A stretch of 64,000 nucleotides of DNA, from NCBI GenBank assembly GCA_035480715.1, contig DATIHL010000015.1, positions 8,384 to 72,383 of the forward strand, in the 5' to 3' direction. The DNA comes from Candidatus Saccharimonadales bacterium. Lineage in GTDB: Bacteria > Patescibacteriota > Saccharimonadia > Saccharimonadales > UBA10212. Position numbers and translations under genes: made by a program. A model generated the notes under the pieces. That model worked only from the letters and a program-made list of their open reading frames with translations, had not been told where the DNA came from and searched no databases. Of the stretch, positions 1 to 64,000 are shown piece by piece; within the stretch, counting starts at the first letter, position 1, and each line of letters starts with the position of its first letter.

Positions 1-821
1 CCTTGCGATCCAGTAAAAGCCTTCGTCAAATCAAATACTCCGGATTCTCGGTCCCAGACATCCCAAAGGTTATAGCCAGTCGAGTTCTTTGTGACATGGG
101 GCTTGGCGGCTTTAATTTTGTCATAGTTTTTGTCCAGCAACTCAAACATCTGCTGGTATAGCTCGCCCTCAAAATTCCGCTGGGCCATTTTGGCGTCCAG
201 TTCTTTACGGTTCAGGGCTTTTAGCTCGTATTCCTGTCCATCGCTCAAAACTACTTTGAGTTTTTCTACAAAGTTCTCAGTTTTACCATACTGCAGAGAT
301 TTTTCGCCTCCGGCATTATTGGCCACCATCCCTCCAACGGTTGCTAACTCGCGACTTGCGGGGAAGCTCGGCATTAATCCGCCTTTGGCTAAGGTTGCTT
401 TTTCGAAATCGCGGTAAAAAACACCAGGTTGCACCTGCGCACTGTCATTGCCGACGTTCTCGATCTGATTAAAGTAATGGGTAAAGTCTATGACTACGGA
501 ATCATTAATAGCGCCGCCGGACATGCAAGTGCCACCACTACGGGCTGTTAGCGAGATACCAGGGATATTTTCGCGGCTAAAATAAGCCGAAATAACTAGA
601 CGTTTTAAGTCTTCGGTGTTTTTGGGGAAAACGACCATCTGCGGCACTAGTTCAAACAGCGAAGCATCGTGGCTATATAATTGACGGGTTTGTTCGCTGA
701 TATCAGCCTCGCCTTCAAAACCGCGTGCTTTAAGGGTTTCGATGAAATGCGTCATTAATATCGAGTTTTCATCTGCAATAATAGTATCTTCAGACTTTTC
801 TACAGTACCGGCAGCTTTCAT
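1..821 (-). CDS. FAD-binding oxidoreductase (FAD_binding_4 / GlcD-like); C-terminus lies outside the window
   Basis: A minus-strand ORF runs from the ATG at 819-821 off the window edge, so it is absent from the supplied track. My translation is MKAAGTVEKSED...LTARSGGTCMSGGAINDSVVIDF...RELATVGGMVANNAGGEKSLQYGKT, which fits the FAD-binding PCMH-type domain pattern. Confidence 0.7.
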   Translation of the reverse strand, partial: MKAAGTVEKSEDTIIADENSILMTHFIETLKARGFEGEADISEQTRQLYSHDASLFELVPQMVVFPKNTEDLKRLVISAYFSRENIPGISLTARSGGTCMSGGAINDSVVIDFTHYFNQIENVGNDSAQVQPGVFYRDFEKATLAKGGLMPSFPASRELATVGGMVANNAGGEKSLQYGKTENFVEKLKVVLSDGQEYELKALNRKELDAKMAQRNFEGELYQQMFELLDKNYDKIKAAKPHVTKNSTGYNLWDVWDRESGVFDLTKAFTGSQ

Positions 822-930
822 TACCCTTAAGCTTACTTGAGGGAGGACAGATATTCAACAGAGATACAAAGTGCCTGAGCTTGACCGGCAAATTTTGAAG
901 CGAGATAATATTCTAAGTTGGAGACTAAAA

Positions 931-1386
931 ATGAGTGTAACACCAGAAAAACGCAATCTGTAGGTCGGATGTAGCCTAACGCACGCCCCAGAAGAATTCA
1001 AGGCTGAAGTCGAAGCTACAAAAGCAGTCCTGAGTCTTAGCTGGCGAGTAATGGAGTTCTTGGGACTGGTTGACGGAACAGAAGAGGATGTTTACCAGAG
1101 AGATATTGTTGAAAATGTCGGCGGCTGTGATGCTTTCTTAGGTATTGTGGACGAGCCGAGTTGGGGACTAGGCTGGGAATCATGCGAAGCAGTAAGGGTT
1201 CAAAAAAAGCCTTCGTTAATAGTTGCGCATGTTGGTTCGAGAGTAACCCGGCTAGCCCTGGGTGCGCCAGCATTTAACCCAACCCTAGAGTTTCGCCGGT
1301 ATGAGAATATGATAGAGGACGTTCCCCGAATTGTCGCAGAAGTTTTTGAGCCAGTTTTCGCCGACGTATCAAGACCTGTCGCCTAA
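931..1386 (+). pseudogene. Nucleoside 2-deoxyribosyltransferase-like gene interrupted by an in-frame TAG at 961-963
   Basis: GGAGA at 920-924 sits 6-7 nt upstream of the ATG at 931. Frame reads MSVTPEKRNL-TAG-VGCSLTHAPEEFKAEVEATKAVLSLSWRVMEFLG..., continuous with track ORF 1051..1386. The motif DIVENVGGCDAFLGIVDEPSWGLGWESCEAVRVQKKPSLIVAH resembles the deoxyribosyltransferase fold pattern. Confidence 0.5.
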
Positions 1387-2997
1387 TCTAGATAATTTAT
1401 CTAACCTCTCTAACTTATACTGAGTAGCTAGTTCAGCAGCCATACGCGTTAATTTGGGATCTTCGTCTTTATTCACGAATTGCATAGCTTTGGCAGTCAA
1501 GGGGTGCACCTTTGCTAACTCTTCGTGCATTTTATTGGTTATTCGGCGATACCCTGGATGGCCTTGCGGCGCCGATCTAAGTTCAATGAAATGAAAAGCA
1601 GCTCTGGCATTAAGAATGAATTTGTAGCGCATGCGATGGCCGAATAAGACCGCGTATTGTGCTTCTTCCGAGTATCCAGCTTTGATAAGTGATTCGTAGA
1701 GTTTATGGGACAAATCAAAACACTTACGGAAGTCTTTTTCCAGTCCAGCCTTTTTTACTAAATCCGGTACTTCATATCCGTAGTCGATGCCTAGTTTTTG
1801 CCACTCAAAAGCATCCACTACGCGGTGTCGCTGCAAATCACGAAAGGTGCCATAATCGGCCGTGATTTCCCATAAATAATGAGGGATCTCCATAGCCCGT
1901 CCCGGTTTATGACGCCGGTTAAATCTCTCGCCAACGTATGATTTAAAAATTTCTTCCTTCTGGCCATTGTTTAGATTTTTTAACTGATTAGTTAATTCTT
2001 TGGTAGATAAGTTTGAGTTGGCAAATAACAGGTGAGGGATGACATCCAACTCATCCTTTGGCCAGTAATCAATGAGTTTTACCTCTTGGCCGAAATCTTT
2101 CGACTTTTCATTAAGCTTTTCTTTTGCCAGGCTTGCCATTTGGGCTTTTGTATTAGCCCTGTGGGCTGTGGTAGCGCCGCCTCTGTCAGGCTTATCAGCG
2201 CGTTCCAGGAATGAAGGGATCACCTTACGAGCTTCATCTAAGATTTGTTGGCCAACCAGGCGTGGTTCCATTAGCTCCTCGGCCAGTAGATGCAGTATCA
2301 GGCTCTCTATAGCCTGGGCAGAACCAAAAATACCTACAGTCGCCTTAGTAGAGACTGGCAGAATGGGACGAACAGCGTCGCAGGCCTGTGCTTTGGTAGC
2401 GCCTCGCCAAGCCATTTTTTCACGCTCATCTTCGGGTTCCGGATTTTCTCGACGAACATAATCAGTCAGGGTGCGGACCATCTTCGAATACAAAGTAAAT
2501 ACTTCGTTGTGAACTTTTACGTATTCTTTCTTGGTTTTAGCATCAAGATTAGTAGGCACAAAATATCTAAAGTTGCCGCTTTTATCTTTTTCGTCAAAGA
2601 AGATGTACCGAGTCGACTGCTCCAGATATGCGGCAAAGCGACCCCACTCAAGCAGTTTAGTAAGCAGGTTAGATGCATCCTCTATCACAATATGCAACCC
2701 GATGAGTTGCTGTACAGAATCATCACCAAAAGCCGTCACAACACGGTGGATTAAACCGGCGGCGTCTTCGTCACCGCTTAGAGCAAACTCATCTAAAAAT
2801 GTTTCGCGGAGGTCACTGCTGCGCCGCGACAGTCGTGCCATTGCAGCCGCCACCATTAGTGGTGAAGCTTTGCCATAAAAAGCGTAAACCGGGCCTTTGG
2901 CATCTGTAACGATTTGGTCCAGATATTTTTGGCCTTTAGCAGTGATTACTATGCGCTCACCGGCGCGTTTAATATACGGATTTTTGTTTTCCTCCAT
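1369..2997 (-). CDS. thyX: ThyX-like FAD-dependent thymidylate synthase family protein with two tandem Thy1-like halves
   Basis: Track ORF 1369..3024. I prefer the start at 2997 (MEENKNPY) because AAGGAG (plus-strand 3005-3010) lies 7 nt upstream. The N-terminal half has FGDDSVQQLIGLHIVIEDAS...EWGRFAAYLEQSTRY and the C-terminal half has FRDLQRHRVVD...NARAAFHFIELRSAPQGHPGYR, both ThyX-like blocks. Confidence 0.65.
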   Translation of the reverse strand: MEENKNPYIKRAGERIVITAKGQKYLDQIVTDAKGPVYAFYGKASPLMVAAAMARLSRRSSDLRETFLDEFALSGDEDAAGLIHRVVTAFGDDSVQQLIGLHIVIEDASNLLTKLLEWGRFAAYLEQSTRYIFFDEKDKSGNFRYFVPTNLDAKTKKEYVKVHNEVFTLYSKMVRTLTDYVRRENPEPEDEREKMAWRGATKAQACDAVRPILPVSTKATVGIFGSAQAIESLILHLLAEELMEPRLVGQQILDEARKVIPSFLERADKPDRGGATTAHRANTKAQMASLAKEKLNEKSKDFGQEVKLIDYWPKDELDVIPHLLFANSNLSTKELTNQLKNLNNGQKEEIFKSYVGERFNRRHKPGRAMEIPHYLWEITADYGTFRDLQRHRVVDAFEWQKLGIDYGYEVPDLVKKAGLEKDFRKCFDLSHKLYESLIKAGYSEEAQYAVLFGHRMRYKFILNARAAFHFIELRSAPQGHPGYRRITNKMHEELAKVHPLTAKAMQFVNKDEDPKLTRMAAELATQYKLERLDKLSRLGDRS

Positions 2998-3121
2998 CTT
3001 TCTGCTCCTTTGTTCTACAATCATACGTTACCCAGCGGCCAAATCCCAAGACTGTAATGAAGTATTTACAGCAACACCCACAAACTACCTAAAAGATAAG
3101 TACTTTGTTACAATTACGTTT

Positions 3122-3691
3122 ATGAAAGCTCTGTTAGCAAACGAGCGGGGAAGGTGGTGGATCGCGCTGGTGGGAGTCAGCACTGTACTGATAGGAACTG
3201 CCTACACGTTAGTTCAACAATCAACCAGACTCGCTGTAAATGACGCACCCTTAGCTACAGCCCAGACCGTCAAGCACGAGATAGACGGCGGCGCACAGCC
3301 CAGTGACGTGGTCCCAGCGATTAAAACCAACCTGCGAACTGATTCAACTGTATTTGTAACTGTCACCGATAGCTCGGAGCACGTTCTGGCCAGTTCGGCT
3401 ACCCTAGACGGTCAGCCAACCTTGCCGCCGGCTGGAACTTTTGTTTTCACTAAAGATCATGGCTCAGATCATTTTACCTGGCAGCCAAAAGGTGGAGTGC
3501 GCTTAGCTACTTATATACTTAGTTACGGCAAAAGCCCGAATGATGGCTTTATTATCACCGGACAATCCCTTAGACAAGCGGAGGATAGGATAGAAATATA
3601 TGGCTGGCTGGCACTCGCGGGTTGGGTGGCTATCGTTGCTTGGACATCACTAATCCTATTAATCCCGACTACCAAAAAATCTAATAAGTAA
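3122..3691 (+). CDS. Hypothetical membrane-anchored protein (hydrophobic segments at N and C termini)
   Basis: Track ORF 2897..3691 overlaps the thyX-like 5' end. The internal ATG at 3122 gives MKALLANERGRWWIALVGVSTVLIGTAY..., which has a TM-like start. No recognisable domain. Confidence 0.5.
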   Translation: MKALLANERGRWWIALVGVSTVLIGTAYTLVQQSTRLAVNDAPLATAQTVKHEIDGGAQPSDVVPAIKTNLRTDSTVFVTVTDSSEHVLASSATLDGQPTLPPAGTFVFTKDHGSDHFTWQPKGGVRLATYILSYGKSPNDGFIITGQSLRQAEDRIEIYGWLALAGWVAIVAWTSLILLIPTTKKSNK

Positions 3692-3692
3692 C

Positions 3693-4181
3693 CTATTCTA
3701 AAGATTCAAGTTCAGGTACAGCTGTACTAAAGATATGGTCATCAGTCGCGTACCGATACTCACCCATGCGTATGTTTTGTGGAGTGACTTTATATAGCAC
3801 ATAATCTCCTGCATCTAGCCGTGAAATTGGCAGGGTTTTTGTATTGGCAGTCTCTTCAGAATACTTAGCCATAATTTCTAAAGCTGTTTGCAATCGATTT
3901 GGGTCATCGATCCGTTTGGCAGTCCCGTTAAATTGGATGGTTTTTTGTGCTGATGGGTCATAGACCACCAGTGCCGCTAGCGGGTTTGACTCCAGGTTTC
4001 TGCTCTTTTGAGTGCCGATTTTAGTAACAAAGAAAATATTAAGTTTAGAAGTGGTGGTGTAATAGATTACTGCGGCGTGAGGCGTCTCTGACTGCTTTCC
4101 TACTGTCGCTAATACTGCTATATGGTTGCGAGCTAAGAATTCTGCTATTTCTGGATTTTTGGCGCTCAAGCTTGACTGCAT
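3693..4181 (-). CDS. Pyridoxamine 5'-phosphate oxidase family (FMN-binding split-barrel) protein
   Basis: 162 aa with EFLARNHIAVLATVGKQSETPHAAVIYY...NLESNPLAALVV, typical of PNPOx-like general stress proteins. Confidence 0.7.
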   Translation of the reverse strand: MQSSLSAKNPEIAEFLARNHIAVLATVGKQSETPHAAVIYYTTTSKLNIFFVTKIGTQKSRNLESNPLAALVVYDPSAQKTIQFNGTAKRIDDPNRLQTALEIMAKYSEETANTKTLPISRLDAGDYVLYKVTPQNIRMGEYRYATDDHIFSTAVPELESLE

Positions 4182-4358
4182 AATTTCAGGATAGGTAAGT
4201 TTACGTAATCCTGCAAGCGGTTAACAAGCGTACTCTTGACGGTGTAACCGAAAGTGGCAGCCACGCCTCCGGCTATTCCACGATTGAAGGCGAATCAAAA
4301 GAAGCTATCGTGGATGTGTTAAAAACTCATCCGCACTAAGAGATGAGATAATAAGTGC

Positions 4359-7300
4359 GTGGACAAGGAGTTTAGGAAAGCTTTTGCTGGCTTAAATGAC
4401 CAGCAGAAAAAGGCCGTTGAGACAATCAATGGACCAGTTTTAGTTATTGCAGGGCCGGGAACTGGTAAAACTGAGCTTCTAGCACTTAGGGCGGCTAATA
4501 TTTTAAAAACCGATACGACGATGTTACCCAGCAATATTTTGTGCCTGACGTTTACTAATTCGGCGTCCAATAACATGCTAGAGCGGCTTATAAAATACAT
4601 CGGCCAGGACGCCTATCAGGTAGCCATTCATACTTTTAATAGCTTCGGTGCTTACGTAATGAATGCCTATCCGGAATATTTTTATGAGTGGCGCGAAACT
4701 AAGACGGCCGACGAGCTGACGACTCACAGCATATTGGAAAACATCTTAAGCCAGCTGCCGGGGAACCATCCTTTGGCCGCCAAAAACGCTGATGGGCTTT
4801 TTTACGCCCAGACACAGATTAAAAATCTAATCGGCGATTCTAAACGGGCAGACCTCTCGCCAGATGACCTGCGCCAAATACTAAAAGAAAATAAGCAAAC
4901 TTATCAGCTTTTAACTCCGCTATTTAGGGAATTTTGGCCGGAGCGGATATCTGTCAAAACCGCGCTGGGTGACATCAATAAATTAATTGATAAATTGACG
5001 GAACTAAAGCCGGCAAGAGGTAAAATTGAAGCCGTTGTACCGCTGCAAAATATGATTGTAAGCTCATTGCAGCGAGAAGCAGAGGAATCGGGGCAACTGG
5101 AGAGTGGGCGCACAAAGCCATTTACGGCCTGGAAGAATCAGTGGCTGGAGAAGGATGAAGAAAATCAGATAATTTTTACGGGCGAAAGAAACCACGAGCG
5201 GCTGCTGGCCGCTGCCGACATTTACGAAAAATACCAAGCCGAGCTGGAAGCTCAAAGTCTAGTCGACTTTAATGACCAGATAATGTGGGTGATTGAGGCT
5301 ATGGAGAAGCATCCGGAGCTGCGTTACAACCTGCAGGAGCGCTTCCAGTACATAATGATCGACGAGTTTCAGGACACCAACCGCTCGCAACTGCTTATGA
5401 CCAGATATCTAACTGACGCGCTGGCGCATGAAGGCCGACCGAATATTTTAGCTGTTGGCGACGACGACCAGGCGATTTACCGCTTTCAGGGAGCCGATAT
5501 CGCCAATGTAGCATTATTTGAGCAAATGTATAAAGATCCGGCGGAAATCACATTGGAAGTCAATTATCGCAGCAACCAGGATATTCTAACGTCCTCTAGA
5601 CAAGTCAGCCGCCAAATTACTGCCTCGCTAGAGAAAGAAAAATCGATTATCAAGCAGCTTAAATCGACGGTCGCTAAGCTAGGCGAGGGCGTTAAGCTAA
5701 ATGAATTCGATCAAGAATCGCAACATTACAGCTACATAGCCTTGGAAATTAAGAAGCTGCTCAAAAAAGGCGTGGAGGGCAAAGAAATCGCCGTTTTGGC
5801 CCGCGAACGAGTGCAGCTGGACGCGCTAGTACCCTATATGCGCGAGCAGCAGATCCCTATCAGCTACGAGCGGCGCGAAAACGTGCTAAGCCAGTCACAC
5901 ATAATTAACCTGCTAGCGATGGCAAAGCTAATTTACTGGCTGGAGCGGCAGGAGCTAGAACGTGCCAACGAACTGTTTGCGCAAGTTTTAAGCGAGCCGA
6001 TGTGGCAGATTGAAGCGACTGAGATATGGCAGGTAGCGACAGAAGCTTATAGTTCGGAGCGCTTTTGGCTAGACGTTATAAGCGACAAAAAAGATGGCAA
6101 ATGCAAAGATATTGCTGATTTCTTTATCCGACTGGGCTTTGCCAGCGCCACCACGCCGCTAGAGCAGATGCTGGATGAGTTAATTGGCACCGAATCTATG
6201 GGCGCCCAAGACGAACACGACGAAGAAGCTGCGCCAGAGCCAAGAAACTTTTTCTCGCCGTTCAAGCAGTATTATTTTGGCGAGGAAATCCTAAAAGATA
6301 AGCCGGCCGAGTATTTAACACTGCTAAGCCATCTGGCCACGCTGCGGCGGCATCTTAGGAACTTCCAAGCCGATACGCACAAGACTTTATATATCAAAGA
6401 CCTGATCGAGCTGGTCGACGCCTACGAGCACGCTGGAATGGTGATGCTGGACCAGGCTCAGCACAACGAAGATGGCAATGCCGTACAGATGATGACTGTC
6501 CATAAGGCCAAAGGTTTGGAATTTGACGTAGTGTTTGTAGTTGGCTTGCAAAATGATGTCTGGACTCGGAGTGTATCGCGCGGCCGCTTTGCTTATCCGT
6601 CTAATCTCAAGCCGATTAAGCCCAGCGATAACCAGAACGACGATGCCCTGCGACTTTTGTTTGTAGCGATGACGCGTGCCCGCCAATCGTTATATCTTAA
6701 TTACTTTAAGCAGGATGAAGACACTAGTCCGACTCAACCTTATTCGGCCCTGCTGGGCATAGACGTCCAATCTATCAAGCCCAAAACTAAAGATGAACCC
6801 GAGGCGCTGGCCCGCGAATATGAACACCGTTGGCTCGCGCAGTTGGGCAACCTGCGCAGTAGCCAGATGGCACCGTACTTTGAGCAGCAGCTGCAAAACT
6901 ACCGGCTTAGCACTACTCATCTTAATAATTTTATAGATGTTAGCATGGGCGGACCGGCGTATTTCTTTGAGCAGAATCTGGTGCATTTTCCGGCAGCAAA
7001 GAGTTCGATGGCAGTCTATGGCACAGTTATGCATGCGGCCTTGAGTAGAGCCCACAGTGAGGTATTAGAAGGCAAGCTACTAAGCCCGAAGCGAATTATT
7101 AAAGGCTTTATAGCCGATATTAACAATGAAGCCTTGAGTCAAACAGATAAAGAATACTATGCCGATCGAGGGGCAAAGTCATTGAAGGTTTTTTTGTCTA
7201 GGCAAGGTGAGGGTTTTAGTAAAACTCAGTTGGTCGATTACGATTTTGGCCGGCAGGGAGTAGCTATTGGCAGCTCTAAGCTTAGAGGCATGATTGATTT

Positions 7301-7706
7301 GATTGATACAGATAAAAAGACTAAAAAGGCGGTCGTGACTGATTATAAAACCGGCGCCGTGGCTTATAAGTGGGAGTTGCCGCCAAGCGCTTCAGAGCAT
7401 CAGCGCGTCAGGCTGCACCGCTATCGCAACCAGCTATTGTTTTATAAATTGCTGGTTGATGGCGCGCGGAATTTTGGCCAGCAGGGATGGAAGGCGGACA
7501 AAGGAGTATTGCGCTTTGTCGAGCCGGATAGGGGGCGGATAAGATCACTGGAGCTTGATTATGACCAAGTCGAGATTGACCGGTTTAAAAGACTGGTCTT
7601 GGCTGTATGGACTAAGATTCAAGCCCTCGACTTTCCGGATATATCGTCGTACGAGCCTACTCTAAAAGGTATCCAAGCCTTCGAAGAAGACCTGATAAAA
7701 AATTAG
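4359..7706 (+). CDS. UvrD/PcrA-type superfamily 1 helicase fused to a C-terminal PD-(D/E)XK (RecB/AddB-like) nuclease
   Basis: GTG start, 1115 aa. Walker A is AGPGTGKT, motif II is IMIDEFQDTN, plus VGDDDQAIYRFQGA and TVHKAKGLEFDVVF. The C-terminus has GMIDLID...VVTDYKTG...YRNQLLFY, a nuclease motif pattern. Confidence 0.8.
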   Translation: MDKEFRKAFAGLNDQQKKAVETINGPVLVIAGPGTGKTELLALRAANILKTDTTMLPSNILCLTFTNSASNNMLERLIKYIGQDAYQVAIHTFNSFGAYVMNAYPEYFYEWRETKTADELTTHSILENILSQLPGNHPLAAKNADGLFYAQTQIKNLIGDSKRADLSPDDLRQILKENKQTYQLLTPLFREFWPERISVKTALGDINKLIDKLTELKPARGKIEAVVPLQNMIVSSLQREAEESGQLESGRTKPFTAWKNQWLEKDEENQIIFTGERNHERLLAAADIYEKYQAELEAQSLVDFNDQIMWVIEAMEKHPELRYNLQERFQYIMIDEFQDTNRSQLLMTRYLTDALAHEGRPNILAVGDDDQAIYRFQGADIANVALFEQMYKDPAEITLEVNYRSNQDILTSSRQVSRQITASLEKEKSIIKQLKSTVAKLGEGVKLNEFDQESQHYSYIALEIKKLLKKGVEGKEIAVLARERVQLDALVPYMREQQIPISYERRENVLSQSHIINLLAMAKLIYWLERQELERANELFAQVLSEPMWQIEATEIWQVATEAYSSERFWLDVISDKKDGKCKDIADFFIRLGFASATTPLEQMLDELIGTESMGAQDEHDEEAAPEPRNFFSPFKQYYFGEEILKDKPAEYLTLLSHLATLRRHLRNFQADTHKTLYIKDLIELVDAYEHAGMVMLDQAQHNEDGNAVQMMTVHKAKGLEFDVVFVVGLQNDVWTRSVSRGRFAYPSNLKPIKPSDNQNDDALRLLFVAMTRARQSLYLNYFKQDEDTSPTQPYSALLGIDVQSIKPKTKDEPEALAREYEHRWLAQLGNLRSSQMAPYFEQQLQNYRLSTTHLNNFIDVSMGGPAYFFEQNLVHFPAAKSSMAVYGTVMHAALSRAHSEVLEGKLLSPKRIIKGFIADINNEALSQTDKEYYADRGAKSLKVFLSRQGEGFSKTQLVDYDFGRQGVAIGSSKLRGMIDLIDTDKKTKKAVVTDYKTGAVAYKWELPPSASEHQRVRLHRYRNQLLFYKLLVDGARNFGQQGWKADKGVLRFVEPDRGRIRSLELDYDQVEIDRFKRLVLAVWTKIQALDFPDISSYEPTLKGIQAFEEDLIKN

Positions 7707-7745
7707 CGCGGTGATTTTCCGCGCTAATTGTCTTTTTCTTTTTTC
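7704..7745 (+). terminator. Putative bidirectional intrinsic terminator between the helicase and aquaporin genes
   Basis: An 8-bp stem TAGCGCGG (7704-7711) / CCGCGCTA (7719-7726) has a 7-nt loop and is followed by the T-rich run TTGTCTTTTTCTTTTTTC. Confidence 0.55.
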
Positions 7746-7749
7746 TAGG

Positions 7750-8385
7750 CTATTTCTTGCGTCGTCCGATTGTTTCACCTGCGAACAGCATCGTATACAG
7801 ATTAACTCCGATTAGACCGCCGACCAATGGTCCAAGAACGTATACCGCATTCCAGTTGCGTACACCCAAAGCGATAGCCGGGTTAAGGTAAGCAGCTGAT
7901 GCCGTAGCGGCAATCATGATACCCACGAAGAAAGAAACACCGTAGGCCAGGGCTGTTGTTAACGTGTCAAACTTTTTGCTGATTGCAGCAGTTAAAGCCA
8001 TTGCCAGTACGCCGGCTCCTACGACTTCAGCCAACCACATCGGTGTGCTAAATACCTGGTTCTTAGCAGGCAAGGTGTGATTTGTGAAGTATTGATATAG
8101 CTGCAGTGCGGCCAAGCCGCCCAAAAGCTGTGCGGCAATGTAGGCTACAGCGCGCAATGTACCGATTTTACGGGCAGTCCACATTCCAAATGTGATTGCC
8201 GGATTAACGTGCGCCCCAGATATCGAACCAAAAATAACATAAACTACGGCCAGTGTAGCCGCTACACTCGTGCCGATAAAGTAGGATACAGCCGTTGTTT
8301 GGCTAAGTACAAGTGCAACCATCACCAAAATCGCTGTGCCCATAAACTCAGCCACCACCGTGGCTATTTGTGGCCTAGTAAACAT
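7750..8385 (-). CDS. MIP/aquaporin family channel
   Basis: 211 aa, six hydrophobic segments and two NPA boxes (HVNPAITFG and YLNPAIALG). Confidence 0.85.
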   Translation of the reverse strand: MFTRPQIATVVAEFMGTAILVMVALVLSQTTAVSYFIGTSVAATLAVVYVIFGSISGAHVNPAITFGMWTARKIGTLRAVAYIAAQLLGGLAALQLYQYFTNHTLPAKNQVFSTPMWLAEVVGAGVLAMALTAAISKKFDTLTTALAYGVSFFVGIMIAATASAAYLNPAIALGVRNWNAVYVLGPLVGGLIGVNLYTMLFAGETIGRRKK

Positions 8386-8507
8386 TTTTATAATTTCCTC
8401 CGTTAGATTATCCTGACTTCACTATAGTACTATTCGAATGCAAAAACAAATACTAGAGTGGCATTTTAACCCTATACGCTGCCCGTCTCACGCTGTACCC
8501 TATTTAT

Positions 8508-9077
8508 ATGGCGTTTGAGGATTATAAGACCAAAGAGTCAGTGGTGGTGGTTTATACCGGCGAAGGTAAGGGGAAAACCAGCGCAGGGATTGGACTGATG
8601 GCTAGGGCTCTGGGCAATGGCTGGAGCGTTGCCTTTATCCAATTCATCAAGCACTGGGATGTAGGTGAGCACGAATTTATTCACAAGATCGAGCCGATAT
8701 TTGGTAAAAAACTATTGTTTTACAAGGGTGGAAAGGGTTTTTATAATGCCGGGTCTTTGAGCGAAAAAGGCATAACGCCCGCTCAGCACAAAAAAGCCGC
8801 CCAAGAAACATTGGATACTGCCTTAAAGGCAGCCACTAGCGGGAAATACGACCTTGTTATATGCGATGAGGTTAATAACGCCGTTTTTGAAGGTCTATTG
8901 CCAAAAAATAGTCTGCAAAAACTTATTAAAGGCCGATCTAGTAAAACTAGTCTTTGCCTGACCGGGCGGAATTTTCCAAAAGATTTACTTGATAGCGTAG
9001 ACATTGCAACCAATATGGCTAAGCTCCGTCACCACTTTGATGACAAATATCTGGCTAATAAGGGGATCGATTTCTAA
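8508..9077 (+). CDS. cobO: Cob(I)yrinic acid a,c-diamide / cob(I)alamin adenosyltransferase (CobA/CobO/BtuR type)
   Basis: 189 aa with VYTGEGKGKTSAGIGLMARALGNGWSVAFIQFIK and DLVICDEVN, characteristic of the CobA-type adenosyltransferase. Confidence 0.8.
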   Translation: MAFEDYKTKESVVVVYTGEGKGKTSAGIGLMARALGNGWSVAFIQFIKHWDVGEHEFIHKIEPIFGKKLLFYKGGKGFYNAGSLSEKGITPAQHKKAAQETLDTALKAATSGKYDLVICDEVNNAVFEGLLPKNSLQKLIKGRSSKTSLCLTGRNFPKDLLDSVDIATNMAKLRHHFDDKYLANKGIDF

Positions 9078-10033
9078 CTACCTAAAGAAGCTAGATAGAG
9101 GACTTTTTGGGTGGGCAGCTTTTTTTTGTATCGATTTTTATGAAAAAGATCCTTTTGCTCTTTAGGAGCCCTTGCCTTACCGGCTCTAGCTCGGCTGGGA
9201 CGTGAGGATTTTCTCATGGTTTTTGGACGGAGTGCCGATAATAAATTATCCGGCTCTGGTTCGCCGCGGATAATCAGTGGATTATGCTCCACTTTAATAA
9301 TCCGGAATGGGCCATTGCTGGTATTGACAATCATCCCCGTATCTTCAGTAGGCGATGCAGCCACAGTTGTATCTATCCAATCAAGACCAGAGGGACCGAT
9401 AATTGATTGGCCAGTCATTAGGGGTTTGGCCAGCAAAGCGGCTAAACGCTGCCTTCTGTTGTTCTCGTTTTTAGTGACTCCTTCCATGTGGTGTGGATTA
9501 CAGCAGCCGGTAAAACAACAGGTGTGATCCAAATCAACCCCTTGTGGCTTCTGGTATTCCGGATCATATATGCGCATCAGCAATAGATGAGCGAGTGTAT
9601 GCAGTCTTTCACCGGGCCAGCGGAGCTTTGCGGATGGTTCAATGCCCAATTCTTCCGGATGGAGAGTGAAAGTGTATCCCTTATCATCTCTCCAAGCATC
9701 CACATCAACCCAGCAACCAGTTATATTACTAATCCCCATTCTGGCCGCAAGTCTGGCGAGCGATGAGTCAGAAGCTTCCCATTCTTCTTTTTTAGAGATC
9801 TGTTCCGCAGGGCTAGGTAAGACATGTCCCGTAGCTGAGCGTAAATCTGCAGTTACAGTATTGTCCTCAGAAATTAAAAGAGCCGGCATTTCTGCCGGCT
9901 CTAAATTTAGCCATTTTTCTAAGTCGCGAACGCCCGGAGTGATAGGTGCTAGAAGTCCATCGCCTTCATTGACGTATGTTTGTTTTCCACCGATCTCAAC
10001 GTTAAGATGGTTCGGCATGGTTAGGGCTCCCAC
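9074..10033 (-). CDS. HNH endonuclease domain protein with a basic C-terminal tail
   Basis: HTLAHLLLMRIY...GVDLDHTCCFTGCCNPHHMEGVTKNENNRR matches the HNH_3-type His/Cys/Asn-rich motif. The start may instead be the M at 10018 (MPNHLNV). Its 3' end overlaps cobO by 4 nt in convergent orientation. Confidence 0.65.
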   Translation of the reverse strand: MGALTMPNHLNVEIGGKQTYVNEGDGLLAPITPGVRDLEKWLNLEPAEMPALLISEDNTVTADLRSATGHVLPSPAEQISKKEEWEASDSSLARLAARMGISNITGCWVDVDAWRDDKGYTFTLHPEELGIEPSAKLRWPGERLHTLAHLLLMRIYDPEYQKPQGVDLDHTCCFTGCCNPHHMEGVTKNENNRRQRLAALLAKPLMTGQSIIGPSGLDWIDTTVAASPTEDTGMIVNTSNGPFRIIKVEHNPLIIRGEPEPDNLLSALRPKTMRKSSRPSRARAGKARAPKEQKDLFHKNRYKKKLPTQKVLYLASLGS

Positions 10034-10157
10034 TTTTGTTTCGAACTTATCTAAATACTAGCAGACGATTAGTGCATATGCTTATTGTTACTTTTTCAAC
10101 ACTATGTCGTAGTACAAGCTAATAACTTCTGTGGATTTTTCGTATAATGATTAGACT

Positions 10158-10742
10158 GTGGATAAAGAATCGAGGCGTCTGTGGTTTTGGTGGCTGGTTT
10201 TTATAGCTTTGATTGTTTTGACAGGGATATTAATAGCTCATTTCAGTTCGCTGCAAAATAAGTTAGAGACCAATCAACCGGGATTTTATTCTATTAATCA
10301 CTTCGTCGACGGTGATACCATAGCTGTAAATATGAATGGTGCAGTTGAAACTGTCCGTATGATAGGCGTAGATACACCAGAGACTCATAAGCCAAATACG
10401 CCAGTCCAGTGTTATGGGCCGCAGGCAGCAGATTATACAAAGAGTTTAATCAACTCCAACAAAGTTCGTCTGCAAGCTGATCCGCTAGACACAAACCGCG
10501 ACCGCTATGGTCGTTTATTGCGATATGTTTATCTGCCTAATGGAACAATGGTCGAAACTAGTCTTATATACAATGGCTATGGTTTTGCCTACACGCAGTT
10601 TCCGTTCGGCAAATCGGCGGAGTTTAAACGGATGAGCAAACAGCCAAAACAGGAGGCAAGGGACTATGGTCCGCTTGCCAAGTTACGATCGAATCAAACG
10701 GTCGAGAACAAACTAACTCAATTAATTGATTATGAAAAATAG
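10158..10742 (+). CDS. Membrane-anchored thermonuclease (staphylococcal nuclease homologue)
   Basis: GTG start, N-terminal TM segment, then DGDTIAV...VRMIGVDTPETHKP...YGPQA...DRYGRLLRYVY, the SNase fold motifs. Confidence 0.8.
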   Translation: MDKESRRLWFWWLVFIALIVLTGILIAHFSSLQNKLETNQPGFYSINHFVDGDTIAVNMNGAVETVRMIGVDTPETHKPNTPVQCYGPQAADYTKSLINSNKVRLQADPLDTNRDRYGRLLRYVYLPNGTMVETSLIYNGYGFAYTQFPFGKSAEFKRMSKQPKQEARDYGPLAKLRSNQTVENKLTQLIDYEK

Positions 10743-11604
10743 AAGTTTACCCGTTATAGCAGTCATCCCAGCGCATAACGCATCTAAGACACTGCCGAGC
10801 TTACTAGATGAACTCCTCAAGCAAAAATATGACGAAATAATTGTGATCGACGACGCCTCAACTGATTCAACAATTAGTGTAGCCAGGGCATACAAAAATA
10901 AAGTAAACATAATTGAAGGAAAAGAAAATGTCGGCTCCGGCGCCAATCGCAATCGTATTATTGGCCGTACGAAAAACTCAATCATTCATTTCATTGATGC
11001 TGATATGCAGCTGCTTTCAAGAAATACACCGGGCATTATTCGAACATTAGACTGGCCGGATGACACAGCTTTTATCGGTGGGATGGTACGTAACCCAGAC
11101 GGCACACAAAACCCATTTAACTATGGGCCAAGACCGCATCTAATGCTGTCCTTTCTTTTAGGAGGGTTACAGTTTCTTGTTTGGCAAATTGGGCGCTTGA
11201 ATAGAAGCCTTGGCCAATTTACCAGAAGAATATTTAACCCACTTCTAAGGGATTTTCCAAAAATATATCAGATCCAAAAACCGAAACGGATTTATTGGGC
11301 AGCCGAGTCCAATATGCTTGTCGAATCGAACCTGTTTGAAAAGCACGGCGGGTATGATCCAGCATTCCGGTATTCCGAAATCGAAGACTTCGCACTTCGG
11401 ATGTATCGGCACGGCTATCATGGCCGCTTTGAGCCCAGAATAGATGCCATTCACAGTTCAACAGACAATATTTTCAAGTCCAGAAAGAAACGCTACGAGG
11501 CAAGAAAGCAGTTCATTAAAAAACATGGCAGACTAGTATATCTGGTGCCCCCGTTGGCAGATTATTTAGAAGGTCGGAAGACCCAGAAGCGGTACCACAA
11601 GTAA
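10726..11604 (+). CDS. Glycosyltransferase family 2
   Basis: VIAVIPAHNASKTLPSLLDELLKQKYDEIIVIDDASTDST and a DADMQ (DxD-like) motif. Confidence 0.75.
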   Translation: MIMKNRSLPVIAVIPAHNASKTLPSLLDELLKQKYDEIIVIDDASTDSTISVARAYKNKVNIIEGKENVGSGANRNRIIGRTKNSIIHFIDADMQLLSRNTPGIIRTLDWPDDTAFIGGMVRNPDGTQNPFNYGPRPHLMLSFLLGGLQFLVWQIGRLNRSLGQFTRRIFNPLLRDFPKIYQIQKPKRIYWAAESNMLVESNLFEKHGGYDPAFRYSEIEDFALRMYRHGYHGRFEPRIDAIHSSTDNIFKSRKKRYEARKQFIKKHGRLVYLVPPLADYLEGRKTQKRYHK

Positions 11605-12068
11605 TCCCAGACCGTTGTGAAGGCGGCGGAGGCAAAGAAGCCGGCGTAGGGGGTCAGGTTGTTATAAATAAATGCTGCTACTATGGCGTAGTCAAAAATC
11701 AGATCAATTCCATTTATTAGAATGTAGCGGAATATGATCCTTCGGTCTTGGCCTTTGAGCTTTGAATCATAAAAAGCCCAGTAGCGTTGAATCGCATAGT
11801 TGGCTGACCAGCCAAATATGTCTGCCAGCCCTTTAGATACCCACCAGGGCCAGTGCAGAACGTCAAAACAAAGAGCGAATATACCTAAGCCGCCCCAAAA
11901 ATAAACGCCGCCGCCGACCATATACTCGGCAAACTGAATCAATAACCTGTGTCTGCGCCAGCCGGTTTTGGTTTGCTTAATCCCCACGTTTTTTGTGCTT
12001 CCCGAATTCGTAGTTAATCGGATTTTTTTCAAGTTTTTCATACCCAAAAAAAAGACGATGGATCTCAT
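11562..12068 (-). CDS. GtrA-family membrane protein
   Basis: LIQFAEYMVGGGVYFWGGLGIFALCF...SANYAIQRYWAF fits the GtrA-like pattern. The start is uncertain: the track start overlaps the upstream GT2 by 92 nt, and a GTG at 11987 would reduce that to 11 nt. Confidence 0.6.
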   Translation of the reverse strand: MRSIVFFLGMKNLKKIRLTTNSGSTKNVGIKQTKTGWRRHRLLIQFAEYMVGGGVYFWGGLGIFALCFDVLHWPWWVSKGLADIFGWSANYAIQRYWAFYDSKLKGQDRRIIFRYILINGIDLIFDYAIVAAFIYNNLTPYAGFFASAAFTTVWDYLWYRFWVFRPSK

Positions 12069-12714
12069 TTAAGGTGCCCTTATATATCAACTTAAACCCT
12101 TCCGATTCATTGCGACGAGGATCCATGTAGAAAAAAGTGTCATCTACAAACCCAAACCCATATTTACCCACTCGGCTAACATATTCATAATCTTCGCCAA
12201 ACTTAATTTTTTCATTAAACCCGCCATTTTTTTCAAATAATGACCTTCTGGTTAATATGCAGTAGCCTGAGGCTACGGGCCTCTTCGTGTGCGCCAATAA
12301 TTTTTGATACTTGTAGAGAACCCACAGACCCTTTTTATGTCTAAATTTCATTTTTGTAGATGCTGTATTCCAGCCTTTGGACTTTGTTTTACTAACCAAC
12401 ACTTTTATAAAGTTTGGGTCATCGATGTCATCATCAGCATCTAAAAATAGCAGCCATTCGCCTTTGGCTTGTTTAGCACCGATGTTGCGGCCATGCGCTG
12501 GGCCTTTGGGCGGTGATTCCACAAATTTGATATCAAGCCTGTCTTCAAAGTTTTTTACAACTTTATCCGTACCATCTTTGGACTCTGCATCAGAGACAAT
12601 AACGTCAAAATCTTTAAAACTCTGCCTGCTAAGAGCGTGAAGAAGTCTGTCAATATAAGTCGCTTCGTTGTATGCCGGGATAACCACCGACACAGTCGGG
12701 GCGGATTGTTTCAT
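11977..12714 (-). CDS. Glycosyltransferase family 2
   Basis: VSVVIPAYNEATYIDRLLHALSRQSFKDFDVIVSDAESKDGT and LFLDADD. Confidence 0.8.
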   Translation of the reverse strand: MKQSAPTVSVVIPAYNEATYIDRLLHALSRQSFKDFDVIVSDAESKDGTDKVVKNFEDRLDIKFVESPPKGPAHGRNIGAKQAKGEWLLFLDADDDIDDPNFIKVLVSKTKSKGWNTASTKMKFRHKKGLWVLYKYQKLLAHTKRPVASGYCILTRRSLFEKNGGFNEKIKFGEDYEYVSRVGKYGFGFVDDTFFYMDPRRNESEGFKLIYKGTLNEIHRLFFGYEKLEKNPINYEFGKHKKRGD

Positions 12715-12750
12715 ATCTTAAAGATTACTATCTGGAAGCTAAGTGCACAA

Positions 12751-13593
12751 CTAGCCCGACATAGGGTTTTTGCGCGCTTCGCGCGTGGATGGATACAGAT
12801 AAAAATATTTATGGAGCGCATACCACAAATTGCGCCACGGATGCACTAAGATATAGCCCAAGCTCCACATGAATAAGGCTGGAAGGACTGCTTTGCCATG
12901 TAGGTTGTGGTTCTTATACGACCGCTTATACATGGCTATATATTCCTTAAAGTCGTGTGTGCTGTCGTTATAACGCCTACCAGAGGCTCCAGAGAGCAAT
13001 CTTTTGTTGTACTTAATCTTCAGATTATTCTGATAAAAGTGAATTGCCAGATCGATATCCTCGTGAATATCACGCTCGGAACATAGCTTCTTTGATAATT
13101 TGCGCCACTGCTGCCTACGGACTGCCATGTTGGAGCCATACAAGAAGGGTGTATCAGGCGAGAAGTTATAGGTGAGTTTGCGCATCAAATGGTCAAACCA
13201 GTAATTGTGCATCGGCATAGGCATATCGTAGTAAGTAACCGGACCTGTGGTAGCGGCAACAGTAGTGTCTTGAAAATCATTTATAACAAGTTCGACCCAA
13301 TTTGGCGGCAGAATGGTATCGGCATCTATCCGGGCGATAATGTCACACTTAGCAGCGCTAAAGCCTTTTTTACTGGCAAAAAACACGCCTTGTTGCTTCT
13401 CTTGCAGAATTTTGACGTTTTTATAGGTTCGGGCGATTTGGATGGTGTCGTCAACGGAATTATTATCGATAACAATCACTTCATCCGGCTTAACTGTCTG
13501 CAGTGCTATTGAATCTAAACAAGCCTTTAAGTAGCGTTCTTCGTTGTAGGCTGGTATAACTATACTAAGCGTTAGCGGTTTATTATTTTTCAT
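12751..13593 (-). CDS. Glycosyltransferase family 2
   Basis: LSIVIPAYNEERYLKACLDSIALQTVKPDEVIVIDNNSVDDT and ARIDADT. Confidence 0.8.
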   Translation of the reverse strand: MKNNKPLTLSIVIPAYNEERYLKACLDSIALQTVKPDEVIVIDNNSVDDTIQIARTYKNVKILQEKQQGVFFASKKGFSAAKCDIIARIDADTILPPNWVELVINDFQDTTVAATTGPVTYYDMPMPMHNYWFDHLMRKLTYNFSPDTPFLYGSNMAVRRQQWRKLSKKLCSERDIHEDIDLAIHFYQNNLKIKYNKRLLSGASGRRYNDSTHDFKEYIAMYKRSYKNHNLHGKAVLPALFMWSLGYILVHPWRNLWYALHKYFYLYPSTREARKNPMSG

Positions 13594-13624
13594 ATATTAA
13601 AATGCTCCTATAAGAATATCAGTA

Positions 13625-14785
13625 ATGGTTAAAAAAACGAATATGAGTAAGAGTGTTACAGTCAAAAATATAGGCTGGAGTCCTGTGAATTGGCTGAAAG
13701 TTTTGGCTCATTATGCGTGGCGGGGTGGTTTTTGGCGCAAATTCTTAAGCCTGTTTATAGCTATAGTGATTTTAGTGACCGGCGTGTTTTACGGTATTGC
13801 TGAGTGGTATATACATAAGCACAGCTCTGAGCCTTTGGTTATTGGCACTACATTCATACCTGATTACGCTCAAAGTTTTGGACTCGATTCCAAACAAACA
13901 CTCGAGGCGATTTTGGGCGATCTTAAGATTAGGCAGGTGCGGCTGGTGAGCTATTGGAGCGAGACAGAGTCCACCCCAGGCACTTATGACTTTTCGATGC
14001 TAGATTGGCAATTTGCCATGGCTAATAAATACGGGGCAAAGGTTAGCTTGGCCATTGGGCTTAGGCAGCCCCGGTGGCCGGAGTGCCACGAACCAAGCTG
14101 GATTAACATAGATTCAAAAAATAAACCATCGTGGCAACCGCAGCTCTACAAATATATGAACGCCGTTATCGAACGATATAAAAATAACCCGGCACTCCAG
14201 GATTACGAGCTGGAGAATGAGTTCTTTATGAAGGTGTTTGGCGAATGCAAGGATTTTGACCGCAGTCGCTTAGTAAGTGAATTCCAGATGGTCAAAAAGG
14301 CTGATTCCAGACATCCGGTTATAGTTAGCCGCAGCGACAATTGGATAGGTATCCCGGTAGGTAAACCGACGCCAGATCAATTTGCCATATCTGTTTACAA
14401 GCGCGTTTGGGATGCCACATTCACACACCGATACTTTGAATACCCGCTGCCGCCTTGGTTCTACGCCGCTTTAGCGGGCAGCGAGGAGCTATTGAGCGGC
14501 AAAGATATGATCATTCACGAGCTACAAGCCGAACCCTGGACGCCAAACGGCAAGCTTATTACCGAAATTTCGGTCAAAGAACAGTTTAAATCTATGAACC
14601 CGGACAGGATGAAGAAGCGCATTAAGTATGGTCAGGATACTGGAATGCGCACTATCGACTTATGGGGAGCCGAGTGGTGGTATTGGCTGAAGCAGACTCA
14701 ACACGACCCAAGTGTATGGAATGTAGTTAAAGAAGGGGTTGCTCAGGCTCAGGTCGATAACCAGAAACTAGCTAAGAATAATTAG
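13625..14785 (+). CDS. Membrane-anchored glycoside hydrolase, clan GH-A (GH5-like TIM barrel)
   Basis: N-terminal TM segment. YELENEFF is a candidate acid/base NE motif and IIHELQAEPW a candidate nucleophile Glu. The family assignment is tentative. Confidence 0.55.
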   Translation: MVKKTNMSKSVTVKNIGWSPVNWLKVLAHYAWRGGFWRKFLSLFIAIVILVTGVFYGIAEWYIHKHSSEPLVIGTTFIPDYAQSFGLDSKQTLEAILGDLKIRQVRLVSYWSETESTPGTYDFSMLDWQFAMANKYGAKVSLAIGLRQPRWPECHEPSWINIDSKNKPSWQPQLYKYMNAVIERYKNNPALQDYELENEFFMKVFGECKDFDRSRLVSEFQMVKKADSRHPVIVSRSDNWIGIPVGKPTPDQFAISVYKRVWDATFTHRYFEYPLPPWFYAALAGSEELLSGKDMIIHELQAEPWTPNGKLITEISVKEQFKSMNPDRMKKRIKYGQDTGMRTIDLWGAEWWYWLKQTQHDPSVWNVVKEGVAQAQVDNQKLAKNN

Positions 14786-14810
14786 ACATTTAACGTAGAA
14801 TAAAGGGGTT

Positions 14811-15266
14811 ATGGCTAAGAAGTCACGACCCGCTGGAAAGATTGTTAATCGTCGCGCCCGCTTTGATTATGAACTGGGTGATACTTTAGTTGTGGGCTTG
14901 CAACTAACAGGCGCTGAAACCAAAGCCCTGCGACTGGGGCACGGGGTTTTACGTGGTGCATACGTCACCATAAAAGATAACGAGTTATGGCTTATAAATG
15001 CCCAGATTATGGGCGGGCGCGGGATTCAAATACTGGATGATGCCCAAACGCGTAGTCGCAAACTTTTGGCCAAGCGCCAAGAGATAGATAGACTAATCGA
15101 GGCCAAGCAACAGGGCAATACGATTGTTCCACTCGAGCTATTAACAGATAGTCGATATATAAAGCTGCGAATTGCGGTTGGGCGAGGCAAAAAACGCTAC
15201 GACAAACGCGAGACCATTAAGCGCCGACAACAGGAAAGGGATATTGCCCGACAAACAAAAGGATAG
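14811..15266 (+). CDS. smpB: SsrA-binding protein SmpB
   Basis: 151 aa with NRRARFDYELGDTLVVGLQLTGAETKALR...GAYVTIKDNELWLINAQI. Confidence 0.9.
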   Translation: MAKKSRPAGKIVNRRARFDYELGDTLVVGLQLTGAETKALRLGHGVLRGAYVTIKDNELWLINAQIMGGRGIQILDDAQTRSRKLLAKRQEIDRLIEAKQQGNTIVPLELLTDSRYIKLRIAVGRGKKRYDKRETIKRRQQERDIARQTKG

Positions 15267-15390
15267 GCGGGTCCTGCCGCTCAGGTATCCCATATGCTCG
15301 CTCTTGGTATACGATCGCTCGCTATGGGAGCCCTCCTTCGCGTCACCCGAAATGTAGATGTTTGTCGGACTATTAGGATAGAATGAGAAT

Positions 15391-16188
15391 GTGAAAATTT
15401 ACTCGTGGAATGTCAACGGCATTCGGGCGGTTGTTAGAAAAGGTGCTTTGCAGGAATTCATGGCCAAGCACCAGCCGGATATTCTGTGTTTGCAGGAAAC
15501 CAAAGCGCAACAAGGCCAAGCCGAGATCGATTTTGAAGGTTACAAAGAATACTGGAATTCAGCCGCTAAAGCTGGCTATTCGGGTACTGCCATTTTTACT
15601 AAAATTAAGCCGCTGCAAGTGGTAAATGGCTTTCCGGAGAGTTTTGCCAAAAAATATAACCTAGTAGATGATAAAACCCGCGACTCAGCACAAGAAGGTA
15701 GAGTGATAGCGGCTGAATATGAGAAGTTTTGGCTGGTAAATGTTTACACAATCAATGCTAAAGACGACCTAACCCGCTTGGAGCTGAAGTATAAACATTG
15801 GGATCCGGCATTTTTGGCGTACGTACAAGAATTAGAGAAGCAGAAACCAGTTATTTTTTGCGGCGATTTAAATGTAGCCTATAGCGAAGATGACCTGGCC
15901 CGACCAAAAGAAAACGAAGGCAAAAAAGGCTTTACCAAAGAAGAGCGTGAAGGCTTTCAGAAATTTATTGATGCCGGATTTGTTGATACGTTTCGACTAT
16001 TCAAGCAGGGTAACGGCTTCTACACGTGGTGGACACATTGGGCCAAAGCTCGCGAACGGAACGTTGGCTGGCGGATAGATTATTTTCTGGCATCAGGGAA
16101 ATTGAAAAATAAAATCAAAGCCGCCGAAATTCACGCCGATGTGATGGGGAGTGACCATTGCCCCATCAGCCTAACTTTAGATACATAA
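15391..16188 (+). CDS. xth: Exodeoxyribonuclease III
   Basis: GTG start. MKIYSWNVNGIRA...DILCLQETK...GDLNVA...WRIDYFL...GSDHCP are the ExoIII/APE1 motifs. Confidence 0.9.
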   Translation: MKIYSWNVNGIRAVVRKGALQEFMAKHQPDILCLQETKAQQGQAEIDFEGYKEYWNSAAKAGYSGTAIFTKIKPLQVVNGFPESFAKKYNLVDDKTRDSAQEGRVIAAEYEKFWLVNVYTINAKDDLTRLELKYKHWDPAFLAYVQELEKQKPVIFCGDLNVAYSEDDLARPKENEGKKGFTKEEREGFQKFIDAGFVDTFRLFKQGNGFYTWWTHWAKARERNVGWRIDYFLASGKLKNKIKAAEIHADVMGSDHCPISLTLDT

Positions 16189-16189
16189 G

Positions 16190-16750
16190 ATGAAAAAGGC
16201 CGCAATAATTTATGGCTGGGCTGAAGGGCCTTGGGAGAGTCAGAAATTCAGAGAATTGCTTCAAGAGAATGAATTTGAAATTACAAACAACCCAAGCAAT
16301 GCCGATATAATCATCGCGCACTCCTCAGGTTGCTACTTAACGCCTTCTGATATTCATAATAAGCAGATCTTCTTAATCGGGCTGCCCTACTGGCCTGGTA
16401 GAAGCCTCTTATCGAGCATAATAAAGAAATTAAAAAATGAAGTAGACTATCATCGACGCGATAAAAGCCTGGGTTGGTGGTTAAATAAAATCCTGCACAA
16501 CACTTGGTATATCCTGAGTCGTCCATCTGCCAGCTATTTTGGGCTGACAAAACACAAAGAAAAATATTTGCCTAGCGATTCAAATAATATAGTGATGGTT
16601 ATTCGACCGAGTGATGACACATTCTGCCATCCAGATATTATGAAGTTGCTGCCGATGAGGGATTACAAATTCATTGAATTGCCAGGAGCTCACGACGACT
16701 GCTGGGTCGACCCAAAGCCCTATATAGATTTACTCCTCAAAGAATTATAA
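16190..16750 (+). CDS. Hypothetical protein, possible alpha/beta-hydrolase fold
   Basis: 186 aa. IIAHSSGCY resembles a nucleophile elbow, and there is a late GAHDD. No firm family. Confidence 0.4.
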   Translation: MKKAAIIYGWAEGPWESQKFRELLQENEFEITNNPSNADIIIAHSSGCYLTPSDIHNKQIFLIGLPYWPGRSLLSSIIKKLKNEVDYHRRDKSLGWWLNKILHNTWYILSRPSASYFGLTKHKEKYLPSDSNNIVMVIRPSDDTFCHPDIMKLLPMRDYKFIELPGAHDDCWVDPKPYIDLLLKEL

Positions 16751-16757
16751 TCAAGCT

Positions 16758-17489
16758 ATGGTAAAAGGGAGCAAGTTCGCTGTCTTCGATATTGATGGCA
16801 CATTGATAAGATGGCAGCTCTATCACGCTATCGCCGACAACTTGGTAAAGCTCGGTTTTATCGCGCCGGTGAAATTCCAAGCGATCAAAGACGCCCGAAT
16901 GGTCTGGAAGCGGCGGGAAAGCAGCGAATCGTTTAAAAAGTACGAGTTGGAGCTTGTAAAGCTCTACGACAATATACTTTCCGAAATAACCGTTGAGCAG
17001 TTCGAAAAGACAGCCGAAGCCGTTTTTGAGGAGTATAAAGACCAAGTTTATACATATACACGGGACTTTATTCGCCAGCTTAAAAGCCAGGGCTATCTGT
17101 TATTTGCGATTTCTGGCTCGCAAACACAAATTATCGAAAAAATCGCTATGCATTACGGTTTTGATGATTTTGTGGCCAGAGAAGATAAGTCCAAAGATAA
17201 TAAATTTACCGGCGAAGCTACCACTCCAATTTTCAGTAAAGACACTGTGCTTAAGAAAATGGCGATGAAAAACGGCGCCAGTTTTGAAGACAGCATTGCT
17301 GTAGGTGACAGCGCGACAGATATTAAAATGCTCGAACTAGTCGAGCAACCCATAGCCTTTAACCCGGAAAGCAAGCTCTTCGACTACTCAAAGCGTAAAG
17401 GCTGGAAAGTTGTTATTGAGCGTAAAAATATGATTTATGAATTGGAAAAGATTGATGGAAAATACGAATTGGTTAAGACAAGCGTCTGA
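16758..17489 (+). CDS. HAD-superfamily hydrolase, subfamily IB (SerB-like)
   Basis: FAVFDIDGTLI (motif I), ISGS (motif II) and VGDSATDIKMLE (motif IV). Confidence 0.75.
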   Translation: MVKGSKFAVFDIDGTLIRWQLYHAIADNLVKLGFIAPVKFQAIKDARMVWKRRESSESFKKYELELVKLYDNILSEITVEQFEKTAEAVFEEYKDQVYTYTRDFIRQLKSQGYLLFAISGSQTQIIEKIAMHYGFDDFVAREDKSKDNKFTGEATTPIFSKDTVLKKMAMKNGASFEDSIAVGDSATDIKMLELVEQPIAFNPESKLFDYSKRKGWKVVIERKNMIYELEKIDGKYELVKTSV

Positions 17490-18249
17490 GCCGTTATTTC
17501 CGGATTTACTTTGGAGCCGGCCGGAAAATAAGCGCTCGCGCGGCAAATTGCTAATAATCGGCGGTAATTTACACGGATTTGCAGCCCCCGTAGCCGCCTA
17601 TAATGCCGCTACGGCGGCTGGAATCGGCACTGCGCGCGTTATCCTGCCAGAAGTGCTTAAAAAGGCTCTGGGAACAAGCTTTGCAGAAGCTGAATTCGCC
17701 CCAAACACCCCAAGCGGCAGTTTGGCTCGCAAATCACTGGATTCATTGCTAGACACAGCCAAATGGGCTGATGGAGTGCTGTTAGCCGGCGATTTTGGTC
17801 GGAACTCTGAAACGGCAATTTTACTCAGTTCGCTTTTAGAAAAATACGAGGGGCAGGTGACGGTTGCCCAAGACGGCCTTGATTATTTTTTGAGCTCAAA
17901 TAGCCGACTACTTAATCGGCCAAATACGCTGGCCGTAATCAATATGGGCAAGCTGCAGAAATTAGCCAAGAACAACAATCCGGGGGTTCCTATTCGACAT
18001 GGCGACAGCTTGTATGAGCTTGTGCAGAAATTAAGTGATTGGTCGCAAACTTCGAGTGGCAGTTTCATAACCCGGCACGAAAACCAGCTGGTCGCCGCAA
18101 CCGACGGTAAGGTGAGTACTACTCCGTGGACTGAAGACATAAAATGGCAAATCGAACTGGCTGCTTACGCTAGCGTCTGGCTGCTCCAAAATCCCCAAAA
18201 ACCTTTTGAAGACCTGACTACAGCTGCATTTGAATACATATCCAGGTAG
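17437..18249 (+). CDS. YjeF C-terminal-like carbohydrate kinase / NAD(P)HX dehydratase-like protein
   Basis: GKLLIIGGNLHGFAAPVAAYNAATAAGIGTARVILPE and LLAGDFG resemble the Nnr2 pattern, but with a degenerate GPGLG motif. The start is possibly at 17455. Confidence 0.5.
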   Translation: MNWKRLMENTNWLRQASEPLFPDLLWSRPENKRSRGKLLIIGGNLHGFAAPVAAYNAATAAGIGTARVILPEVLKKALGTSFAEAEFAPNTPSGSLARKSLDSLLDTAKWADGVLLAGDFGRNSETAILLSSLLEKYEGQVTVAQDGLDYFLSSNSRLLNRPNTLAVINMGKLQKLAKNNNPGVPIRHGDSLYELVQKLSDWSQTSSGSFITRHENQLVAATDGKVSTTPWTEDIKWQIELAAYASVWLLQNPQKPFEDLTTAAFEYISR

Positions 18250-18431
18250 ATCGTTTCAGGTTGCTTTCACTCTTTTGAGCTCATCAGCACGAACACGCAT
18301 TCGTGAAGCAGTTCCGAGAGGAGCCGAGCTACCTTTCGGCACTCGGCTCGATTCTCGGTACAGATCGTCCGGATCTGCTACGGCGCAGGTTGTTGAGTTG
18401 GAGATTGATGGCGGGGTGGGGAAGGTGTCTA

Positions 18432-18653
18432 TTAGTGCGAATTTCCACTATGTGGAACTAACGACCCTAGGGCCAGCAGAAGTACTCCCCAGCACGTGAA
18501 GCCGATGGCCATCCCAGCGACCCATGCCGGAATGACGTCGAACTCACTCGGCGCGAACTTCAGGTCCACATAAAGGCCGAGGCCTCCCAGTGCACCGCAG
18601 AAAGTAACTGCGCCGAAGTGGCTATTTAGAAAATTATGAATACGCTTCAGCAT
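18432..18653 (-). CDS. Small hydrophobic protein (two predicted TM segments)
   Basis: 73 aa, preceded by a strong AGGAGG 7 nt upstream of the ATG. It sits in a locally G+C-richer patch. Confidence 0.4.
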   Translation of the reverse strand: MLKRIHNFLNSHFGAVTFCGALGGLGLYVDLKFAPSEFDVIPAWVAGMAIGFTCWGVLLLALGSLVPHSGNSH

Positions 18654-18798
18654 TATGAAGCCTCCTGGTTAGGGTTTATCCCAGCCCGCATCGGATATAC
18701 AACTCGGAGTCAAGCTTCGACCCGACCACCTCTGCGGTCAAGCTAATAATATAATAGCATAAGAGTTTTAAAATGTCAATATCATAGCGTTTAGAAGG

Positions 18799-19431
18799 AT
18801 GTTGGAGCCGACGGTGAAATGCGTTAGCATAAGCTTAATAATGAATGCTAATTCACGCCTTCTTCTATTTTCCGTAGTTCTACTAGCGGGCGTCATCGTT
18901 AGTAGTTTAATAATCAACCGAGGATTCAAAAGATTCCATTTTAGCAGAGCCCTGCTATGGATTACATCTGTTGCGATGATTGGAGTAGTAGGTGAAATTT
19001 TTGTGGACTCAATTTACAATGCACTTTTTGGCACTCCTTTATGGCGATATAACTTTCTGCCAATCAATCATGCTTATACATCCAAATATGCTCCCATATT
19101 ATGGGGAACATTCGGATTATTTTTATATTTAGTTCATCATAAATATGAAAGATGGACACCTAGACAGCTGATGCATTTGTCCATCATATTCGGCTTGGAG
19201 GCGTTAGTTATTGAAGCAGTTGCGGATTTAATTTCTAAGCCGATACTTGGTAATTATATATACTACTATTACCCCAGTAACTTGTGGCATATTTCGGCTT
19301 TTCAGAATTTTCCTTTTTATTTCCTATGCGGGAGTCTCATAATCCAAACCATACATTGGTTTAAGACCTCTCCTCATTACTTTACCCACTTAGCTACCTG
19401 GGTAACTATCGTTACAGTTTATCTGAGGTAG
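18799..19431 (+). CDS. Polytopic membrane protein, unknown function
   Basis: Multiple hydrophobic segments. The start may be the M at 18841 (MNANSRLLLF). FGTPLWRYNF weakly resembles the PF06541-type membrane protein family. Confidence 0.5.
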   Translation: MLEPTVKCVSISLIMNANSRLLLFSVVLLAGVIVSSLIINRGFKRFHFSRALLWITSVAMIGVVGEIFVDSIYNALFGTPLWRYNFLPINHAYTSKYAPILWGTFGLFLYLVHHKYERWTPRQLMHLSIIFGLEALVIEAVADLISKPILGNYIYYYYPSNLWHISAFQNFPFYFLCGSLIIQTIHWFKTSPHYFTHLATWVTIVTVYLR

Positions 19432-19474
19432 ATTTCGCTAGGAGCTAATTGGGTTGTGCTGTGAATTTTTACTT

Positions 19475-20062
19475 TCAAGGCCTAGTCTTTATGGGTGAGC
19501 GGACTGCCTCACTAAAGCTTTGCCATGTTTTGTAAAGGAGGTCATCGATTTTTGGCCAATCATTCTTTTCCGGATATTTGTCGCTCTCGTGGGTCAGCAT
19601 CCCGGCAGCTTGGGCACGGTAGCTGGCATATTCTCTTAAATCCTTCGGCTGGCAGTGATACACGACGGCGGCCGCCTCAGCGATACTCTGTTCCAAAGAT
19701 TTATCGTATTTTTCCGGGTAGCGGTGGATATCCCACCACTCCAACTCAAGTTCCGCTGCCTTATGATAGTCGAATGGTTCTACGGAATGGTCCGAGCCGA
19801 CCTTATAAAACTTAACTAAGTTTTTGAGGATCCGGGGATAATTTTCGTGGCCTTTTTGTAGACGATAGATTAACGCTGCTTTGCCGCCATACCAAGCCAG
19901 GCGCGCTGATGAAACCCAGCTGCATTGGAAAGCGGTTCGCATAGAAACTAATAAATAGAAGGCTGGCTTTATGAAATGGTGGTTGTAGTAAGCCCGCCAC
20001 ATTTTTGTTTCTATCTGGGCACATCTTACGAAATCCGCCTTTCGCATGTCTACTTTGGGCAT
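19475..20062 (-). CDS. Hypothetical protein
   Basis: Track ORF 19475..20203 extends 47 codons across tRNA-Leu. I trimmed it to the ATG at 20062 (MPKVDMRKADF...). No recognisable domain. Confidence 0.5.
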   Translation of the reverse strand: MPKVDMRKADFVRCAQIETKMWRAYYNHHFIKPAFYLLVSMRTAFQCSWVSSARLAWYGGKAALIYRLQKGHENYPRILKNLVKFYKVGSDHSVEPFDYHKAAELELEWWDIHRYPEKYDKSLEQSIAEAAAVVYHCQPKDLREYASYRAQAAGMLTHESDKYPEKNDWPKIDDLLYKTWQSFSEAVRSPIKTRP

Positions 20063-20097
20063 AACTGGATTATATAATTGATGGCTAGTTCTTGTAA

Positions 20098-20184
20098 TGG
20101 TGGGCGAGGAGAGACTTGAACTCTCACGGCCTTGCGGCCACGGGATTTTGAGTCCCGCGTGTATACCAATTTCACCACTCGCCC
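20098..20184 (-). tRNA. tRNA-Leu (anticodon CAA), long variable arm, encoded CCA
   Basis: Reverse complement is GGGCGAGTGGTGAAATTGGTATACACGCGGGACTCAAAATCCCGTGGCCGCAAGGCCGTGAGAGTTCAAGTCTCTCCTCGCCCACCA. It has a 7-bp acceptor stem, the anticodon stem-loop CGGGA-CTCAAAA-TCCCG, and a T arm. Confidence 0.9.
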
Positions 20185-20351
20185 TTCGTCGGAATCGAGG
20201 CAACGGTTCCGTAAGTCAACGGCAGTTAACTTACTTACAGCCTCGGCTCGCTTCCTCCTCCCAAGAACGCAACTCGCTACAGATCTTGCGTTTTTGTAAT
20301 AGCTACAGAGCTGCAACAGATTATATTGTACAATACCTATAGCTTTTTCTT

Positions 20352-21602
20352 ATGAATGACAAGCCAAGTGAATTAGATGCATTTTTGCCTTTGCCTAACG
20401 ATCCGCAGAAACCAGACCCAGCGGATGATGATTCTGATGATGATCAAGATGAGGTTGATAACCCAGCGGCAGATTTAATACGCCAAAAGGTCGAAGCTGC
20501 CTACGCAGATGAGCCCGATGCTGCAACTGAAGCATTAGACATCAATGCTGCCGCTCCAGCTGCCGTGCAGTCTAAGCACCAACAGTTTATTTATGATTTA
20601 ACTGGCTCAGGTAAATCGTTAGCAGAAATCCAGATGGCCTGGCACGACTACTACGCCGGTTTAACTGACATTGAAAAACACCAGGTCTGGCAGGAGTTTT
20701 ACTCCTCGCAAGCAGCTGAATCAAATTTTCCAGCTGCTGCAAATATTCTGGCGCCCGCTGAAACTAAACCTCCAGCTGCTGTAAAAGCAGCTCCGGCTAC
20801 TGAGGATTATCCAAAACCAATCGAAACCATTACGCGTACATTAGTTGACCTAAAAGAGCAGATACTGCGCAGCGTCCCTAAACGAAAAGGGCCTAAGAAA
20901 CCAATGAACTCGCTGCTGTTCGGCGTGAGCGTCGGAGCAATTGTAGTGTTGGTATTTTTATTCAGTTTTTTTAATGAGCGCTTTATAGCGCCGTTCATCC
21001 AACCTAGCCGTAGCTTAAGTAATGTGCCGCTAATTACCGACAATTCAGCGGTTGGACCCAACCCGGAGGTTATTATTCCCAAAATTAACGTCGAAATACC
21101 AGTAGTCTATGACGTGAATACTATAAATGAAGCGGCTATTGATGGAGCCCTGGAAAACGGTGTGGTACATTATGCCGACACAGCCATGCCTGGCCAGGAC
21201 GGTAATGTAGTTATTGTGGGCCACTCTAGTAACAATATTTTTAACAAGGGTAAGTATAAATTTGCATTCGTGCTTTTAAGCCGCCTGGAGCCCGGTGACA
21301 CCTTTTATCTGCAAAAAGATGGCAAGCGTTATACCTATCAGGTGTATCAGAAGAAGGTTGTTAAGCCCAATGATGTATCAGTGCTAGGCACGACAGAAAA
21401 GCCCGCAACAGCCACGCTGATTACCTGTGACCCGCCAGGCACCAGTGTCAATCGCCTCGTCGTGACAGGTGAGCAGATTAACCCAGATCCTGGCGCTAAC
21501 TCCGCAAAGTCCTCCGACAATCAATTAGCAACGCAGTCCAAGACTATTCCGGGAAATGCTCAAAGCCTGTGGGCCCGTTTTGTTAAGTGGCTAAGCCACT
21601 AG
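20352..21602 (+). CDS. Sortase family transpeptidase (class E-like) with an acidic N-terminal region and a TM anchor
   Basis: VIVGHSSN (His), LITCDPPGTSVNRLVV (TLxTC Cys) and a TM segment LLFGVSVGAIVVLVFLFSFF. Confidence 0.8.
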   Translation: MNDKPSELDAFLPLPNDPQKPDPADDDSDDDQDEVDNPAADLIRQKVEAAYADEPDAATEALDINAAAPAAVQSKHQQFIYDLTGSGKSLAEIQMAWHDYYAGLTDIEKHQVWQEFYSSQAAESNFPAAANILAPAETKPPAAVKAAPATEDYPKPIETITRTLVDLKEQILRSVPKRKGPKKPMNSLLFGVSVGAIVVLVFLFSFFNERFIAPFIQPSRSLSNVPLITDNSAVGPNPEVIIPKINVEIPVVYDVNTINEAAIDGALENGVVHYADTAMPGQDGNVVIVGHSSNNIFNKGKYKFAFVLLSRLEPGDTFYLQKDGKRYTYQVYQKKVVKPNDVSVLGTTEKPATATLITCDPPGTSVNRLVVTGEQINPDPGANSAKSSDNQLATQSKTIPGNAQSLWARFVKWLSH

Positions 21603-23096
21603 CTACTGGGCTGTTTTAGGCAGATCAACGCCGGCGCGCATATCGACGCTTTCTAAAGTTATACCGCCAGCGCCACTAGATATCGTAAACAGGTGCTTAT
21701 AATCACGGTCAAAAAAACCGCCTTGAGGGTCGATTGTCGGCACCACCAGCTGCTGGTTGATTGAATCATAATCGGTCACAAAGACCGAGCCACCACTGGC
21801 ACCTATTAGACGATGTCCGTCCATCCAGTGCAGCAAATCAGCCAGAGGTGTTGTTAGGGTGTAGTGATAGGCGCTTTGAGCTTCAATATCGTATACCACC
21901 AGCTCCTGTCCGGCTTCTGCCTCTATAAAACGGGTATTGGTCGAGAAAGAAACCTTAGAGGCATCTTTTATATTCAGTGAAAGAAGCGGAACGGCTTTAC
22001 CGACAGCGGGGTCCCTAATGCCGCTTAACGGATCCTTGTATAGATTGATTCGCTCATCGGTATTGCTGCCAGCAATGTAATACCAGTGACTCTGAAACTG
22101 TGCCATATCAATCAGGTATTTAGAACCGGCTGAAAAAACATAGAGTGGATAGGACTTATTGCCATCCCAGATGCGGGCTGTCACTTCGCCCGATGACATA
22201 CCTTGCGCGGTAACATAGGTAATTAGATCAGCCCCGCTAGGTTTAAAGGCCAGTACGTTTTTAAGCAGCGGTGTAACGGTAGAGTTTCCGATATTTGCAA
22301 TTTGTAAATCACCCGAATCTTTACTCCATATATATAGCTGATCGAACTTCTTGTTGCGCAGTGCAACTTCTGATGGAGAGAGAGCCAAGAGCTTATTTAC
22401 ATTGATCGATTCAGTTGGGATGTCACGGTTAAAGATAATAAATTCTGTGCCGCCGTTGTAAGTATGCTGCAACAAAAGATGTTTGTTGTCCGTAGACCAT
22501 TCAACCTCTTTGAGCGTACTGCCTGCTTGGTCGGCATTTGTCAGAAGCCCAGCTGGCATAGCCAGAGTTTTAGTAGCTATTGGCAGACTGGCTGTATCGT
22601 ATTCATCAAATGTAACGACGCCAGAGGAAGATTCTGGCGTCTCGACCAAAAGCCAACGCCGGTCAGGACTCTGGCTCAGTAAGGGCGGCGTAGCTGAGTA
22701 GGCTTTGACAGCTTGGACCACCGGCTTTACAGGGAAAAGAAAAGGGTATACGTAGCGGGCGATTGAATGCTCTGTCAGAGTAAAACTACGCTCCCAAGTA
22801 CGATAGCCATCTTTTTTAAGCGTTAATTTGTAAGCACCGGCAGGCAGAATTAGCCGCGATGCCGTAGTAGAACCCTGTGTCTTATCGTTTAAATATATAT
22901 TGGTGCCACCAGGCTGTGAATCAACAAATAAAAGGCCGTTTTGGATAATATCGCCGGTTTTGGTGTTTATGCCATAGCCGTAAGCGCCATAAACAAGCAG
23001 TACAGCGCCTAGTGCGATGGCAATAGCAATCAGCACATAGCCTATCATCAGGCGGATGGAGTGGGCTCGGCGTTTACGGGGGTCCAAGAAATCCAT
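21603..23096 (-). CDS. PEGA domain-containing envelope protein with a C-terminal beta-rich (propeller-like) region
   Basis: N-terminal TM segment, then LFVDSQPGGTNIYLNDKTQG...PAGAYKLTLKKDGYRTWERSF, which fits the PEGA pattern. Confidence 0.7.
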   Translation of the reverse strand: MDFLDPRKRRAHSIRLMIGYVLIAIAIALGAVLLVYGAYGYGINTKTGDIIQNGLLFVDSQPGGTNIYLNDKTQGSTTASRLILPAGAYKLTLKKDGYRTWERSFTLTEHSIARYVYPFLFPVKPVVQAVKAYSATPPLLSQSPDRRWLLVETPESSSGVVTFDEYDTASLPIATKTLAMPAGLLTNADQAGSTLKEVEWSTDNKHLLLQHTYNGGTEFIIFNRDIPTESINVNKLLALSPSEVALRNKKFDQLYIWSKDSGDLQIANIGNSTVTPLLKNVLAFKPSGADLITYVTAQGMSSGEVTARIWDGNKSYPLYVFSAGSKYLIDMAQFQSHWYYIAGSNTDERINLYKDPLSGIRDPAVGKAVPLLSLNIKDASKVSFSTNTRFIEAEAGQELVVYDIEAQSAYHYTLTTPLADLLHWMDGHRLIGASGGSVFVTDYDSINQQLVVPTIDPQGGFFDRDYKHLFTISSGAGGITLESVDMRAGVDLPKTAQ

Positions 23097-23148
23097 ATGT
23101 CTAGTTTATCTCGATAAGGTTTATTTTAGCTGAGAGCTGTCTCTAGTA

Positions 23149-23177
23149 TTGCATACAATTAAGCAGTAGTGTATTAT
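23149..23177 (+). promoter_or_regulatory. Candidate sigma70-type promoter for the 23215 gene
   Basis: TTGCAT (23149-23154), a 17-nt spacer, then TATTAT (23172-23177). Confidence 0.35.
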
Positions 23178-23214
23178 AGAATTTATTGCAAAAAACGAGG
23201 GCCACTAAACTTCC

Positions 23215-24357
23215 GTGGGAAAAAAGCCAAGCGTCATAGAAATAAACGGTAACCGTTACGACGCCATCACAGGACAACTACTCGGAGCTGTAAAAAGAAC
23301 CAGCTCAATGCTTAAACCACCCTCGACGAGCCAAGTAATTGACGGTTTTAGACGCCAAGCTGAGATTAATCCGGCTATTCGAAAGGTGGCTGCAACCATA
23401 TCACCGGTAAAACATCGCTCCACAACTGCTAAAAAACACCTAACAAAGCCGGCGAATACAGTTCATAGCCGCACGCAGCGCTCAAAAACGCTAATGCGCG
23501 GCCTGGTAGTTCGACCAAGTTCACTAAAGTCCACTACACAAAAACCGTCAGGTCATAAGAAACAGACACGCCCATCAAACTCCGCCCGTCTATCTAAAGT
23601 TATGGGAATAGCTAAAAACTCATCTGTTAAACATTTTGGCAGTCCGATTGCCACCCGCAAGTCGTCGCTCCATTCGCATAAATCTTCGATCGCAAATAGA
23701 TCCTTAAGCGGTGAAATTATGCACCCTAAAACCAGCATGGGTTCGGCAGCCGCGGTCGTTCAGCCAATGCCAGGTATGATCACTAGCGTGTCGCACGACC
23801 GGCTTGAACGAATGCTTGATGAAGCGCTAATCAAAGCCGACACCCATAAACAAGCTTTAAAAGGAAGACTGCGCTCAAATAGTAGTTTTTTGCGGTGGTC
23901 TAAACGGGCGCCTACATGGATGGTTGTTAGTTTAACGGCCGCTATTATTGTGGTCGTGGCAGGCCTTTTTGCCTGGCGTAATATTCCTCAGGCCTCTATG
24001 AAACTTGCCTCTATGAGAGCTAATGTTAAGGCATCTGTGCCAACATATACGCCGTCTGGATTTAAGTTTGCCGGCCCGGCGAAATACAATAACGGTGTAC
24101 TATCTATTACTTACAAAGCTGGTAACCGCTCGTTTGTTATTACTCAGCAAGCCACTAATTGGGATAGCTCTTCGCTTGAGACTAATGCCGTTCCTCACAA
24201 TTCACAAGTGCAGACATCTCAGGTTAAAGGAAATACGGTGTATATTTACGGCTCTACCAACAATGCTACTTGGGTTAACGACGGTGTCCGCCATACCATC
24301 CAAAACAGTGCCAGCCTAAATTCTGAGCAACTACTCAAAATAGCCGACAGCTTCTAG
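23215..24357 (+). CDS. Membrane-anchored protein with a basic Ser-rich N-terminal region and a DUF4367-like C-terminal domain
   Basis: GTG start. TM segment WMVVSLTAAIIVVVAGLFAW. The C-terminal VPTYTPSGFKF...LSITYKAGNRSFVITQQ resembles the DUF4367 domain found in anti-sigma-type proteins. Confidence 0.5.
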   Translation: MGKKPSVIEINGNRYDAITGQLLGAVKRTSSMLKPPSTSQVIDGFRRQAEINPAIRKVAATISPVKHRSTTAKKHLTKPANTVHSRTQRSKTLMRGLVVRPSSLKSTTQKPSGHKKQTRPSNSARLSKVMGIAKNSSVKHFGSPIATRKSSLHSHKSSIANRSLSGEIMHPKTSMGSAAAVVQPMPGMITSVSHDRLERMLDEALIKADTHKQALKGRLRSNSSFLRWSKRAPTWMVVSLTAAIIVVVAGLFAWRNIPQASMKLASMRANVKASVPTYTPSGFKFAGPAKYNNGVLSITYKAGNRSFVITQQATNWDSSSLETNAVPHNSQVQTSQVKGNTVYIYGSTNNATWVNDGVRHTIQNSASLNSEQLLKIADSF

Positions 24358-24408
24358 GCTAGAGTCGTGGGTTATAGGGTCGCAGAATTATAGGTTAAAA
24401 TAAAACCT

Positions 24409-25821
24409 ATGACAGTTCGCACTAGATTTGCCCCTTCGCCTACGGGGTTTTTACATGTAGGCGGTGTACGCACAGCATTATTCGCCTGGCTGGTGGCCCG
24501 CCAAGCCAATGGAGAATTTCTACTCAGGATTGAGGACACCGACAGGGAGCGGCATATCGAAGAAGCTGAGAGGCATATCCTTGACTCGCTAAAATGGTTG
24601 GGCTTGGACTGGAGCGGTGAAATTTATCGCCAGAGCGAACAACTGGATACCTACAAAGAATGGGCTCAAAAATTGATAGACAAGGGGCGTGCCTATACAG
24701 ATCCACGCAGCGCCGATGAAGTTAGTGCCTTACGAGCCAATTCAAAGCTATCGAAAAAACCCTTTCTATTCCGGGATCACCGGCTCGACAATCCGCCGGG
24801 CTGGAATGGCAGCCAGCCACTACGGCTTAAATCCGAGCCAAAGGCCTACCAGTGGCACGATGAAGTCATGGGAGATTTGAGTACCGGGCCAGAAGTTATC
24901 GACGATTTTATCCTAATGAAGTCCGATGGCTATCCGACCTATGACTTTGCCCACATTGTTGATGACCATCTGATGGGAATCAGTCACGTGATGCGCTCAC
25001 AAGAATTCGCTTCATCAACTCCTAAATACCTAAATCTTTACGAGGCGCTGGAAATCGAGCACCCAAAACTTGCCTTGCTGCCTTATGTATTGGCGCCAGA
25101 CGGTAAAAAAAAGCTATCTAAGCGCGATGGGGCCAAAGACGTGCTTCACTATATGCGTGAAGGTTTTTTGCCTGAGGCGCTGATCAACTTCTTGGCGACT
25201 CTGGGCTGGAACGATGGAACAGAGCAGGAAATCTTTTCAGTTGATGAGCTGATTAAAAAATTTAGCCTGGAGAGAGTACAGAAGAGCGGCGCGAAGTTTG
25301 ACGAACAGCGGCTAGAGTGGATGAATGGCCATTACATCCGGCACTTACCCCTGAATGAACTTTATGCACACTCAATGGGCTTTTGGCTAAAGAGCACCGA
25401 AAATCAACCCGATAAATACAAAAAAGCTGTATTAGCGCTAGTGCAAGAGCGTTTAAAATACCTATCTGAGCTACCGAAGCTAACAAATTTCTTTTTCGAA
25501 GATTTACCAATAGATCTCAAATTAATCGATGGTAACAAGCAACTCAGCAATCTTTCACGCGGTGAACAAATAAATCTACTGGAAAAAGCTAAGGAGCGGC
25601 TGAGCGAAAGCGACTTTTCGAGCGACAGCCTAACTAAAGTTTTAAATGATCTTTTAGAAGAAACCGGTCAGAAACCGGGAGTACTTTTTAGCCTTATTCG
25701 CATAGCAACAACCTGGGCAGATGCTAGCCCCGGACTGGCAGAGACGCTGTCTTTGCTAGGCAAAGACAAAGGTCTGGAGCGTTTACAGAGGTCGATTGTC
25801 GTACTAGAACACAAATCATAA
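24409..25821 (+). CDS. gltX: Glutamate--tRNA ligase
   Basis: RFAPSPTGFLHVGGVRTALF (HIGH) and KLSKR (KMSKS), 470 aa. Confidence 0.92.
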   Translation: MTVRTRFAPSPTGFLHVGGVRTALFAWLVARQANGEFLLRIEDTDRERHIEEAERHILDSLKWLGLDWSGEIYRQSEQLDTYKEWAQKLIDKGRAYTDPRSADEVSALRANSKLSKKPFLFRDHRLDNPPGWNGSQPLRLKSEPKAYQWHDEVMGDLSTGPEVIDDFILMKSDGYPTYDFAHIVDDHLMGISHVMRSQEFASSTPKYLNLYEALEIEHPKLALLPYVLAPDGKKKLSKRDGAKDVLHYMREGFLPEALINFLATLGWNDGTEQEIFSVDELIKKFSLERVQKSGAKFDEQRLEWMNGHYIRHLPLNELYAHSMGFWLKSTENQPDKYKKAVLALVQERLKYLSELPKLTNFFFEDLPIDLKLIDGNKQLSNLSRGEQINLLEKAKERLSESDFSSDSLTKVLNDLLEETGQKPGVLFSLIRIATTWADASPGLAETLSLLGKDKGLERLQRSIVVLEHKS

Positions 25822-25845
25822 GGGTTATGTTAAAATAAGCGGGTA

Positions 25846-27102
25846 GTGTTTCAAGACATAAAGCCGCCAAAAAGGTCGGATTCCAAGTCGGTTAGCCATA
25901 AGTCGCTCGCCAATTTAGGTGGGCACGCTATCAATAAAGCCCGGCAGCAAATACACGAAATCCCGAATGAAGTTATTGAGGCCATTGATTTAGACGAAAA
26001 AGCTGAGAAAAATGAGAAGGTGCGCTTCCGCAGGCTAAAGGGCTGGTGGCGCCACATTGGTGAGAATCGGCGTTTTGCTATAGTCAGCGCTGCACTATTG
26101 ATTTTTATAACCGGAGCTATAGTTTATTTCTATTTCACACGCCCATCTTCCCAGACATCGATAGCAATTACTAAGCACGCTAAAAAGCCACCGGCACCAA
26201 CTACGCTGGCTTCACCACTAACCGGTGTGCAGGTGGCTCCTGAGCTGGCTAGTAGACCGGTTACGGGCATAATGATAGAAAATAGCTTGGACGCACGGCC
26301 ACAATCTGGTATCGAGCAGGCTGGAGTGATTTTTGAAGCCATCGCCGAAGGTGGCATAACTCGTTTTTTGACGCTTTATCAAGACGCCCAGCCGCAATAC
26401 ATCGGCCCAGTACGCTCATTAAGGCCATACTACATAGACTGGGCTACGCCGTTTGACGCCAGTATCGCGCACGTAGGTGGCAGCCCTGAGGCCCTGGCGC
26501 AGATCCGCAGCGGTGGCAAGGATCTGGACCAGTTCTTTAATTCTGGCAGCTACTGGCGGCAGTCAACGCGCGCGGCTCCGCACAATGTTTACACTAGCTT
26601 TGAGCGGATGGACGCACTTAATAAAATCAAGGGTTATACCAGCAGCCATTTTACTTCGTGGCCCCGCAAAGCTGATAAACCTATCGCCGTACCGACCGCC
26701 AAATCAATTGATGTCAATATAGCGAGTTTTTACTTTAACTCGCACTATGACTATGACGCATCTACTAACAGCTACTTCCGCTTTGAAGGTGGAGCACCGC
26801 ACAAGACCATAACGTCTTCTTCAGATGCCAATGCCCAGCAGCTACATCCCAAGGTACTCATCGCGCTGGTGATGCCATATAGCATTGAGGCAGACGGACA
26901 ACATAGCGCATATAGCACTTATGGCAATGGTGTGGCTTATGTCTTTGAAGACGGCGGAGTGACGCAGGGTTTATGGACTAAAGCGAACCGGGCAGACCAA
27001 TTCAAATTTACCGATGCCAGCGGCGCTCCGGTAAAGCTCAACGCCGGCCAAACTTGGGTGGTGCCAGTCGCCAGAGCTGACATGGTAGTTTACAGACCGT
27101 AG
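25846..27102 (+). CDS. DUF3048 domain-containing membrane-anchored protein (YerB-like)
   Basis: TM segment, then PVTGIMIENSLDARPQSGIEQAGVIFEAIAEGGITRFLTLYQ, typical of DUF3048. Confidence 0.75.
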   Translation: MFQDIKPPKRSDSKSVSHKSLANLGGHAINKARQQIHEIPNEVIEAIDLDEKAEKNEKVRFRRLKGWWRHIGENRRFAIVSAALLIFITGAIVYFYFTRPSSQTSIAITKHAKKPPAPTTLASPLTGVQVAPELASRPVTGIMIENSLDARPQSGIEQAGVIFEAIAEGGITRFLTLYQDAQPQYIGPVRSLRPYYIDWATPFDASIAHVGGSPEALAQIRSGGKDLDQFFNSGSYWRQSTRAAPHNVYTSFERMDALNKIKGYTSSHFTSWPRKADKPIAVPTAKSIDVNIASFYFNSHYDYDASTNSYFRFEGGAPHKTITSSSDANAQQLHPKVLIALVMPYSIEADGQHSAYSTYGNGVAYVFEDGGVTQGLWTKANRADQFKFTDASGAPVKLNAGQTWVVPVARADMVVYRP

Positions 27103-27273
27103 ATTGGCCAATTACCCCTGTTTTTGATACAATCTCCTCTGTTACTTCGTCTAAACAATTTTGTAAAATCGTGCTTTAGCGGATGTTTACAAAATTGAGA
27201 GGAGAAGCGTAGCCTTAAGCCGAAGCTTTTGACTCAGCTAGGCAAAACGAGGCAGAGGCGTAAGCTTTGACGC

Positions 27274-27348
27274 GGTCCCATCGTCTAGTGGTCAGGACAC
27301 CAGGTTCTCATCCTGGTAACAGGGGTTCGACTCCCCTTGGGATCACCA
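27274..27348 (+). tRNA. tRNA-Glu (anticodon CUC), encoded CCA
   Basis: GGTCCCATCGTCTAGTGGTCAGGACACCAGGTTCTCATCCTGGTAACAGGGGTTCGACTCCCCTTGGGATCACCA. The acceptor stem is GGTCCCA/TGGGATC and the anticodon loop is TTCTCAT. Confidence 0.9.
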
Positions 27349-27499
27349 TGAGAAAACTGAAGGATTTGTGGCAGTAGAACAATCAAGAGGTCAGGTTTAT
27401 GAAACGGCCGCGTAGGCCAAATATTGTCGAGTCTATCAAAGTGGCATAAAGTCAATATTGCTAAGCCAAATCTTGTTGGCGTAGAATTAAATTAGCCGT

Positions 27500-27566
27500 G
27501 TGAGGGCTTCCGCTCACCACTTAAATCTGTAAGTGGTGAGGGATTCCTCCTTGCAGACTACTTACA
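27500..27566 (+). promoter_or_regulatory. Leader segment with mutually exclusive helices upstream of the small-ORF/dinB operon
   Basis: Segment 27528-27540 pairs either with 27513-27523 (an 11-bp perfect stem CTCACCACTTA/TAAGTGGTGAG with a 6-nt loop) or with 27557-27566 (10 bp including one G-U). The direct repeat GTGAGGG(C/A)TTCC occurs at 27500 and 27536. Confidence 0.4.
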
Positions 27567-27791
27567 ACTCTTGGGCGGTATACTCCGGTCCCTGCCGATC
27601 CCTCAAAAACAATTAGCTCCCAGTAATGGAATCATAATAGACGGTTAGGGTTCTTAGCTGGTAGCGGGGTATAAAATCCGTCTGCTGAGTCGCTTTACAT
27701 GCGACAATCGGTTCTTTTTTAATTAACTTTAAGCTCAGCAGAACCCGCACAAATTTTCTTCGAAAACTTAGGCGGGCAAAGGGAGAAAATC

Positions 27792-28106
27792 ATGGAAAAC
27801 GTAGTTAATATCAATAAAGAAGTCAGCATCGTAGCCTACTATTTTAAAAACGGCCTCAGGCGCCTAAGGTGCTTTCCGAAAAGGATGGAATATCAGGGCA
27901 GGGTCATAGAATTTAGCGAAACCGGGCTGCGACATCCAACCAAGAAGGGACAGCGCATGATCCATGTGTTTGATATGACCGACGGCAGCGCCGATTACCG
28001 GCTGGAATTCGATGCCGAACATCTAACTTGGACACTGGTATCAATAGCTGACGTTACTGATTCACGCCAGGACATGAATTATGCCTCATCTCCAGCTGCC
28101 GCTTAA
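27792..28106 (+). CDS. Hypothetical 104-aa protein encoded directly upstream of the Y-family polymerase
   Basis: GGGAG lies 6 nt upstream of the ATG. I recognise no domain. Confidence 0.5.
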   Translation: MENVVNINKEVSIVAYYFKNGLRRLRCFPKRMEYQGRVIEFSETGLRHPTKKGQRMIHVFDMTDGSADYRLEFDAEHLTWTLVSIADVTDSRQDMNYASSPAAA

Positions 28107-28153
28107 GGGCCTTCGGCCCATAAGATACCTCGCATCGCGGGTTTCTCATCGCG

Positions 28154-28180
28154 CCGACAAAATGGAATACATTTTGTCGG
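28154..28180 (+). promoter_or_regulatory. Intercistronic 11-bp perfect hairpin between the 104-aa ORF and dinB
   Basis: CCGACAAAATG (28154-28164), loop GAATA, then CATTTTGTCGG (28170-28180). It is preceded by the GC hairpin GGGCC-TTC-GGCCC at 28107-28119. No U-tract follows either hairpin. Confidence 0.5.
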
Positions 28181-28204
28181 GCTGCTCTTCCCGAGGAAAC
28201 AGCG

Positions 28205-29473
28205 ATGCCTAACCCACAACTTCCACTCAATAAAGAGGCGCCTCAGATACTCCACATCGACCTGAATAGCTGCTTTGCAACCGTAGAGCAGCAGGCCAGG
28301 CCACTGCTTAGAGGCAAGCCACTGGCAGTTACTAATCGTAAAACACCCAATGCCTGCGTAGTGGCAGCCAGCTATGAGGCTAAATCGCGCGGCGTCAAAG
28401 TTGGTATGGGCTACCGCGACGCCAAAATGCTGGTACCGGATCTTATAATGGTCGAAACCGACCCGCCTAAGTATCACCATGTCTACCAAATTTTGGTCAA
28501 TATCATGCGATCATACTCACCAAATGTCAGCATGAAGAGTATCGATGAGGGGATTATCGATTTTGCCGGTACCCGAGAGGTTATCAATAAACGCCCCTTA
28601 ACGGTTATCGGCTACGAGATAAAGAAGCGTCTTAAAGAGGAAGTTGGCAACTGGATGACATGCAACGTCGGTATAGCACCCAACCGTTTTTTGGCTAAAC
28701 AGGCCGCATCGCTAAATAAACCAGATGGTTTAGATGTAATTACTCATAAAAACCTGCGCCGGATACTATCAGATATGGAACTAACCGATCTATTCGGTAT
28801 TGCCGAGCGCAACCAGGCGCGCTTGAATGCCTGCGGCATCTTCACGCCATTGCAGTTTTTAGATGCCCCGGCCGATCTGCTCAAAAGACATGTCTTTAAA
28901 AGTGTTTGCGGCGAAGATTGGTATCAACGACTGCGCGGTTATGAAGTAGATAATCATGAATGGGCTACCAAAACTATTGGGCGACAATATGTGCTGGACG
29001 ATATGAAACCAAGCGACGAGCTTGTGCGCTCGCGCCTGAGCTACCTGTGTGAGACTACCGGCATAAAACTGCGCTACAAGCGCCTGTGTGCACGGGGGAT
29101 TTTTGTCTATGTCAGATATGACAGCGGTGACTACTGGTACGAGCGCAAGATGTTCAAAAGCAGCTTTTTTACCAACGCCGAGATACACCGGCGAGCCACA
29201 CTGCTTTTTAACCGCCGCCCGCGCTATGCCTACCCGCGTGAAATTGGTATCAGCTGCTATATGTTGTCACCATCAAACATGAGCCAAGTAAGCCTGCTAG
29301 AGGAAGTTAATAAAGAGATCTGGTTAACAGAGGCAGTCGATCGTATCAATGAGGATTTTGGTGAATTTACCGTAACTTTTGCCAGCAGTCTTACCGCCAA
29401 AGGCGTCGTTAAGCAAAAGATACCATTCGGCTCAACCCGCTACTTTGAGTTGCTCTGTAATCGCGCCGATTGA
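28205..29473 (+). CDS. dinB: Y-family DNA polymerase (DinB/ImpB type)
   Basis: ILHIDLNSCFATVEQQARPLLRGKPLAVTN, ASYEAKSRGVKVGM and SIDEGIIDF retain the catalytic Asp/Glu positions. GAGG lies 8 nt upstream of the ATG. Confidence 0.85.
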   Translation: MPNPQLPLNKEAPQILHIDLNSCFATVEQQARPLLRGKPLAVTNRKTPNACVVAASYEAKSRGVKVGMGYRDAKMLVPDLIMVETDPPKYHHVYQILVNIMRSYSPNVSMKSIDEGIIDFAGTREVINKRPLTVIGYEIKKRLKEEVGNWMTCNVGIAPNRFLAKQAASLNKPDGLDVITHKNLRRILSDMELTDLFGIAERNQARLNACGIFTPLQFLDAPADLLKRHVFKSVCGEDWYQRLRGYEVDNHEWATKTIGRQYVLDDMKPSDELVRSRLSYLCETTGIKLRYKRLCARGIFVYVRYDSGDYWYERKMFKSSFFTNAEIHRRATLLFNRRPRYAYPREIGISCYMLSPSNMSQVSLLEEVNKEIWLTEAVDRINEDFGEFTVTFASSLTAKGVVKQKIPFGSTRYFELLCNRAD

Positions 29474-29568
29474 ATTTTCATCTAAAACAGATAATATAGG
29501 AGTGAAGCATAAGTAGTAATTATTAGAAGATTTCAGGTGGGTAAAATCAAAAAAGATAACCTAAACCA

Positions 29569-30795
29569 GTGGATGGCATCATAGCTATGCTGGGATTTGG
29601 TCCTAAGAAGAGTAAGGCACTTCCCAAGCAGCAGGAGCTAAGCACTGAGTTCTTACTGAGCGCCATTGTCGACGGCGTGGTACTGGTTGGCGAAGATAAC
29701 ACTATCCATATGTTCAGCCCAGCAGCCAGCGCTATTACCGGCTGGCCAGTAAGTGAAGCCGTTGGCCTGGACTATAGAAGCGTTCTAAAGCTAAACGACG
29801 AACACGGCCAGCCATATGTTGCCGAGCGCGATCCATTTGCCCAGGCACTTAGGTCTCACTCAACAATAAAAGACGCCAAAGGCTTGCTGAGCACCAGGGG
29901 AGGTAAACAAGTACCGGTTTCTCTGATTGTTTCACCAGTAATTGTCGATGTACACAGTATGACCACTGGAGTGCTAGGAGTGTTTCGAGATATTACAGCC
30001 GAGCGTTTGGAAGATGATCGCCGTTCAGACTTTGTTAGTACTGCCAGCCACGAGCTACGTACTCCTATAGCGGCGATCGAGGGTTATCTAGCGCTAGCCC
30101 TCAACCCTAAAGCCGCTGTCATTGATGAGCGCGCAAGAAACTATCTTCAAAAGGCCCATAATTCCACTCGGCATTTGAGCCAACTTTTCGTTGATTTACT
30201 AGCCAGCTCCCAGGCAGAGGATGGCCGACTAAGTAGCTATCCCTCAGTGGTTGAACTAGGAGAAATCCTGGAGCAAATTGTTGATACTGCCCGCTTTAAT
30301 GCTCAAAACAAAGGCCTAGAGCTGCGCTATGTTTTAAATGCAGCTAAGGGTTTTGGTAGCGAGAAGGTGATACGCCCCTTATTTTACGTATACGTAGATC
30401 CCAATCGAATTCGCGAGGTATTCCAGAATCTGGTAGATAATTCCATTAAGTACACCAGCGAGGGTAGTGTCACGATCGCGTTGACCGGTGATAACTCCAT
30501 AGCGCAGGTACATATTACGGACACCGGGATTGGCATTGCCGAAGAAGACATTCCGCACCTCTTCCAAAAATTTTATCGTGTGGATAACTCTATGACGCGC
30601 ACAGTAGGCGGTACAGGGCTGGGATTGTTCATTAGCCGTAAGGTGATCGAGCTTTACAGCGGCCGTATCTGGGTGGAGAGTGTAGTAGGTAAAGGAAGTA
30701 CTTTCTTTATTAATCTGCCACGCTTGAGTCCAGAACAGGCTTTGCAGTCAAAGAAAAGCGAAGCTTCGACAATTCGCCCTTTGGGGAATAGTTAA
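29569..30795 (+). CDS. Soluble PAS-domain sensor histidine kinase
   Basis: No TM segment. PAS-like N-terminus, the H-box STASHELRTPIAAIEGY, and N/G boxes (NLVDNSIKYT, DTGIGI, GGTGLGL). The start is possibly at 29587. Confidence 0.85.
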   Translation: MDGIIAMLGFGPKKSKALPKQQELSTEFLLSAIVDGVVLVGEDNTIHMFSPAASAITGWPVSEAVGLDYRSVLKLNDEHGQPYVAERDPFAQALRSHSTIKDAKGLLSTRGGKQVPVSLIVSPVIVDVHSMTTGVLGVFRDITAERLEDDRRSDFVSTASHELRTPIAAIEGYLALALNPKAAVIDERARNYLQKAHNSTRHLSQLFVDLLASSQAEDGRLSSYPSVVELGEILEQIVDTARFNAQNKGLELRYVLNAAKGFGSEKVIRPLFYVYVDPNRIREVFQNLVDNSIKYTSEGSVTIALTGDNSIAQVHITDTGIGIAEEDIPHLFQKFYRVDNSMTRTVGGTGLGLFISRKVIELYSGRIWVESVVGKGSTFFINLPRLSPEQALQSKKSEASTIRPLGNS

Positions 30796-30838
30796 AGACT
30801 TTGGTACAATGAACTCAGCATAAGCTTTATGGGGAAAT

Positions 30839-31612
30839 ATGGCTAAAAAAGTTTTACTAGTCGAAGATGACAACGCCCTCCGCGAGATATTCGAAATGCG
30901 CTTGCAGGCCGAAGGCTATGAGACATTGAGCGCCAATGACGGCGAAGAAGCACTGGTCATCGCCACCAAAGAAAAGCCAGAACTAATTATCGCTGATGTG
31001 ATGATGCCAAAACTGTCTGGTTTTGAGATGCTAGAAACACTTAAGGCCGCGCCTGAAATGGGCCATGTTAAGGTAATTATGATGACCGCTCTCGGCCAAG
31101 CCGAAGACCGTACTCGCGGTGAAAAACTGGGCGTGGTAAAATATTTAGTGAAATCTCAAGTCACCTTGGAAGATTTCGTTCGCGTAGTCCGCGAAGTTTT
31201 GCCGCCCGATGGGCAGGCTCAAACCTCCTCGGACGATGCGGACGCAAAACAAGGAAATACGTCAACTAATAATCAAGAAAGTGAGCAAACTATGCAAGAC
31301 GACCAAAATCCATCAACAATGCCGCCAGCAGATAACTCTGCGGCCGGCGCAGATCCCATGGCTACCCCAAGTGGAGCTAGCGATCCGGCAGCCAGCGATC
31401 CAATGACCACCGAGGAAGAGAAGGTGGTTGTTAATAATCAAGTAAATGATTTTGCAGCTAGCGCGCCAGCAGAGCCGGCAATGCCAGCTGATCCTGCGCC
31501 TGCAGGTGACAGTGGAGCTCCAGCAGTCGAGCCTCCAATGCCCGAAGGGCCGGAGACTCCACCAGCAGAGCCTCCTAAGCCTGATGAAGGAACGCCTCCA
31601 GCAGGACTATAA
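30839..31612 (+). CDS. Response regulator receiver domain with a Pro/Ala/Asp-rich C-terminal tail and no recognisable output domain
   Basis: KVLLVEDD...IIADVMMPKLSG...MMTA...K form a REC domain (about 120 aa). It is followed by about 130 aa of low-complexity sequence (PPADNSAAGADPMATPSGASDPAASDP...PPAEPPKPDEGTPP). Confidence 0.8.
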   Translation: MAKKVLLVEDDNALREIFEMRLQAEGYETLSANDGEEALVIATKEKPELIIADVMMPKLSGFEMLETLKAAPEMGHVKVIMMTALGQAEDRTRGEKLGVVKYLVKSQVTLEDFVRVVREVLPPDGQAQTSSDDADAKQGNTSTNNQESEQTMQDDQNPSTMPPADNSAAGADPMATPSGASDPAASDPMTTEEEKVVVNNQVNDFAASAPAEPAMPADPAPAGDSGAPAVEPPMPEGPETPPAEPPKPDEGTPPAGL

Positions 31613-31634
31613 AGGGGATAGCACTTTAAAAAAA

Positions 31635-31662
31635 CGCGCTTCCGTTTGAGAGGCGCGTTTTT
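31635..31662 (+). terminator. Intrinsic terminator after the response regulator gene
   Basis: Stem CGCGCTTC (31635-31642) / GAGGCGCG (31650-31657), a 7-nt loop, then TTTTT (31658-31662). An upstream A-run makes it potentially bidirectional. Confidence 0.65.
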
Positions 31663-31689
31663 AGTTAAATCAGATATAATACCTCTGTT

Positions 31690-33000
31690 GTGAGTAAATC
31701 AGTACCGATAGTGGCCTTAGTTGGCCGTGCCAACGTGGGAAAATCCAGCCTTTTTAACGCGCTAATTGGGCGTCGTGAGGCTATTGTCGCTAAAGAAGCC
31801 GGTACAACTCGAGATAGAGTAACCGCTAAAGCCAGCTATGGCGGAAAGGATTTCTGGCTAGTAGATACAGCCGGCATGAAGATCGCCGAAGATGATTTTG
31901 AGCTTAGTATTCAAGATCAAATCACGCAGGCAGCCGATAGCGCTGATCAAATAATAGTAGTTGTGGAGGCCGACGTACCAGTAACAGAGGAGGATAGGCG
32001 TGTCGCCACGATGGCCTTAAAAAGTCGCAAATCCGTTACCTTAGTAGTTAATAAAATAGATAAAAACCAAAAAGCTGACCTGGCACAGTGGCAGACACTA
32101 GGAATAAAGACCATTCTGGCCACCAGCACTACCCAAAAGCTCGGTATCGAGGGGGTATTGGAGCTTACTGCTGACAATTTACCGCACAGTAGAATACGCG
32201 AGCAGGAAAACCGCATCCATTTAGCAATACTCGGGCGACCAAATGTTGGCAAATCTTCGTTGTTTAACACTTTAGCAGCCAAGCAACAGGCCTTGGTCGC
32301 AGAGCAGGCAGGTACCACGCGGGATGTGAATCGTTTGGTGGTTCGTTATCATGATCGAGAGGTTGAACTGGCTGATACCGCTGGGATTCGCCGTAGCGGT
32401 AAGATTGAACGCGGGGTAGAGAAATTTAGCGTGCTCAGATCTTTAGCGGCTATCGAGCAATCAGATATCTGTCTTCTTGTGATGGATGCAACCGAGTTAA
32501 ATACTCAACTTGATCAGAAAATCGCCGGTTTAATTAAAGAAGCTGGCAAAGGCTTGATAGTAGTAGTCAATAAGTGGGATGAGGTTGAAGACAGCTTAAA
32601 AAGAGATACGGCCGCAGCTCAAGTAGTACGCGAATTTGCATTTATACCATGGACGCCGCTGATTTTTACTAGTGCAGTTACGGGACAAAATGTTACCAAA
32701 ATATACGACCTGGTCGTAGAAATAGCCGAAGCCAGATTGCAAAAGTTTAAAACTACCGAACTCAATAAATGGTTGCGGCGAGCCGTTGATTCTCATGAAC
32801 CGCCGCCGCTACGGGGTCGTATGCCGAAACTGAATTACATGGTCCAAGAAGATGACCAGGATTTTCCTAATTTCAAGATATTTGGCGCACATACTAAGTT
32901 CTTGCACTGGAGCTATAAGCGCTATCTCGAGCGCAAATTCCGCGAGCAATGGCCATTGATTGGGACGCCGTTGAAGTTTTGGTTTATTGAGAAAAACTAA
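31690..33000 (+). CDS. der: Ribosome-biogenesis GTPase Der (EngA)
   Basis: GTG start. Two tandem GTPase domains (GRANVGKSSLFN...DTAG; GRPNVGKSSLFN...DTAG...NKWD) plus a KH-like C-terminus. Confidence 0.9.
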   Translation: MSKSVPIVALVGRANVGKSSLFNALIGRREAIVAKEAGTTRDRVTAKASYGGKDFWLVDTAGMKIAEDDFELSIQDQITQAADSADQIIVVVEADVPVTEEDRRVATMALKSRKSVTLVVNKIDKNQKADLAQWQTLGIKTILATSTTQKLGIEGVLELTADNLPHSRIREQENRIHLAILGRPNVGKSSLFNTLAAKQQALVAEQAGTTRDVNRLVVRYHDREVELADTAGIRRSGKIERGVEKFSVLRSLAAIEQSDICLLVMDATELNTQLDQKIAGLIKEAGKGLIVVVNKWDEVEDSLKRDTAAAQVVREFAFIPWTPLIFTSAVTGQNVTKIYDLVVEIAEARLQKFKTTELNKWLRRAVDSHEPPPLRGRMPKLNYMVQEDDQDFPNFKIFGAHTKFLHWSYKRYLERKFREQWPLIGTPLKFWFIEKN

Positions 33001-33314
33001 GTCTTTGGATTCGCATCGGGCACATATTCCACAGCTATTTCATGAATCACCGATCTTATTTCAGGAGCAAAAATCGCCATGCCAGATGTAATTAGGCTAT
33101 AGCTTTCGGCCTCGATTCGAGCAATTCTTACAACTGTACCGCTTCGATCTTCTTGGCTTGCTTTCCGCAATCCCGCTCCCGCAATGCTTTCAGCATATAG
33201 TTGTTTATGGCTAGGATAGCCGTTATAACGATTTAATGTAGTACCGAGATCATAGGCAGAAATTGGTGCATCATCTGGTATTCCTTGGTGCAAAGTAATA
33301 ATGTGTTCCTTCAC
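32997..33314 (-). CDS. Hypothetical protein
   Basis: 105-aa ORF convergent with der, overlapping it by 4 nt. No recognisable motif. Confidence 0.4.
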   Translation of the reverse strand: MKEHIITLHQGIPDDAPISAYDLGTTLNRYNGYPSHKQLYAESIAGAGLRKASQEDRSGTVVRIARIEAESYSLITSGMAIFAPEIRSVIHEIAVEYVPDANPKT

Positions 33315-33371
33315 TTATTAATAATATGCAGCCACTTTGCCAATTAAACAAGTTAAATTATAGTTATCCCC

Positions 33372-34007
33372 ATGGCTCTGTTTCAGAAAAAACCTCAAGT
33401 CCAGTCGAGTGCGCCCCTCTACACTTTAGGCGCTAACAAAACACTACTAGTTATTGGTTTAGGTAATCCGGGCAAAGAATATGTCGGCAGCCGGCATAAT
33501 GTTGGTTTTGAGATGATTGATAACTTTGCTAAACAAAATGATTTCCCGGATTGGACACAGAAAAAAGACCTAAAATGCCTCATCACGGTGGCAACTCTGG
33601 GCGAGAATAGGGTAGTGCTATGCAAACCTACAACCTTCATGAATCAGAGCGGTGAGGCCGCACAGGCACTGCAGCATTTTTACCGTGTGTACAACCAGCA
33701 AACACTAGTTATTTATGACGAGCTGGCAATCCCGTTTGGGCAACTTAGAACAAGGGTAGGAGGCACTGACGCCGGCCACAATGGCGTAAAATCGCTCCTG
33801 CAGCATATCGGCGAGGATTTTGGGCGCTTACGCATTGGTATTGGTAGCGATTTGGCGCAAAAATCCGACGCCGCCGAATTTGTATTAAAAAAATTTAGCA
33901 AAGTAGAGCAGGGACACCTGCCGCAAATTCTACGCGAAGCCAACGCCTTGATTACTGAATATATTTTTGGTGAGGGCTTGCCGCACCAAACCCGCACTGT
34001 TTTATGA
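33372..34007 (+). CDS. pth: Peptidyl-tRNA hydrolase
   Basis: LLVIGLGNPGKEYVGSRHNVGF...MNQSGEA...DAGHNG. Confidence 0.9.
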   Translation: MALFQKKPQVQSSAPLYTLGANKTLLVIGLGNPGKEYVGSRHNVGFEMIDNFAKQNDFPDWTQKKDLKCLITVATLGENRVVLCKPTTFMNQSGEAAQALQHFYRVYNQQTLVIYDELAIPFGQLRTRVGGTDAGHNGVKSLLQHIGEDFGRLRIGIGSDLAQKSDAAEFVLKKFSKVEQGHLPQILREANALITEYIFGEGLPHQTRTVL

Positions 34008-34286
34008 ACTAAAACCTATAGGATAAGGTTTTTCGTTTGGTTCTAGTAAGGCATGGATTGCCGCTAATTGACCGACGTGATGCTGAGCGGCTTGAACTCT
34101 TTCAGAATCAATGTTGGGTCGTTTACGATTTGGACGCGCTAATCGGTCTTCGTGATCATAAATTAGATCCAGAAGTGTTCGCGAGGCTTCTGTTAATTCC
34201 ATGCCCGAGTGCATAGCTCCAATAGTGACTTCTAGGGCTCCGTCTATAGCAGGAGATGGGATATCCGAGATTTTACGTTTACTCAT
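34002..34286 (-). CDS. Hypothetical protein
   Basis: 94-aa ORF convergent with pth. No recognisable motif. Confidence 0.4.
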   Translation of the reverse strand: MSKRKISDIPSPAIDGALEVTIGAMHSGMELTEASRTLLDLIYDHEDRLARPNRKRPNIDSERVQAAQHHVGQLAAIHALLEPNEKPYPIGFSS

Positions 34287-34338
34287 CTTTTATATGATAA
34301 CATTTTTAATTAATTTAGTCAACTTCCTAACTCCTGGT

Positions 34339-34711
34339 CCTTGCATGTGGATGCAGTACAAGGAAACAACGAGGAGCGAGCAAGTCGTATTTAAATACGG
34401 TGAGCGAGCCCCACAGACAGGTGACGCGGTAATGCGCCACAAGACCGCCGGCATGCCTAGCTTTGCTGGGGAGCAGGGCGGGCGGTGCAAGGGCCAGAAC
34501 CTAAAGAGCTCCAGAGGGGGTGGGCACCGCTGGAGCTCATTACACCCTTCAACCCACCATCCGCGAAGCATCGAAGATCTGCAAACGCAAGATTCATTCG
34601 AGCCATCCTGATTACTCAAGATTGTCCGCGTGAGCGGACCCGCCTACCCACATAGGGAGTGTAGTTAAAGGGGTTAGTTTGTCCAAGACGTGCCGCTCCA
34701 TCATTGTTTCC
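34339..34711 (+). ncRNA. Candidate structured RNA of unknown class: possibly a highly divergent RNase P RNA, or an unclassified RNA or MITE-like element. Strand is uncertain.
   Basis: A G+C-rich, non-coding-looking segment is closed by 14 bp of long-range pairing, 34362-34378 with 34694-34711. Internal hairpins lie at 34506-34538 and at 34624-34639 (with a GUGA tetraloop). Plus-strand strings resemble RNase P S-domain conserved regions, but I found no GGAAAGUCC P4 core. Confidence 0.4.
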
Positions 34712-34930
34712 TAGCTTAAGCAATTGCCATCGCACGAAGTGCCAAATATACTAAGCAACAAGGAAGGAGCGGCTCGTAGTAAGTGGAGGGTACAACTTAC
34801 TAGCTTCTTGGACAATCTAACAAAATGTTAGAAATTGGGGGTATAAGGTGCAGTAAGCATAAAATAATGCTTACGGATTGCAATTTTAGCAAAAAAGTGT
34901 CGTGATGTCAATACTTAAAAATAATAATGC

Positions 34931-35794
34931 ATGAAAGTCAATACTCTTAAGCTTACTCCATCAAATTATCCTGATGTTCTCCGGCAAATATCTAGCCCAC
35001 CGAAGCAGCTATACTGGAGAGGAGTACCTTTAGAAGAAGTAATTTTAAAGCCAAGAGTCGCAATAGTCGGCAGCCGAAAAGCTACTCCATATGGTCGAAC
35101 AATTACAGAGGATTTGGCGACTAGGCTGGCGCGTGCTGGCGTAGTAATTATTAGCGGTCTGGCTTTCGGCATTGATTCTTATGCCCATAAGGCGACCTTA
35201 GCTGCTGGCGGCTGCACTATAGCTGTGCTACCATCACCAATTCAGAAAGTCGCACCAGCCACACATCATCATCTGGCCGAGCAAATAGTTAAGAATGGCG
35301 GCGCACTGACAAGTGAATACTCTGAGCATGAAGATGTTCATGTTGTTAATTTCATTGCGCGTAACCGTATTGTCAGTGGCCTGGCAGATGTTTTATTAAT
35401 AACAGAGGCTGCTAAAAATAGCGGCAGTTTACATACTGCGCGATTTGCGCTCGAGCAGGGTAAAACCGTGATGGCAGTACCCGGCAATATCAACAGTCCA
35501 ACCTCCGAAGGCTGTAACAATCTAATAAAAAGCGGGGCCGTGCCAGTGACCGGTATAGAAGATGTATTCTTTGCCTTAGGTATGGACCTACAACCTAAAC
35601 AAGCCATCAAAGTATTTAAAGGCACCAGCGAGCAGCAACTTATCTATAAACTTATTACACAGGGCATCAAAGACCAAGAAGAGCTGGCTCAAAGCAGTCA
35701 AATGGCCGTCCCACAGATTAGCAGTACGCTGACTACTCTGGAGCTACAAGGCTACATCCGCCCTATAGGCGCCGGCAGCTGGACAATAGCCTGA
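34931..35794 (+). CDS. dprA: DNA-processing protein DprA (Smf)
   Basis: VAIVGSRKATPYGRTITEDLATRLARAGVVIISGLAFGIDSYAHKATL and a C-terminal winged-helix-like region. Confidence 0.88.
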   Translation: MKVNTLKLTPSNYPDVLRQISSPPKQLYWRGVPLEEVILKPRVAIVGSRKATPYGRTITEDLATRLARAGVVIISGLAFGIDSYAHKATLAAGGCTIAVLPSPIQKVAPATHHHLAEQIVKNGGALTSEYSEHEDVHVVNFIARNRIVSGLADVLLITEAAKNSGSLHTARFALEQGKTVMAVPGNINSPTSEGCNNLIKSGAVPVTGIEDVFFALGMDLQPKQAIKVFKGTSEQQLIYKLITQGIKDQEELAQSSQMAVPQISSTLTTLELQGYIRPIGAGSWTIA

Positions 35795-35845
35795 AGTAAA
35801 GATAAGCCTTGACGGGCTCAGTGTACTTGATATGCTGGCAAGCAT

Positions 35846-38149
35846 ATGGCGAAAAACCTTGTGATTGTGGAGAGTCCGGCAAAAGCCCGGACACTGGCTC
35901 AATTTCTAGGTAGTGATTATAAAGTCGAGAGCACCTTCGGGCATATTAGAGATCTGCCTAAAAAAGAATTGGGTGTTGATATCAAAAAGAATTTTGAACC
36001 GACTTACGAGATATCGCCGGATAAACAGAAGGTGGTAGCAGGGCTTAAAAAGGCTGCAAAAGGCCACACGGTCTGGCTAGCTAGTGACGAGGATCGCGAA
36101 GGCGAGGCCATAGCTTGGCACGTTTGCTATATATTGGGCCTGGATCCTAAAAAGACCAACCGGATCGTCTTTCACGAAATTACCAAGCCAGCGATAACAG
36201 AGGCCGTTGCCCATCCTAGAACCATAGACGTCAAACTATTTCACGCCCAGCAAGCACGTCGGGTCTTAGATAGATTAGTAGGATATGAGCTCAGTCCTGT
36301 CTTGTGGAAAAAGGTTAGAGCCGGCCTGTCCGCCGGGCGTGTCCAGAGTGTAGCTGTTAGATTAATTGTTGAGCGTGAGCGAGAAATTACAGATCATAAA
36401 CCGGAAAGTACATTTAAAGTAACGGCCATTTTTGATGCTAAGGGCGAGGAGTTGGCCGCTGAGCTGGAACAGAAGATATCTGATATAAATGGCGCTAAAA
36501 AATTTCTGGAGTTTGCTAAAGATGCCAATTTCAGCGTTGCTTCTGTAGAGCAAAAGCCTGGTACGCGTTCGCCAGCCGCTCCTTTTACGACCAGTACTCT
36601 TCAGCAAGAAGCAGCCCGACGTTTGGGTTATAGCGTCCGGCAGACGATGAGCCTAGCCCAAAGACTCTATGAAAACGGTCACATAAGCTACATGCGTACC
36701 GATAGCACCAATCTTTCACCTCTAGCTATAGATGCCGCTAAGGCCTACATTACTAAAAATTTTGGCGACAAATATAGCCAGAGCCGGCAATATAAGACCA
36801 AAGATAAATCAGCCCAGGAAGCACACGAGGCTATCAGGCCCTCAAATATTACGAAGACCAAAGCTGGAGCAGACGCCCAACAGCAAAAAATTTATGATCT
36901 TATTTGGCGCAGAGCGGTTGCCAGCCAGATGGCGCCGGCTCAAATCGACAAAACAGAGGTAAAAATAGCCATCAGCGGCCACGATGAACAATTCATAGCC
37001 AACGGTGAAGTGTTGCGTTTTGATGGCTTCTATAAAGTTTACGGTGGTGGCAAGGAAGATCAGATTTTGCCCGTACTGAAAAAGGCAGATAAGCTCAAAT
37101 TACAAAGCTTGCTAGCAGCTGAAACCTTTAGCCGACCGCCTGCCCGTTACAGCGAGGCGACGCTCGTAAGAAAACTCGAGGAACTGGGCATTGGCCGCCC
37201 CAGTACCTACGCGCCGACAATTGGCACCATCCAAGACAGGGGCTACATCGAGAAAAAAGACTTAGAAGGCGAGCATAGGACCAGCCGCGAGCTAAGCCTG
37301 GAACACGGCAAAATTACGGAACGGGCAGTGGAGCAAACCGTTGGAGCCGATAGATCTAAACTTGTTCCGACGCAACTGGCCGACATCGTGACAGATTTCC
37401 TGACTAAATACTTCGCCAGCATTCTTGATTATGATTTTACTGCTCGGGCAGAAGAGGAACTCGACGATATCGCCGACGGTAAAACGCAGTGGCAGGACGC
37501 ATTGGCTCGTTTTTATGAACATTTCCACCCCCTAATTGAGAAGTCGAAGGATGTTAGTCGCTCGGAAACATTGCAAGTAAGGGAGCTCGGTAAAGATCCA
37601 AAAAGCGGCGAACCGGTTTTGGTGCGTTATGGCCGCTACGGCCCGGTGTTGCAAATTGGTAAAACACCCGATAAAAAAGATAAAGATGCTCCAAAACCAC
37701 GCTTTGCGCCTCTGCCAGCTGACACTACTTTAGAAGATGTGAATCTTGAACAGGCATTGCCGATGTTCAATTTACCCAGAGAAGTTGGCCAAACAGTAGA
37801 GGGTCAGACTATTACAGCCGACATTGGGCGATTCGGGCCTTATATAAAGGTAAGTAAAGAATTTACCAGCATCAAAGACCACGATCCACTGCATATCACC
37901 GAGGCTGAAGCTCGTAAGATACTCTCGGATAAGGCAACGGCAGCCGAGGAAAGAGAAATAGCCGATTTTGGCACTATTAAGGTACTGCGCGGTCCCTATG
38001 GCCCATATGCCACTGATGGTAAAAAGAATGTCAGAGTGCCTAAAGATGTGGATCCGACTAAGCTGACTGAGGTAGAGGCTAAAAAACTACTGGAAAAAGC
38101 TCCCACATCAAGAGGCAGACGATTTCCACGCCGCCCCAAAATCACCTAA
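35846..38149 (+). CDS. topA: DNA topoisomerase I
   Basis: LVIVESPAKA (Toprim), DEDREGE, ISYMRTDS (catalytic Tyr region), 767 aa. Confidence 0.93.
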   Translation: MAKNLVIVESPAKARTLAQFLGSDYKVESTFGHIRDLPKKELGVDIKKNFEPTYEISPDKQKVVAGLKKAAKGHTVWLASDEDREGEAIAWHVCYILGLDPKKTNRIVFHEITKPAITEAVAHPRTIDVKLFHAQQARRVLDRLVGYELSPVLWKKVRAGLSAGRVQSVAVRLIVEREREITDHKPESTFKVTAIFDAKGEELAAELEQKISDINGAKKFLEFAKDANFSVASVEQKPGTRSPAAPFTTSTLQQEAARRLGYSVRQTMSLAQRLYENGHISYMRTDSTNLSPLAIDAAKAYITKNFGDKYSQSRQYKTKDKSAQEAHEAIRPSNITKTKAGADAQQQKIYDLIWRRAVASQMAPAQIDKTEVKIAISGHDEQFIANGEVLRFDGFYKVYGGGKEDQILPVLKKADKLKLQSLLAAETFSRPPARYSEATLVRKLEELGIGRPSTYAPTIGTIQDRGYIEKKDLEGEHRTSRELSLEHGKITERAVEQTVGADRSKLVPTQLADIVTDFLTKYFASILDYDFTARAEEELDDIADGKTQWQDALARFYEHFHPLIEKSKDVSRSETLQVRELGKDPKSGEPVLVRYGRYGPVLQIGKTPDKKDKDAPKPRFAPLPADTTLEDVNLEQALPMFNLPREVGQTVEGQTITADIGRFGPYIKVSKEFTSIKDHDPLHITEAEARKILSDKATAAEEREIADFGTIKVLRGPYGPYATDGKKNVRVPKDVDPTKLTEVEAKKLLEKAPTSRGRRFPRRPKIT

Positions 38150-38283
38150 ACCAGCGAAGATCCTTCTTGAGCGTTTGTCCACAATTTGGCCAGATTAGGA
38201 ACTATGTATTGTAGTAAATTAAACATAAACGAATTGGCTAAGGCGTCTAATTAGTGATACAATAATATTAGTACATAAAGTAT

Positions 38284-38311
38284 TTGACATTTAAAATATA
38301 AGTTTTATAAT
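38284..38311 (+). promoter_or_regulatory. Near-consensus sigma70-type promoter upstream of the sigma-r4/HARE-HTH gene
   Basis: TTGACA (38284-38289), a 16-nt spacer, then TATAAT (38306-38311), in an AT-rich spacer 44 nt upstream of the ATG at 38355. Confidence 0.5.
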
Positions 38312-38354
38312 TATACATAGCTAGAGCGTTTTTTAGCTGTTAGAGACTACACTT

Positions 38355-39395
38355 ATGGAAGATACAGCCAATACCAAACAACTGAACCTAGAGAGCATCG
38401 TCCAAGATGTTCTAAATACTATTGAGCGCGAACGCGAGCGGGAGATTATAGCTCGCCGCTTTGGTTTATTTGACAGAAGGGAGACGCTAGAGCAGATAGG
38501 AGAACTTCTGGGAATAACCAGAGAACGTGTCAGACAGCTGGAAAAGGCCGTTATAACTCGCTTAAAGGCCGCCGCTGAAGCAGGCGAACTGCCCCACATT
38601 AAAGACGTCGAGGGTACTCTTAGCGCTCATCTAAAAGATATGGGTAATGTCGCCCGTACCAGTGAACTTACCAACCGGGTAGCCTCCGGTGATCCCAAGG
38701 TTGAACACTCACGCGTAGCGTTTTTAGCCCACCTCAGTCCCGGATTGGCCGTAATAGACGATAATGATCACTTTTTTCACTCTATTGGGTTAGTAGCCGA
38801 GCACACTGAAAAGAAAATTCGCGACCATGTCGCCAAGATTATTGAAGCGATTCAGAAAATTGGCGAGCCGACTGATATCGAGACAATTGCCAAGCAGGTT
38901 GGTAATCCCAATAATAAGCACGTCGAAGCACTGGCTAGTGTTTCTAAGAACGTAGCGTCACTCCATGGACGATGGGGACTAGTTAAGTGGCCAATGGTTA
39001 ATCCGAAGAATATCCGCGACAAAATCTATGTCATATTGCACGACAATAAAAAGCCGATGCACTTTTCCGAAATAGCTGACGCCATCAAAAAGAGCGATTT
39101 CAAGCGCAAAGACGTCACCACTCAGGCAATTCATAACGAGCTAATAAAAGACAAGCGCTTTGTGCTGATAGGGCGGGGGATTTACGCCCTTAAAGAATGG
39201 GGTTACAAGCAGGGCACTGTGGCTGATGTAATAGCTGAAGTACTACGCAAAGAAGGTGGCCCGCTGCACCGAGATGAAATTGTGCGCCGCGTGCTAAAGA
39301 GCAGGCAAGTTAAAGAGACTACGATTTTGCTTAATCTGCAGGGAAAACCTCAGTTTAAACGAGTCGCCAAAGCTACATACACACTCGCAGAATAA
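38355..39395 (+). CDS. Sigma-70 region-4-like HTH protein with repeated HARE-HTH-like winged-helix modules
   Basis: The N-terminus RRFGLFDRRETLEQIGELLGITRERVRQLEKAVITRLK is sigma r4-like. Later IYVILHDNKKPMHFSEIADAI...RFVLIGRGIYALKEWGY and ...GRWGLVKW resemble the HARE-HTH motif of RpoE-delta type proteins. Confidence 0.6.
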   Translation: MEDTANTKQLNLESIVQDVLNTIEREREREIIARRFGLFDRRETLEQIGELLGITRERVRQLEKAVITRLKAAAEAGELPHIKDVEGTLSAHLKDMGNVARTSELTNRVASGDPKVEHSRVAFLAHLSPGLAVIDDNDHFFHSIGLVAEHTEKKIRDHVAKIIEAIQKIGEPTDIETIAKQVGNPNNKHVEALASVSKNVASLHGRWGLVKWPMVNPKNIRDKIYVILHDNKKPMHFSEIADAIKKSDFKRKDVTTQAIHNELIKDKRFVLIGRGIYALKEWGYKQGTVADVIAEVLRKEGGPLHRDEIVRRVLKSRQVKETTILLNLQGKPQFKRVAKATYTLAE

Positions 39396-39459
39396 AAAGA
39401 GAGCTGAATGCTCTCACCCTAGATCCCTATCTGGAGTATAATAAAGCATTAGAATTGCT

Positions 39460-42096
39460 ATGGGATTATTAGGTAGAAACAAGGCAGTTGGACCGGCGCA
39501 TGAGCACTGTTTGCTAATGCTCGAAGTACCGCGTACCAACGACAAAAAAGAGCTGGCCGCCGAGCAAATGTTGGCAGCTCTGCATGGAATTTTGCGTTCC
39601 AAGCGCGAACTGCGGATATCCGGGACACTCCAGGAACATATTAGTTTGGAAGTGGCGGCCATTGGTCAACGCATTCGTTTTTATATCTGGACACCTAAGC
39701 ACCTGCAGGCTTTCGTAGAAGGCCAAATCTATGCCCAATATCCAACCGTGCAAATATACGAACAAGAGGAAGATTACTCTGATAGGCCGATGCACCAGGG
39801 CGTCGTGCACAGCGCAGAACTTGTTTTATCCGATAATGAAACCCTGCCTATAAAAACCTTTCCCAGCTTCGAGGTGGACCCCCTAGCTGCCATTACGGCA
39901 ACCCTGGCTAAGCTAGATAAAGAAGACGAGGAAATGTGGATTCAGATTATGGCACGGCCGATATCTGACGATTGGCACCGAAAAGGCGCTAAAGCCGTAG
40001 CTCGTATCCGTAATCAACAGGGACTGTTTGGTGGCGGGGGCGGAGAACTAGTCAGCTATGCCGCCCAGGCTTTTGCCGCTCTAGCCAAGCCGCCAGCAGC
40101 TACAGACGGCGAAAAAGGGGCCCCCGAGCTTTCGGAGCGTGATAAAAGCCGGATTGCAGCGATAGAAACAAAAGGCATAAAGCTTGGTTACCAGGTAAAA
40201 ATCCGGCTACTGTATGCCGGACACGACCAACGCACAGCCCGCTTGCGTATGCAAGCGCTAGTTGGAGCATTTAAACAATTCAATTCTACTAACTTGAACG
40301 GCTTCCAAGCTAAAAACGCTACTTTTAATCGTGATAAGCAGCTCGAATATCAAACCCGATTCTTTATCGATAATGGCTACATTCTCAATATCGAAGAGCT
40401 GGCTAGTCTATTCCACCTGCCACACACTACAGTCGAGACGCCGAATATCGTTTGGGCGACGGTTAAGACGGCGGAACCGCCGTCAAACGTGCCGATTGCT
40501 ACAGCCGGACAAGAAGTAGATATCAGTCTGTTTGGTGTAACCAATTTTCGCGGCGATAACACAATTTTTGGAGCCTACCGCGGCGATCGCGGCCGCCACA
40601 TTTATATTTTGGGACAGACCGGCACGGGTAAGTCGGGAGCGTTAGAGCTTTTAACATTATCGGACATTTACTACAACCAGGGTTTTGCCGTAATCGACCC
40701 GCACGGTGATTACGCCCAGCACGTATTGAAGTTTATCCCCGAGAGACGCTTGGACGATATAGTCTACTTCAACCCCGCTGACAGGGAGTATCCAATCGGC
40801 TTCAACCCACTCGAGGTTACCGACCCGACAATGAAGGGACATATCAGCTCAGAGCTGGTGGGCGTACTGAAAAAGCTTTTTGCCGAAAGCTGGGGCCCAA
40901 GGCTGGAGTATATTCTGCGCTACACGCTGCTAGCACTGCTGGATTATCCTAACTCCACACTGCTTGACATTACACGCATGCTAACCGAGAAGAAATTCCG
41001 CCAAGATGTCATAGACCACCTTCAGGATCCGGTTGTCCGTAACTTTTGGGTCAACGAGTTTGCCAGCTGGAACGATAAATTCGCCACCGAAGCCGTAGCA
41101 CCAGTATTAAACAAGGTAGGTGCCTTCACAGCCAACCCAATGATCCGGAACATTGTAGGCCAGCCTAAGAGTACCTTTAACATTCGCCAGATAATGGACG
41201 AGGGCAAAATCCTGATTGCCAACCTTAGCCGCGGACTAATGGGTGAAGATAACGCAGCGACGCTTGGCGCTATGATGGTAGCTAAGATCCAGCTATCGGC
41301 TATGAGCCGCGCCGACGTACCGGAGAGCGAGCGGCGCCAGTTTTATCTATATGTCGATGAATTTCAGAATTTTGCAACTGACAGCTTTGCTACCATCCTC
41401 AGCGAAGCGCGTAAATACGCCCTTAATTTAACGATCGCTAACCAATACATATCGCAGATGGAGCAGGCTGTACGCGACGCCGTTTTCGGTAATGTTGGGA
41501 CTATCGTGAGCTTTAGGGTCAGCCCCGATGACTCACCATTTCTGCAAAAGTATTTTGAGCCGCAGTTCGAATCGACTGATTTAATCCAGCAACATAACCG
41601 CTATTTTGTAGTTAGTATGACGATTGACGGCGAAAAAGCACCGGCGTTTTCTGCCAAGACGCTGAATCTGCCACAGCCCGCCAAGGATCTAACGTCAGAA
41701 ATTGTCGAGCTATCTCGGCAAAGATTCTCCCAGCCGCGTGCAGCCATCGAGGCTGTAATCCACGAAGCTGCGACTAAAATCGGCGAACCTAAACAGATAG
41801 CTCCACCAGCCAACCAGCAACGGCCTAAGGTTCAAGCCCAGCTAAATACGCTCCAAGCTATAGATGATAACAAGCCGGCTGATCATAATCGTATTGGAAA
41901 AGTAGCTGGCAGCCTTCTAAAGTCGGTTGCGAGCGAACCCAATGATGATCAGCCTACTAAAAAAAGGCGCAGGCGGCGGCGGCGAAGTAGGCCAGCGTCG
42001 CAGGATGGAGCTGCTACTACTGCCCAACATGCTAATGTTCAACAGCCGGCTCCAGCTCAAAAGAGCGAAGAAGAGCACACCATACGTCTGCGTTAG
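39460..42096 (+). CDS. FtsK/HerA/VirD4-superfamily P-loop ATPase (TraD/TraG coupling-protein-like) lacking TM segments
   Basis: 878 aa. Walker A is GQTGTGKSG and Walker B is FYLYVDEFQNFAT, with LTIANQY. The N-terminal domain of about 350 aa is uncharacterised, and the C-terminal tail is Q/P/A-rich with KKRRRRRRRSRP. Confidence 0.65.
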   Translation: MGLLGRNKAVGPAHEHCLLMLEVPRTNDKKELAAEQMLAALHGILRSKRELRISGTLQEHISLEVAAIGQRIRFYIWTPKHLQAFVEGQIYAQYPTVQIYEQEEDYSDRPMHQGVVHSAELVLSDNETLPIKTFPSFEVDPLAAITATLAKLDKEDEEMWIQIMARPISDDWHRKGAKAVARIRNQQGLFGGGGGELVSYAAQAFAALAKPPAATDGEKGAPELSERDKSRIAAIETKGIKLGYQVKIRLLYAGHDQRTARLRMQALVGAFKQFNSTNLNGFQAKNATFNRDKQLEYQTRFFIDNGYILNIEELASLFHLPHTTVETPNIVWATVKTAEPPSNVPIATAGQEVDISLFGVTNFRGDNTIFGAYRGDRGRHIYILGQTGTGKSGALELLTLSDIYYNQGFAVIDPHGDYAQHVLKFIPERRLDDIVYFNPADREYPIGFNPLEVTDPTMKGHISSELVGVLKKLFAESWGPRLEYILRYTLLALLDYPNSTLLDITRMLTEKKFRQDVIDHLQDPVVRNFWVNEFASWNDKFATEAVAPVLNKVGAFTANPMIRNIVGQPKSTFNIRQIMDEGKILIANLSRGLMGEDNAATLGAMMVAKIQLSAMSRADVPESERRQFYLYVDEFQNFATDSFATILSEARKYALNLTIANQYISQMEQAVRDAVFGNVGTIVSFRVSPDDSPFLQKYFEPQFESTDLIQQHNRYFVVSMTIDGEKAPAFSAKTLNLPQPAKDLTSEIVELSRQRFSQPRAAIEAVIHEAATKIGEPKQIAPPANQQRPKVQAQLNTLQAIDDNKPADHNRIGKVAGSLLKSVASEPNDDQPTKKRRRRRRRSRPASQDGAATTAQHANVQQPAPAQKSEEEHTIRLR

Positions 42097-42383
42097 TTGC
42101 AGCTGTCAATCTTACTTTCATTTAAGTACGAACATTTTACGAACACTACTAATCAAGCATTCATGCGAATAACGACACGAGCTGCGCAAAAGGACAGTGC
42201 GAGGCAGCAGAGACAGAAAATTAAATTAAAATTTGTTAGCATCTAGAAAATTAATGTATTGAAGGAGCAAGGGGGAATCAGAATCAAGTCTTAGACTTTG
42301 GGTCGCACAATGTATATTTTGCGACTCTATATAATATGTAGGAGTTGATTCGTTATACCCCTCCTAACAGGGGAGGATCGCTC

Positions 42384-42470
42384 GTACTTCCAAAAAAGAG
42401 ACCGCCCGCATGCCGCATCGCCTGAGGCGGTACGGCGTATTCGCTGCTTAACTCTCTTTTTCGGAAGTAC
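42384..42470. other. 87-nt extended imperfect hairpin in a gene-free convergent spacer (terminator, sRNA or palindromic element)
   Basis: GTACTTCCAAAAAAGAGA (42384-42401) pairs with TCTCTTTTTCGGAAGTAC (42453-42470) at 17 of 18 positions. It encloses the GC hairpin 42412-42436 (GCCG-c-ATCGCC/GGCGGT-a-CGGC, loop TGA). Confidence 0.5.
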
Positions 42471-42690
42471 TCGCTCCATCAATTCTTTCTGTGAAAAGTG
42501 GCCGAGTTATCCACAAGCACATGTAGCGTATTTGACTTTCCATTCTTTGATATCCTTATATACTTTTCCCCTGCTTTACCAATTTAAATATATCCTTTGA
42601 CTTTTGGTATTTTAATATACTAGTATAGTTTTTCCCTGCTGCCACTTGCTAACCATTAAATGAACAAAATACGAACACCAGTGGGGTAGT

Positions 42691-44040
42691 TTAGTCTACT
42701 TCCAATTTTAGTGGCTTGGGCTTATTTTGAATTGCTAAATAGGAAACTACGCCAGCTATGGCAGCCAATCCCCCGCAGAGAATCATACTAAAACGAAAGA
42801 TATGCCCTGCTCCGAATAGACCCAGTATGGCAATTACAATTAGGCCAGCTATGCGCGAAACGGCGTTATTAATGCCTGACGCAATACCAGAACTTGACTC
42901 CTCAACGGAGGTCATTACAGTAGTAGTAAGGGGAGCTACCAATAATACTAACCCGATGCTGAACAATAGTACTCTTGGCAGCATGAACCAGAGATAGCTG
43001 TGTCCAGGACGGTAATCTACCAATAGAAACATGCCAGCAGCCGCGACGATGGGACCGATTGTCATAAAGAGACGTGGACCATATTTCGATGAAAGGCGAC
43101 CGACTCTTCTAGAAAATAGTAGTAGCATGATAGATACCGGCAGTAAACTCGCGCCGGCTTTAATGGCAGAATAGCCGAGCTTGGTCTGCATATAAATGAC
43201 TAGTGAAAACATAAAGCCTGCCAAGGCTCCATACATGCCAAAAGTCATGATGTTGGATGCCGAAAAATTGCGCGAGCGGAATAGTGCCAAATGGATCATC
43301 GGATCCTTATTCCGATGTTCATACCACAAAAAGAGCCCACCGAAAAGAACCCCTGAAACAAGTGGGATAATAGCCTTGGCATGCCATTGGGCTACTGGAC
43401 CTTCTATCAGTCCGTACGTAATGCCCGCTAAGGCCAAAATACACAAGATAGCACCTGTAACATCTACCTTTCTGACCCTTTGGTCTCGGCTCTCTTCGAC
43501 GCCTTTAGCAGCCAGCACGCCACACACAACTATAAGTGGTACGTTTATGAAGAAAATCCAGCGCCAGGTGGTAGCATCAATAACGTAGCCACCAACCAGC
43601 GGACCAATCGCAGCTAAAATACCCGACCAGGCAGACCATGTACCAATGGCTGCTCCTCGTTGCTCGCGTGGAAAGTTAGTATTAATAATCGCTAATCCGC
43701 CAGGAACTAAAAGCGCTCCAAAAACTCCCTGAAGAAGCCGGAAAGCAATCAAAAAACCAACATTCGGTGATAAACCACAAAGCAACGATATGGTCCCAAA
43801 ACCTATCAAACCAGTAATGTATACTCGTTTACGACCAAAAATGTCGCCTAGCGAGCCGCCTAGCAGTATCAGCGAAGACAATGATAGTAAATAACCATCT
43901 GCAATCCATTGTAAATCAGAAAAATCAGCGTGCAGATTAAAGGCGATCTTCGGTAGAGCCAAATTTACGATTGTACCGTCTAGAAAAACTACTCCACTGC
44001 CAATAATCGTGGCAATCAGAGCTAATGTACGTTTGCTCAT
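42691..44040 (-). CDS. MFS transporter (DHA2/EmrB-like drug:H+ antiporter family)
   Basis: 449 aa with about 14 hydrophobic segments. GGSLGDIFGRKRVY matches the MFS motif A region. Confidence 0.85.
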   Translation of the reverse strand: MSKRTLALIATIIGSGVVFLDGTIVNLALPKIAFNLHADFSDLQWIADGYLLSLSSLILLGGSLGDIFGRKRVYITGLIGFGTISLLCGLSPNVGFLIAFRLLQGVFGALLVPGGLAIINTNFPREQRGAAIGTWSAWSGILAAIGPLVGGYVIDATTWRWIFFINVPLIVVCGVLAAKGVEESRDQRVRKVDVTGAILCILALAGITYGLIEGPVAQWHAKAIIPLVSGVLFGGLFLWYEHRNKDPMIHLALFRSRNFSASNIMTFGMYGALAGFMFSLVIYMQTKLGYSAIKAGASLLPVSIMLLLFSRRVGRLSSKYGPRLFMTIGPIVAAAGMFLLVDYRPGHSYLWFMLPRVLLFSIGLVLLVAPLTTTVMTSVEESSSGIASGINNAVSRIAGLIVIAILGLFGAGHIFRFSMILCGGLAAIAGVVSYLAIQNKPKPLKLEVD

Positions 44041-44104
44041 GGCTCAATCATAGCAAATATATATGTTGCGATTAACACAACAGAACTCTTGTCCCCTACC
44101 TTAG

Positions 44105-44212
44105 TCACTTGTAATATACCTTGCCGGGTACACGCACATCCAGATATTGTGATGGCTGAGTGTTAGATTGATCGAATCTGTGGCGCGTTGCTAGAAATTG
44201 GCCAGTCTGCAG
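44105..44212 (-). pseudogene. Orphan C-terminal fragment of an ftsQ-like gene (35 codons plus stop, no start)
   Basis: It translates to LQTGQFLATRHRFDQSNTQPSQYLDVRVPGKVYYK-stop, against LQAGQFLASRRQFDQTSTQPSQYLDVRVPGKVYYK-stop at the end of the intact gene (45204-45311). An in-frame stop lies 3 codons upstream. Confidence 0.7.
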
Positions 44213-44249
44213 CCAAAAAATTTACTGCATCCCCCGCTGCTGCCAAGAA

Positions 44250-44549
44250 CTAGAAGTTTGCTAGCTCGCCGTTTAGCGTCGAAAGATCACTACCGTCGGC
44301 GGTTGGCGTACCGTTCTGGTCAAGTGCTTTTTGAGCTTTGTCTAGGTCACTCGTAGAGTTAATAGTCGGAGCTGCAGAAGTATTTTTGGCCGCTAGCTGA
44401 GATCCGGAAGTGGTGTCAGAGGCTACTTGGTCAGTTGAATTTTTGGTGTTATAGACTTTATAGCCTACAAAGGCGACCAGACCGACTATTACCAGAACCA
44501 GAACAGTTTCAACTACTGTGAAACCCAGGTTATTCTTGCTTCTACTCAT
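44250..44549 (-). CDS. Prepilin-type N-terminal cleavage/methylation domain protein (short type IV pilin-like)
   Basis: MSRSKNNLGFTVVETVLVLVIVGLVAFVGY is a class III signal (G/FTxxE plus a hydrophobic helix). The C-terminal part is Ser/Thr/Asn-rich. Confidence 0.7.
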   Translation of the reverse strand: MSRSKNNLGFTVVETVLVLVIVGLVAFVGYKVYNTKNSTDQVASDTTSGSQLAAKNTSAAPTINSTSDLDKAQKALDQNGTPTADGSDLSTLNGELANF

Positions 44550-44550
44550 T

Positions 44551-45126
44551 TTATTGATTCCCTCCCGTAGTTGTATTGTCGCTGTTTGAGCTGTTGGTTG
44601 AATTATCCGGAGTTGCGTCTGATTGCACAGATTTAACGGCCACTATCAGATCCTTTATGGACTGCTGATAGGCATGTAGGGCCTGGATTTCTAATTTGAG
44701 ATCGTCCTTGAATCCCTGCGCAACTCCTTTAGGATCCGTACCATCGCACTTGAAGTTGGCTTTGTCTGTCTTGATTTTATCGATAGCGTCCTGAGCAGCC
44801 GTCTTTTTGGTATTGACATCAGCCACGAGCGTATCGTAGTTGGTAACGGTTTTACTCTTTTTGGTGTAAAAATCCTCAACGCGTGTAGCTATTGTCGTAT
44901 AAACGCCCAGTCGTTTTTGGCCGCGCTCAGCAATATTAGCCATTATTTTATTTATGACCGCTTCGTGTTTTTGGCAGGCCTTAAGCTTGGCGTCCTGCAG
45001 GCGCGTCTCGGCGGCTGCCTGAGCTGCTACTGCATGCACATTAGCAATAGCAAAAGCCGGCGCACTGCATACGAGTAGCGTTGCTATGCCGGTAGCAGCT
45101 GCGGTTTTAGTGATAAATCGGTGCAT
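44551..45126 (-). CDS. Secreted hypothetical protein (Sec signal peptide, helical, Ser/Asn/Thr-rich C-terminus)
   Basis: The MHRFITKTAAATGIATLLVCSAPAFA signal-like N-terminus and an AAGGGATAAGGA RBS region. No known domain. Confidence 0.5.
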   Translation of the reverse strand: MHRFITKTAAATGIATLLVCSAPAFAIANVHAVAAQAAAETRLQDAKLKACQKHEAVINKIMANIAERGQKRLGVYTTIATRVEDFYTKKSKTVTNYDTLVADVNTKKTAAQDAIDKIKTDKANFKCDGTDPKGVAQGFKDDLKLEIQALHAYQQSIKDLIVAVKSVQSDATPDNSTNSSNSDNTTTGGNQ

Positions 45127-45203
45127 ATAATCCTTATCCCTTAATTACTAGAGATTAGTGTATGGCTTGTTAACGCCCGAGTCAATAATGGTCGGCTGTC
45201 TGT

Positions 45204-45311
45204 TCATTTATAGTAAACTTTACCCGGAACACGCACATCCAGATATTGTGATGGTTGAGTACTAGTTTGATCAAACTGGCGGCGCGATGCTAGAAATTGG
45301 CCAGCCTGCAA
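45204..45311 (-). repeat. Intact-gene copy of the ftsQ 3'-end repeat (partner of 44105-44212)
   Basis: By my manual alignment, 88 of 108 nt are identical to 44105-44212, including the identical 26-nt core ACACGCACATCCAGATATTGTGATGG. Confidence 0.7.
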
Positions 45312-46058
45312 TAGGCCATCGCCACCCAGATAGAATTTTACAAAGTAGCCCCTGTCAGCTGTACGCATATCGACCTCTTGAGCTAGCTGAGGTAATGTCA
45401 ATGAAGCAATTGTAACCCCAGCGTGTTTAGCTTGCTCAGATACGATATTAATAAAATTAACACTGGTTGCGCTAAGAACTTGCTGTCCTTGTTTTATATC
45501 AAATCCACTCTGATCAATAACTTTTGGTAGGTCTTTAATTTTGGGCAATTCAGAAGCCTTAATGACCGCAACTCCTTGAGAATCTACAATGTAATCCACA
45601 CCTCGACTATTTAGAGTAAAGCTTGGAGAAGCGATGTTGAGTCTAACGGTCGGTTTGGTACTGAGGATTAGCAGGTCAATCCTACCGTCCACTATCTCAG
45701 GAAATTGTCGCTGCAAAGACGTTATAATAGCTTTTTCATCCATTGTCAGCTTATTGCGGTTTTTTATCTTTTTGAACTCTTTAACTGAGGCTTCTTGATA
45801 TGTTGAGACCGGACGATAGACAGACGAATTTAAAACAACCTTGGGGCTTGATTTAACAACCAGAGTGTAGGCAGCGCCTGATAACAATGCAATCAGTAAC
45901 AAAAAATCTACTAATCTTGAGAAGGATTTCCGACGCCGCGGTTTGGTTTTCTTATCAAAAGGACTGCTAGCTGAACGCTCAGCTGAGCGGTAATATCGCA
46001 ACGCTGCTTTTGACGAGCCGTTAGATGGATTGCGGTTTCTGGGCCTATTGTCCGACAT
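45204..46058 (-). CDS. ftsQ: Cell division protein FtsQ/DivIB-like
   Basis: It sits after murG in the dcw cluster. Basic cytoplasmic N-terminus, one TM segment (LVDFLLLIALLSGAAYTLVV), and a POTRA-like region. Confidence 0.6.
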   Translation of the reverse strand: MSDNRPRNRNPSNGSSKAALRYYRSAERSASSPFDKKTKPRRRKSFSRLVDFLLLIALLSGAAYTLVVKSSPKVVLNSSVYRPVSTYQEASVKEFKKIKNRNKLTMDEKAIITSLQRQFPEIVDGRIDLLILSTKPTVRLNIASPSFTLNSRGVDYIVDSQGVAVIKASELPKIKDLPKVIDQSGFDIKQGQQVLSATSVNFINIVSEQAKHAGVTIASLTLPQLAQEVDMRTADRGYFVKFYLGGDGLLQAGQFLASRRQFDQTSTQPSQYLDVRVPGKVYYK

Positions 46059-47247
46059 TAGTCGATTTATTCCTGTGCTGCTTGGCTACGTCCAGCAAAA
46101 TTTCTGCCAGTTTATTAGCTGCATCGACCTTTGCCAATGATCCGAGTTTATCTGACAATTGCCGGCGCTTAGCATCATCTTCCAAAACTTTTGTGATGGC
46201 TTTAAGAAGCGTCGTATCATCGGCTTCATTAGCGATCACCAGTACTGCTTTGTGCCTTTCTAGCTCCTTAGCATTTTTTAGCTGTTGACCGCCGGTTAAA
46301 TGCGGTGCCGGAATTAAAATAACGGCTTTTCGCTGGGCGGCCAGTTCGGCAATAGTGGTGGCGCCCGCACGCGTAATAACTAAATCAGCAGCGCCCGTAT
46401 ATATAGAAAAATCAGGCGTAAAGCCAATAACTTTGACCCGATCCATATCGTCGGGCGCTGAATCCTGATACTTCTCTTTAACCTCTGGCTCGTGCTTCTG
46501 CCCGGTTATATGAATTATATGTAGATTCTTAAAACGTGTTAGTAGTTCTGGAGCTGCTACCACAGCTTTTTTATTAATATCTTGCGCACCAAGCCCTCCC
46601 CCGCTGAAAAGCAGAGTCAGGGCATCTTTTGGCAGGCCCAGTTGCTTTTTAAGATCTTTTTGCATTTGGGCTGTTACTGGCTTAATCCGCTCGTCTAGTG
46701 GAATGCCCACGTAATGAACGGTTTCTTCAGGATAGCTATGATATTTAGCCGGCATGCCAGTAGCATGGACTTGCGCAAATCGCCCAATGATACGATTTGC
46801 CAGACCCGGAACAGTATCTGAATCGTGAGTAACTATGGGGATTTTTTGCAGACGAGCTGCTAAGCCGACTGGCACCGCCACAAAACCACCTTTAGAAAAG
46901 ACGATATTCGGCTTAATTTGCCTGAGGATTTTACGAGCCGACCTAAATCCAGCCAGTACGCGGAAAATATCTCTGATATTTAAAGCTATGGTGCGTACAT
47001 CAACTAGATGCGCCAAAAGGCTCTCGCCATAGTAACGGCGAAACTTACCGGATGGGATAGAGCGAACTTCGTCAAATATCTGGTACCGTGCTTGTAGACT
47101 GTTTTCAAGTGTTTCCCCTTTTAGCCCGATATAGACGATATAGCATTTCGGTGAGGCCTTTTTAAGTGCGTGGGCGAGCGACAGCAGAGGGGTTATGTGC
47201 CCCCCCGAGCCGCCGCCCGTTAAAACTATAGTTAATGACTTTTTCAT
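46045..47247 (-). CDS. murG: Undecaprenyldiphospho-muramoylpentapeptide beta-N-acetylglucosaminyltransferase MurG
   Basis: LTGGGSGGHITPLLSLAHAL and ITRAGATTIAELAA. Confidence 0.9.
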   Translation of the reverse strand: MKKSLTIVLTGGGSGGHITPLLSLAHALKKASPKCYIVYIGLKGETLENSLQARYQIFDEVRSIPSGKFRRYYGESLLAHLVDVRTIALNIRDIFRVLAGFRSARKILRQIKPNIVFSKGGFVAVPVGLAARLQKIPIVTHDSDTVPGLANRIIGRFAQVHATGMPAKYHSYPEETVHYVGIPLDERIKPVTAQMQKDLKKQLGLPKDALTLLFSGGGLGAQDINKKAVVAAPELLTRFKNLHIIHITGQKHEPEVKEKYQDSAPDDMDRVKVIGFTPDFSIYTGAADLVITRAGATTIAELAAQRKAVILIPAPHLTGGQQLKNAKELERHKAVLVIANEADDTTLLKAITKVLEDDAKRRQLSDKLGSLAKVDAANKLAEILLDVAKQHRNKSTNVGQ

Positions 47248-48511
47248 TTTGGTAATTCAGTTCGACTTCATTGTAACTAGTATAACGCGAAATCTGATAA
47301 ACCAGCCCCAGAGCAGCTGTCAAAAACACCAAGCTTGTACCCCCCTGGCTGATTAGTGGCAGCGTTATGCCTTTGAGTGGCAACAGACCCAGCATCGCTC
47401 CAATATTAATTATCATTTGCGTACTAAGCCAAGCCAGGACTCCGACTACTAATAATCGGCTCACCCGATCGGCTGTATGCTCGATAATATTTTTTAGTCG
47501 CCGGATAAATAATCCGTATAGTAAAACTATTAAGGTAGTCCCGATAAAGCCGAACTTCTCGGCCATGATAGCAAATATCGAATCGTTTGAGGCTTCGGGT
47601 AGATAACCATAAGCTTGCACCCCGTAACCTAGGCCTTGACCAAAAAGCCCGCCTGAACCAACCGAAATTAGCGCTTGGCAGGCTTGATAGCTGGTGCTTT
47701 GGCAGTTGTTTCCTGGATGCAAAAAAGACGCTAAACGATCGCGTCTATAGCTGGTACTGAATATTGTAACAACCAAAAGCAGTGCTACCGCGCCTCCTAT
47801 TAAGGCTATGCGTTTCATCGGCAAGCCAGCATTGTAGGCCATAAGAGCCATCATAGAAATCATAACTCCGGCCGAACCAAGATCACTTTCAAACTTAGCC
47901 ACAACCACACCAATAGCTATAAGTAAAATAAGCAGAGGCTGCAAAACAGATCTCGGTTCGGCCAATTTCCCCGAACGCCACTTATCTGTTAAAAAGCGGG
48001 CCAGCCAAAGCAGTAGAGCTAATTTAACCAGCTCAGCAATCTGAAAAGAAAAACCACCCAGCCTGATCCACCTATGAGCCTGGTAAACCTGATCTATAGG
48101 TGTAACCATAACTATCAGACAGCCGGCAATAGCCGCCAGTGCCAGCGGAGTAGTAAACTTGAGCCATTGCTTTAGCGGAAAATAAGCCGCCAGACCAAAA
48201 GCCACCAACCCTAGACCAACATCTATCAATTGCTTGGTTATAAAATAGCTTTGGCTGATGTGTTGCGATGCCGCCAAGCCCGGGCTAATAGAATAAACAA
48301 CTACTAAACCGATGGTTAGAAGCAGAGCAGATAGAACAAACAACCAGTAATCAGGCTTATGGCGACGCCCCAAAGCATCCGTATCACTGCCGGAGTTCAT
48401 CATCGGTTCACGTGCCTGGCTGCGGCGTGGCCTGAACTGCCTCACGAGGTCGGGCCTCCCAGAATGAACATTATCAGACCCAAAAGAGCGGCGACTTCGC
48501 CAATAATCCAA
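47162..48511 (-). CDS. ftsW: SEDS-family peptidoglycan glycosyltransferase FtsW
   Basis: FQIAELVKLALLLWLARFL and LPLKGITLPLISQGGTSL. The start may be MMNSGSD at about 48403, which would avoid the 70-nt overlap with mraY. The 3' end overlaps murG by 86 nt. Confidence 0.88.
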   Translation of the reverse strand: MDYWRSRRSFGSDNVHSGRPDLVRQFRPRRSQAREPMMNSGSDTDALGRRHKPDYWLFVLSALLLTIGLVVVYSISPGLAASQHISQSYFITKQLIDVGLGLVAFGLAAYFPLKQWLKFTTPLALAAIAGCLIVMVTPIDQVYQAHRWIRLGGFSFQIAELVKLALLLWLARFLTDKWRSGKLAEPRSVLQPLLILLIAIGVVVAKFESDLGSAGVMISMMALMAYNAGLPMKRIALIGGAVALLLVVTIFSTSYRRDRLASFLHPGNNCQSTSYQACQALISVGSGGLFGQGLGYGVQAYGYLPEASNDSIFAIMAEKFGFIGTTLIVLLYGLFIRRLKNIIEHTADRVSRLLVVGVLAWLSTQMIINIGAMLGLLPLKGITLPLISQGGTSLVFLTAALGLVYQISRYTSYNEVELNYQNEKVINYSFNGRRLGGAHNPSAVARPRT

Positions 48512-49485
48512 AAACGCATGGTAATTTTAGTTTCCGGCCAACCAATGGCCTCAAAATGATGATGGATTGGGCTCGATAAAAATATTTTTTTGCCGGCGCG
48601 CAAGCGCTTACTGGTTATCTGTATGACAACCGAACCAGCCTCTATCACAAACATCGCGCCAATTATCGGCAAAAGCAAGACCGTGTCGGTTAGCATAGCC
48701 ACTACGCCTAGTGCCGTACCCAAAGCAAATGAACCAACATCACCCATAAAAAAGCGTGCCGGGTAGATATTAAACCAGGTATACGAAAGCAGCGCACCTA
48801 CTACTGTCATGCAAAAACCGGCTATGCCGTACTTACCTTCTATAATGGCAATCAACGCATAGGCTCCAAAAGCAATGGCCGACAAGCCCCCCGCTAAACC
48901 ATCAAGACCATCAGTGATATTAACGGCATTGGCCGTTGAAAATATCACCAGCACAAATAACGGAATAATTAGATAGCCAATGTGCAAACTGTGATAAAAA
49001 GGAATATTGATATCTGTTACGCCTAATTTAGAGAAGAACCACCAGCCGCCAATCAGCGCGATAACTAGTAGCAGTAGAGACTTGACCTTAGCCCGCATGC
49101 CGGCAATATTACCGCCGATGCCGCGCACATTAATAATATCGTCAATCAACCCAATACCACCGGCTCCAGCCATCGCCGCCAGCGGCAACCATGTCTCAGA
49201 GCGACTAAGATTACCAGACAGCGTTATGATAGCCGTTGCTAGCACAAAAACAATGCCGGCCATTGTGGGGATATTGCGTGTATGTTTTGCAGCATGAAGC
49301 TTCTGGTAAACTTTGGCAACTTCGCCGGTTATGGCATTGGTACGAGCCTTTTTCCACCAATGTCCGGCAAAAGCAGCTGTGGTATATATCGGCGTTAAGG
49401 CCATACTGACAACAAAGCTCAAGAATCCTAAGACAAAAATTTTCTCAATCGTAGATGAATCAACAAAAACTAATAGACTACTCAT
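48442..49485 (-). CDS. mraY: Phospho-N-acetylmuramoyl-pentapeptide transferase MraY
   Basis: NAVNITDGLDGLAGG, FMGDVGSFALG and PIHHHFE. Confidence 0.92.
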   Translation of the reverse strand: MSSLLVFVDSSTIEKIFVLGFLSFVVSMALTPIYTTAAFAGHWWKKARTNAITGEVAKVYQKLHAAKHTRNIPTMAGIVFVLATAIITLSGNLSRSETWLPLAAMAGAGGIGLIDDIINVRGIGGNIAGMRAKVKSLLLLVIALIGGWWFFSKLGVTDINIPFYHSLHIGYLIIPLFVLVIFSTANAVNITDGLDGLAGGLSAIAFGAYALIAIIEGKYGIAGFCMTVVGALLSYTWFNIYPARFFMGDVGSFALGTALGVVAMLTDTVLLLPIIGAMFVIEAGSVVIQITSKRLRAGKKIFLSSPIHHHFEAIGWPETKITMRFWIIGEVAALLGLIMFILGGPTS

Positions 49486-49533
49486 ATTTGTTTTGGGTTA
49501 ATACAGGCATTATACCACCGTTCCACCGCTTTG

Positions 49534-51327
49534 CTAACCGGATTTGGGCGTTACATTAAAGTTATTTATCAACATGTGGACAAGATCCGCAAATATTGGC
49601 TGGGCTGCACCGCTACCGGCGTAGCCGCCGATGTGCGGTTCGTTGACTCTAACCGCAACTACATACTGCGGCTTGTCACCGCCCACAAAGCCAATGTATG
49701 TGCCGTTATAGCGATTGGCGTAATAGCCGCCGCTGGGATCGGCAATCTGGGCGGTACCGGTTTTGCCACCAACTTCATAGCTATTGCCAAAATTGAGATA
49801 GCTAAAGCCTTCCGCAAGATGCTGTTTGACAACATAATCAAGCAAGGATCTCATGGAAGAGCTGACGGACGGTGAAATAACGTTCCTTCGGACTATCTGC
49901 GGTTTTGTATGGCTGCTGGTGCCAGACGCGTCGACTGTTCGATCGACTAAATGAGGTTGGTAATATGTTCCACCATTAACAATGCTGGCAAGAGCTGCTG
50001 CCATTTGTAGCGGCGTAGCAGTCATAGCCTGCCCAAAAGCGGTGTTTGCATAGGTTAGCTGCAGCGCATAGCCGTTATCGGGATCAGGGATGTAGCCACT
50101 GGCTTCGTAGCCTTGTTCGATGCCGGTGGACTTACCGAGCTGGAAATGATTGACCATATAATCGTGCCAACGGTCGCGTGCTTGTTTATTGACGGTACCG
50201 GTTTGGCCGCCCATCTGCATCAACATCCAAGTAGCACCCGTATTAATCGATAGATTAAGGATACTGGCTATGCTTTGCGTGCCGGCGCCACCATCCTCCT
50301 CGATGTTTGTTATCTGGTGCCCATCAAGCAACCAATGGCTGGGATCATGGTAAGTTGTATCCGCCTTAATCACGCCTAAATCAAGTGCCGCGCTGGCAGT
50401 CAGCGCCTTCATGGTGGACCCAACTTCAAGCGGTGCGCTTACAGAGGCATTATTAAAAACACTGGCGTCATTAACGGTGTAATACTGCGAAGGATCATAA
50501 GTAGGCCAATTGGCCATGGCTTTAACTGCCCCGCTGTACGGATCGATAATCAAGGCGCTGCCCGAGCCACTTTTAGCCCTATCTAGCCCGGTCTTTAGAA
50601 GATTTTCCAATTGTTTTTGCATGCTTAGATCAATTGTCAGTACAACATCAGTGCCATTTTTTGGATTAATCTTGACATTGTCCCTGCTGGCTGCCAGGGG
50701 CACCCCGGCCGCATCGGTTATAGCCTTGAGTTTGCCCGGTTTGCCAGCCAGTGATGGATTCAGGGCCTGCTCAATACCATATTTACCCAATCCATCGTTA
50801 TTCACAAACCCCAGTAGTTGCGCCGCCAAAGTACCTTGTGGATAGGTACGATAGTCTTGTGCTTGCGTGCCGACTCCGGCTAGTTTGAGCGAGGATATCT
50901 GATTCTTCTGGTCTTCAGACAACTTCTTGGATAGTATGACGTAACGCGTTTTGGTCTTTTTCATTGCACTGACGTACTCAGTTACACTACCCTTCGTGAT
51001 TGCAGCTAATTTCACAGCATCGTTGGGAGCATTTTTTATAAATAAGGGGTCTACAAAAAGTGTGTATAGCTTCTGATTAAGCACCAGTGGTACTGGTGAG
51101 CCATTTTCGTAAGCTTTGATAATCCCCCTCTCTGCCGGAATTGAGTACTCTTTAAGCTGATCAGACAGCGCCTGCGAGTGGTAATAATCGTGCTTGATGA
51201 TTTGTAAGTAAAACAGCCGAACAATGAAAACTACCAATATAAAAACCAAGACGCCGTACCATAATTTAAGGCGTCGATTAGCTGAAGAACCGGTTTTATC
51301 TTGCCAAGACGGCAAATTTGGTCGCAT
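49534..51327 (-). CDS. ftsI: Class B penicillin-binding protein (FtsI/PBP2-type transpeptidase)
   Basis: N-terminal TM segment, the SxxK motif GSTMK, and the KTG motif GGKTGTAQ. Confidence 0.88.
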   Translation of the reverse strand: MRPNLPSWQDKTGSSANRRLKLWYGVLVFILVVFIVRLFYLQIIKHDYYHSQALSDQLKEYSIPAERGIIKAYENGSPVPLVLNQKLYTLFVDPLFIKNAPNDAVKLAAITKGSVTEYVSAMKKTKTRYVILSKKLSEDQKNQISSLKLAGVGTQAQDYRTYPQGTLAAQLLGFVNNDGLGKYGIEQALNPSLAGKPGKLKAITDAAGVPLAASRDNVKINPKNGTDVVLTIDLSMQKQLENLLKTGLDRAKSGSGSALIIDPYSGAVKAMANWPTYDPSQYYTVNDASVFNNASVSAPLEVGSTMKALTASAALDLGVIKADTTYHDPSHWLLDGHQITNIEEDGGAGTQSIASILNLSINTGATWMLMQMGGQTGTVNKQARDRWHDYMVNHFQLGKSTGIEQGYEASGYIPDPDNGYALQLTYANTAFGQAMTATPLQMAAALASIVNGGTYYQPHLVDRTVDASGTSSHTKPQIVRRNVISPSVSSSMRSLLDYVVKQHLAEGFSYLNFGNSYEVGGKTGTAQIADPSGGYYANRYNGTYIGFVGGDKPQYVVAVRVNEPHIGGYAGSGAAQPIFADLVHMLINNFNVTPKSG

Positions 51328-51342
51328 TAGAGAATACTAGTA

Positions 51343-51687
51343 TTAGTGAATTGAACCTGATGGCGCAACCGACACTAGGCTCTTAGCCACCGAGCTTGAA
51401 GCAACTCTGTCAAGGGATTGCAATCTGGCGGTGTTGACTTCTATATCAGCTTTTTGGCTCTTTAATTGTGTTTGTTCTTGCTGCAGATTGTTAATGGTAT
51501 ATCCGTAGCTGTTAGTTTTAGTTACCTGTGTCAGATAAAGCAGGCCAATTAGACAGGCAAGCACAATCAAAATAACGCTGTTGCTAATCGGACCAAGAGT
51601 CCTACCAGAACGAGCAAAGGTTACGCTATTTTGGTTTCGGCGCAGATAACCTCGACGGCTGGCTGCTACAGAAGAAGAATATGTCAT
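51343..51687 (-). CDS. ftsL: FtsL/DivIC-like small bitopic division protein
   Basis: 114 aa with one TM segment (VILIVLACLIGLLYL) followed by a heptad-like region. It lies between rsmH and the PBP gene. Confidence 0.5.
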   Translation of the reverse strand: MTYSSSVAASRRGYLRRNQNSVTFARSGRTLGPISNSVILIVLACLIGLLYLTQVTKTNSYGYTINNLQQEQTQLKSQKADIEVNTARLQSLDRVASSSVAKSLVSVAPSGSIH

Positions 51688-51848
51688 ATTTTTTGTTTTT
51701 GGTGGCAGCGCTCCTCAGCGCTTTTAGGACATTGAAGCGCTGCCCTTTGGTCCCTTAGGCGGGATTAGCTAGAGTCTTTTACAACTCTAACCTGGATCTT
51801 ATACGCCCGGGAGTGACTCTGTACCTTAATAGGCATTTCGAGTTTTCC

Positions 51849-52748
51849 TTAGATCCTTTCTATGGTTTTTATTTTTACGGCGGCTCGTAGTTTAGCGCTA
51901 CGCGCTCGCGGATTGGAAACGATTTCATCTTTAGCTGCTGTCAGCGGCTTCTTGGTTAGAATTTTCAGCTCCCCTTCGTAGGTACTGGTAGAATGTTCGG
52001 CCAGAAAATTCTTGACTATACGGTCTTCCAGGCTGTGGAAGCTGATCACGGCTAAGCGCCCGCCAGGTGCGAGTAAATCCAGCCAGAGCGGTAAGGATTG
52101 CTCCAGCTGATTCAGCTCGTCATTGACGGCTATACGCAGCGCTTGGAACGCTCTAGTCGCCGGATGTACCCGGCTACCACGCGGCCAAGCTCTAGCAGCT
52201 ATCTTGGCAAGTTGATCGGTGGTTTTTATTGGGCGCGCCTGGACAATCATCCTGGCGATCTGTCGGGCTTTTGGCTCTTCACCGTATTCGGCGAGGATGC
52301 GGTTAAGCTCGGCTTCTGATGATTGATTTACCAGGTCTTCTGCGCTCAGCTCTTGTCTTAGGTCCATGCGCATATCAAGCGGCCCACTGCGGGCGAACGA
52401 AAAACCACGACTTGCACTCTCAAGGTGCGGTGAACTTACGCCCAAATCGGCCAAAATCATATCAAATTGCCTATCCTGGCGAGCAAGCTCAGCAGAAGCG
52501 CTCAAAAAATCCTGGTGGACTATCTGCGCTCCGGCTGCCGCAAAACGATCAGCTAATACGGCAGTGGCTTCTCTATCGCGCTCAATTAAAACAGCCTCGT
52601 TGGGCTGCCTTGTTTGAGCTAAGACGGCTTGGGCATGACCACCATATCCGGCAGTTACGTCCAGATATGATTCACCCTCTTGCGGTTTAAGGCAGTCTAG
52701 GACTGCTTTTAGCAAGACGGGTGTATGTTTTTGGTTTGTTTGTGACAT
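51849..52748 (-). CDS. rsmH: 16S rRNA (cytosine1402-N4)-methyltransferase RsmH (MraW)
   Basis: HTPVLLKAVLDCL...YLDVTAGYGGHAQAVL...DLGVSSPHL...SFHSLEDRIVK. Confidence 0.92.
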   Translation of the reverse strand: MSQTNQKHTPVLLKAVLDCLKPQEGESYLDVTAGYGGHAQAVLAQTRQPNEAVLIERDREATAVLADRFAAAGAQIVHQDFLSASAELARQDRQFDMILADLGVSSPHLESASRGFSFARSGPLDMRMDLRQELSAEDLVNQSSEAELNRILAEYGEEPKARQIARMIVQARPIKTTDQLAKIAARAWPRGSRVHPATRAFQALRIAVNDELNQLEQSLPLWLDLLAPGGRLAVISFHSLEDRIVKNFLAEHSTSTYEGELKILTKKPLTAAKDEIVSNPRARSAKLRAAVKIKTIERI

Positions 52749-53073
52749 TTTTGTTTTTGTTTTTGCAAGGTCACCTATTTAGCAGTCAACTTTTTGTTTT
52801 TTTGGTTTTTTTGTTTTTGTTTAATCTGCCCAAGTTTTGGAGCAGATTTTTTAGTGGAGCTTAGGGCGCGAATAAATTCTTGCCGCTGAGCTCCGTAAAG
52901 TTCTTTGTGAGAGACTTTGTGAGGTGGAGTTTTGGGAGGTGTTATTGTGTGAAAAATGTGCAAGGGTTTTGTTAACGATGGGCCCCGTTGTACCACCGGC
53001 TGACTGCCAAATAGCTAACCTCGATGAGAGCTATTTGATCAACTTGCTAATTGTTAAGTTGCAAAGGACTTCC

Positions 53074-53436
53074 CTACACGGTCGTCTTCCCCATTAGCCG
53101 CCAATACTTACCGGCGCGCACTGCTACGACATCGCGGTCGATCCCCGCCCAGTCCAGCAAATGCTGCTCTATGGTAATCCGGCCCTGCTTTTGGTCTATA
53201 TCGCCCTCCGTCTTGCCCATTCGGAACCGCACATTTAAGTCGGCCGTGGCCTCGTCCAGGATGTTTCCTGTTAGTTTAGGCTCGACCTGTTCGTCCCAGA
53301 CAGATTTGGGATATAGATGTAGATAGTTTTTAAACCCCTTGGTTAGCACTACCCCGCTAGCAAACTCGGCGCGCAACTCTGACGGGATCGTCAGACGCCG
53401 CTTGTCGTCGAGCTTTCGTTCGAAGTAATCTCCCAT
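53074..53436 (-). CDS. mraZ: Transcriptional regulator MraZ (short form)
   Basis: Two SpoVT/AbrB-like halves with DDKRRLTIP and DQKQGRITI (DxxxR motifs). AAGGAG RBS. First gene of the dcw cluster. Confidence 0.75.
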   Translation of the reverse strand: MGDYFERKLDDKRRLTIPSELRAEFASGVVLTKGFKNYLHLYPKSVWDEQVEPKLTGNILDEATADLNVRFRMGKTEGDIDQKQGRITIEQHLLDWAGIDRDVVAVRAGKYWRLMGKTTV

Positions 53437-53492
53437 GAGGTCTCCTTTTGATTGATAGTGGTTTTTATTTTGATGAGCAGACTATTTTGGCC

Positions 53493-53540
53493 TACCCACT
53501 GTTACCCACTAACATGACTATACTACCCACCTCTACCCAC
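53493..53540 (-). promoter_or_regulatory. Four phased GTGGGTA direct repeats, a putative MraZ operator
   Basis: TACCCAC on the plus strand at 53493-53499, 53503-53509, 53524-53530 and 53534-53540 (start-to-start 10, 21, 10 nt), 57-104 nt upstream of the mraZ ATG. Confidence 0.55.
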
Positions 53541-53546
53541 AAGCAA
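53517..53546 (-). promoter_or_regulatory. Candidate mraZ/dcw promoter overlapping the GTGGGTA boxes
   Basis: The minus strand reads TTGCTT (53546-53541), an 18-nt spacer containing two GTGGGTA boxes, then TATAGT (53522-53517). Confidence 0.35.
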
Positions 53547-53684
53547 TAGCAATTTAATAAAAAGGCGGTGTTTTATAGCAACACTTTTCCACAGATGAAA
53601 ACTTCTTAATTTTTACACACAATATGTAGGGTCTGCGTCCATTGGCTAGACACTACGACAATCTGCTTTACTTCTTATGTTCTG

Positions 53685-53999
53685 CTACGGTGCAGGTTGA
53701 GTAGCCTGAGGGGAATCGTCTGGGAAAACAGCTCTAAACTCATCAGCTGGGCTCATATTATATTTAATACCAGCAATTGCCATACTACCTACTACTACAC
53801 CAACCGCTAGAACTCTGCCGATGCGGAGGTCTTCGATTCTATCAAAAACGCGTCTAGTCGCCGATGGTTTTGAGGCGTCTCTAAGTTCTTGGGTACGAGT
53901 TGTTCGCCGTTCGAACATATCGAGCTTATGCAGCTCATCAGGGTGAAAAGTTGATCCTAAGGTCGTATTTGGAGTGTTTATTTCTGTCATAACACGCAT
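53685..53999 (-). CDS. Hypothetical protein with one TM segment
   Basis: 104 aa with the hydrophobic stretch VLAVGVVVGSMAIAGI. No known domain. Confidence 0.4.
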   Translation of the reverse strand: MRVMTEINTPNTTLGSTFHPDELHKLDMFERRTTRTQELRDASKPSATRRVFDRIEDLRIGRVLAVGVVVGSMAIAGIKYNMSPADEFRAVFPDDSPQATQPAP

Positions 54000-54034
54000 A
54001 TATTAGCACAGATTACCAAAAAGGTCAAGCTTAT

Positions 54035-55309
54035 TTACTTAGAGAGCTTTTTTATTTTGCCGGCGAACCATTTAGCGCTGGGACGGATGGTGCGCCTCAT
54101 ACCGTGTTTACGATCCACTGCCACTAGTCCAAACTTGGGCCACCAGCCCTGAGCCCACTCAAAATTATCTAGCAAGCTCCAATGGAAATAGCCCTTTATC
54201 TCTACTCCCTCTGAAATTGCCCTCTCCATGGCTACCACGGTCTCTTCTAGCCACCAGCGTCTATATTCATCGTGCATGTCAGCCACGCCGTTCTCGGTGA
54301 CAAGAATTGGCTTATTATAATGCGCCCAAGCACGCAATAGCAGCGGAAACAGCCCTTCCGGTTCCATATACCAGCCTAAGTCATTGACAGGCACTTTCGG
54401 GTCTTCGCGCTTAAACCAGCTCTGATAATAATCTGTGAAGTAGTAATTAACGCCGATAAAATCTTGCTCGTTCCTAATAAAATGCAGGAATGACCAGTTC
54501 CAAACATAGCGCATTATCTTGGTGGAAAGCTCATCGGATATATTGTGGGGGTCTTTGGCTTGAATGTTAGCCAGTTGTTGGGCCAAGCCGATTTGCAGGC
54601 TGGGTTTTTCCATCTTCAGTATGTAATAAGTCTGTTTGTGGGCTTGGATCATATTCCAATATACCCGGCTGGCACTTATAAAATTCTTCTCCTCTGGAGG
54701 CCATAAGCCCAGCAGATAGCTGTAAGAAGCGTAGATGTTGGGTTCATTAAGGGTTATGACGTAATTAACGTGAGGTGTTAGTTCTGTAGCTACTAGATGA
54801 ACAAACCTTTTAAAATATTTAAGGTTTTTTCGGTACTTAAAGCCGCCTCTGGCGGCAAACCAAATCGGTAAGCTAAAGTGCCAGATGTTCAAAATCGGCT
54901 CGATGTCGCGTTTTTTTAGTTCGACAATATATTGTTTGTAGTGATCAATCGCTTCTTGATTCCATTGGCCTTCTTCGGGTTCGATGCGCGACCATTCTAT
55001 AGTGAAGCGAAGAGCGTTGAGATTTAGCTTTTTTACCAGGTCAAAATCCTTAGGATACCTTCTGTAGTGATCTACGCCCTCGCCGCTAACATAATTATCC
55101 GGGCTCTCGGCTTGCTTTTTAACCTCGTCCCAGACAGGAGCCTGCCAGCGCCATTTAAGTAGTTCCTCTGCGTCTTTAGCTAGACGTGTGGCGTTTTCTA
55201 ACTCCCAGACCGTCCACTGGTTATGGTTACCGCCCTCAACCTGATGAGCAGATGTACTGGCACCCCATAAAAAATCTTCTGAGAAAGTTTTTTTTGTGTC
55301 TTCGCGCAT
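54035..55309 (-). CDS. Glycoside hydrolase family 1 (beta-glucosidase-like)
   Basis: FLWGASTSAHQVEG, TLNEPN (acid/base), VTENG (nucleophile) and HWSLLDNFEW. Confidence 0.88.
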   Translation of the reverse strand: MREDTKKTFSEDFLWGASTSAHQVEGGNHNQWTVWELENATRLAKDAEELLKWRWQAPVWDEVKKQAESPDNYVSGEGVDHYRRYPKDFDLVKKLNLNALRFTIEWSRIEPEEGQWNQEAIDHYKQYIVELKKRDIEPILNIWHFSLPIWFAARGGFKYRKNLKYFKRFVHLVATELTPHVNYVITLNEPNIYASYSYLLGLWPPEEKNFISASRVYWNMIQAHKQTYYILKMEKPSLQIGLAQQLANIQAKDPHNISDELSTKIMRYVWNWSFLHFIRNEQDFIGVNYYFTDYYQSWFKREDPKVPVNDLGWYMEPEGLFPLLLRAWAHYNKPILVTENGVADMHDEYRRWWLEETVVAMERAISEGVEIKGYFHWSLLDNFEWAQGWWPKFGLVAVDRKHGMRRTIRPSAKWFAGKIKKLSK

Positions 55310-55339
55310 TAACCTAATTGTAGCAAAAAGACGCTTAAG

Positions 55340-56149
55340 CTAACTACTTAACTCGTCGAGCGTTTTCATATCCTCAGCCGATAGCTCAAAATCAAAAACT
55401 TCGATATTTTCTCTTATTCTCTCTGGAGTAGCCGATTTAGGTATTGGCACGGTGCCATGTTGAATCGCCCAGCGCAGTACAACTTGAGCTGGCGTGCGGT
55501 CCATCCTCTCGGCAATATCTCTGACGGTAATGCTATCCAGTCCTCTTCCCTGTGTCAGTGGGCTGTAAGCTTCAATTACAATCTTATGCTGCTGGCAGAA
55601 CTCTAAAACCGGTCGTTGTTCGTTATAAATGTAGGGGTGGAACTCTATTTGGTTTACCGCCGGCACAACGTTTGAGGTTTCCAGAAGCTCTTCCAAGTGC
55701 TCGACCATGTAATTGGAGACGCCAATAGACTTCGTTAGTCCCTTTCCATTAATCTCTGTAAGAGCCCGCCATGATTCTTGCCGTCTATTCGCATCATGAC
55801 CGGGCCAGTGGACTAGGTATAAATCGATGTATTCAAGCCTTAGCCGGTTTAGGCTCTCGTCAAATGCCTGCAGTGCACTGTCAAAGCCAAAATCGCCAGG
55901 CCAAAGCTTGGTTGTAACGAATATTTCTTCTCTGGGTACGATCGATTTTCTAACAGCTTGGCCGACTCCGCGCTCATTGCTGTAAATTCGGGCGGTATCG
56001 ATTAGTCTGTAGCCCGCGTTCAAGGCTTCGCTTACTGAATTTATGACTTCCTCGCCTTCAGCCAAATTCCACGTCCCAAACCCAAAACTGGGCATTTTAA
56101 CCCCGTTATTTAACTTAATATCCGGCACATTGTATGCTCCTCGCTCCAT
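55340..56149 (-). CDS. Aldo/keto reductase (2,5-diketo-D-gluconate reductase-like)
   Basis: LNNGVKMPSFGFGTW, YRLIDTARIY, IDLYLVHWP and VSNY. Confidence 0.88.
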   Translation of the reverse strand: MERGAYNVPDIKLNNGVKMPSFGFGTWNLAEGEEVINSVSEALNAGYRLIDTARIYSNERGVGQAVRKSIVPREEIFVTTKLWPGDFGFDSALQAFDESLNRLRLEYIDLYLVHWPGHDANRRQESWRALTEINGKGLTKSIGVSNYMVEHLEELLETSNVVPAVNQIEFHPYIYNEQRPVLEFCQQHKIVIEAYSPLTQGRGLDSITVRDIAERMDRTPAQVVLRWAIQHGTVPIPKSATPERIRENIEVFDFELSAEDMKTLDELSS

Positions 56150-56247
56150 CTAATAAACTGTATCAGAACTAGTAGATTCGTCAGTAATCTTATGTACAAA
56201 GTGCTGGTGCTTGCAATCGAACTGGAAGCTAGATACCCTTATTTTAA

Positions 56248-57345
56248 ATGCACGGTGAGGGATTAAAGAGACGGCTGGAGACAGCTGAAGCCGAGGGATT
56301 AAAAACTGCTGCTGAATTCGCTCTTAATGGTCTAGCTAGGTACAAATGGGGCGATTTTGTCATTGCAGCTGCGCGGGGCGGAGAGAGAGTCGAAAGCCCA
56401 AGACTTCATACCATGGTCACGGGCATAGATTTCGAAGGGCCAGTCATGGTTGGCGCTGGCTGGGATAAAAAGGGCTGGGCTGTAGATGGACTATACAAAC
56501 TGGGCTTTTCAGGAACAGAAGTCGGCTCGGTATTGATATTCCCGCAATATGGCAATCCTAAACCGCGATTATTTACAGATGATGCTAGCCATAGCGTAGG
56601 GCTGAATAGGCTGGGGTTTAACTCCGTCGGCGTTGAAGCTGTAGCATCTAATCTCGAGGGGCAGGAGCGCTTAGGCGTGCTAGGCATCAGTCTGGGAAAG
56701 AATAAACTTTTAGCTGATGAATATGCACCGTGGGCCCATGCCGAAGTCGCAAAAAGACTCTACAAATATGCGGATTACTTAGTCATTAATGTTTCTTCAC
56801 CTAATACCCCAGGTCTTAGGAGTCTTCTTAATTCTGGGCCAATTAGAGAAATTATCCAGGCTGTAAATGAAGTGCGTTTCGATCACGAACTCGGGGCTAT
56901 TCCTATGTACGTCAAATTAACTGTCGATCTACCGATAGGGGATGTCGACGATGTTCTCGAGGTCTGTGTGGATGAAGATGTCGACGGAATAATTGATACC
57001 AATACTACAATTGATAAGGAGCTAAAAGCTAAATATGGATGGGCTGAGCAAATGGGTGGCCTTAGTGGTAACGATCCAGAGTTCCGCCGAAGAGCCACTG
57101 AGAGAATGAAATACATTACCCGAGCGACTAAGGGCACTGGTTTGCAGAGGATTGGTGTCGGAGGTATCAATAACACCGATTCAGCAATTGAACGAATTGA
57201 AGCCGGCGCCCAGATAGTACAGGTTGTGACGGGCATTAGACAGCATAAAGGCCGGATAGCCCGTGAGATAAACCTAGGGATTCTTGAATATTTAGATAAA
57301 ACAGGTGCCAAATCAGTTGAAGATATTGTTGGCATAGCAGCATGA
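56248..57345 (+). CDS. pyrD: Dihydroorotate dehydrogenase, class 2-like
   Basis: NRLGFNSVG, LGISLGKNK, YLVINVSSPNTPGLRSL and GVGGI. Confidence 0.85.
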   Translation: MHGEGLKRRLETAEAEGLKTAAEFALNGLARYKWGDFVIAAARGGERVESPRLHTMVTGIDFEGPVMVGAGWDKKGWAVDGLYKLGFSGTEVGSVLIFPQYGNPKPRLFTDDASHSVGLNRLGFNSVGVEAVASNLEGQERLGVLGISLGKNKLLADEYAPWAHAEVAKRLYKYADYLVINVSSPNTPGLRSLLNSGPIREIIQAVNEVRFDHELGAIPMYVKLTVDLPIGDVDDVLEVCVDEDVDGIIDTNTTIDKELKAKYGWAEQMGGLSGNDPEFRRRATERMKYITRATKGTGLQRIGVGGINNTDSAIERIEAGAQIVQVVTGIRQHKGRIAREINLGILEYLDKTGAKSVEDIVGIAA

Positions 57346-58619
57346 GTGAAAGAGGCCTTGAATTTGAAGAGACATCTAAGGGTATCTACCACGCTAACAT
57401 CATAGGACCAGTTACAGACGTTCATATGCATCCTCGGATATTTGATCCTCGTTTTTATCGACGTGAAGAAACTCCTAATGGTAAAGCGGGTATACATATG
57501 TACTCCCAAGCTGCTCTAAGGGCAGGTTTTTTCAGGGGGTTGGCCATGCCCAATGAATCTTTGCGAATCTATTCTCCAGATGAACCGGATCAGACAGAAT
57601 TAGTTCCTTATCCGCTTACTAAACCCGATCGCATTTTGGCTGCTGCCAATGTAATAATTCAGCGCTCCCTTATGAAAACCGGTTTGATAGCAGGAGTTGA
57701 TAGAGAAATAATCGGACTTGGTTTAGATAACAAAAGGCCAGAATTTACAACTCAGGAAGTCGAGAAAGTGTTCTCAAGCAGATATATTCAAGAGTTAGCA
57801 GCAGCTTTAAAAATTTATGGAGGCGAGACGACTGGCGGATATATGATTCCTATGGAAACGATCATTCCCGTAGCTGAGATTTGGCATAAGCACAATGAAG
57901 GCAAACCTGTATATCTACATTTAGAAGATGGTGCTGTTGGAATAATTTTAGAACAATGGCCAGCGCATATTCCAGCACACATCGCTCACGTATCCTCTCG
58001 ACAGGAGTTCGAACCTATCATTGAGGCTATAGATAGTGGTAAAAATGTCACTTGCGAAGCCACCCCTCACCATCTTTTCTTAACAGAAGCTACGCGAGAA
58101 GCAATTGGAGCATACGGCTGTATGAAGCCAACACTTAAAAGCGCAGAAGATGTAAAGTTTCTTTGGGATAATCTGAAATATATTCATATTTTTGCCAGCG
58201 ATTGTGCGCCGCATCGGGCGATCGATAAAGTTGGAATTGACGGCCAAGGAATTGATAACCCGGCATTTGGCGTTACCAATCATGACGTATTCTTGCCCTT
58301 ATTCTTCCAGACGATCCGGGATGGACGCCTAACCGAACAGGAACTATATGAACGTATAGTTACTAATCCTGCACAACGTTTTAATCTACCTAAGGATCGT
58401 TCGCGTTCGCGTTTTGAACTCAAACAGATTACAGCTGAAGAGGCGATAAAATCAACCGAATACGGCTGGAATCCATTCGCCATGTCCCCAGAGACACCAA
58501 CAATGATAGGAAAAATTATAAGTCAACTCAGCGAAGTTGGGCGACTTAATATAGTTCTTGTAGGAAGCGAACCGATTATCACTGCGCGTCCAGGTTATCA
58601 GAATTTAATTCGTTTTTGA
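57342..58619 (+). CDS. pyrC: Dihydroorotase-like amidohydrolase
   Basis: The start overlaps the pyrD stop (ATGA). DVHMHPR, HLED and FASDCAPH follow the metal-ligand pattern of cyclic amidohydrolases. Confidence 0.7.
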   Translation: MSERGLEFEETSKGIYHANIIGPVTDVHMHPRIFDPRFYRREETPNGKAGIHMYSQAALRAGFFRGLAMPNESLRIYSPDEPDQTELVPYPLTKPDRILAAANVIIQRSLMKTGLIAGVDREIIGLGLDNKRPEFTTQEVEKVFSSRYIQELAAALKIYGGETTGGYMIPMETIIPVAEIWHKHNEGKPVYLHLEDGAVGIILEQWPAHIPAHIAHVSSRQEFEPIIEAIDSGKNVTCEATPHHLFLTEATREAIGAYGCMKPTLKSAEDVKFLWDNLKYIHIFASDCAPHRAIDKVGIDGQGIDNPAFGVTNHDVFLPLFFQTIRDGRLTEQELYERIVTNPAQRFNLPKDRSRSRFELKQITAEEAIKSTEYGWNPFAMSPETPTMIGKIISQLSEVGRLNIVLVGSEPIITARPGYQNLIRF

Positions 58620-58645
58620 TTTAACCCTAAATGCTGATCCGGCAA

Positions 58646-59674
58646 TTAGGCAGCTAGTTTATCGTCGAAAGATACAACTTTAGTAAGCCACAAAATGCCC
58701 GCGGTTCTCATCCATGTACCCTCATGTACCTGCTCCTTTACAATTGCTTGAGGATGGTCAAAAAGTCTCTCTGGGAACTCATCACCACTTGGTTGAGGGT
58801 GTCCAAAAAGTGTATCCGGATTAGAGTTCATAATTTCATCAGTTAAATGTATCTGTTCAAAGCTTCTTCTGACTTCTTGAATTTCATCCGGTGTCCATGC
58901 TTGCTCTGTATGGGGATTAATCTCGTTTTGAAAACGCTCAGTCTGTCTTCGACTCAAAAAAACGGCGTGGGGGTTGAATTCCATCGCCTCGCTAAGTGTT
59001 CTAACTTCAGTAACATCTGTTCCCCTAGCCTCCACTAATTCCTTTACATCAGGCTTTATTTCTAGCCCATAGTGCGGAGATGCGAAAATGATATGATTGT
59101 CTTTAAAAACCGATAACCCTCTGGCGTCAGCTCTGTTCACTCGACCATGCCTATTGTCGCCAGCTATTACGACTCTAAGGCCATCCAGAGTCCCGAAATG
59201 ATTATGAAGCACCTTCATATCACCTAACCACTGAGTAGGGTGGCAGTCGTCTGCATTACCCAAGTTAATTACGGGTAATACATCCACAGAAGTGGCCATT
59301 GTAATGTAGCCTATGTGCTTACTCCTGAAGGCAAATGCTAAGTAATCCTGCTCTGCGATGGTCTTTACCATTGATGTAAAGTCCTCATCTTTAGCTAACG
59401 AAGATGTCTCTTCTATATTATCCCGAGCGTAAAATTCTATTTTTAAGTTGCTAGCCGCTTTGACTATAGCTCCTACCGTACGGGTGCTTGGTTCATCTGT
59501 ACCTACGTATATAATTTTGGACCCGTGCTTTAACCTTCTAACTTCCTCTATCGCCCACTCCAATCTTCCGGAATATGGGTTTTGGAGTTCTTTTGCCTCT
59601 TCTATTAGCCCAAGTGACTGCTCGCGCGTAAAATGCGCACTCGTATCAATGTGACGGTATAAAGTTTCTGACAT
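58646..59674 (-). CDS. pyrB: Aspartate/ornithine carbamoyltransferase family protein (divergent PyrB-like)
   Basis: STRTV (canonical STRTR), HPTQ, GDNRHGRV and HPQP (canonical HPLP), with an insertion near the C-terminus. The divergence makes substrate assignment uncertain. Confidence 0.6.
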   Translation of the reverse strand: MSETLYRHIDTSAHFTREQSLGLIEEAKELQNPYSGRLEWAIEEVRRLKHGSKIIYVGTDEPSTRTVGAIVKAASNLKIEFYARDNIEETSSLAKDEDFTSMVKTIAEQDYLAFAFRSKHIGYITMATSVDVLPVINLGNADDCHPTQWLGDMKVLHNHFGTLDGLRVVIAGDNRHGRVNRADARGLSVFKDNHIIFASPHYGLEIKPDVKELVEARGTDVTEVRTLSEAMEFNPHAVFLSRRQTERFQNEINPHTEQAWTPDEIQEVRRSFEQIHLTDEIMNSNPDTLFGHPQPSGDEFPERLFDHPQAIVKEQVHEGTWMRTAGILWLTKVVSFDDKLAA

Positions 59675-59733
59675 TTATGCCCACTATCGTTGATGGTTCA
59701 AAAAAGTGCAAGCATGAGCGTGTTGTTATTGGT

Positions 59734-60300
59734 TTAACGATTTTTTTTGAAGCTCTTCTTGTCCCGATAGGCTAAGTCACGGCGGTAATTGCCTAAATGG
59801 TCGATGTATCTCTCGTATGGGCGAAAAAGGCTGGAGTAGTGTACGTTCGGAGGCATTACCTTCAGCAATTTCCCCTGCTGTTCCAGGTATTCAACCAGGC
59901 AGAAAAAGTCGCCGTCGCCACTGATAATAATAGCCTTGTCGTAGTTTTTGAGCTCTTTCATGGCCCAAAGGACCAACTCCGCATCAACATTGCCCTTCAC
60001 CGGCTTCTTTTCTTCGTGCTCAGTTTTTTCGCCCGGCTGAGGTTGGGCAACTTGCTCGCGGGGTTTGCTCATATCGAATGTCGGTTTTAGCACTACCGAG
60101 TAGCCAGCGTCGTGCAAAAACTCATACATGTCCTGGAACTCTGGCACGTATCCAATAAACATAAATGCTTGGTCTACGCCGTACTTGTCTTTTAAGAATC
60201 GGCGGAACTTGCGCCAGTCTACCTTCCAACCAAATTTTTGGGTACTCACGTTGACATTCTGGCTGTCAATAAAAGCATATACTTGCTGCTTGCTATTCAT
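59734..60300 (-). CDS. NYN (LabA/DUF88) domain protein
   Basis: VYAFIDSQNVN...ISGDGDFFCLVEYLEQQGK, with an acidic/Lys-rich insert. Confidence 0.75.
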   Translation of the reverse strand: MNSKQQVYAFIDSQNVNVSTQKFGWKVDWRKFRRFLKDKYGVDQAFMFIGYVPEFQDMYEFLHDAGYSVVLKPTFDMSKPREQVAQPQPGEKTEHEEKKPVKGNVDAELVLWAMKELKNYDKAIIISGDGDFFCLVEYLEQQGKLLKVMPPNVHYSSLFRPYERYIDHLGNYRRDLAYRDKKSFKKNR

Positions 60301-60327
60301 CGTCTTAATAATACTATGAAAGCAGTT

Positions 60328-60669
60328 TTACAGATAGCGGGCGGTTCTATACGGTCTACTTTGATAGTGCCGAATAAGCCGCTTCATCTCGGACAGTATC
60401 AGCATCAATGACGGTAGATAGACCACTAAAATTAGTGCTATTGGATTACTAAGAAAATTAACAACGTAGCCCGCTTTTGGAAGCGCGGTTATTTTTTTAT
60501 CAGCAGCTGTTATCACGAGTTCGCCGTGACGTGCATTCATGTTCACTATATCGGTCTCAGAGCTGTGTATATGCAGTCCCTTAACTTGCCATATGCCCAA
60601 CAATATGACGCCTCCCACTATTAACAACAGCGCCAAGATTACAAAAATCGCCCTCAGAAATTGTTTCAT
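60328..60669 (-). CDS. Small two-TM membrane protein resembling the C-terminal part of a SipW-type signal peptidase
   Basis: 113 aa. ALPKAGYVVNFLSNPIALILVVYLPSLMLILSE resembles the C-terminal segment of S26B peptidases, but I see no SGSM-type catalytic Ser box. Confidence 0.35.
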   Translation of the reverse strand: MKQFLRAIFVILALLLIVGGVILLGIWQVKGLHIHSSETDIVNMNARHGELVITAADKKITALPKAGYVVNFLSNPIALILVVYLPSLMLILSEMKRLIRHYQSRPYRTARYL

Positions 60670-60673
60670 AAAT

Positions 60674-61267
60674 CTATATACCGATACCGCTGAACACGAG
60701 GTCTATTCCAGAGATTGTGGCGCTCTGAGCGTTGAATGCATCGCTGTCCATAGAAATCTTCAACGTATATGATCCAACTGCTCCACCAGATATCGGATCA
60801 GTTAAGCCCAGCCCGCCGGTGGCATTAGCGTCTTGAAGAGACTTTAGCGACAGGCTCTGCGAAACATTGGTGTCCGTGCGGGTAATTACTAGATAAATTT
60901 TACTCAGGTTTACGCTGGCATTAGTTGGTCCGGTGGTTGTCACTGAAGGCGTGCTGCTGATGGCAGCTTTGATCGACATGTTAGCCGTACCAAAATTTTT
61001 AAGATAAAGTGGGTCGCCGCTGCTGGGTGCTGCCGATCCGCCGGGGATCACTCCGGTGAAAGAATAACCGGCTAGCGTCGGTGAGTACCAGGTTAGCCCG
61101 TCTTTGCTAATCCTAAGATCGGCTGTGGCGCTATTGATAGTATTACCTGACAGCGTAGCACCTTGGCTTTGCAATGCCGCAAAAGTCATACCAGTAAGTA
61201 TTATTCCAATCGAACCAAAAACCATTACTGCTCTAACCAATGGCCACAAACTCTTTCGATTTCGCAT
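60674..61267 (-). CDS. TasA/camelysin-like secreted protein with a SipW-type signal peptide
   Basis: I trimmed the start to the ATG at 61267, which follows GGAGGAG. MRNRKSLWPLVRAVMVFGSIGIILTGMTFAALQSQGATLSGNTI fits the SipW-dependent signal pattern. Confidence 0.6.
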   Translation of the reverse strand: MRNRKSLWPLVRAVMVFGSIGIILTGMTFAALQSQGATLSGNTINSATADLRISKDGLTWYSPTLAGYSFTGVIPGGSAAPSSGDPLYLKNFGTANMSIKAAISSTPSVTTTGPTNASVNLSKIYLVITRTDTNVSQSLSLKSLQDANATGGLGLTDPISGGAVGSYTLKISMDSDAFNAQSATISGIDLVFSGIGI

Positions 61268-61377
61268 AACTCCTCCAATAATATTTGAGAATAATATGCC
61301 ACCAGAGTTTACCAGCGTCAATATTATTTTACTTGTTTCTTTTACAACACGCTGCTTTTATGTTAGAGCTTATGTTT

Positions 61378-62133
61378 TTAGTGATACTCAGGGTTCTGAC
61401 TTTTGGCGTTGGTTACATGCTCCCATTCGGCTGATATATTGCCGTAGGCTGGGATACCACCGATATCTTTTAGCATGCGGGCGGTATGCATTAAGTTCCA
61501 AGCCATAAAAGTCGCGTTGCGGTTAGTGAAATCGTTATCGTAGCCCAGTGGTGGGTCGATTTTTTGACCCATCCACTCAGTATCGCCGTAGCTCGGGCCG
61601 GGGCCGGCCTCGCCTATCCAGCCACAGTCAGCCTGCGGCGGTACCATGTAGCCGATGTGCTGTAAGGCGTACAGAATATCCATCGAGCAATGCTTAATGC
61701 CGTCTTCGTTGCCGGTGATCACACAGCCGCCGGTTTTGCCGTAATAAAGGTATTGGCCTTTGGTGTTGCGGTCGCCGCTGTAGGCGTACATGCGCTCAAT
61801 CACAAGGGTTGCGACGCTGGATTTTGTACCTAGCCAAATCGGGGAGCCAATGACTAAAATGTCGGCAGCCATGATTTTTTTCTGGATTTTAGGCCAATCA
61901 TCGCGGTCCCAGCCGCTCTCGGTGCCGTCTTTATCCATCCCAAAGGTGATTTGGTAGTCTAATGCGTAAATTTGTTCTACTTTCACGCCTCCCTTCCTCA
62001 TAATTCCGGCCGCGCGGTTCATCAATCTTTGGGTATGGGACTTAGTAGAGTCCTTTTTAATAGAACAATTGATAAACAGAGCTTTAAGGTCGGCAAACTG
62101 CTTAGTTTTAGTAGCTATTTTGGCCTTAGCCAT
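61378..62133 (-). CDS. Flavodoxin-like fold NAD(P)H-dependent FMN reductase family protein
   Basis: ALFINCSIKKDSTKSHT...ADILVIGSPIWLGTKSS. Confidence 0.75.
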   Translation of the reverse strand: MAKAKIATKTKQFADLKALFINCSIKKDSTKSHTQRLMNRAAGIMRKGGVKVEQIYALDYQITFGMDKDGTESGWDRDDWPKIQKKIMAADILVIGSPIWLGTKSSVATLVIERMYAYSGDRNTKGQYLYYGKTGGCVITGNEDGIKHCSMDILYALQHIGYMVPPQADCGWIGEAGPGPSYGDTEWMGQKIDPPLGYDNDFTNRNATFMAWNLMHTARMLKDIGGIPAYGNISAEWEHVTNAKSQNPEYH

Positions 62134-62137
62134 AGAG

Positions 62138-62524
62138 CTACATCTGGTTTACGAGGTTGAGAATATTGCCGTCTGGATCTTTAAACCATGCAGCTTTCAT
62201 ATCACCAAAAGTGTGGATCTCGCCTTCGCGCTTTGCGCCAGGGATATTGTCGTACTGCTCAAAAGTTACGCCTTTTGATTTTAGGTCAGCAACGATTTTT
62301 TCAAGATCATCACCAACGCCCCAGCTAGCAGCTGTAGCTTTATTAGTACCCGCAAACTGTGAAGGATAAACAAGCACGTTGGAATCCCCACTTTTATACA
62401 AATTCCCTCCGCCGCCCGGGTCTACCTTGTCGACGGTCAGCCCCAAAGTTCCTTCATAAAATTTTTTAGCCGCGTCCATGTCCTTGACAGCGATAGTCGC
62501 GACAGCTGTTTTGTCTCCTAACAT
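62138..62524 (-). CDS. VOC (glyoxalase/bleomycin resistance) family protein
   Basis: 128 aa with AVKDMDAAKKFYEGTLGL...WFKDPDGNILNL. Confidence 0.8.
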   Translation of the reverse strand: MLGDKTAVATIAVKDMDAAKKFYEGTLGLTVDKVDPGGGGNLYKSGDSNVLVYPSQFAGTNKATAASWGVGDDLEKIVADLKSKGVTFEQYDNIPGAKREGEIHTFGDMKAAWFKDPDGNILNLVNQM

Positions 62525-62601
62525 ACCAAACCTCCCTTGCTTAGTTATATTTCTAGTATACCCTAGCCTCGCGCTGTCTCCACTTTAAAATCTATGATTA
62601 A

Positions 62602-62931
62602 TTATTTTGGTGGTAATGATTTAGCAAAATCTCTGCCAGTTTCAAGTAGTTCCAAGAGCTTTTTATCCGTGCTATAGGCTGGCTCTTCTGCAATGAACCA
62701 ATTCTTCATTGGCCGACCGGTCATGTCAAAGATTCTGATGCCAGGCTGCTTCAGTAATTCACTCGCCCTCTCTTCGCCAGCCCGCACGATCAACTGATCT
62801 TTCTTATGAGTTCCAAATGCCAAGTTACCGTTTATCATATAGCCATAACCCGAGAACATTTTCTTCTTGGTCGCTCCCCAATTAGCTGTTAATTCATCAA
62901 TTCTTTCTTCTAAAGTCATAGTCGTCACCAT
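62602..62931 (-). CDS. TfoX N-terminal domain-like protein
   Basis: KKMFSGYGYMINGNLAFGTHKKDQLIVRAG fits the TfoX_N pattern. Confidence 0.6.
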   Translation of the reverse strand: MVTTMTLEERIDELTANWGATKKKMFSGYGYMINGNLAFGTHKKDQLIVRAGEERASELLKQPGIRIFDMTGRPMKNWFIAEEPAYSTDKKLLELLETGRDFAKSLPPK

Positions 62932-62934
62932 TTC

Positions 62935-64000
62935 CTATCCGATAATTTTCTTTTTTGACATTTCTTGGCGATATTTCTTCTCGGGCAAGAGCTTTTCGCC
63001 GGCATAAAGCACATGGTCAACTTTGCCTGACTTATCAAACTTAAATTCCACTGTCTCACCCTCGGAACCAAAGCTGTCTGTCTTTGCAATCCTAAACTTA
63101 TTGCCTGCTAAATGTTCAAGTTCATTAGGCTCATTGAATGGTTCCCAGCTGTCTGCATTTATACTGAGTAGTTTTTTACCCATTGGTACGATGTCTGCGC
63201 CGTACCAAAGACCCTCATAACGCCCAGCATATTTAAGAAGGCTAGCATCCGTAGGTTCATCGTTGTTAAGACCGTAATCAATAGTTTTTGCGATGCTAAG
63301 GGCAATCCTAGACGCTGCACTACTAAGAGCGTTGGTCAGTACAACAATTACGAATTTATCTTTAGGGTCAAAAAAGCTCTTAGTGATATGTCCCGGAAAG
63401 CCGCCGGGATGCCCAATTAACTTCCGGTCATTTATATATTCAAGTTCAAAGCCAAGACCATACTCTTCTCGCTCATCAATATTCTCGACTCGCCATTGGG
63501 ATCTTTGCATCTCTTTTTTAAATTCATCGTCGAGCAGCTTGCCGGAACCGACCATTTGGGCATTAAAATATTTACAAAGGTCTTCAGCTGTTGAGCAAAA
63601 GCCAGTGGCCGGTGACATCGCTCTTGTGTCAATTTGCTTAATGGGCAGGCGTTTCTTATGCTGGTCTATCCTAGAGTAGCCAGTAACTAACCGATCCATA
63701 ATGTCTGCGGAAATCTCTGGCCTGGTATACTTGAGCCCGAGCGGTTTTATAATGTTGTCGGTGACATATTTATTATAGGAATTCCCGGAAACGCCTTCGA
63801 CAATTAGGCCAAGTAGCGAATAGCCGTAGTTGGAATATTTCATTTTTGTATTGGTATCTAAAACAAGCCCTGATTCCAAAACGTCCTTCATTAATCGTTC
63901 TTTATCCGGAAAAGGAGCATGCAGCGACCAGTAATCCTTACTCAGACCGTCCCTGACAAGCCCAGCACCGTGCGAAAGCAGCTGGCGAATTGTGACCTTC
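62935..64000 (-). CDS. Serine hydrolase of the beta-lactamase (class C-like) family; N-terminus lies outside the window
   Basis: The frame stays open upstream of the track start (63891) to the window edge. My translation of 63999-63892 is KVTIRQLLSHGAGLVRDGLSKDYW..., the typical family motif. No SxxK is visible inside the window. Confidence 0.8.
   Translation of the reverse strand, partial: KVTIRQLLSHGAGLVRDGLSKDYWSLHAPFPDKERLMKDVLESGLVLDTNTKMKYSNYGYSLLGLIVEGVSGNSYNKYVTDNIIKPLGLKYTRPEISADIMDRLVTGYSRIDQHKKRLPIKQIDTRAMSPATGFCSTAEDLCKYFNAQMVGSGKLLDDEFKKEMQRSQWRVENIDEREEYGLGFELEYINDRKLIGHPGGFPGHITKSFFDPKDKFVIVVLTNALSSAASRIALSIAKTIDYGLNNDEPTDASLLKYAGRYEGLWYGADIVPMGKKLLSINADSWEPFNEPNELEHLAGNKFRIAKTDSFGSEGETVEFKFDKSGKVDHVLYAGEKLLPEKKYRQEMSKKKIIG

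Follow-up and report, generated by a model that had tools for sequence, protein, structure and literature searches.

The 64-kb window analysed here, i.e. the whole stretch of DNA presented above, originates from a Candidatus Saccharimonadales genome. It contains a tRNA-Glu gene, a long non-coding gap rich in hairpins, a small ORF of 104 amino acids with its own ribosome binding site, a pair of intercistronic hairpins and a gene for a Y-family DNA polymerase (Table 1). The features named in a preliminary description of this DNA (tRNA, gap, stems, direct repeat, ORF with its ribosome binding site, hairpins and polymerase) were confirmed position by position.

Table 1. Features of the locus, numbered as in the 64-kb window
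Feature	Position	Strand	Evidence or remark
tRNA-Glu(CTC)	27274-27348		
Non-coding gap 3' of tRNA-Glu	27349-27791		443 nt
Predicted sigma-70-type promoter (-35 TTGCTA, 18-nt spacer, -10 TAGAAT)	27458-27487	+	promoter scan and conservation
Conserved structured leader RNA, ~230 nt	27494-27724	+	covariance-model match 27489-27724, 163 bits
P1	27499-27506 / 27548-27555	+	97-100% paired; double changes at 7 of 8 pairs
Direct repeat GTGAGGG(C/A)TTCC	27500-27511 and 27535-27546		window-specific
P1a, with invariant internal loop UUCC	27509-27511 / 27541-27543	+	every pair covaries
P1a tip extension, 11-bp perfect stem, window-specific	27513-27523 / 27530-27540	+	insertion absent from other loci
P2 hairpin, conserved internal-loop bases A.AC / GUC.CUG	27573-27602	+	~92% paired; lower helix with double changes at 9 of 9 pairs
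P3	27616-27623 / 27658-27665	+	90-97% paired; 7 covarying pairs
P4	27628-27632 / 27650-27654	+	78% paired; 5 covarying pairs
P5, capped by loop L5 (A)GACGG	27633-27637 / 27645-27649	+	covaries on inspection; outside the covariance model
Pseudoknot (GACGG/CCGTC)	L5 27639-27644 / 27678-27683 (GACGG 27640-27644 / CCGTC 27680-27684)	+	98-100% paired; 4 covarying pairs
Terminator-like hairpin with AA bulge, then UUCUUUUUU	27685-27693 / 27701-27711, to 27720	+	both stem parts covary
Shine-Dalgarno sequence AGGGAG of the small ORF	27780-27785	+	read from sequence
Small 104-aa ORF	27792-28106	+	952 homologues; adjoins polymerase gene
Intercistronic hairpins, ~95-nt repeat element	28107-28204	+	homologous copies elsewhere in relatives
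Y-family DNA polymerase, 422 aa	28205-29473	+	Pfam IMS, IMS_C

Is the hairpin-rich leader a peculiarity of this one genome? Related loci were gathered via the small protein, and in a comparison across them only approximately 27458-27724 of the gap is conserved, while the ~110 nt directly 3' of tRNA-Glu show no conservation among relatives. A conserved ORF, looked for in all frames of the gap among the relatives, was not found. Leader conservation was detected by nhmmer in about 40 loci, and the covariance model of the RNA (R1) matches in 73 of 81 sources, with four further weak matches when the filters were off. Counted over the species-level loci that could be evaluated, the RNA is thereby found in about 77 of 79, without exception on the + strand and 5' of the first small ORF. 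Each locus carries a single match, as does the 64-kb window; the scan covered ~0.6 Mb of sequence around the loci plus a single 64-kb window, so that additional copies elsewhere in these genomes are possible. Between the end of the model and the start codon of the small ORF, the median distance is 28 nt (≤40 nt in 56 of 73 loci), and GGAG-type sites precede this codon in nearly all related loci.

The fold consists of P1 with its continuation P1a, the P2 hairpin, a long P3-P4-P5 hairpin and a pseudoknot in which the terminal loop L5 pairs with a strand further 3'. In a MAFFT alignment, 90.9% of the cells are paired, compared with 38-48% when the partners were slid against each other; 32 pairs show double changes, and none of 500 shuffles reached the observed value. 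Likewise, 87.2% of the cells are paired in an alignment of 74 sequences to the model, versus ~40-47% with slid partners, and the covariation score amounts to 0.465 versus 0.18. Across the two alignments, 32-49 pairs carry double changes. Because both the paired fraction and the covariation far exceed the slid and shuffled controls, the leader is supported as a conserved structure. Its folding energy of -78.6 kcal/mol lies below that of shuffled sequences (-63.1 ± 4.9 kcal/mol; z = -3.15). The pseudoknot pairing is not part of the covariance model and was recovered independently by RNAalifold; an A-rich linker precedes its 3' strand. P2 is an optional element, which is missing or replaced in seven loci (L012, L013, L050, L068, L001, L009 and L011). 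AGCC, UUCC, AGACU and GAACGGU, which lie unpaired in the junctions, show no variation. Invariant junction bases are typical of ligand-binding or tertiary-structured RNAs.

The leader had been proposed to be a cis-regulatory switch or a small RNA in part on the basis of two mutually exclusive helices, in which one segment pairs with either 27513-23 or 27557-66, and of a direct repeat, GTGAGGG(C/A)TTCC. Both are present in the window, but neither is conserved: the alternative helices sit in a variable P1a insertion that is specific to this genome, and the repeat lies in the same insertion. What the comparison of relatives bore out is the broader claim, i.e. a genuine conserved structured RNA with strong covariation and a cis-regulatory layout of promoter, folded domain, terminator and ribosome binding site.

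The RNA matches no family described in Rfam 15. Searches at the gathering threshold and at E ≤ 10 returned no family for the leader, and only two tRNAs passed; the best sub-threshold matches in the leader are snoRNA models (E values of 0.28 and 3.1), whose gathering scores are missed by a wide margin. This cmscan comparison, which had been suggested beforehand, leaves the leader unmatched in Rfam. The covariance model gave no match in 374 kb of unrelated metagenome loci, and blastn of the RNA against a phage collection was negative. A pattern scan of metagenomes for further contexts of the RNA returned 80 loci, all of them chance matches with no model match, the pattern being too loose. The leader RNA is a previously undescribed family that is strongly conserved in Saccharibacteria.

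At the 5' end, TTGC and TAnAAT are conserved upstream of the RNA with constant spacing to it, both in an alignment and in almost all of 72 loci, and we infer a transcription start near A27494, with which the invariant AGCC begins. An operator-like inverted repeat in the promoter was seen in a subset of loci and is overall not enriched. At the 3' end, the terminator-like hairpin follows immediately on the pseudoknot's 3' strand. It is only moderately stable (median energy -7.6 kcal/mol), its stem is separated from the U run by 3-4 nt, and 72 of 73 tails contain at least 6 T within 18 nt; transcription would terminate at this U-tract. A simple terminator scanner overlooked the hairpin because of the bulge in the stem, and about 10 divergent members are devoid of a clear terminator hairpin. 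Since the distance between the terminator and the start codon is short, there is no room for a separate promoter of the small ORF. With ≤40 nt between the two in most loci and no second promoter visible, the operon must be transcribed by way of the RNA. An origin of the RNA as tRNA read-through is ruled out, as the tRNA neighbour is inverted or absent in relatives and the conserved -10 box is fixed relative to the 5' end of the RNA.

A switch of the classical type would require a second pairing state, and we compared several candidate pairings with composition or shuffled controls. Pairing of the P1-P2 linker (J1/2, with the invariant CAGACU) with the 5' strand of the terminator gave a negative result (mean p 0.44). 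The 5' AGCC was set against the terminator 3' strand, and the 5' strand of P3 against the base of the terminator 5' strand; for both, pairing stayed within what composition predicts and covariation did not exceed that of shuffles. In members with a short leader, complementarity of the pseudoknot 3' strand to the Shine-Dalgarno sequence is not enriched. The candidate pairings tested thus yielded neither a conserved antiterminator nor a different mutually exclusive pairing.

The small ORF following the leader encodes a real conserved all-beta protein. It has 952 homologues at E ≤ 0.01, which fall into 251 clusters at 50% identity; further large protein searches brought up nothing beyond close relatives and contributed little. 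Invariant residues are W80 and P29, W80 being kept across 85 diverse members, and R24, K30 and R55 are conserved in the close set. An AlphaFold2 model (pLDDT 84) predicts seven strands. The protein of the window itself has no match above threshold in Pfam, NCBIfam or PHROGs. An identity as UmuD was rejected, with no Peptidase_S24 match in 85 members and no fold match, and so was an identity as YolD, with no PF08863 match in the same members and no significant PDB fold match; none of the solved structures, UmuD' among them, is significantly similar to the seven-strand beta meander of the model. The comparison with UmuD and YolD thus yielded no link by sequence or by fold. The preliminary description had suggested that the protein could be an unrecognised analogue of these accessory factors; the part of a small partner conserved beside the polymerase holds, but the family matches DUF6504 weakly instead.

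DUF6504 (PF20114) is the C-terminal domain of ImuB, a domain also described earlier as a separate protein that partners Y-family polymerases (PMC3765255, PMC6511836), and our check on ImuB sequences placed it at their C-terminus. The window protein itself gives no hit to it, but it is matched weakly and colinearly by 13 of 85 members, with a best E of 4e-4; four members scanned singly reached 14-16 bits against a cut-off of 24.2. In one member (P0258), residues 3-82 align to positions 4-102 of 103, i.e. to nearly the whole model. Alignment of the family profile to nine alphaproteobacterial ImuB C-termini by hhalign gave a weak local match of 28 columns, which at a probability of 5% is not significant, and hmmsearch against ImuB C-termini recovered the motif PxrxeWxGrxy at only 8 bits. 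The protein also fits the description of ImuB-C as beta-rich, ~80-100 aa long and carrying a C-terminal Trp and basic residues (PMC3765255). Most likely, the protein represents a divergent ImuB-C/DUF6504-type partner of the polymerase in standalone form.

The polymerase is a Y-family member with intact catalytic residues, in line with the preliminary description: Pfam IMS (2.4e-34) and IMS_C (8e-7) were matched, and D19 and D114-E115 can be read from the sequence. Within NCBIfam it scores best with DinB-type models (about 182 bits, below the cut-offs) and not with UmuC, and its PHROG match is phrog_1268. Residues 374-397 match DUF4113 (RecA-NT-like) weakly, with E 0.027 and 14.9 bits, the cut-off being 24. 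The expected conservation of the small ORF next to a Y-family polymerase was found in 79 of 80 related loci, the remaining locus ending too soon. In 57 of 78 loci the two reading frames overlap; the spacing has a median of -17 nt. The intercistronic hairpins, originally counted as part of the module, do not belong to it. They are absent from most relatives, in which the genes mostly overlap, and they form a repeat element with copies at other intergenic sites (L001:7688-7782, L011:7796-7869 on the minus strand and L022:4368-4448). A LexA-like gene was found neither in the window nor in the 80 loci by tblastn with E. coli LexA as query.

The pair of genes resembles known standalone ImuB-C arrangements, such as lexA-imuB-C-polY, an operon of Geobacter sulfurreducens, and the operons of ImuB-C with DinB and SRAP (PMC3765255; PMC6511836). 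Here as there, an all-beta protein of small size (~85-105 aa) that carries a conserved C-terminal Trp is encoded directly 5' of, and often overlapping with, an intact Y-family polymerase; a RecA-NT-like tail of the polymerase is matched here weakly and below the cut-off. Distant members of the small-protein family are followed by SRAP; they have the same gene pair and a short leader without the RNA, and in one of them (L210) we located the SRAP gene downstream of the pair. Unlike standalone ImuB-C, however, all DUF6504 matches of our family are below the Pfam threshold, and unlike lexA-imuB-C-polY there is no lexA in or near the operon, which instead has the structured RNA leader upstream. The placement of a small accessory gene directly 5' of a Y-family polymerase in one operon is shared with UmuD-UmuC (Pol V) and YolD/YqjX-UvrX/YqjW, to which the weak DUF4113/RecA-NT-like match of the polymerase may be a further similarity; the operon differs from them by the absence of Peptidase_S24 and PF08863 in 85 members and by the DinB-type score of its polymerase.

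At the level of sequence, the analysis establishes the RNA family with its helices, its constant position and strand, the signatures of a promoter and a terminator, and the association of the two genes. Based on these, we think it on balance likely that 27458-29473 is one unit of promoter, structured RNA, small accessory gene and polymerase gene, i.e. an RNA-controlled translesion-synthesis operon, and, by the same modest preference, that the leader is a new riboswitch-like attenuator with an effector. The folded RNA would thus probably control the timing of production of a mutagenic polymerase. Transcription would start at about 27494 from a constitutive-looking sigma-70 promoter, and the first ~190 nt would fold into P1/P1a, the optional P2 and the long P3-P4-P5 hairpin, whose 6-nt loop would pair with the sequence immediately 5' of the terminator hairpin to give the pseudoknot. 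By default, RNA polymerase would stop at the U-tract (~27720) and release an RNA of ~225 nt, keeping the downstream genes low. We speculate that an effector, either a metabolite or a protein, binds the conserved core of junction and pseudoknot and thereby changes the frequency of read-through into both genes, which may be translationally coupled in most relatives; both such an effector and the direction of the switch are inferred. The RNA would occupy the place that LexA or another operator-binding repressor holds upstream of comparable imuB-C-polY operons.

Fluoride, preQ1 and ZTP riboswitches act at the level of transcription and combine a pseudoknot between a hairpin loop and the 3' tail with an adjacent intrinsic terminator. 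The leader has the same order of promoter, aptamer-like fold, hairpin with U-tract and ribosome binding site, and its pseudoknot 3' strand likewise adjoins the terminator, with an A-rich linker and invariant junction bases; unlike these riboswitches, it has no Rfam match, and a conserved antiterminator was not found. Among its possible functions, that of a new riboswitch class or direct RNA sensor, coupling a signal of DNA damage or of the nucleotide pool to the mutagenic polymerase in LexA-poor, genome-reduced CPR bacteria, is a tentative proposal that we regard as somewhat doubtful. The signal may be a nucleobase, damaged or free, or else a nucleotide, for example a dNTP. If this reading is true, RNA-based sensing would amount to an RNA substitute for the SOS control of translesion synthesis.

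Structured RNA genes may also be linked to the gene of a partner protein, as is the case for OLE RNA and oapA, Y RNA and rsr, and the msr/msd and reverse transcriptase of retrons. The leader shares with them its position on the same strand and immediately 5' of co-occurring protein genes, and, as a bolder possibility, the terminated ~225-nt RNA might act together with the ImuB-C-like protein and the polymerase. In one version of this idea, the RNA would be an autonomous small RNA gene, acting in trans or as an RNP partner in the role of scaffold, recruiter, template or primer, with read-through serving only for basal expression. The discrete transcript unit predicted between promoter and terminator, the failure of the tested pairings to reveal a conserved antiterminator, the very tight association with the two genes (about 77 of 79 loci), the conserved basic residues of the small protein and the nucleic acid binding proposed for ImuB-C (PMC3765255) are consistent with it. 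However, targets and protein binding remain putative, the gene pair does without the RNA in its distant homologues, and, unlike OLE RNA, Y RNA and retron RNA, the leader lies inside the only visible transcription unit of the operon, which makes it at least a leader: the operon depends on transcription through it whatever else it does. We consider an autonomous gene unlikely.

The architecture that argues for an attenuator is shared by a further arrangement without a small-molecule ligand, in which the ImuB-C-like protein, the polymerase, RecA or another binder sets termination or translation, as in ribosomal-protein leaders. P2 is modular and optional and has conserved loop bases, which are common in protein-binding sites, and our tests detected no alternative-pairing switch. 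Yet profile searches revealed no recognisable RNA-binding domain in the operon proteins, and the invariant junction nucleotides and the pseudoknot seem to resemble a compact tertiary fold more than a simple operator, so that protein-mediated autoregulation of this kind appears quite improbable to us. That nothing functional is present, i.e. that the leader is a set of chance hairpins, tRNA read-through or an unannotated small protein gene and that the 104-aa ORF is spurious, would agree with the lack of a match to the RNA in Rfam and of one above threshold to the ORF in Pfam, NCBIfam and PHROGs. This notion is refuted by the comparative data and its probability is negligible: covariation lies far above the controls, the leader has no conserved ORF, the orientation of the tRNA varies among relatives, and for the ORF there are over 950 homologues, numerous residues that never change and a fold predicted with confidence.

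In summary, we found a conserved, pseudoknotted leader RNA upstream of a small all-beta protein and a Y-family polymerase in Saccharibacteria, and we favour its function as an attenuator of this operon. Error-prone polymerases are dangerous and therefore tightly controlled by cells. To our knowledge, this control is protein-based in the bacteria studied so far, i.e. it relies on the LexA/RecA SOS system, on UmuD cleavage and on proteolysis; our full-text literature search found no structured RNA leader for a translesion polymerase operon. If the proposed reading is true, the leader would represent an orphan riboswitch-like class with unusually clear covariation, a pseudoknot and about 77 species-level examples, and would offer a defined RNA with which to screen for a damage-related ligand or a protein partner. 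The "minimal mutasome" pairing of ImuB-C and PolY would be extended to Saccharibacteria, with a divergent ImuB-C-like family of more than 950 proteins that are labelled hypothetical and are currently unannotated. Should the element work as proposed, it would show how mutagenesis is regulated in an ultra-small symbiotic lineage.

Each feature named in the preliminary description of this Candidatus Saccharimonadales genome (Saccharibacteria/TM7, CPR) was found in its place on sequence inspection. The 104-aa product of the small ORF upstream of the Y-family polymerase (PolY) matches NCBI protein VLE51_02745 at 100% identity. A profile search among 1.84 billion representatives gave 251 clusters at 50% identity, and all 952 homologues at E<=0.01 are ~85-110 aa long. 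The proposed conservation of this ORF beside Y-family polymerases was borne out: among 80 species-level genome loci, obtained by way of the small protein, the polymerase lies directly 3' in 77 and 2.5 kb further downstream in L065, while the sequences of L024 and L077 stop no more than about 25 nt past the small ORF match. The small ORF stop overlaps the polymerase start in 57/78 loci (median spacing -17 nt), which implies translational coupling in most of them.

Features of the locus and helices of the leader RNA (window coordinates)
Feature	Position	Strand	Remark
GluRS	24409-25821	+	
DUF3048 protein	25846-27102	+	
tRNA-Glu(CTC)	27274-27348	+	
Gene-free gap	27349-27791	+	443 nt
Promoter	27458-27487	+	TTGCnA-18 nt-TAnAAT; from alignment
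P1	27499-27506 / 27548-27555	+	
P1a	27509-11 / 27541-43	+	
P2	27573-27583 / 27588-27602	+	
P3	27616-23 / 27658-65	+	
P4	27628-32 / 27650-54	+	
P5	27633-37 / 27645-49	+	
Pseudoknot	27639-44 / 27678-83	+	loop L5 with tail
Terminator hairpin	27685-93 / 27701-11	+	then UUCUUUUUU
104-aa ORF	27792-28106	+	
Spacer	28107-28204	+	98 nt
Y-family polymerase	28205-29473	+	
Histidine kinase, response regulator, Der	downstream of Y-family polymerase	+	

Is the gap upstream of the small ORF a structured RNA, as had been suggested? Conservation is missing from its initial ~110 nt, next to the tRNA. About 40 loci, even those with a protein identity of only 65-70%, show nucleotide-level conservation over leader positions ~100-395 (window ~27448-27743), where a conserved reading frame was looked for and not found. 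The leader RNA, with an invariant AGCC at its 5' end, folds more stably than shuffles (z = -3.15). For 23 sequences aligned with MAFFT, the paired share of cells is 90.9%, compared with 38-48% with slid partners, double changes occur at 32 pairs, and 0/500 shuffles reach the observed values. A covariance model built without the pseudoknot matched 73/81 sources at E<=1, always on the + strand and directly 5' of the first small ORF, with 4 further weak matches when filters were off; it matched once in the 64-kb window and not at all in unrelated metagenome DNA totalling 374 kb. Among 74 aligned matches, slid partners paired in ~40-47% of cells and the proposed ones in 87.2%; covariation scored 0.465 versus 0.18. 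Indeed, the pseudoknot left out of the model was itself 98% paired, with four covarying pairs. Conservation and covariation in relatives, far above the slid-partner and shuffle controls, thus uphold the structured leader. Compared with Rfam 15, as had been proposed, it matches no known family even at E<=10, and full-text literature searches found no account of such an element.

Some variation between species was observed. P2 is dispensable in some of them, being wholly absent from L012, L050 and L068; in L001, L009, L011 and L013, short UUAGCU/AGCUnnUAGC-like tandem repeats, which resemble the P3 5' strand, replace or precede it (aligning with window 27568-27605). Five species carry two tandem, diverged small ORFs before the polymerase (L054:3410-3962, L056:3724-4270, L063:3613-4300, L070:3642-4264, L079:3745-4282); the extra copy is 38-51% identical to the window protein, and the RNA motif lies upstream of the first copy.

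Read 5' to 3', the leader comprises a promoter, the conserved fold and a hairpin with U-tract; the SD follows at a median distance of 28 nt, too close in most species for a second promoter to fit in between. No general operator-like palindrome was found in the promoter across loci, nor a LexA-like gene near the operon in the window and loci. The tRNA is variable: across loci L001-L080, tRNA-Glu(CTC) near the module shares the strand of the module in some relatives, is absent in many and is inverted in others (e.g. L002, L008, L013, L016, L022, L037 and L046), which suggests that this site was locally inverted or rearranged more than once. For these reasons, operon transcription would have to cross the leader RNA, so that, on the arrangement of these signals, the RNA is a leader that could attenuate operon expression. 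Two promoter-like sites at window 27077-27133 (CTGACA-17-TAGATT, and TTGGCC-18-TACAAT with TG), which overlap the DUF3048 gene end ~140 nt 5' of tRNA-Glu, are candidates for the tRNA promoter.

We propose that transcription would end by default at ~27720 and that read-through would be set by an effector acting on the pseudoknot and junction core. A protein-bound leader and a stand-alone RNA that partners the proteins of the operon stay serious rivals, since three candidate-pairing tests yielded neither a conserved antiterminator nor another mutually exclusive pairing, the terminator is moderately strong (median -7.6 kcal/mol), P2 is optional, and a clear terminator is missing from about ten divergent members. 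Most likely, the RNA is a riboswitch-like leader of a new family.

The helices first proposed as the switch are not part of this conserved fold. An insertion at the P1a tip, specific to the window, contains both the GTGAGGG(C/A)TTCC repeat and the perfect 11-bp stem; the alternative pairing with 27557-66 uses this insertion and is not conserved in relatives. The nested stems placed at 27640-27685 and 27686-27739 resolve into the pseudoknot, the terminator hairpin and a helix, 27684-91 / 27733-40, which is limited to the window's close relatives. This 8-bp helix (CUGCUGAG/CUCAGCAG, window 27684-27691 / 27733-27740) encloses the terminator, and its 3' arm adjoins the SD in L002 and L005; a CCCGC/GCGGG hairpin (window 27744-27748 / 27772-27776) just 5' of the SD is likewise restricted to the window and its closest relatives. 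Both may form a lineage-specific second control layer.

The intercistronic hairpins likewise drop out of the proposed regulatory module. The spacer with its two hairpins is a ~95-nt repeat element that occurs in relatives at differing intergenic sites and in both orientations (L001:7688-7782; L011:7796-7869, minus strand; L022:4368-4448), without a second copy in the 64-kb window, and might belong to the small mobile or REP-like elements. Given the gene overlap in most loci, this spacer is atypical.

The small protein had been proposed as an unrecognised analogue of UmuD or YolD. It has no match in Pfam, NCBIfam or PHROG. An AlphaFold2 model (85 sequences) gave a confident seven-strand all-beta fold (pLDDT 84, pTM 0.72) with no significant match to solved structures, by fold or by sequence, and 0 of 85 diverse members matched Peptidase_S24 or PF08863, which lends that analogy no support. 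Sub-threshold matches to Pfam DUF6504 appeared in 13/85 diverse members (best E 4e-4), covering nearly the whole model in family member P0258. DUF6504 matches residues 442-512 of Sinorhizobium meliloti pSymA ImuB, encoded upstream of DnaE2. A full-length Novosphingobium ImuB orthologue (L202, NZ_CP017078.1 45457-47280), whose gene sits between imuA and an error-prone polymerase gene, is annotated 'DUF6504 family protein' by NCBI. DUF6504 marks the ImuB C-terminus and, going by this naming, is effectively the ImuB-C domain, an equation not stated in the literature we searched.

ImuB-C is a beta-rich domain with a highly conserved C-terminal Trp and conserved basic residues (PMC3765255; PMC6511836; PMC12926913), a description that fits the small-protein family, where W80 is invariant. 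Standalone ImuB-C lies mostly beside DinB-type polymerases, often with SRAP or LexA (PMC3765255; PMC6511836, section 17; PMC12926913). Nine alphaproteobacterial ImuB C-termini compared only weakly with the small-protein profile; weighing this against the DUF6504 matches and ImuB-C-like traits, we consider membership in the ImuB-C/DUF6504 family probable. Besides its IMS and IMS_C domains, the polymerase keeps D19 and D114-E115 intact and carries a weak DUF4113/RecA-NT-like motif, in line with the "active PolY + RecA-NT + ImuB-C" type. The pair is probably a new, divergent case of an arrangement already known, ImuB-C + PolY; the small protein keeps its proposed accessory role but not its "unrecognised" status.

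Distant 87-aa members also overlap an IMS polymerase gene (L210:1767-3951, L212:3269-4790), in L210 followed by an SRAP (PF02586) gene in a small-ORF-PolY-SRAP operon. Their leaders are short (92-221 nt, TTGAC...TAATC-type promoters), and the RNA motif is absent from the leaders of distant gene-pair relatives outside the window's clade. By this comparison, the operon type was already known and the leader RNA is what this lineage has added to it.

In summary, of a module thought to gate a mutagenic polymerase, the leader RNA and the idea of an accessory protein stand; the particular helices proposed as a switch, the hairpins between the two genes and the novelty of the protein do not. We know of no earlier report of RNA control of translesion polymerase operons; to our knowledge, the new RNA family thus precedes a gene class without previously known RNA control.

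Follow-up and report, generated by a model that had tools for sequence, protein, structure and literature searches.

The gap between positions 34287 and 34930 of the window (the whole 64,000-nt stretch of DNA analysed here) consists of two independent structured elements on opposite strands. That these are two unrelated folded elements, a minus-strand RNA gene ("big RNA") and an element termed module 2, is given a probability of about 75%. The RNA most likely represents a class absent from catalogued families, with module 2 being read as a mobile element. The first-pass annotation had treated the region as a single unit of ~370 nt (34339-34775). Conservation in relatives begins at ~34498 and extends to the dprA start, and that interval therefore misses the 5' 100 nt of the RNA; the boundaries, strand and closing helix first given are wrong.

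The ORF listing gave no credible ORF in the gap, in agreement with the first-pass annotation. A protein-coding reading was rejected, as the overlapping ORFs are unconserved and 1-nt indels occur within conserved blocks. Since such indels lie inside the most conserved blocks of the RNA (GGU-GGG vs GGUGGGG; UUG-UACCC vs UUGUUACCC), this element is non-coding. The region folds better than shuffled sequence on both strands (34330-34790; z = -3.3 for plus, -4.2 for minus), and once the boundaries are corrected z is -7.07 for the RNA on the minus strand and -3.15 for module 2 on the plus strand. Compensatory substitutions beyond those in controls, the generic sign of structured non-coding RNA, were found in both elements.

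A conserved, predicted RNA gene between pth and dprA

One full-length copy of the RNA was detected with nhmmer in each of the 30 Saccharibacteria genome loci that retain DNA upstream of dprA, and one copy each in 120 metagenome loci; no copy was found by nhmmer in the non-Saccharibacteria loci searched. Because the metagenome set was retrieved by the pattern GGTGGG..TTRAAGGGTG..GGTGCCCACCCC, only the 30 genome loci give an unbiased view of how invariant these blocks are. The sampled lineages are from soil, groundwater and peat, and the DprA protein search gave only close relatives, with at least 57% identity. The RNA is ~380 nt long here and 330-510 nt in relatives. Gene order is der>, pth>, RNA<, dprA>/topA>, with the RNA convergent with pth and divergent from dprA or topA. 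It is kept beside topA in 14 loci without dprA, and at one locus (L168) neither dprA nor topA is found within 8 kb.

The gene is preceded by a near-consensus sigma-70 promoter with an extended -10 element, kept in relatives. In the consensus scan TTGACA-17-TAAAAT, with its TG, scores 11/12 and is the top promoter site in 33900-35100; 20 nt separate its -35 element from the ATG of dprA. The promoter would place the 5' end of the RNA at ~34874-34879, and the hairpin consensus suggests a 3' end at the terminal hairpin and its U-tract, a structure not called in the terminator scan, whose 8-nt limit is exceeded by the loop. In the core pairs of the alignment G.U outnumbers A.C by 137 to 22, and the RNA strand is therefore minus, as is also backed by the orientation of the promoter, conserved in relatives. 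We are fairly confident, judging from these sequence features, that this is a stand-alone RNA gene with its own predicted promoter and a putative terminator hairpin. The features are listed in Table 1.

Table 1. Positions in the window of the RNA gene, its component parts and module 2.
Feature	Positions	Strand	Basis or remark
Conserved structured RNA gene ("big RNA")	34497..34878	-	~380 nt; nhmmer copies, covariation, z = -7.07
-35 hexamer TTGACA	34906..34911	-	Promoter scan; conserved in relatives
Extended -10, TGcTAAAAT	34883..34891	-	Near-invariant as plus-strand TTTTAGCA in alignment A1
H1, 5' hairpin (GUAAGCAU/AUGCUUAC)	34851..34875	-	90% paired; compensatory changes in 4/8 pairs
Near-invariant C-rich single strand GCACCUUAUACCCCCAA	34835..34851	-	Alignments A2, A5
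H3, 5' strand GUUAGAUUGUCCAAGA	34806..34821	-	16 pairs, 95.5% paired, 12 with compensatory changes
H4 hairpin, invariant loop UGUACCCUCC (has CCUCC)	34777..34802	-	Covariation count
H5, long variable hairpin	34689..34776	-	Long-form RNAs only; constrained fold
Promoter-like TTGCCA-17-TATACT toward dprA, antisense in H5 (hypothesis)	34724..34752	+	Scan, 10/12
H3, 3' strand UCUUGGACAAACUAAC	34673..34688	-	Alignment fold, covariation, constrained fold
Hx, 5' strand CCCUUUAAC, directly after H3	34664..34672	-	Alignment fold, covariation
Variable multi-hairpin central domain inside Hx	34559..34663	-	Per-sequence and constrained folds
GGUGGG, candidate pseudoknot partner of terminal loop	34553..34558	-	Complementary to CCCACC 34519-34524
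Hx, 3' strand GUUGAAGGG	34545..34553	-	Alignment fold, covariation
Terminal hairpin	34506..34538	-	98% paired; 8/9 pairs with compensatory changes
U-rich tail CUUUAGGUU, putative 3' end	34497..34505	-	Alignment; doubles as module 2 outer flank
Module 2, G+C-rich Y-shaped ~170-nt element	34328..34501	+	Covariance model R1, 142 bits; covariation; varied sites

Secondary structure and covariation

Covariation was tested on anchored core helices, the MAFFT alignments of the variable arms being too poor for the whole RNA. Over 51 core pairs 93.1% of cells pair, compared with 83.0% in shuffles, and none of 500 shuffles was as high; slid controls for the core helices were 33-55% paired. Compensatory (double) changes were seen in 31 of the 51 pairs, so that the covariation which the first-pass annotation had suggested looking for in relatives is present, on the minus-strand RNA. 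The core runs in the order H1, C-rich strand, the long-range helix H3 enclosing H4 and an optional H5, a further long-range helix, Hx, built from two invariant strands and abutting H3, and terminal hairpin. RNAalifold gives a consensus structure with one hairpin at each end, and the termini are unpaired with each other.

Within H4 the inner pairs are invariant or covarying (AAGU/ACUU, GAGC/GCUC, UUGG/CCAA) and the outer pairs weak, the whole helix being 78% paired. Roughly a third of the genome loci lack hairpin H5, as do most of those from metagenomes. Its two arms, 34688-34714 and 34751-34777, the latter including GCAACAAGGAAGGAGCG (34755-34771), had been noticed earlier as a pairing alternative to a long-range helix; the pairing exists, but as a genuine local hairpin and not as an alternative. 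The terminal pair of Hx is C-G in 24 sequences, G-C in three (exactly L003, L019 and L024) and A-U in three (exactly L027, L029 and L042). The central domain ranges in length from 95 to 196 nt and contains a GUCCGC/GCGGAC hairpin (34624-34639). The string GTCCGC-GTGA-GCGGAC, from which a GNRA tetraloop had been proposed, is indeed present there, but its GUGA reads UCAC on the actual, minus, RNA strand.

The stem of the terminal hairpin covaries around an invariant 15-nt loop, CGGUGCCCACCCCCU (34515-34529). The complementarity of GGTGGG and CCCACC, seen in the first-pass annotation as pseudoknot potential, is present and both strands are near-invariant; through it the terminal loop could pair next to Hx, in a candidate GGUGGG:CCCACC pseudoknot characterized by invariant sequence with no covariation. 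A different pairing, of the 5' C-rich strand with the G-rich strand, forms the minimum free energy structure and competes with Hx; two loci (L029 and L030) alter one side of it without compensation.

Module 2, a structured element at varied sites

Module 2 folds as a three-way junction with conserved internal-loop bases, in which 44 of 53 pairs show double changes and 88.9% are paired, compared with 68.4% in shuffles. It is probably on the plus strand, with 49 G.U against 20 A.C in a structure that was itself predicted from that strand. A covariance-model search of ~1.03 Mb recovered 15 copies, one of them in the 64-kb window. Ten adjoin the 3' end or U-tail of the RNA gene, the preferred site, and most loci carrying the RNA gene have no module 2. 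In L011 a copy forms an in-frame insert of ~57 aa with no stop codons in a der ORF that stays intact, as fits read-through translation, and in L126 a copy sits in the RNA gene itself, in a tolerant loop and in sense orientation. Further sites are the stop codon of a sigma-factor gene, in opposite orientation, and the dprA-topA spacer; L161 and L030 carry tandem or partial copies. No conserved ORF was found in module 2, most frames of the copies containing stops.

Occurrence at non-homologous sites and presence or absence among loci are characteristic of mobile elements, and module 2 is probably, as far as its sequence and distribution indicate, a mobile insertion element that depends on its structure, of the same kind as palindromic elements. 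It might instead be non-mobile, either a small RNA gene in its own right or an accessory domain at the 3' side of the big RNA, with a functional tie to it. The exceptional covariation and conserved internal-loop bases would fit a functional small RNA, as would the low copy number and the position of 10 of the 15 copies exactly at the RNA tail, but we regard this alternative as unlikely given the absence of module 2 from most RNA-bearing loci, the copies in der, in the RNA gene, at the sigma-factor stop codon and between dprA and topA, and the tandem or partial copies.

Like Rickettsia palindromic elements (RPE) and MITEs, module 2 is a non-coding, hairpin-rich element of ~100-200 nt scattered among genomes, which can lodge within a stable-RNA gene or, in frame and with the ORF left open, within an essential protein gene (der in L011). 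It differs from them in its very low copy number, in its conserved internal-loop nucleotides and in strongly favouring a single site, the RNA's U-tail. Moreover, neither target-site duplication nor terminal repeat sequence was seen at its junctions, and its closing helices vary in sequence among copies and covary rather than keep a repeat sequence. The MITE-like option of the first-pass annotation thus roughly holds for the left 170 nt only (34328-34501), which occur at varied sites, but not for the conserved terminal inverted repeats, target-site duplication and high copy number by which MITEs are recognized. A self-splicing intron was rejected: module 2 is a 170-nt three-way junction, and the Rfam group I and II intron models had no match to it in the region or in 15 homologous loci. 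Linkage to the small ORF 34002-34286 was likewise rejected, as each is found in the absence of the other: ORF homologues where module 2 is missing (L022), and module 2 where the ORF is missing.

Possible roles of the RNA

Genomes of CPR bacteria, Saccharibacteria among them, measure ~1 Mb and leave almost no DNA to spare. An RNA of 330-510 nt, with invariant loops of 10-16 nt and a consensus promoter, is retained at every locus examined, which suggests an important function missing from annotation. We infer that the big RNA is an abundant, trans-acting RNA of housekeeping type and of a new class. In the broadest reading, which we advance tentatively and at slightly less than even odds, this near-universal Saccharibacteria RNA of ~330-510 nt with a pseudoknotted core would be a new housekeeping RNP or ribozyme, and its 3' hairpin the landing site of a new structure-dependent mobile element that also enters protein and RNA genes. 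If this is true, its core would rival RNase P RNA or tmRNA in invariance, and the RNP or ribozyme would be specific to this reduced-genome, epibiotic lineage. Earlier large bacterial RNAs proved to be ribozymes, RNP scaffolds or cage-forming RNAs, and new large, intricately folded ones are, to our knowledge, rare. The RNA is easy to test, since its position between pth and dprA/topA is predictable and since culture and natural transformation are now possible for some Saccharibacteria. For the cultured strain TM7x no small RNAs were validated, according to its transcriptome paper (bioRxiv 10.1101/2022.03.25.485537).

As to mechanism, the RNA may act as an RNP scaffold or pairing RNA showing two or three invariant C-rich loops (UACCCUCC, ACCCCC and CCCACCCCCU) on a rigid H3-Hx-pseudoknot core, the loops being offered to G-rich partners or to a protein. 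This is a possibility only, and we hold it with some doubt. The role of the C-rich loops is suggested by invariant sequence and not by covariation. Few genes in the 64-kb window are preceded by Shine-Dalgarno (GGAGG-type) motifs, and because of this rarity the case for an obvious class of G-rich targets is weak; an anti-Shine-Dalgarno mimic or sponge was weakened as a candidate on the same count. The C-rich motifs of RsaE/RoxS and RNAIII of Firmicutes pair with G-rich ribosome-binding sites. The present RNA resembles these in exposing several C-rich motifs in loops or single strands; it differs in its much larger size, in invariant blocks of 10-16 nt as against seeds of 4-6 nt, and in the scarcity of Shine-Dalgarno motifs upstream of genes in the window.

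A main role in cis, in control of the dprA-topA operon, could be exerted by two back-to-back promoters competing, or through antisense pairing of the RNA with a dprA 5' UTR that begins within H5. The arrangement is suggestive, with the RNA always divergent from dprA or topA, its -35 element only 20 nt from the dprA ATG and a promoter-like TTGCCA-17-TATACT antisense in H5. That motif, however, is kept in just 25 of 108 RNAs, the long forms, and is missing from the other 83, and neither antisense pairing nor occlusion needs a covarying structure of 51 pairs or invariant loops. The RNA is, moreover, retained where dprA is absent, and in L168 with neither dprA nor topA within 8 kb, which makes cis control improbable as its main role.

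Comparison with known RNA families

At gathering score Rfam matched only tRNAs in the window and nothing for the RNA gene. Permissive searches of 34000-35100 and of 15 homologous loci gave chance miRNA-like single-hairpin matches, inconsistent among homologues, and the Rfam 15 models for OLE, ROOL, GOLLD, HEARO, raiA, 6S and SRP RNAs had no match in the region or the homologous loci. The Rfam comparison proposed with the first-pass annotation thus yielded no known family. Neither the window nor any of 48 loci gave a tmRNA call with ARAGORN, permuted forms included. Phage and plasmid collections searched with blastn contained no homologue, and no description of such an RNA was found in the literature. 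Of the identities initially considered, that of an unclassified large structured RNA holds, although its object is the minus strand, ~34878-34497, and not the plus strand, 34339-34775. Like OLE, ROOL, GOLLD, raiA and HEARO RNAs it is lineage-restricted, very large and intricately folded, and as with them comparative genomics preceded any biochemical function; unlike them, it has no Rfam match, belongs to the CPR phylum Saccharibacteria and keeps a fixed chromosomal position with no association with phages or mobile elements.

The RNA could also be another universal RNA (tmRNA, 6S or SRP RNA) too divergent for the models. It has the look of a housekeeping gene, being strongly promoted, single-copy and syntenic, and PGAP reports just 2 ncRNAs in an oral Saccharibacterium (PMC8830319), which counts in favour of such a gene. 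The closest likeness is to tmRNA (ssrA): both are single-copy, stand-alone stable-RNA genes of ~350-400 nt whose promoter is strong and whose fold has several long-range helices and probably a pseudoknot. The neighbouring pth gene encodes a product acting on peptidyl-tRNA. Insertions collect at the 3' end, where module 2 sits in ten loci and a cassette in L141, much as they do at the 3' ends of tRNA and tmRNA genes. The tRNA-like domain is nevertheless missing, with no acceptor stem, T-arm, paired termini or CCA end, and there is no universal tag ORF, the only ORF-like conserved stretch lying in H5, which at least one third of the RNAs lack. Both 6S and small SRP RNA are far shorter and less branched than this RNA, and with ARAGORN negative and the tmRNA, 6S and SRP models of Rfam negative at permissive thresholds we consider this identity very improbable.

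A highly divergent RNase P RNA is more improbable still. Size is similar to that of type A RNase P RNA (RF00010), the core is likewise built around a long-range helix of two invariant strands, recalling P4, and the motif GGGUUGAAGGGUG superficially resembles what we take to be the E. coli sequence GGGUGAAAGGGUG. Models RF00010 and RF00011, however, gave no match at E<=10 on the 1.1 kb of 34000-35100, at E<=0.5 across the 64-kb window, or at E<=5 on 15 homologous loci, not even at noise level. The P4 strands GGAAAGUCC and ACAGAA..GGCUUA are absent from either strand, the CR-I and CR-V sequences are lacking, the consensus structure shows no P1-like pairing of the 5' and 3' ends, and the topology differs, with two enclosing helices in succession and a hairpin after them at the 3' end. 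The plus-strand strings resembling the RNase P specificity domain, on which the first-pass annotation had based this option, all lie within the sporadic module 2, on the other strand from the conserved RNA. CPR RNase P RNAs are known as divergent yet are recoverable with RF00010 at lowered thresholds, and both circular Saccharimonadia genomes examined have an RNase P RNA detectable with that model (PMC8172020). A false RNase P lead is thereby removed from the annotation of the pth-dprA spacer.

That 34339-34775 as a whole forms one plus-strand RNA closed by a 14-bp helix, as first drawn, can be dismissed as already refuted: the complementary strings are present and the plus strand folds better than shuffles, but conservation stops at ~34498, the two halves occur independently, the G.U asymmetry assigns the right-hand half to the minus strand, and the closing helix, which would join an arm in H5, the variable hairpin, to one in module 2, is impossible in the many relatives without module 2. 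On direct check all strings and coordinates quoted in the first-pass annotation are present in the sequence, among them GGAAACAA (34362-34369), GGAGCG (34373-34378), CGCTCC (34694-34699) and TTGTTTCC (34704-34711) of the long-range pairing, the hairpin at 34506-34538, and GGTGGG (34519-34524) and CCCACC (34553-34558). Its G+C counts are exact (41/60 in 34441-34500 vs 13/60 in 34261-34320).

At one locus, L141, the gene cassette at the 3' end of the RNA is flanked by a duplicated terminal hairpin.

A conserved RNA gene on the minus strand between pth and dprA

The window comes from the chromosome of a member of the Saccharibacteria (Candidatus Saccharimonadales). Its 643-nt gap between the 94-aa ORF and dprA (34287-34930) is non-coding, its ORFs being mutually overlapping and not conserved, and on both strands it folds more stably than shuffled sequence. 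The first-pass annotation had drawn a single plus-strand element of about 370 nt here (34339-34775), with strings, coordinates and G+C counts that are all correct; the observation is real, its delimitation wrong. Both nhmmer and blastn place the conserved block at approximately 34498-34926, up to the dprA start, and the G+C-rich left part (34339-34497) is common to few relatives only. Scanning one genome per species with DprA as anchor yielded 47 loci, 33 from Saccharibacteria, and in most relatives the conserved block adjoins the pth stop codon. The gap holds a single-copy, conserved and highly structured minus-strand RNA gene with a predicted promoter and, adjoining its 3' end, a structured element (module 2) of sporadic presence and differing location. 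Hence the proposal of a new large structured RNA holds for the minus-strand gene and not for the boundaries as drawn, and that of a MITE-like element holds approximately for module 2; we put the probability of this joint identity at about 75%.

That the conserved object is a minus-strand gene follows from two features. In the plus-strand alignment, mismatches in the stem of the terminal hairpin are consistently C.A or A.C, i.e. G.U on the minus strand, and the 45 conserved bases closest to dprA carry TTGACA-17 nt-TGcTAAAAT on that strand, a motif kept in relatives and the top-ranked predicted promoter of the region (11/12 plus TG in the promoter scan). The count over the core helices, 137 G.U versus 22 A.C cells, confirms the strand. 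From these signals, the predicted start lies at about 34874-34879 and the predicted end is the terminal hairpin plus CUUUAGGUU. A coding sequence is excluded by 1-nt indels within the most strongly conserved blocks.

Features of the der-dprA region and of the RNA gene
Feature	Position	Strand	Remarks
der	31690-33000	+	
Small hypothetical gene	between der and pth		
pth	33372-34007	+	
94-aa ORF	34002-34286	-	no Pfam match
Module 2	34328-34501	probably +	Y-shaped, about 170 nt, G+C-rich
RNA gene	~34878-34497	-	
H1		-	5' hairpin; double changes in 4/8 pairs
H3	34821-34806 with 34688-34673	-	16-bp long-range helix; double changes in 12 pairs
H4		-	hairpin with support for the inner pairs, weak for the outer; loop UGUACCCUCC invariant
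H5	34776-34689	-	optional long arm
Hx	34672-34664 with 34553-34545	-	CCCUUUAAC with GUUGAAGGG; terminal pair covaries
Terminal hairpin	34538-34506	-	double changes in 8/9 pairs
TTGCCA-17-TATACT	34724-34752	+	sigma-70-like site inside H5, antisense to the RNA, towards dprA
dprA	34931-35794	+	right of the gap; topA next

Structure of the RNA

Five core helices are supported by RNAalifold, run on 30 sequences of the minus strand, and by a subsequent pair-by-pair count. In the core, 93.1% of cells are paired versus 83.0% in shuffles, a value reached in none of 500, and pairing falls to 33-55% when partners are slid. Double changes occur in 31 of 51 core pairs. Folded with correct boundaries, the copy in the window reaches -152 kcal/mol (MFE; z = -7.07). 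H3 encloses H4 and H5, the arm previously described as an alternative pairing of the closing helix and the source of the miRNA-like noise in Rfam searches. Hx follows directly after H3 and encloses a domain of 95-196 nt whose hairpins differ between lineages. At the terminal pair of Hx, 24 sequences have C-G, only L003, L019 and L024 have G-C, and only L027, L029 and L042 have A-U. GGUGGG (34558-34553) is complementary to CCCACC of the invariant 15-nt terminal loop; a pseudoknot between the two is plausible, with both partners invariant and hence showing no covariation. The MFE structure itself is an alternative fold in which the 5' strand pairs with the G-rich strand; it might be a sign of switching, and is unsupported by the two informative variants.

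Comparison with known RNAs

At gathering scores, Rfam detects two tRNAs only in the whole window, and relaxing the threshold to E<=10 adds, for the gap, nothing beyond chance microRNA-like matches to one hairpin. An RNase P RNA, as had been suggested, is rejected: P4 strands are absent, the termini are unpaired, and no RNase P model matches at any threshold. At low thresholds, RF00010 can recover RNase P RNAs of CPR bacteria, among them the ones from two circular Saccharimonadia genomes (PMC8172020). ARAGORN found no tmRNA in the window or in 48 loci, and the RNA, unlike tmRNA, lacks a tRNA-like domain. There were no matches to 6S, SRP, OLE, ROOL, GOLLD, raiA or HEARO, and our literature search found no description of such an RNA; a TM7x transcriptome paper states that none of the small RNAs of that organism has been validated (bioRxiv 10.1101/2022.03.25.485537). 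Given these negatives, the RNA is treated as a new class.

Distribution and locus variants

Metagenome retrieval with a 3'-core pattern gave at least 120 contigs; the pattern forces three invariant blocks, whose invariance is unbiased in the genome loci only. Among the matches listed, every contig carries the full RNA, and wherever flanks are present the genes run der, pth, RNA, dprA and topA, with only the RNA on the opposite strand. In at least 14 of the loci listed (L085, L092, L095, L096, L106, L108, L113, L118, L124, L143, L145, L152, L153 and L166) dprA is missing and the RNA lies between pth and topA; the RNA is therefore no appendage of dprA, a competence gene lost, or located elsewhere, in a sizeable subgroup of Saccharibacteria. 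No copy was found in the non-Saccharibacteria loci, one from another CPR phylum included, no second copy within the 64-kb window, and no homologue in phage or plasmid records. On an IMG/VR contig (L168) the RNA lies beside methylase, FtsK-like and RecT-like genes, not dprA or topA.

The same contig carries, on the opposite strand and 1.1 kb from the RNA, a stand-alone hairpin (6853-6886) beside RecT-like, FtsK-like and DNA methylase genes; this hairpin, GACGTG-CGGTGCCCACCCCCT-CACGTC, has another stem and the same invariant loop as the terminal hairpin of the RNA. Two identical copies of the latter (AGCCTCCAGCGGTGCCCACCCCCTCTGGAGGCT plus T-run) occur in L141 at 879-923 and about 1600-1650, with a 206-aa ORF between them on the strand of the RNA; the arrangement resembles insertion of a cassette at the RNA 3' end with hairpin duplication, by analogy with an att site. 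Two contigs labelled Candidatus Limnocylindria/Limnocylindrales (Chloroflexota; L025 and L026) show the Saccharibacteria pth-RNA-dprA arrangement and are probably mis-binned. L025 has an insertion of about 170 nt in the RNA gene between the GUUAAAGGG and UUAGUUUGU segments, and further insertions, in L137 and L027, lie in the central domain and ahead of the terminal hairpin. In L122 the RNA occurs twice in inverted orientation (983-1375 and 2909-3311) with dprA fragments between, a pattern more like an assembly artefact from inverted duplication than a biological arrangement.

The 94-aa ORF has its own TTGACT-17-TATCAT promoter (34322-34294). Homologues at the same position in L028, L022 and L024 (54%, 38% and 27% identity, respectively) indicate a small conserved hypothetical protein of some lineages only.

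Module 2

Module 2 is a separate element closed by CTGGTCCTTGCA/TGCAAGGGCCAG. Across 12 copies, 44 of 53 pairs show compensatory changes, and pairing reaches 88.9%, against 68.4% in shuffled and 31-46% in slid controls. The plus strand gives the better fold in all six of the first copies, with 49 G.U versus 20 A.C; its strand is probably plus, less surely than that of the RNA gene is minus. A covariance model found 15 copies in about 1.03 Mb and one in the window, and neither a conserved ORF nor an Rfam match was found for the element.

Ten copies begin directly after the U-tail of the RNA in antisense orientation. Others lie at the stop codon of a sigma-factor gene (L017), between dprA and topA (L097), in tandem (L161) or as fragments (L030). 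In L126 (3811-3987) the element sits in sense orientation within the RNA gene; the loop that it occupies, flanked by CUAAC and GUUAG, has insertions in other lineages as well. In L011 it even occupies der (894-2408), an essential GTPase gene, at about 2100-2274, as an in-frame, stop-free insert of about 57 aa between VQELEYYDYP and SFKIFGAH; the ORF is otherwise intact, and the protein minus the insert is 63% identical to Der of the window. These sites, with the sporadic presence, are mobile-element behaviour. The nearest likeness is to Rickettsia palindromic elements, from which module 2 differs in its low copy number, in closing helices that covary with no retained repeat sequence, and in having no visible target duplication.

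Possible roles of the RNA

We infer a trans-acting role for the RNA. The invariant nucleotides cluster in four C-rich segments, namely the 5' strand GCACCUUAUACCCCC, CCCUUUAAC, and the loops of H4 and of the terminal hairpin, and its sole G-rich strand is GGUGGG-UUGAAGGGUGU. If this strand is consumed by Hx and the pseudoknot, the 5' strand, the loop of H4 and part of the terminal loop would remain exposed on the core formed by stacking of H3, Hx and the pseudoknot. On the simplest interpretation the RNA would serve as scaffold of an RNP or as a pairing RNA offering these loops to G-rich RNA or protein, a specific mechanism which we advance tentatively, at clearly less than even odds. Shine-Dalgarno sequences are unlikely targets of these loops, since such motifs are rare in this genome.

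A cis role at dprA-topA may come as an add-on, the promoters standing back-to-back and long forms carrying TTGCCA-17-TATACT antisense in H5, but it cannot account for the conserved core of the RNA. On the RNA strand the H5 motif (AGUAUA...GGCAA) is kept in 25 of 108 RNAs, those with the long arm. The site may be the dprA promoter, in which case the 5' UTR of dprA would run antisense to the RNA over its first ~130 nt.

Shine-Dalgarno-like motifs are scarce upstream of genes in the window, with GGAGG at 2 of 52 ORF starts and A/T-rich upstream regions, a pattern suggesting that initiation in this genome is for the most part SD-independent or leaderless.

Follow-up and report, generated by a model that had tools for sequence, protein, structure and literature searches.

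A duplicated ftsQ 3′ end in a Saccharimonadales genome as a probable recombination scar in a variable cargo slot beside the replication terminus

INTRODUCTION

Several described systems bring variable DNA to fixed places in bacterial genomes. Chromosomal integration hotspots lie between core genes, e.g. at capsule or O-antigen loci, which are exchanged via conserved flanking genes. Integrated islands and prophages that target the ends of tRNA or protein genes displace gene 3′ ends at their borders. Elements integrating at dif via Xer recombinases are known as well, as are the dif modules of Acinetobacter plasmids. In natural transformation, homology-facilitated illegitimate recombination is documented for Acinetobacter, Streptococcus and Pseudomonas (PMC3240628), and integration with one homologous and one illegitimate end has been described (PMC3240628). 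Saccharibacteria are naturally competent and integrate DNA via homologous recombination (PMC10633639).

Here we consider a locus in a 64 000-nt stretch (‘the window’) of contig DATIHL010000015.1 from a Candidatus Saccharimonadales bacterium, where an orphan copy of the end of ftsQ lies exactly between two cargo modules, a 191-aa/pilin-like gene pair and an MFS transporter gene. As in the capsule and O-antigen hotspots, both sides are conserved, the cargo is unrelated from case to case (from empty to 4.3 kb) and disagrees with the backbone. Unlike in those hotspots, an essential division gene supplies the left anchor with its last few dozen bases, so that the eight codons at its end seem to move together with the cargo, and the right anchor is noncoding, beside a dif-like site at the terminus, with no mobility genes. 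Island and prophage borders share with this locus the sequence of intact gene, insert and orphan 3′ end in direct orientation, as well as an identical core; here, however, there is no integrase, the insert is a clade-conserved operon, and the repeat is explained by protein conservation, with unequal divergence across the core. Xer/dif elements and the Acinetobacter dif modules are similar in that variable cargo adjoins a dif-like site, but in contrast to Xer/dif elements the cargo is not bracketed by such sites and ends ∼350 nt away from the only one. With homology-facilitated illegitimate recombination the locus has in common an abrupt, repeat-free end of homology, the other side running into conserved sequence, a host group that is naturally competent (PMC10633639) and a dprA gene in the window; here, however, the process is read from a single old scar.

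RESULTS

Gene order and identity of ftsQ

The dcw genes of the window are arranged as ftsI-mraY-ftsW-murG-ftsQ, with ftsQ last (Table 1), and according to the ORF list murG, ftsQ, the 191-aa and 99-aa genes, the orphan and the MFS gene are all on the minus strand. A 64-nt spacer with a hairpin inside separates the orphan from the MFS gene.

Table 1. Features of the locus, with positions in the window
Feature	Position	Strand	Basis or remark
murG	46045-47247	minus	ORF list
ftsQ, end of dcw cluster	45204..46058	minus	284-aa ORF directly after murG
Functional repeat copy (ftsQ last 35 codons + stop)	45204..45311	minus	Repeat search, codon count
26-nt block identical in both copies (QPSQYLDVR coding)	45229..45254		Partner block 44130-44155
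Promoter-like site TTGACT-17-TACACT for 191-aa/pilin pair	45157..45185	minus	18 nt past ftsQ stop
191-aa secreted protein gene	44551..45126	minus	ORF, signal peptide ...APAFA/I
99-aa pilin-like protein gene	44250..44549	minus	ORF, leader ...NNLG/FTVVE
37-nt spacer ending at putative illegitimate junction (44212/44213)	44213..44249	minus	Alignment tests
Orphan ftsQ 3′ end, 35 codons + stop, chimeric	44105..44212	minus	Copy-vs-copy and family comparison
Weak hairpin, then T-rich run	44064..44082	minus	22 nt past orphan stop
MFS (EmrB/QacA-type) transporter gene, second cargo module	42691..44040	minus	Pfam MFS_1 E = 2e-55
Conserved motif, minus strand GTGTTCGTATTTTGTTCA	42661..42678		Bounds variable slot, terminus side
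dif-like palindromic site GGGTCGCACAA-TGTATA-TTTTGCGACTC	42300..42327		Gene convergence and GC skew switch point
VirD4/TraD-like ATPase gene (DUF8128 + TrwB), convergent	39460..42096	plus	Conserved right flank of locus

The ftsQ product had no match in Pfam (POTRA_1 / FtsQ_DivIB_C), in NCBIfam or in a PDB-sequence profile search, because the family is too diverged at the sequence level. Its AlphaFold model (pLDDT 88) matched solved FtsQ structures in a Foldseek search of PDB (8hhf_Q with E = 1e-10, also 5z2w, 6h9o and 2vh1); the top eight matches were all FtsQ, with E-values from 1e-10 to 9e-8 and probability 1.0. The model has the periplasmic POTRA and beta domains of the FtsQ/DivIB fold and is bitopic, with a disordered N-terminus and a single long helix at residues 45–66; this layout and the position at the dcw end are those of FtsQ/DivIB. 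Judged by the model, the 284-aa product is a genuine FtsQ fold. An alignment of 40 sequences identified the last 35 codons as the most conserved part of the ftsQ family, and the 26-nt identical block encodes the conserved YLDVRV strand of the fold.

The repeat is a mosaic

A repeat search of the region gave 44105–44211 versus 45204–45310 (82% identity) as its longest direct repeat; this is the predicted 108-nt duplicate of the ftsQ end, and a codon-by-codon recount returned 88/108 nt and 29/35 amino acids identical. The frame of the orphan reads ...GMQ*IFW-LQTGQFLATRHRFDQSNTQPSQYLDVRVPGKVYYK*, with an in-frame stop three codons upstream and no usable start codon, as had been noted; no indels or stops occur within its 108 nt. 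Each of the last eight sense codons (VPGKVYYK) differs between the copies only at a synonymous third position, again as stated in the original prediction. We found no second ftsQ tail in the related loci tested (48, then 13 more).

The two parts of the repeat have different histories. Codons 1–27 of the two copies share 85% nucleotide identity and 23 of 27 third positions, while codons 28–35 share none of their eight third positions (Fisher P = 2e-5 for the contrast), and the break falls at the 3′ edge, in gene direction, of the 26-nt identical block (45231/45228). Over codons 1–27 neither copy has a closer relative than the other: of the 819 family-tail pairs compared, they form the most similar one in the 5′ part, and identity of that part to any relative is 46–72%. 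For the 3′ part, where the family mean is 68%, the same pair is in the lowest 1.6% of the 819. Codons 28–35 are saturated at synonymous sites, to the level of unrelated family members; the count of 0/8 is even below the average of saturated pairs (3.3/8), for which we offer no explanation other than chance. Owing to this saturation, no signal emerged when the two last-eight-codon sets were compared with relatives of the cassette and MFS types. Uniform divergence following one simple allele swap, which the original prediction implied, does not account for the contrast between codons 1–27 and 28–35; with different histories of the two parts a single swap is insufficient, and at least two events are needed.

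Both copies diverged as coding sequence, as had been proposed. Over the 35 codons, copy versus copy, we obtained dN = 0.086 and dS = 0.97 (dN/dS ∼0.09); all six amino acid replacements are located in variable columns of the 40-sequence family alignment (P = 0.013) and take family-typical residues; and the derived states, established by comparison with L142, L143 and L004, are split between the copies. Differences in the 5′ 81 nt are near uniform by codon position (5:3:4). Neutral decay in place should produce differences that are blind to codon position and conservation and are concentrated in the untranslated copy, which is not the pattern observed. Divergence as coding sequence therefore argues that the orphan is an allele left at a recombination junction and not a decayed in-place duplicate.

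Junction and assembly

Homology between the copies breaks off sharply at 44212/44213. When the 78 nt upstream of each copy were aligned, the scores did not exceed those of shuffled sequences (P 0.06–0.4), and the end of homology has neither a repeat nor a recombinase site, as in scars with one homologous and one illegitimate end. The 37-nt spacer starts with TAGTTC, the first 6 nt of the motif that bounds the slot; no microhomology at the junction was shown to be significant. A candidate extension of the orphan into this spacer (F-Y-L-(A)G-D-A-V resembling FtsQ FYLGGDAL, with three insertions) was rejected, being no better than shuffles.

Misassembly, which the original prediction had asked to be excluded, is very unlikely. 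Contigs from runs SRR9179559, -60, -62 and -63, assembled separately, cover the pilin-orphan-MFS segment at 100% identity, so that the junction is the same to the last base in four single-run contigs. Exact repeats reach 26 nt at most, and the junction has no shared sequence by which an assembler might be deceived. Near the feature, two Logan contigs terminate (at 45206 and 44263).

The 191-aa/pilin-like pair

Exactly two genes were predicted between the copies, and these turned out to be a real co-conserved pair with the same order in relatives. For the 191-aa protein we found 154 homologs, all in Saccharimonadales/Patescibacteria, and no Pfam domain; C51 and C127 are invariant. Its model is a predicted three-helix bundle (pLDDT 82; helices 29–90, 97–124 and 132–170), and a fold search against PDB gave only generic helical bundles, with no meaningful match. 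The 99-aa protein, with the N-terminus MSRSKNNLG/FTVVETVLVLVIVGLVAFVGY, has the layout of a class III signal peptide: a short basic leader with Gly as its last residue, then F/M-x-x-x-E, which places Glu at +5, and a hydrophobic helix of ∼20 residues, which is accompanied by a conserved C-terminal helix. Residues G9, F10 and E14 are invariant in seven orthologs, three of which match Pfam N_methyl at E ≤ 0.01; the 99-aa protein itself scores 18.5 bits versus a gathering cut-off of 21.2, and NCBIfam GspG and PpdD N-termini match it weakly. Among the annotated ORFs of the window there were no genes for prepilin peptidase or pilus assembly.

The cassette directly follows ftsQ in L004, L009, L010, L020, L142, L143, L144/L145 and L148, and the cassette-bearing loci are the closest relatives of the window. 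A TTGACT-17-TAAACT site after ftsQ was present in all seven loci with spacers read (L004, L009, L010, L020, L142, L143 and L148); L144/L145 were compared for gene order, and the promoter count refers to the seven spacer-read loci. Thus the pair is not the strain-variable insert that had been proposed; it is, as these comparisons suggest, a clade-conserved operon behind ftsQ with its own conserved predicted promoter. Read-through from ftsQ into the cassette may occur, as no terminator-like site for stopping it was found, yet the cassette has this predicted promoter of its own. The slot of L149 is empty (13 nt) and that of L148 holds the cassette, both loci being among the closest relatives, and the pair is also located elsewhere in a genome (L146). 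The L142 pilin gene is followed by what might be a decayed tail remnant (GEFLAVRHE); this candidate was discarded as not significant at the nucleotide level.

The MFS gene

The MFS protein scores 188.5 bits with Pfam MFS_1 (gathering score 33.4), and its homologs are named EmrB/QacA subfamily (JGI names). The relationships of this gene disagree with those of the flanking genes. Homologs at 81–84% identity sit in genomes with distant backbones: the window protein shares 81% identity with its L054 and L055 counterparts, which share 83% with each other, while the backbone values for the same comparison are 49% versus 60% for murG and 77–80% versus 87% for mraY. Both flanks of the window are closest to cassette-bearing genomes. 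The stop of the MFS gene is 12 nt from the motif, as in MFS-type relatives, which carry PAP2 (with or without a Cho-like gene) or ABC genes between ftsQ and MFS. In the synteny check proposed in the original prediction, ftsQ was followed by the cassette in the closest relatives and directly by the MFS gene in none of ∼55 loci. A metagenome contig search with the MFS protein was dominated by distant MFS genes and revealed no close context; GC and GC3 of the modules showed no anomaly.

A variable slot next to a dif-like site

Related loci were collected by an alignment-based genome contig search; a single FtsQ protein query had found none. The stretch separating the ftsQ stop from the motif varies from 13 nt to 4.3 kb among ∼55 related loci of Saccharimonadales. 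With 30 loci measured, the shortest distance was 15 nt and the longest 4352 nt, at least four kinds of cargo were seen, and the distance from the motif to the next gene was mostly 545–830 nt. The slot contains nothing, the 191-aa/pilin-like pair, PAP2/Cho/MFS, or ABC transporters.

At the dif-like end of the slot genes converge and GC skew switches sign, the cumulative GC skew having its peak at ∼38–42 kb of the window. Dif-like sites occur one per locus. Using a position weight matrix built from 31 of them, we found no second site in 42000–46100: the sole site above shuffles scored 41.3 (shuffle maximum 8.6), the best other score was −9.1 (shuffle mean −5.1), and the ftsQ-tail blocks scored about −30. 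The site is ∼1.8 kb from the orphan. The noncoding dif region is 59–66% identical to all relatives, and similarity does not assign it to a cassette- or MFS-type origin. No Phage_integrase or resolvase was detected in annotated ORFs, and the slot holds only the 191-aa, pilin-like and MFS genes.

No collection searched contained a close relative, the best FtsQ match being 60% identical; hence neither parental arrangement is observable, and no donor or recipient arrangement for the scar was identified among the ∼55 loci.

DISCUSSION

The orphan is probably a non-functional recombination scar in a hypervariable cargo slot beside the replication terminus, and its formation would have taken at least two events. 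What the data show directly is a mosaic repeat, a slot of variable content between conserved flanks, an MFS gene at odds with its surroundings and copies that diverged under selection; the mechanism, order and direction of these events are what we infer from this pattern. The interval from the ftsQ stop to the motif would be exchanged between Saccharimonadales lineages, the likeliest route being homologous recombination anchored in the YLDVRV-coding end of ftsQ and in the motif/dif region, with DNA entering most likely by natural transformation. First, the slot would have been exchanged by crossing over within the YLDVRV block, which gave a close relative of the window ftsQ foreign last eight codons together with an MFS module. 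Later, a one-sided join may have added that allele to a cassette allele without replacement, one end being homologous and the other illegitimate at 44212/44213. We lean slightly toward a chromosome that already bore the cassette and then acquired the orphan and MFS gene; the mirror image is nearly as likely. As no adjacency of ftsQ and MFS was seen, this explanation needs an extra deletion or an unseen donor type. The proposal that the orphan is a leftover of recombination thus stands in part: an allele at a junction agrees with the data better than a decayed duplicate, but the cassette need not have been the last arrival, since the reverse direction fits just as well, the MFS gene and not the cassette being in disagreement with the backbone.

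Arrival of the cassette is a possible, though less favored, alternative. In that case a chromosome with ftsQ next to MFS would have received an ftsQ 3′ part, the promoter and the 191-aa and pilin genes, leaving the resident tail as the orphan; the incoming DNA would be anchored at one end by ftsQ/murG homology and illegitimately joined at the other, 35 codons ahead of the resident stop. Such a product is a standard outcome of integration with one homologous and one illegitimate end, without a duplication step (PMC3240628), and it is consistent with the presence and absence of the cassette among the closest relatives (L148 versus empty L149), with the pair residing elsewhere in the L146 genome and with the orphan being 64 nt from the MFS start. 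It requires, however, that an MFS module first replaced the clade-typical cassette in this lineage and that the cassette later returned to the very position it had left; the earlier crossover in the YLDVRV block is still needed for the saturated last eight codons, and the ftsQ-MFS adjacency that it starts from was seen in 0 of ∼55 loci.

We consider it unlikely that the slot is a dedicated cargo-exchange site of the terminus in Saccharibacteria, in which the ftsQ end and the motif would serve as matched anchors and the last eight codons would routinely travel with the cargo; exchange there might be driven actively by terminus machinery, e.g. Xer/dif or the adjacent conserved VirD4-like translocase, and not occur by passive homologous recombination.

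Distinctly improbable is an in-place tandem duplication of the ftsQ tail, with or without the cassette, after which the untranslated copy would have decayed neutrally. It would explain why, over the 5′ 81 nt, neither copy has a nearer relative than the other and why differences there are near uniform by codon position; it is contradicted by eight of eight differences in the last codons being synonymous, by six of six replacements falling in variable columns with family-typical residues, by derived states split between the copies and by the lack of indels or stops in 108 nt. Moreover, local copying cannot yield 0/8 beside 23/27 identical third positions.

Even less credence can be given to site-specific integration of an element that carried its own ftsQ end as attachment site and, by means of an integrase or Xer, restored ftsQ while displacing the native end. 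Elements targeting gene 3′ ends leave just such an orphan-tail geometry; in each copy diverged sequence surrounds the 26-nt identical core, and a dif-like site is ∼1.8 kb from the orphan. Against this, no recombinase gene is present within or next to the insert or in the annotated ORFs, the insert is not bracketed by dif-like sites, as the only one in 42000–46100 and the low scores of the ftsQ-tail blocks indicate, constraint on the protein throughout the family accounts for the conserved block, and flanking tail repeats exist in no other locus.

Equally hard to sustain is the idea that the orphan persists because it does something useful, e.g. acts on the MFS gene as promoter, leader or attenuator, or encodes a small peptide. 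A promoter-like site at 44219–44246 directly upstream, the weak hairpin downstream and the intact reading frame could be taken in its favor. Yet there is no start codon, and a stop is three codons upstream; promoter-like sites in the region are no commoner than in shuffles (11 versus 7.9 ± 3.5); the folding energy of the orphan with its spacers is no better than that of shuffles (z = 0.2); no Rfam match was found in 41900–45400; and the orphan is absent from every related MFS locus. Most likely it is an untranslated 108-base copy and not a working element.

Least likely of all is that the assembly fused two co-existing strains: the genome comes from metagenome data and two Logan contigs end near the feature, but four single-run contigs span the junction at 100% identity, and there is neither a repeat >26 nt nor a shared junction sequence.

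Current understanding of recombination is unchanged by the orphan scar. Still, read as a scar, the orphan is rare direct physical evidence of gene-content exchange in an uncultured lineage with reduced genomes, and would record a crossover within the most conserved coding block of an essential gene along with an illegitimate join. The pilin-like two-gene operon, a conserved neighbor of the division cluster, deserves a genetic test. The orphan also led us to a hypervariable slot that is conserved across Saccharimonadia and adjoins a putative dif site at the terminus; this slot is a defined, testable locus for the study of recombination and for insertion engineering in a transformable group.

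Gene order and identity of ftsQ

The orphan segment, an untranslated second copy of the last 35 codons and stop of ftsQ, lies between a two-gene cassette and an MFS gene (see table). Pfam and NCBIfam searches with the 284-aa product of the putative ftsQ gave no match, while its AlphaFold model (pLDDT 88) matched solved FtsQ structures only (8hhf_Q, E = 1e-10). Because the model fits FtsQ and nothing else, we take the protein, on its predicted fold, to be a true, highly diverged FtsQ.

Features of the ftsQ-topA region and other genes of the window
Feature	Position	Strand	Basis or remark
ftsI, mraY, ftsW, murG	upstream of 284-aa gene	-	ORFs
ftsQ, 284 aa	45204-46058	-	ORF; AlphaFold model vs solved structures
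Promoter-like TTGACT-17-TACACT of the pair	45157-45185		
191-aa gene	44551-45126	-	ORF
99-aa pilin-like gene	44250-44549	-	ORF
Orphan ftsQ segment	44105-44212	-	repeat of ftsQ 3' end
MFS gene	42691-44040	-	ORF
Noncoding region, roughly 590 nt	42097-42690		conserved across family
Motif GTTCGTAWWWTGTTC, both ends of noncoding region	42661-42678, 42130-42146		direct orientation
Tandem promoter-like repeats TTGACT-N17-TATACT	42531-42575, 42596-42640	+	two
DnaA-box-like TTATCCACA	42507-42515		invariant
Several hairpins	42360-42378, 42384-42470		
dif-like palindromic site, 28 nt	42300-42327		GGGTCGCACAA-TGTATA-TTTTGCGACTC, also given as GTCGCAAAA-TATACA-TTGTGCGAC
VirD4/TraD-like ATPase, 878 aa	39460-42096	+	DUF8128 + TrwB
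Sigma-region-4/HARE-HTH gene	38355-39395		
topA	35846-38149		
dprA	34931-35794		
PAS histidine kinase + response regulator	29569-31612		
Y-family DNA polymerase (IMS)	28205-29473		
Sortase-domain protein	20352-21602		

The repeat and its junction

The ftsQ-tail repeat is the longest of the region. Recounting confirmed the figures of the original prediction (88 of 108 nt and 29 of 35 amino acids identical), the restriction of differences to third positions throughout the last eight sense codons, the lack of a start codon and the in-frame stop three codons before the orphan. Homology between the copies ends sharply at 44212/44213. The possibility of misassembly, also raised there, was addressed with contigs from separate assemblies of four sequencing runs. 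Misassembly of the junction is very unlikely: these contigs reproduce the pilin-orphan-MFS junction with 100% identity, and the longest exact repeat has only 26 nt; an assembly chimera is an unlikely origin of the orphan.

Two Logan contigs end near the feature, one (L003) at the ftsQ stop codon (45206), the other (L002) at 44263, 13 nt before the pilin gene end; beyond both ends, other contigs of the same runs overlap and run on identically. Low coverage likely lies behind these ends, though they may also reflect branching minority alleles. The pilin-like protein ends in ...LANF, with N in the window vs A or G in 6 of 6 aligned orthologs (AAC vs GCG/GGT). The last 9 nt of its gene (AAC TTC TAG; 44250-44258) resemble AAA TTC TAT of ftsQ, 12 codons upstream of the repeat, and its stop plus the three following bases (TAGTTC) are the first 6 nt of the motif that bounds the slot described below. 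Either likeness could be a true junction mark; neither has statistical support.

Mosaic divergence under selection

Over codons 1-27 of the repeat the two copies are 85% identical in nucleotide sequence and agree at 23 of 27 third positions; over codons 28-35 they agree at none of the eight (Fisher P = 2e-5). All other comparisons, among about 40 family members, are saturated (6-13 of 27 third-position matches in the first part, a mean of 3.3 of 8 in the second). Of 819 family pairs, none is more alike in the 5' part than the orphan and ftsQ, yet in the 3' part these two are among the least alike 1.6%. A 26-nt block identical in both copies (45229-45254 = 44130-44155) precedes the break; it codes for QPSQYLDVR, falls within the most conserved stretch of the FtsQ family and corresponds to a terminal beta strand of the AlphaFold model. 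All six amino-acid differences fall in variable alignment columns (P = 0.013) and involve residues common in the family; with L142, L143 and L004 (related loci) as reference, derived states are present in both copies, and dN/dS over the whole repeat is ~0.09.

Taken together, the mosaic, the replacements in variable columns and the low dN/dS indicate that the copies evolved in separate genomes, each as the functional end of an FtsQ, and that in at least one copy the last eight codons differ in origin from the first 27. The prediction that the copies diverged under purifying selection as coding sequence is thereby upheld, now with a mosaic structure. Duplication of the ftsQ tail in place, followed by decay of one copy, is unlikely.

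The last eight codons (45204-45230 vs 44105-44131) specify the same slightly unusual peptide, VPGKVYYK; for their complete third-position mismatch, which only 1.6% of pairs show, we can offer nothing beyond chance.

A variable slot beside the probable terminus

We examined about 55 related loci for context; no second ftsQ tail was found in those tested for one, and a regulatory function of the orphan is unlikely. The slot, as we call the interval that separates the ftsQ stop from the conserved motif TAGTTCGTATTTTGTTCA, measures 15 nt to 4.35 kb in 30 measurable loci. It is empty in L006, L007, L013, L014, L017, L024 and, with 13 nt, in L149; it contains the 191-aa and pilin-like pair in L004, L009, L010, L020, L142, L143, L144/L145 and L148, MFS together with a PAP2 gene and in some cases a Cho-like nuclease gene in L054, L055 and L026, among others, and ABC transporter genes in L005, L030 and L033. 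In L012 only two short MFS gene fragments (6373-6568; residues 375-441) separate the PAP2 gene from the motif; they are an MFS pseudogene remnant and another sign of slot turnover.

The motif is followed, mostly after 545-830 nt, by a convergent VirD4/TraD-like gene, then by a sigma-region-4/HARE-HTH gene and topA. The dif-like site, located in the noncoding stretch between the motif and the VirD4/TraD-like gene, has the central hexamer of E. coli dif. About 45 related Saccharimonadia loci have it downstream of ftsQ, e.g. that of Ca. Saccharimonas aalborgensis (L045), as a single copy per locus even in distant Saccharimonadia. Since genes converge at this site and cumulative GC skew has its maximum at about 38-42 kb, the slot probably adjoins the replication terminus and dimer-resolution site. 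In the literature searched we found no mention of a dif site together with Saccharibacteria. Integrase- or Xer-mediated insertion, considered as a source of the arrangement, is unlikely.

The noncoding region had no Rfam match. The VirD4/TraD-like gene is syntenic beside the dif-like site, and the sigma-region-4/HARE-HTH gene, topA and dprA are kept with it; no other type IV secretion genes were found nearby. According to a preprint (10.1101/2025.01.22.634366), most of these homologs in the phylum lie apart from virB4 and may have been repurposed; an FtsK-like terminus role is conceivable. For the polymerase, kinase/regulator and sortase-domain genes no link to the orphan is evident.

Cassette and MFS gene

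The cassette had been predicted to be strain-variable; we found instead a clade-conserved, co-conserved two-gene operon, located directly after ftsQ in the window's closest relatives, with a conserved TTGACT-17-TAAACT promoter in the 7 related loci with the spacer read. The pair also occurs away from ftsQ and dif (L146, 5001-5845, and L147; 187 + 93 aa), between a DoxX-like and a NUDIX gene; it moves as a unit. A signal peptide and two invariant cysteines characterize the 191-aa protein, which is predicted to fold as a three-helix bundle; structure search gave no informative match. The 99-aa protein combines a G|FTxxE prepilin motif with a hydrophobic helix and a C-terminal helix that is conserved, and scores just under the cut-off of Pfam N_methyl. 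A surface or pseudopilus role of the pair would be a guess.

The MFS gene and the motif are 12 nt apart, a spacing also seen in MFS-type relatives. Its product is 81% identical to those of L054 and L055, which are 83% identical to each other, while for murG the corresponding values are 49% and 60%, and for mraY 77-80% and 87%. Both window flanks have their closest counterparts in cassette-bearing genomes, and this holds for the 3' end of the VirD4-like gene as well. As the MFS gene is as close as L054 is to L055 while the backbone is far more distant and the flanks are of cassette type, the gene has moved between lineages.

Origin of the orphan segment

We propose that recombination in the conserved flanks exchanges the slot between lineages. 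A crossover in the YLDVRV block would transfer the slot genes with the last eight codons attached, which would account for saturation in these codons but not in the 81 nt before them. For the tandem arrangement there would have to be a second, one-sided event, homologous at one end and joined illegitimately at 44212/44213, setting the cassette allele and the MFS allele side by side. Either allele may have been the resident one: both directions of the last event require an equal number of events, and the closest FtsQ match, at 60% identity, is no close relative. Saccharibacteria show natural competence, and the DNA that they take in undergoes recombination (PMC10633639); dprA is present in the window. 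Integration with one homologous and one illegitimate end is documented elsewhere (PMC3240628), and patchy mosaics are a known outcome of transformation (PMC13344027).

Thus, of the original interpretation, one part stands: the copies diverged under selection, and recombination then left one allele behind. The strain-variable cassette does not stand. The orphan is best described as the scar of a gene fragment at a recombination hotspot, which is a known type of feature. Of more use are two by-products of the analysis, the terminus-adjacent slot and the dif-like site.
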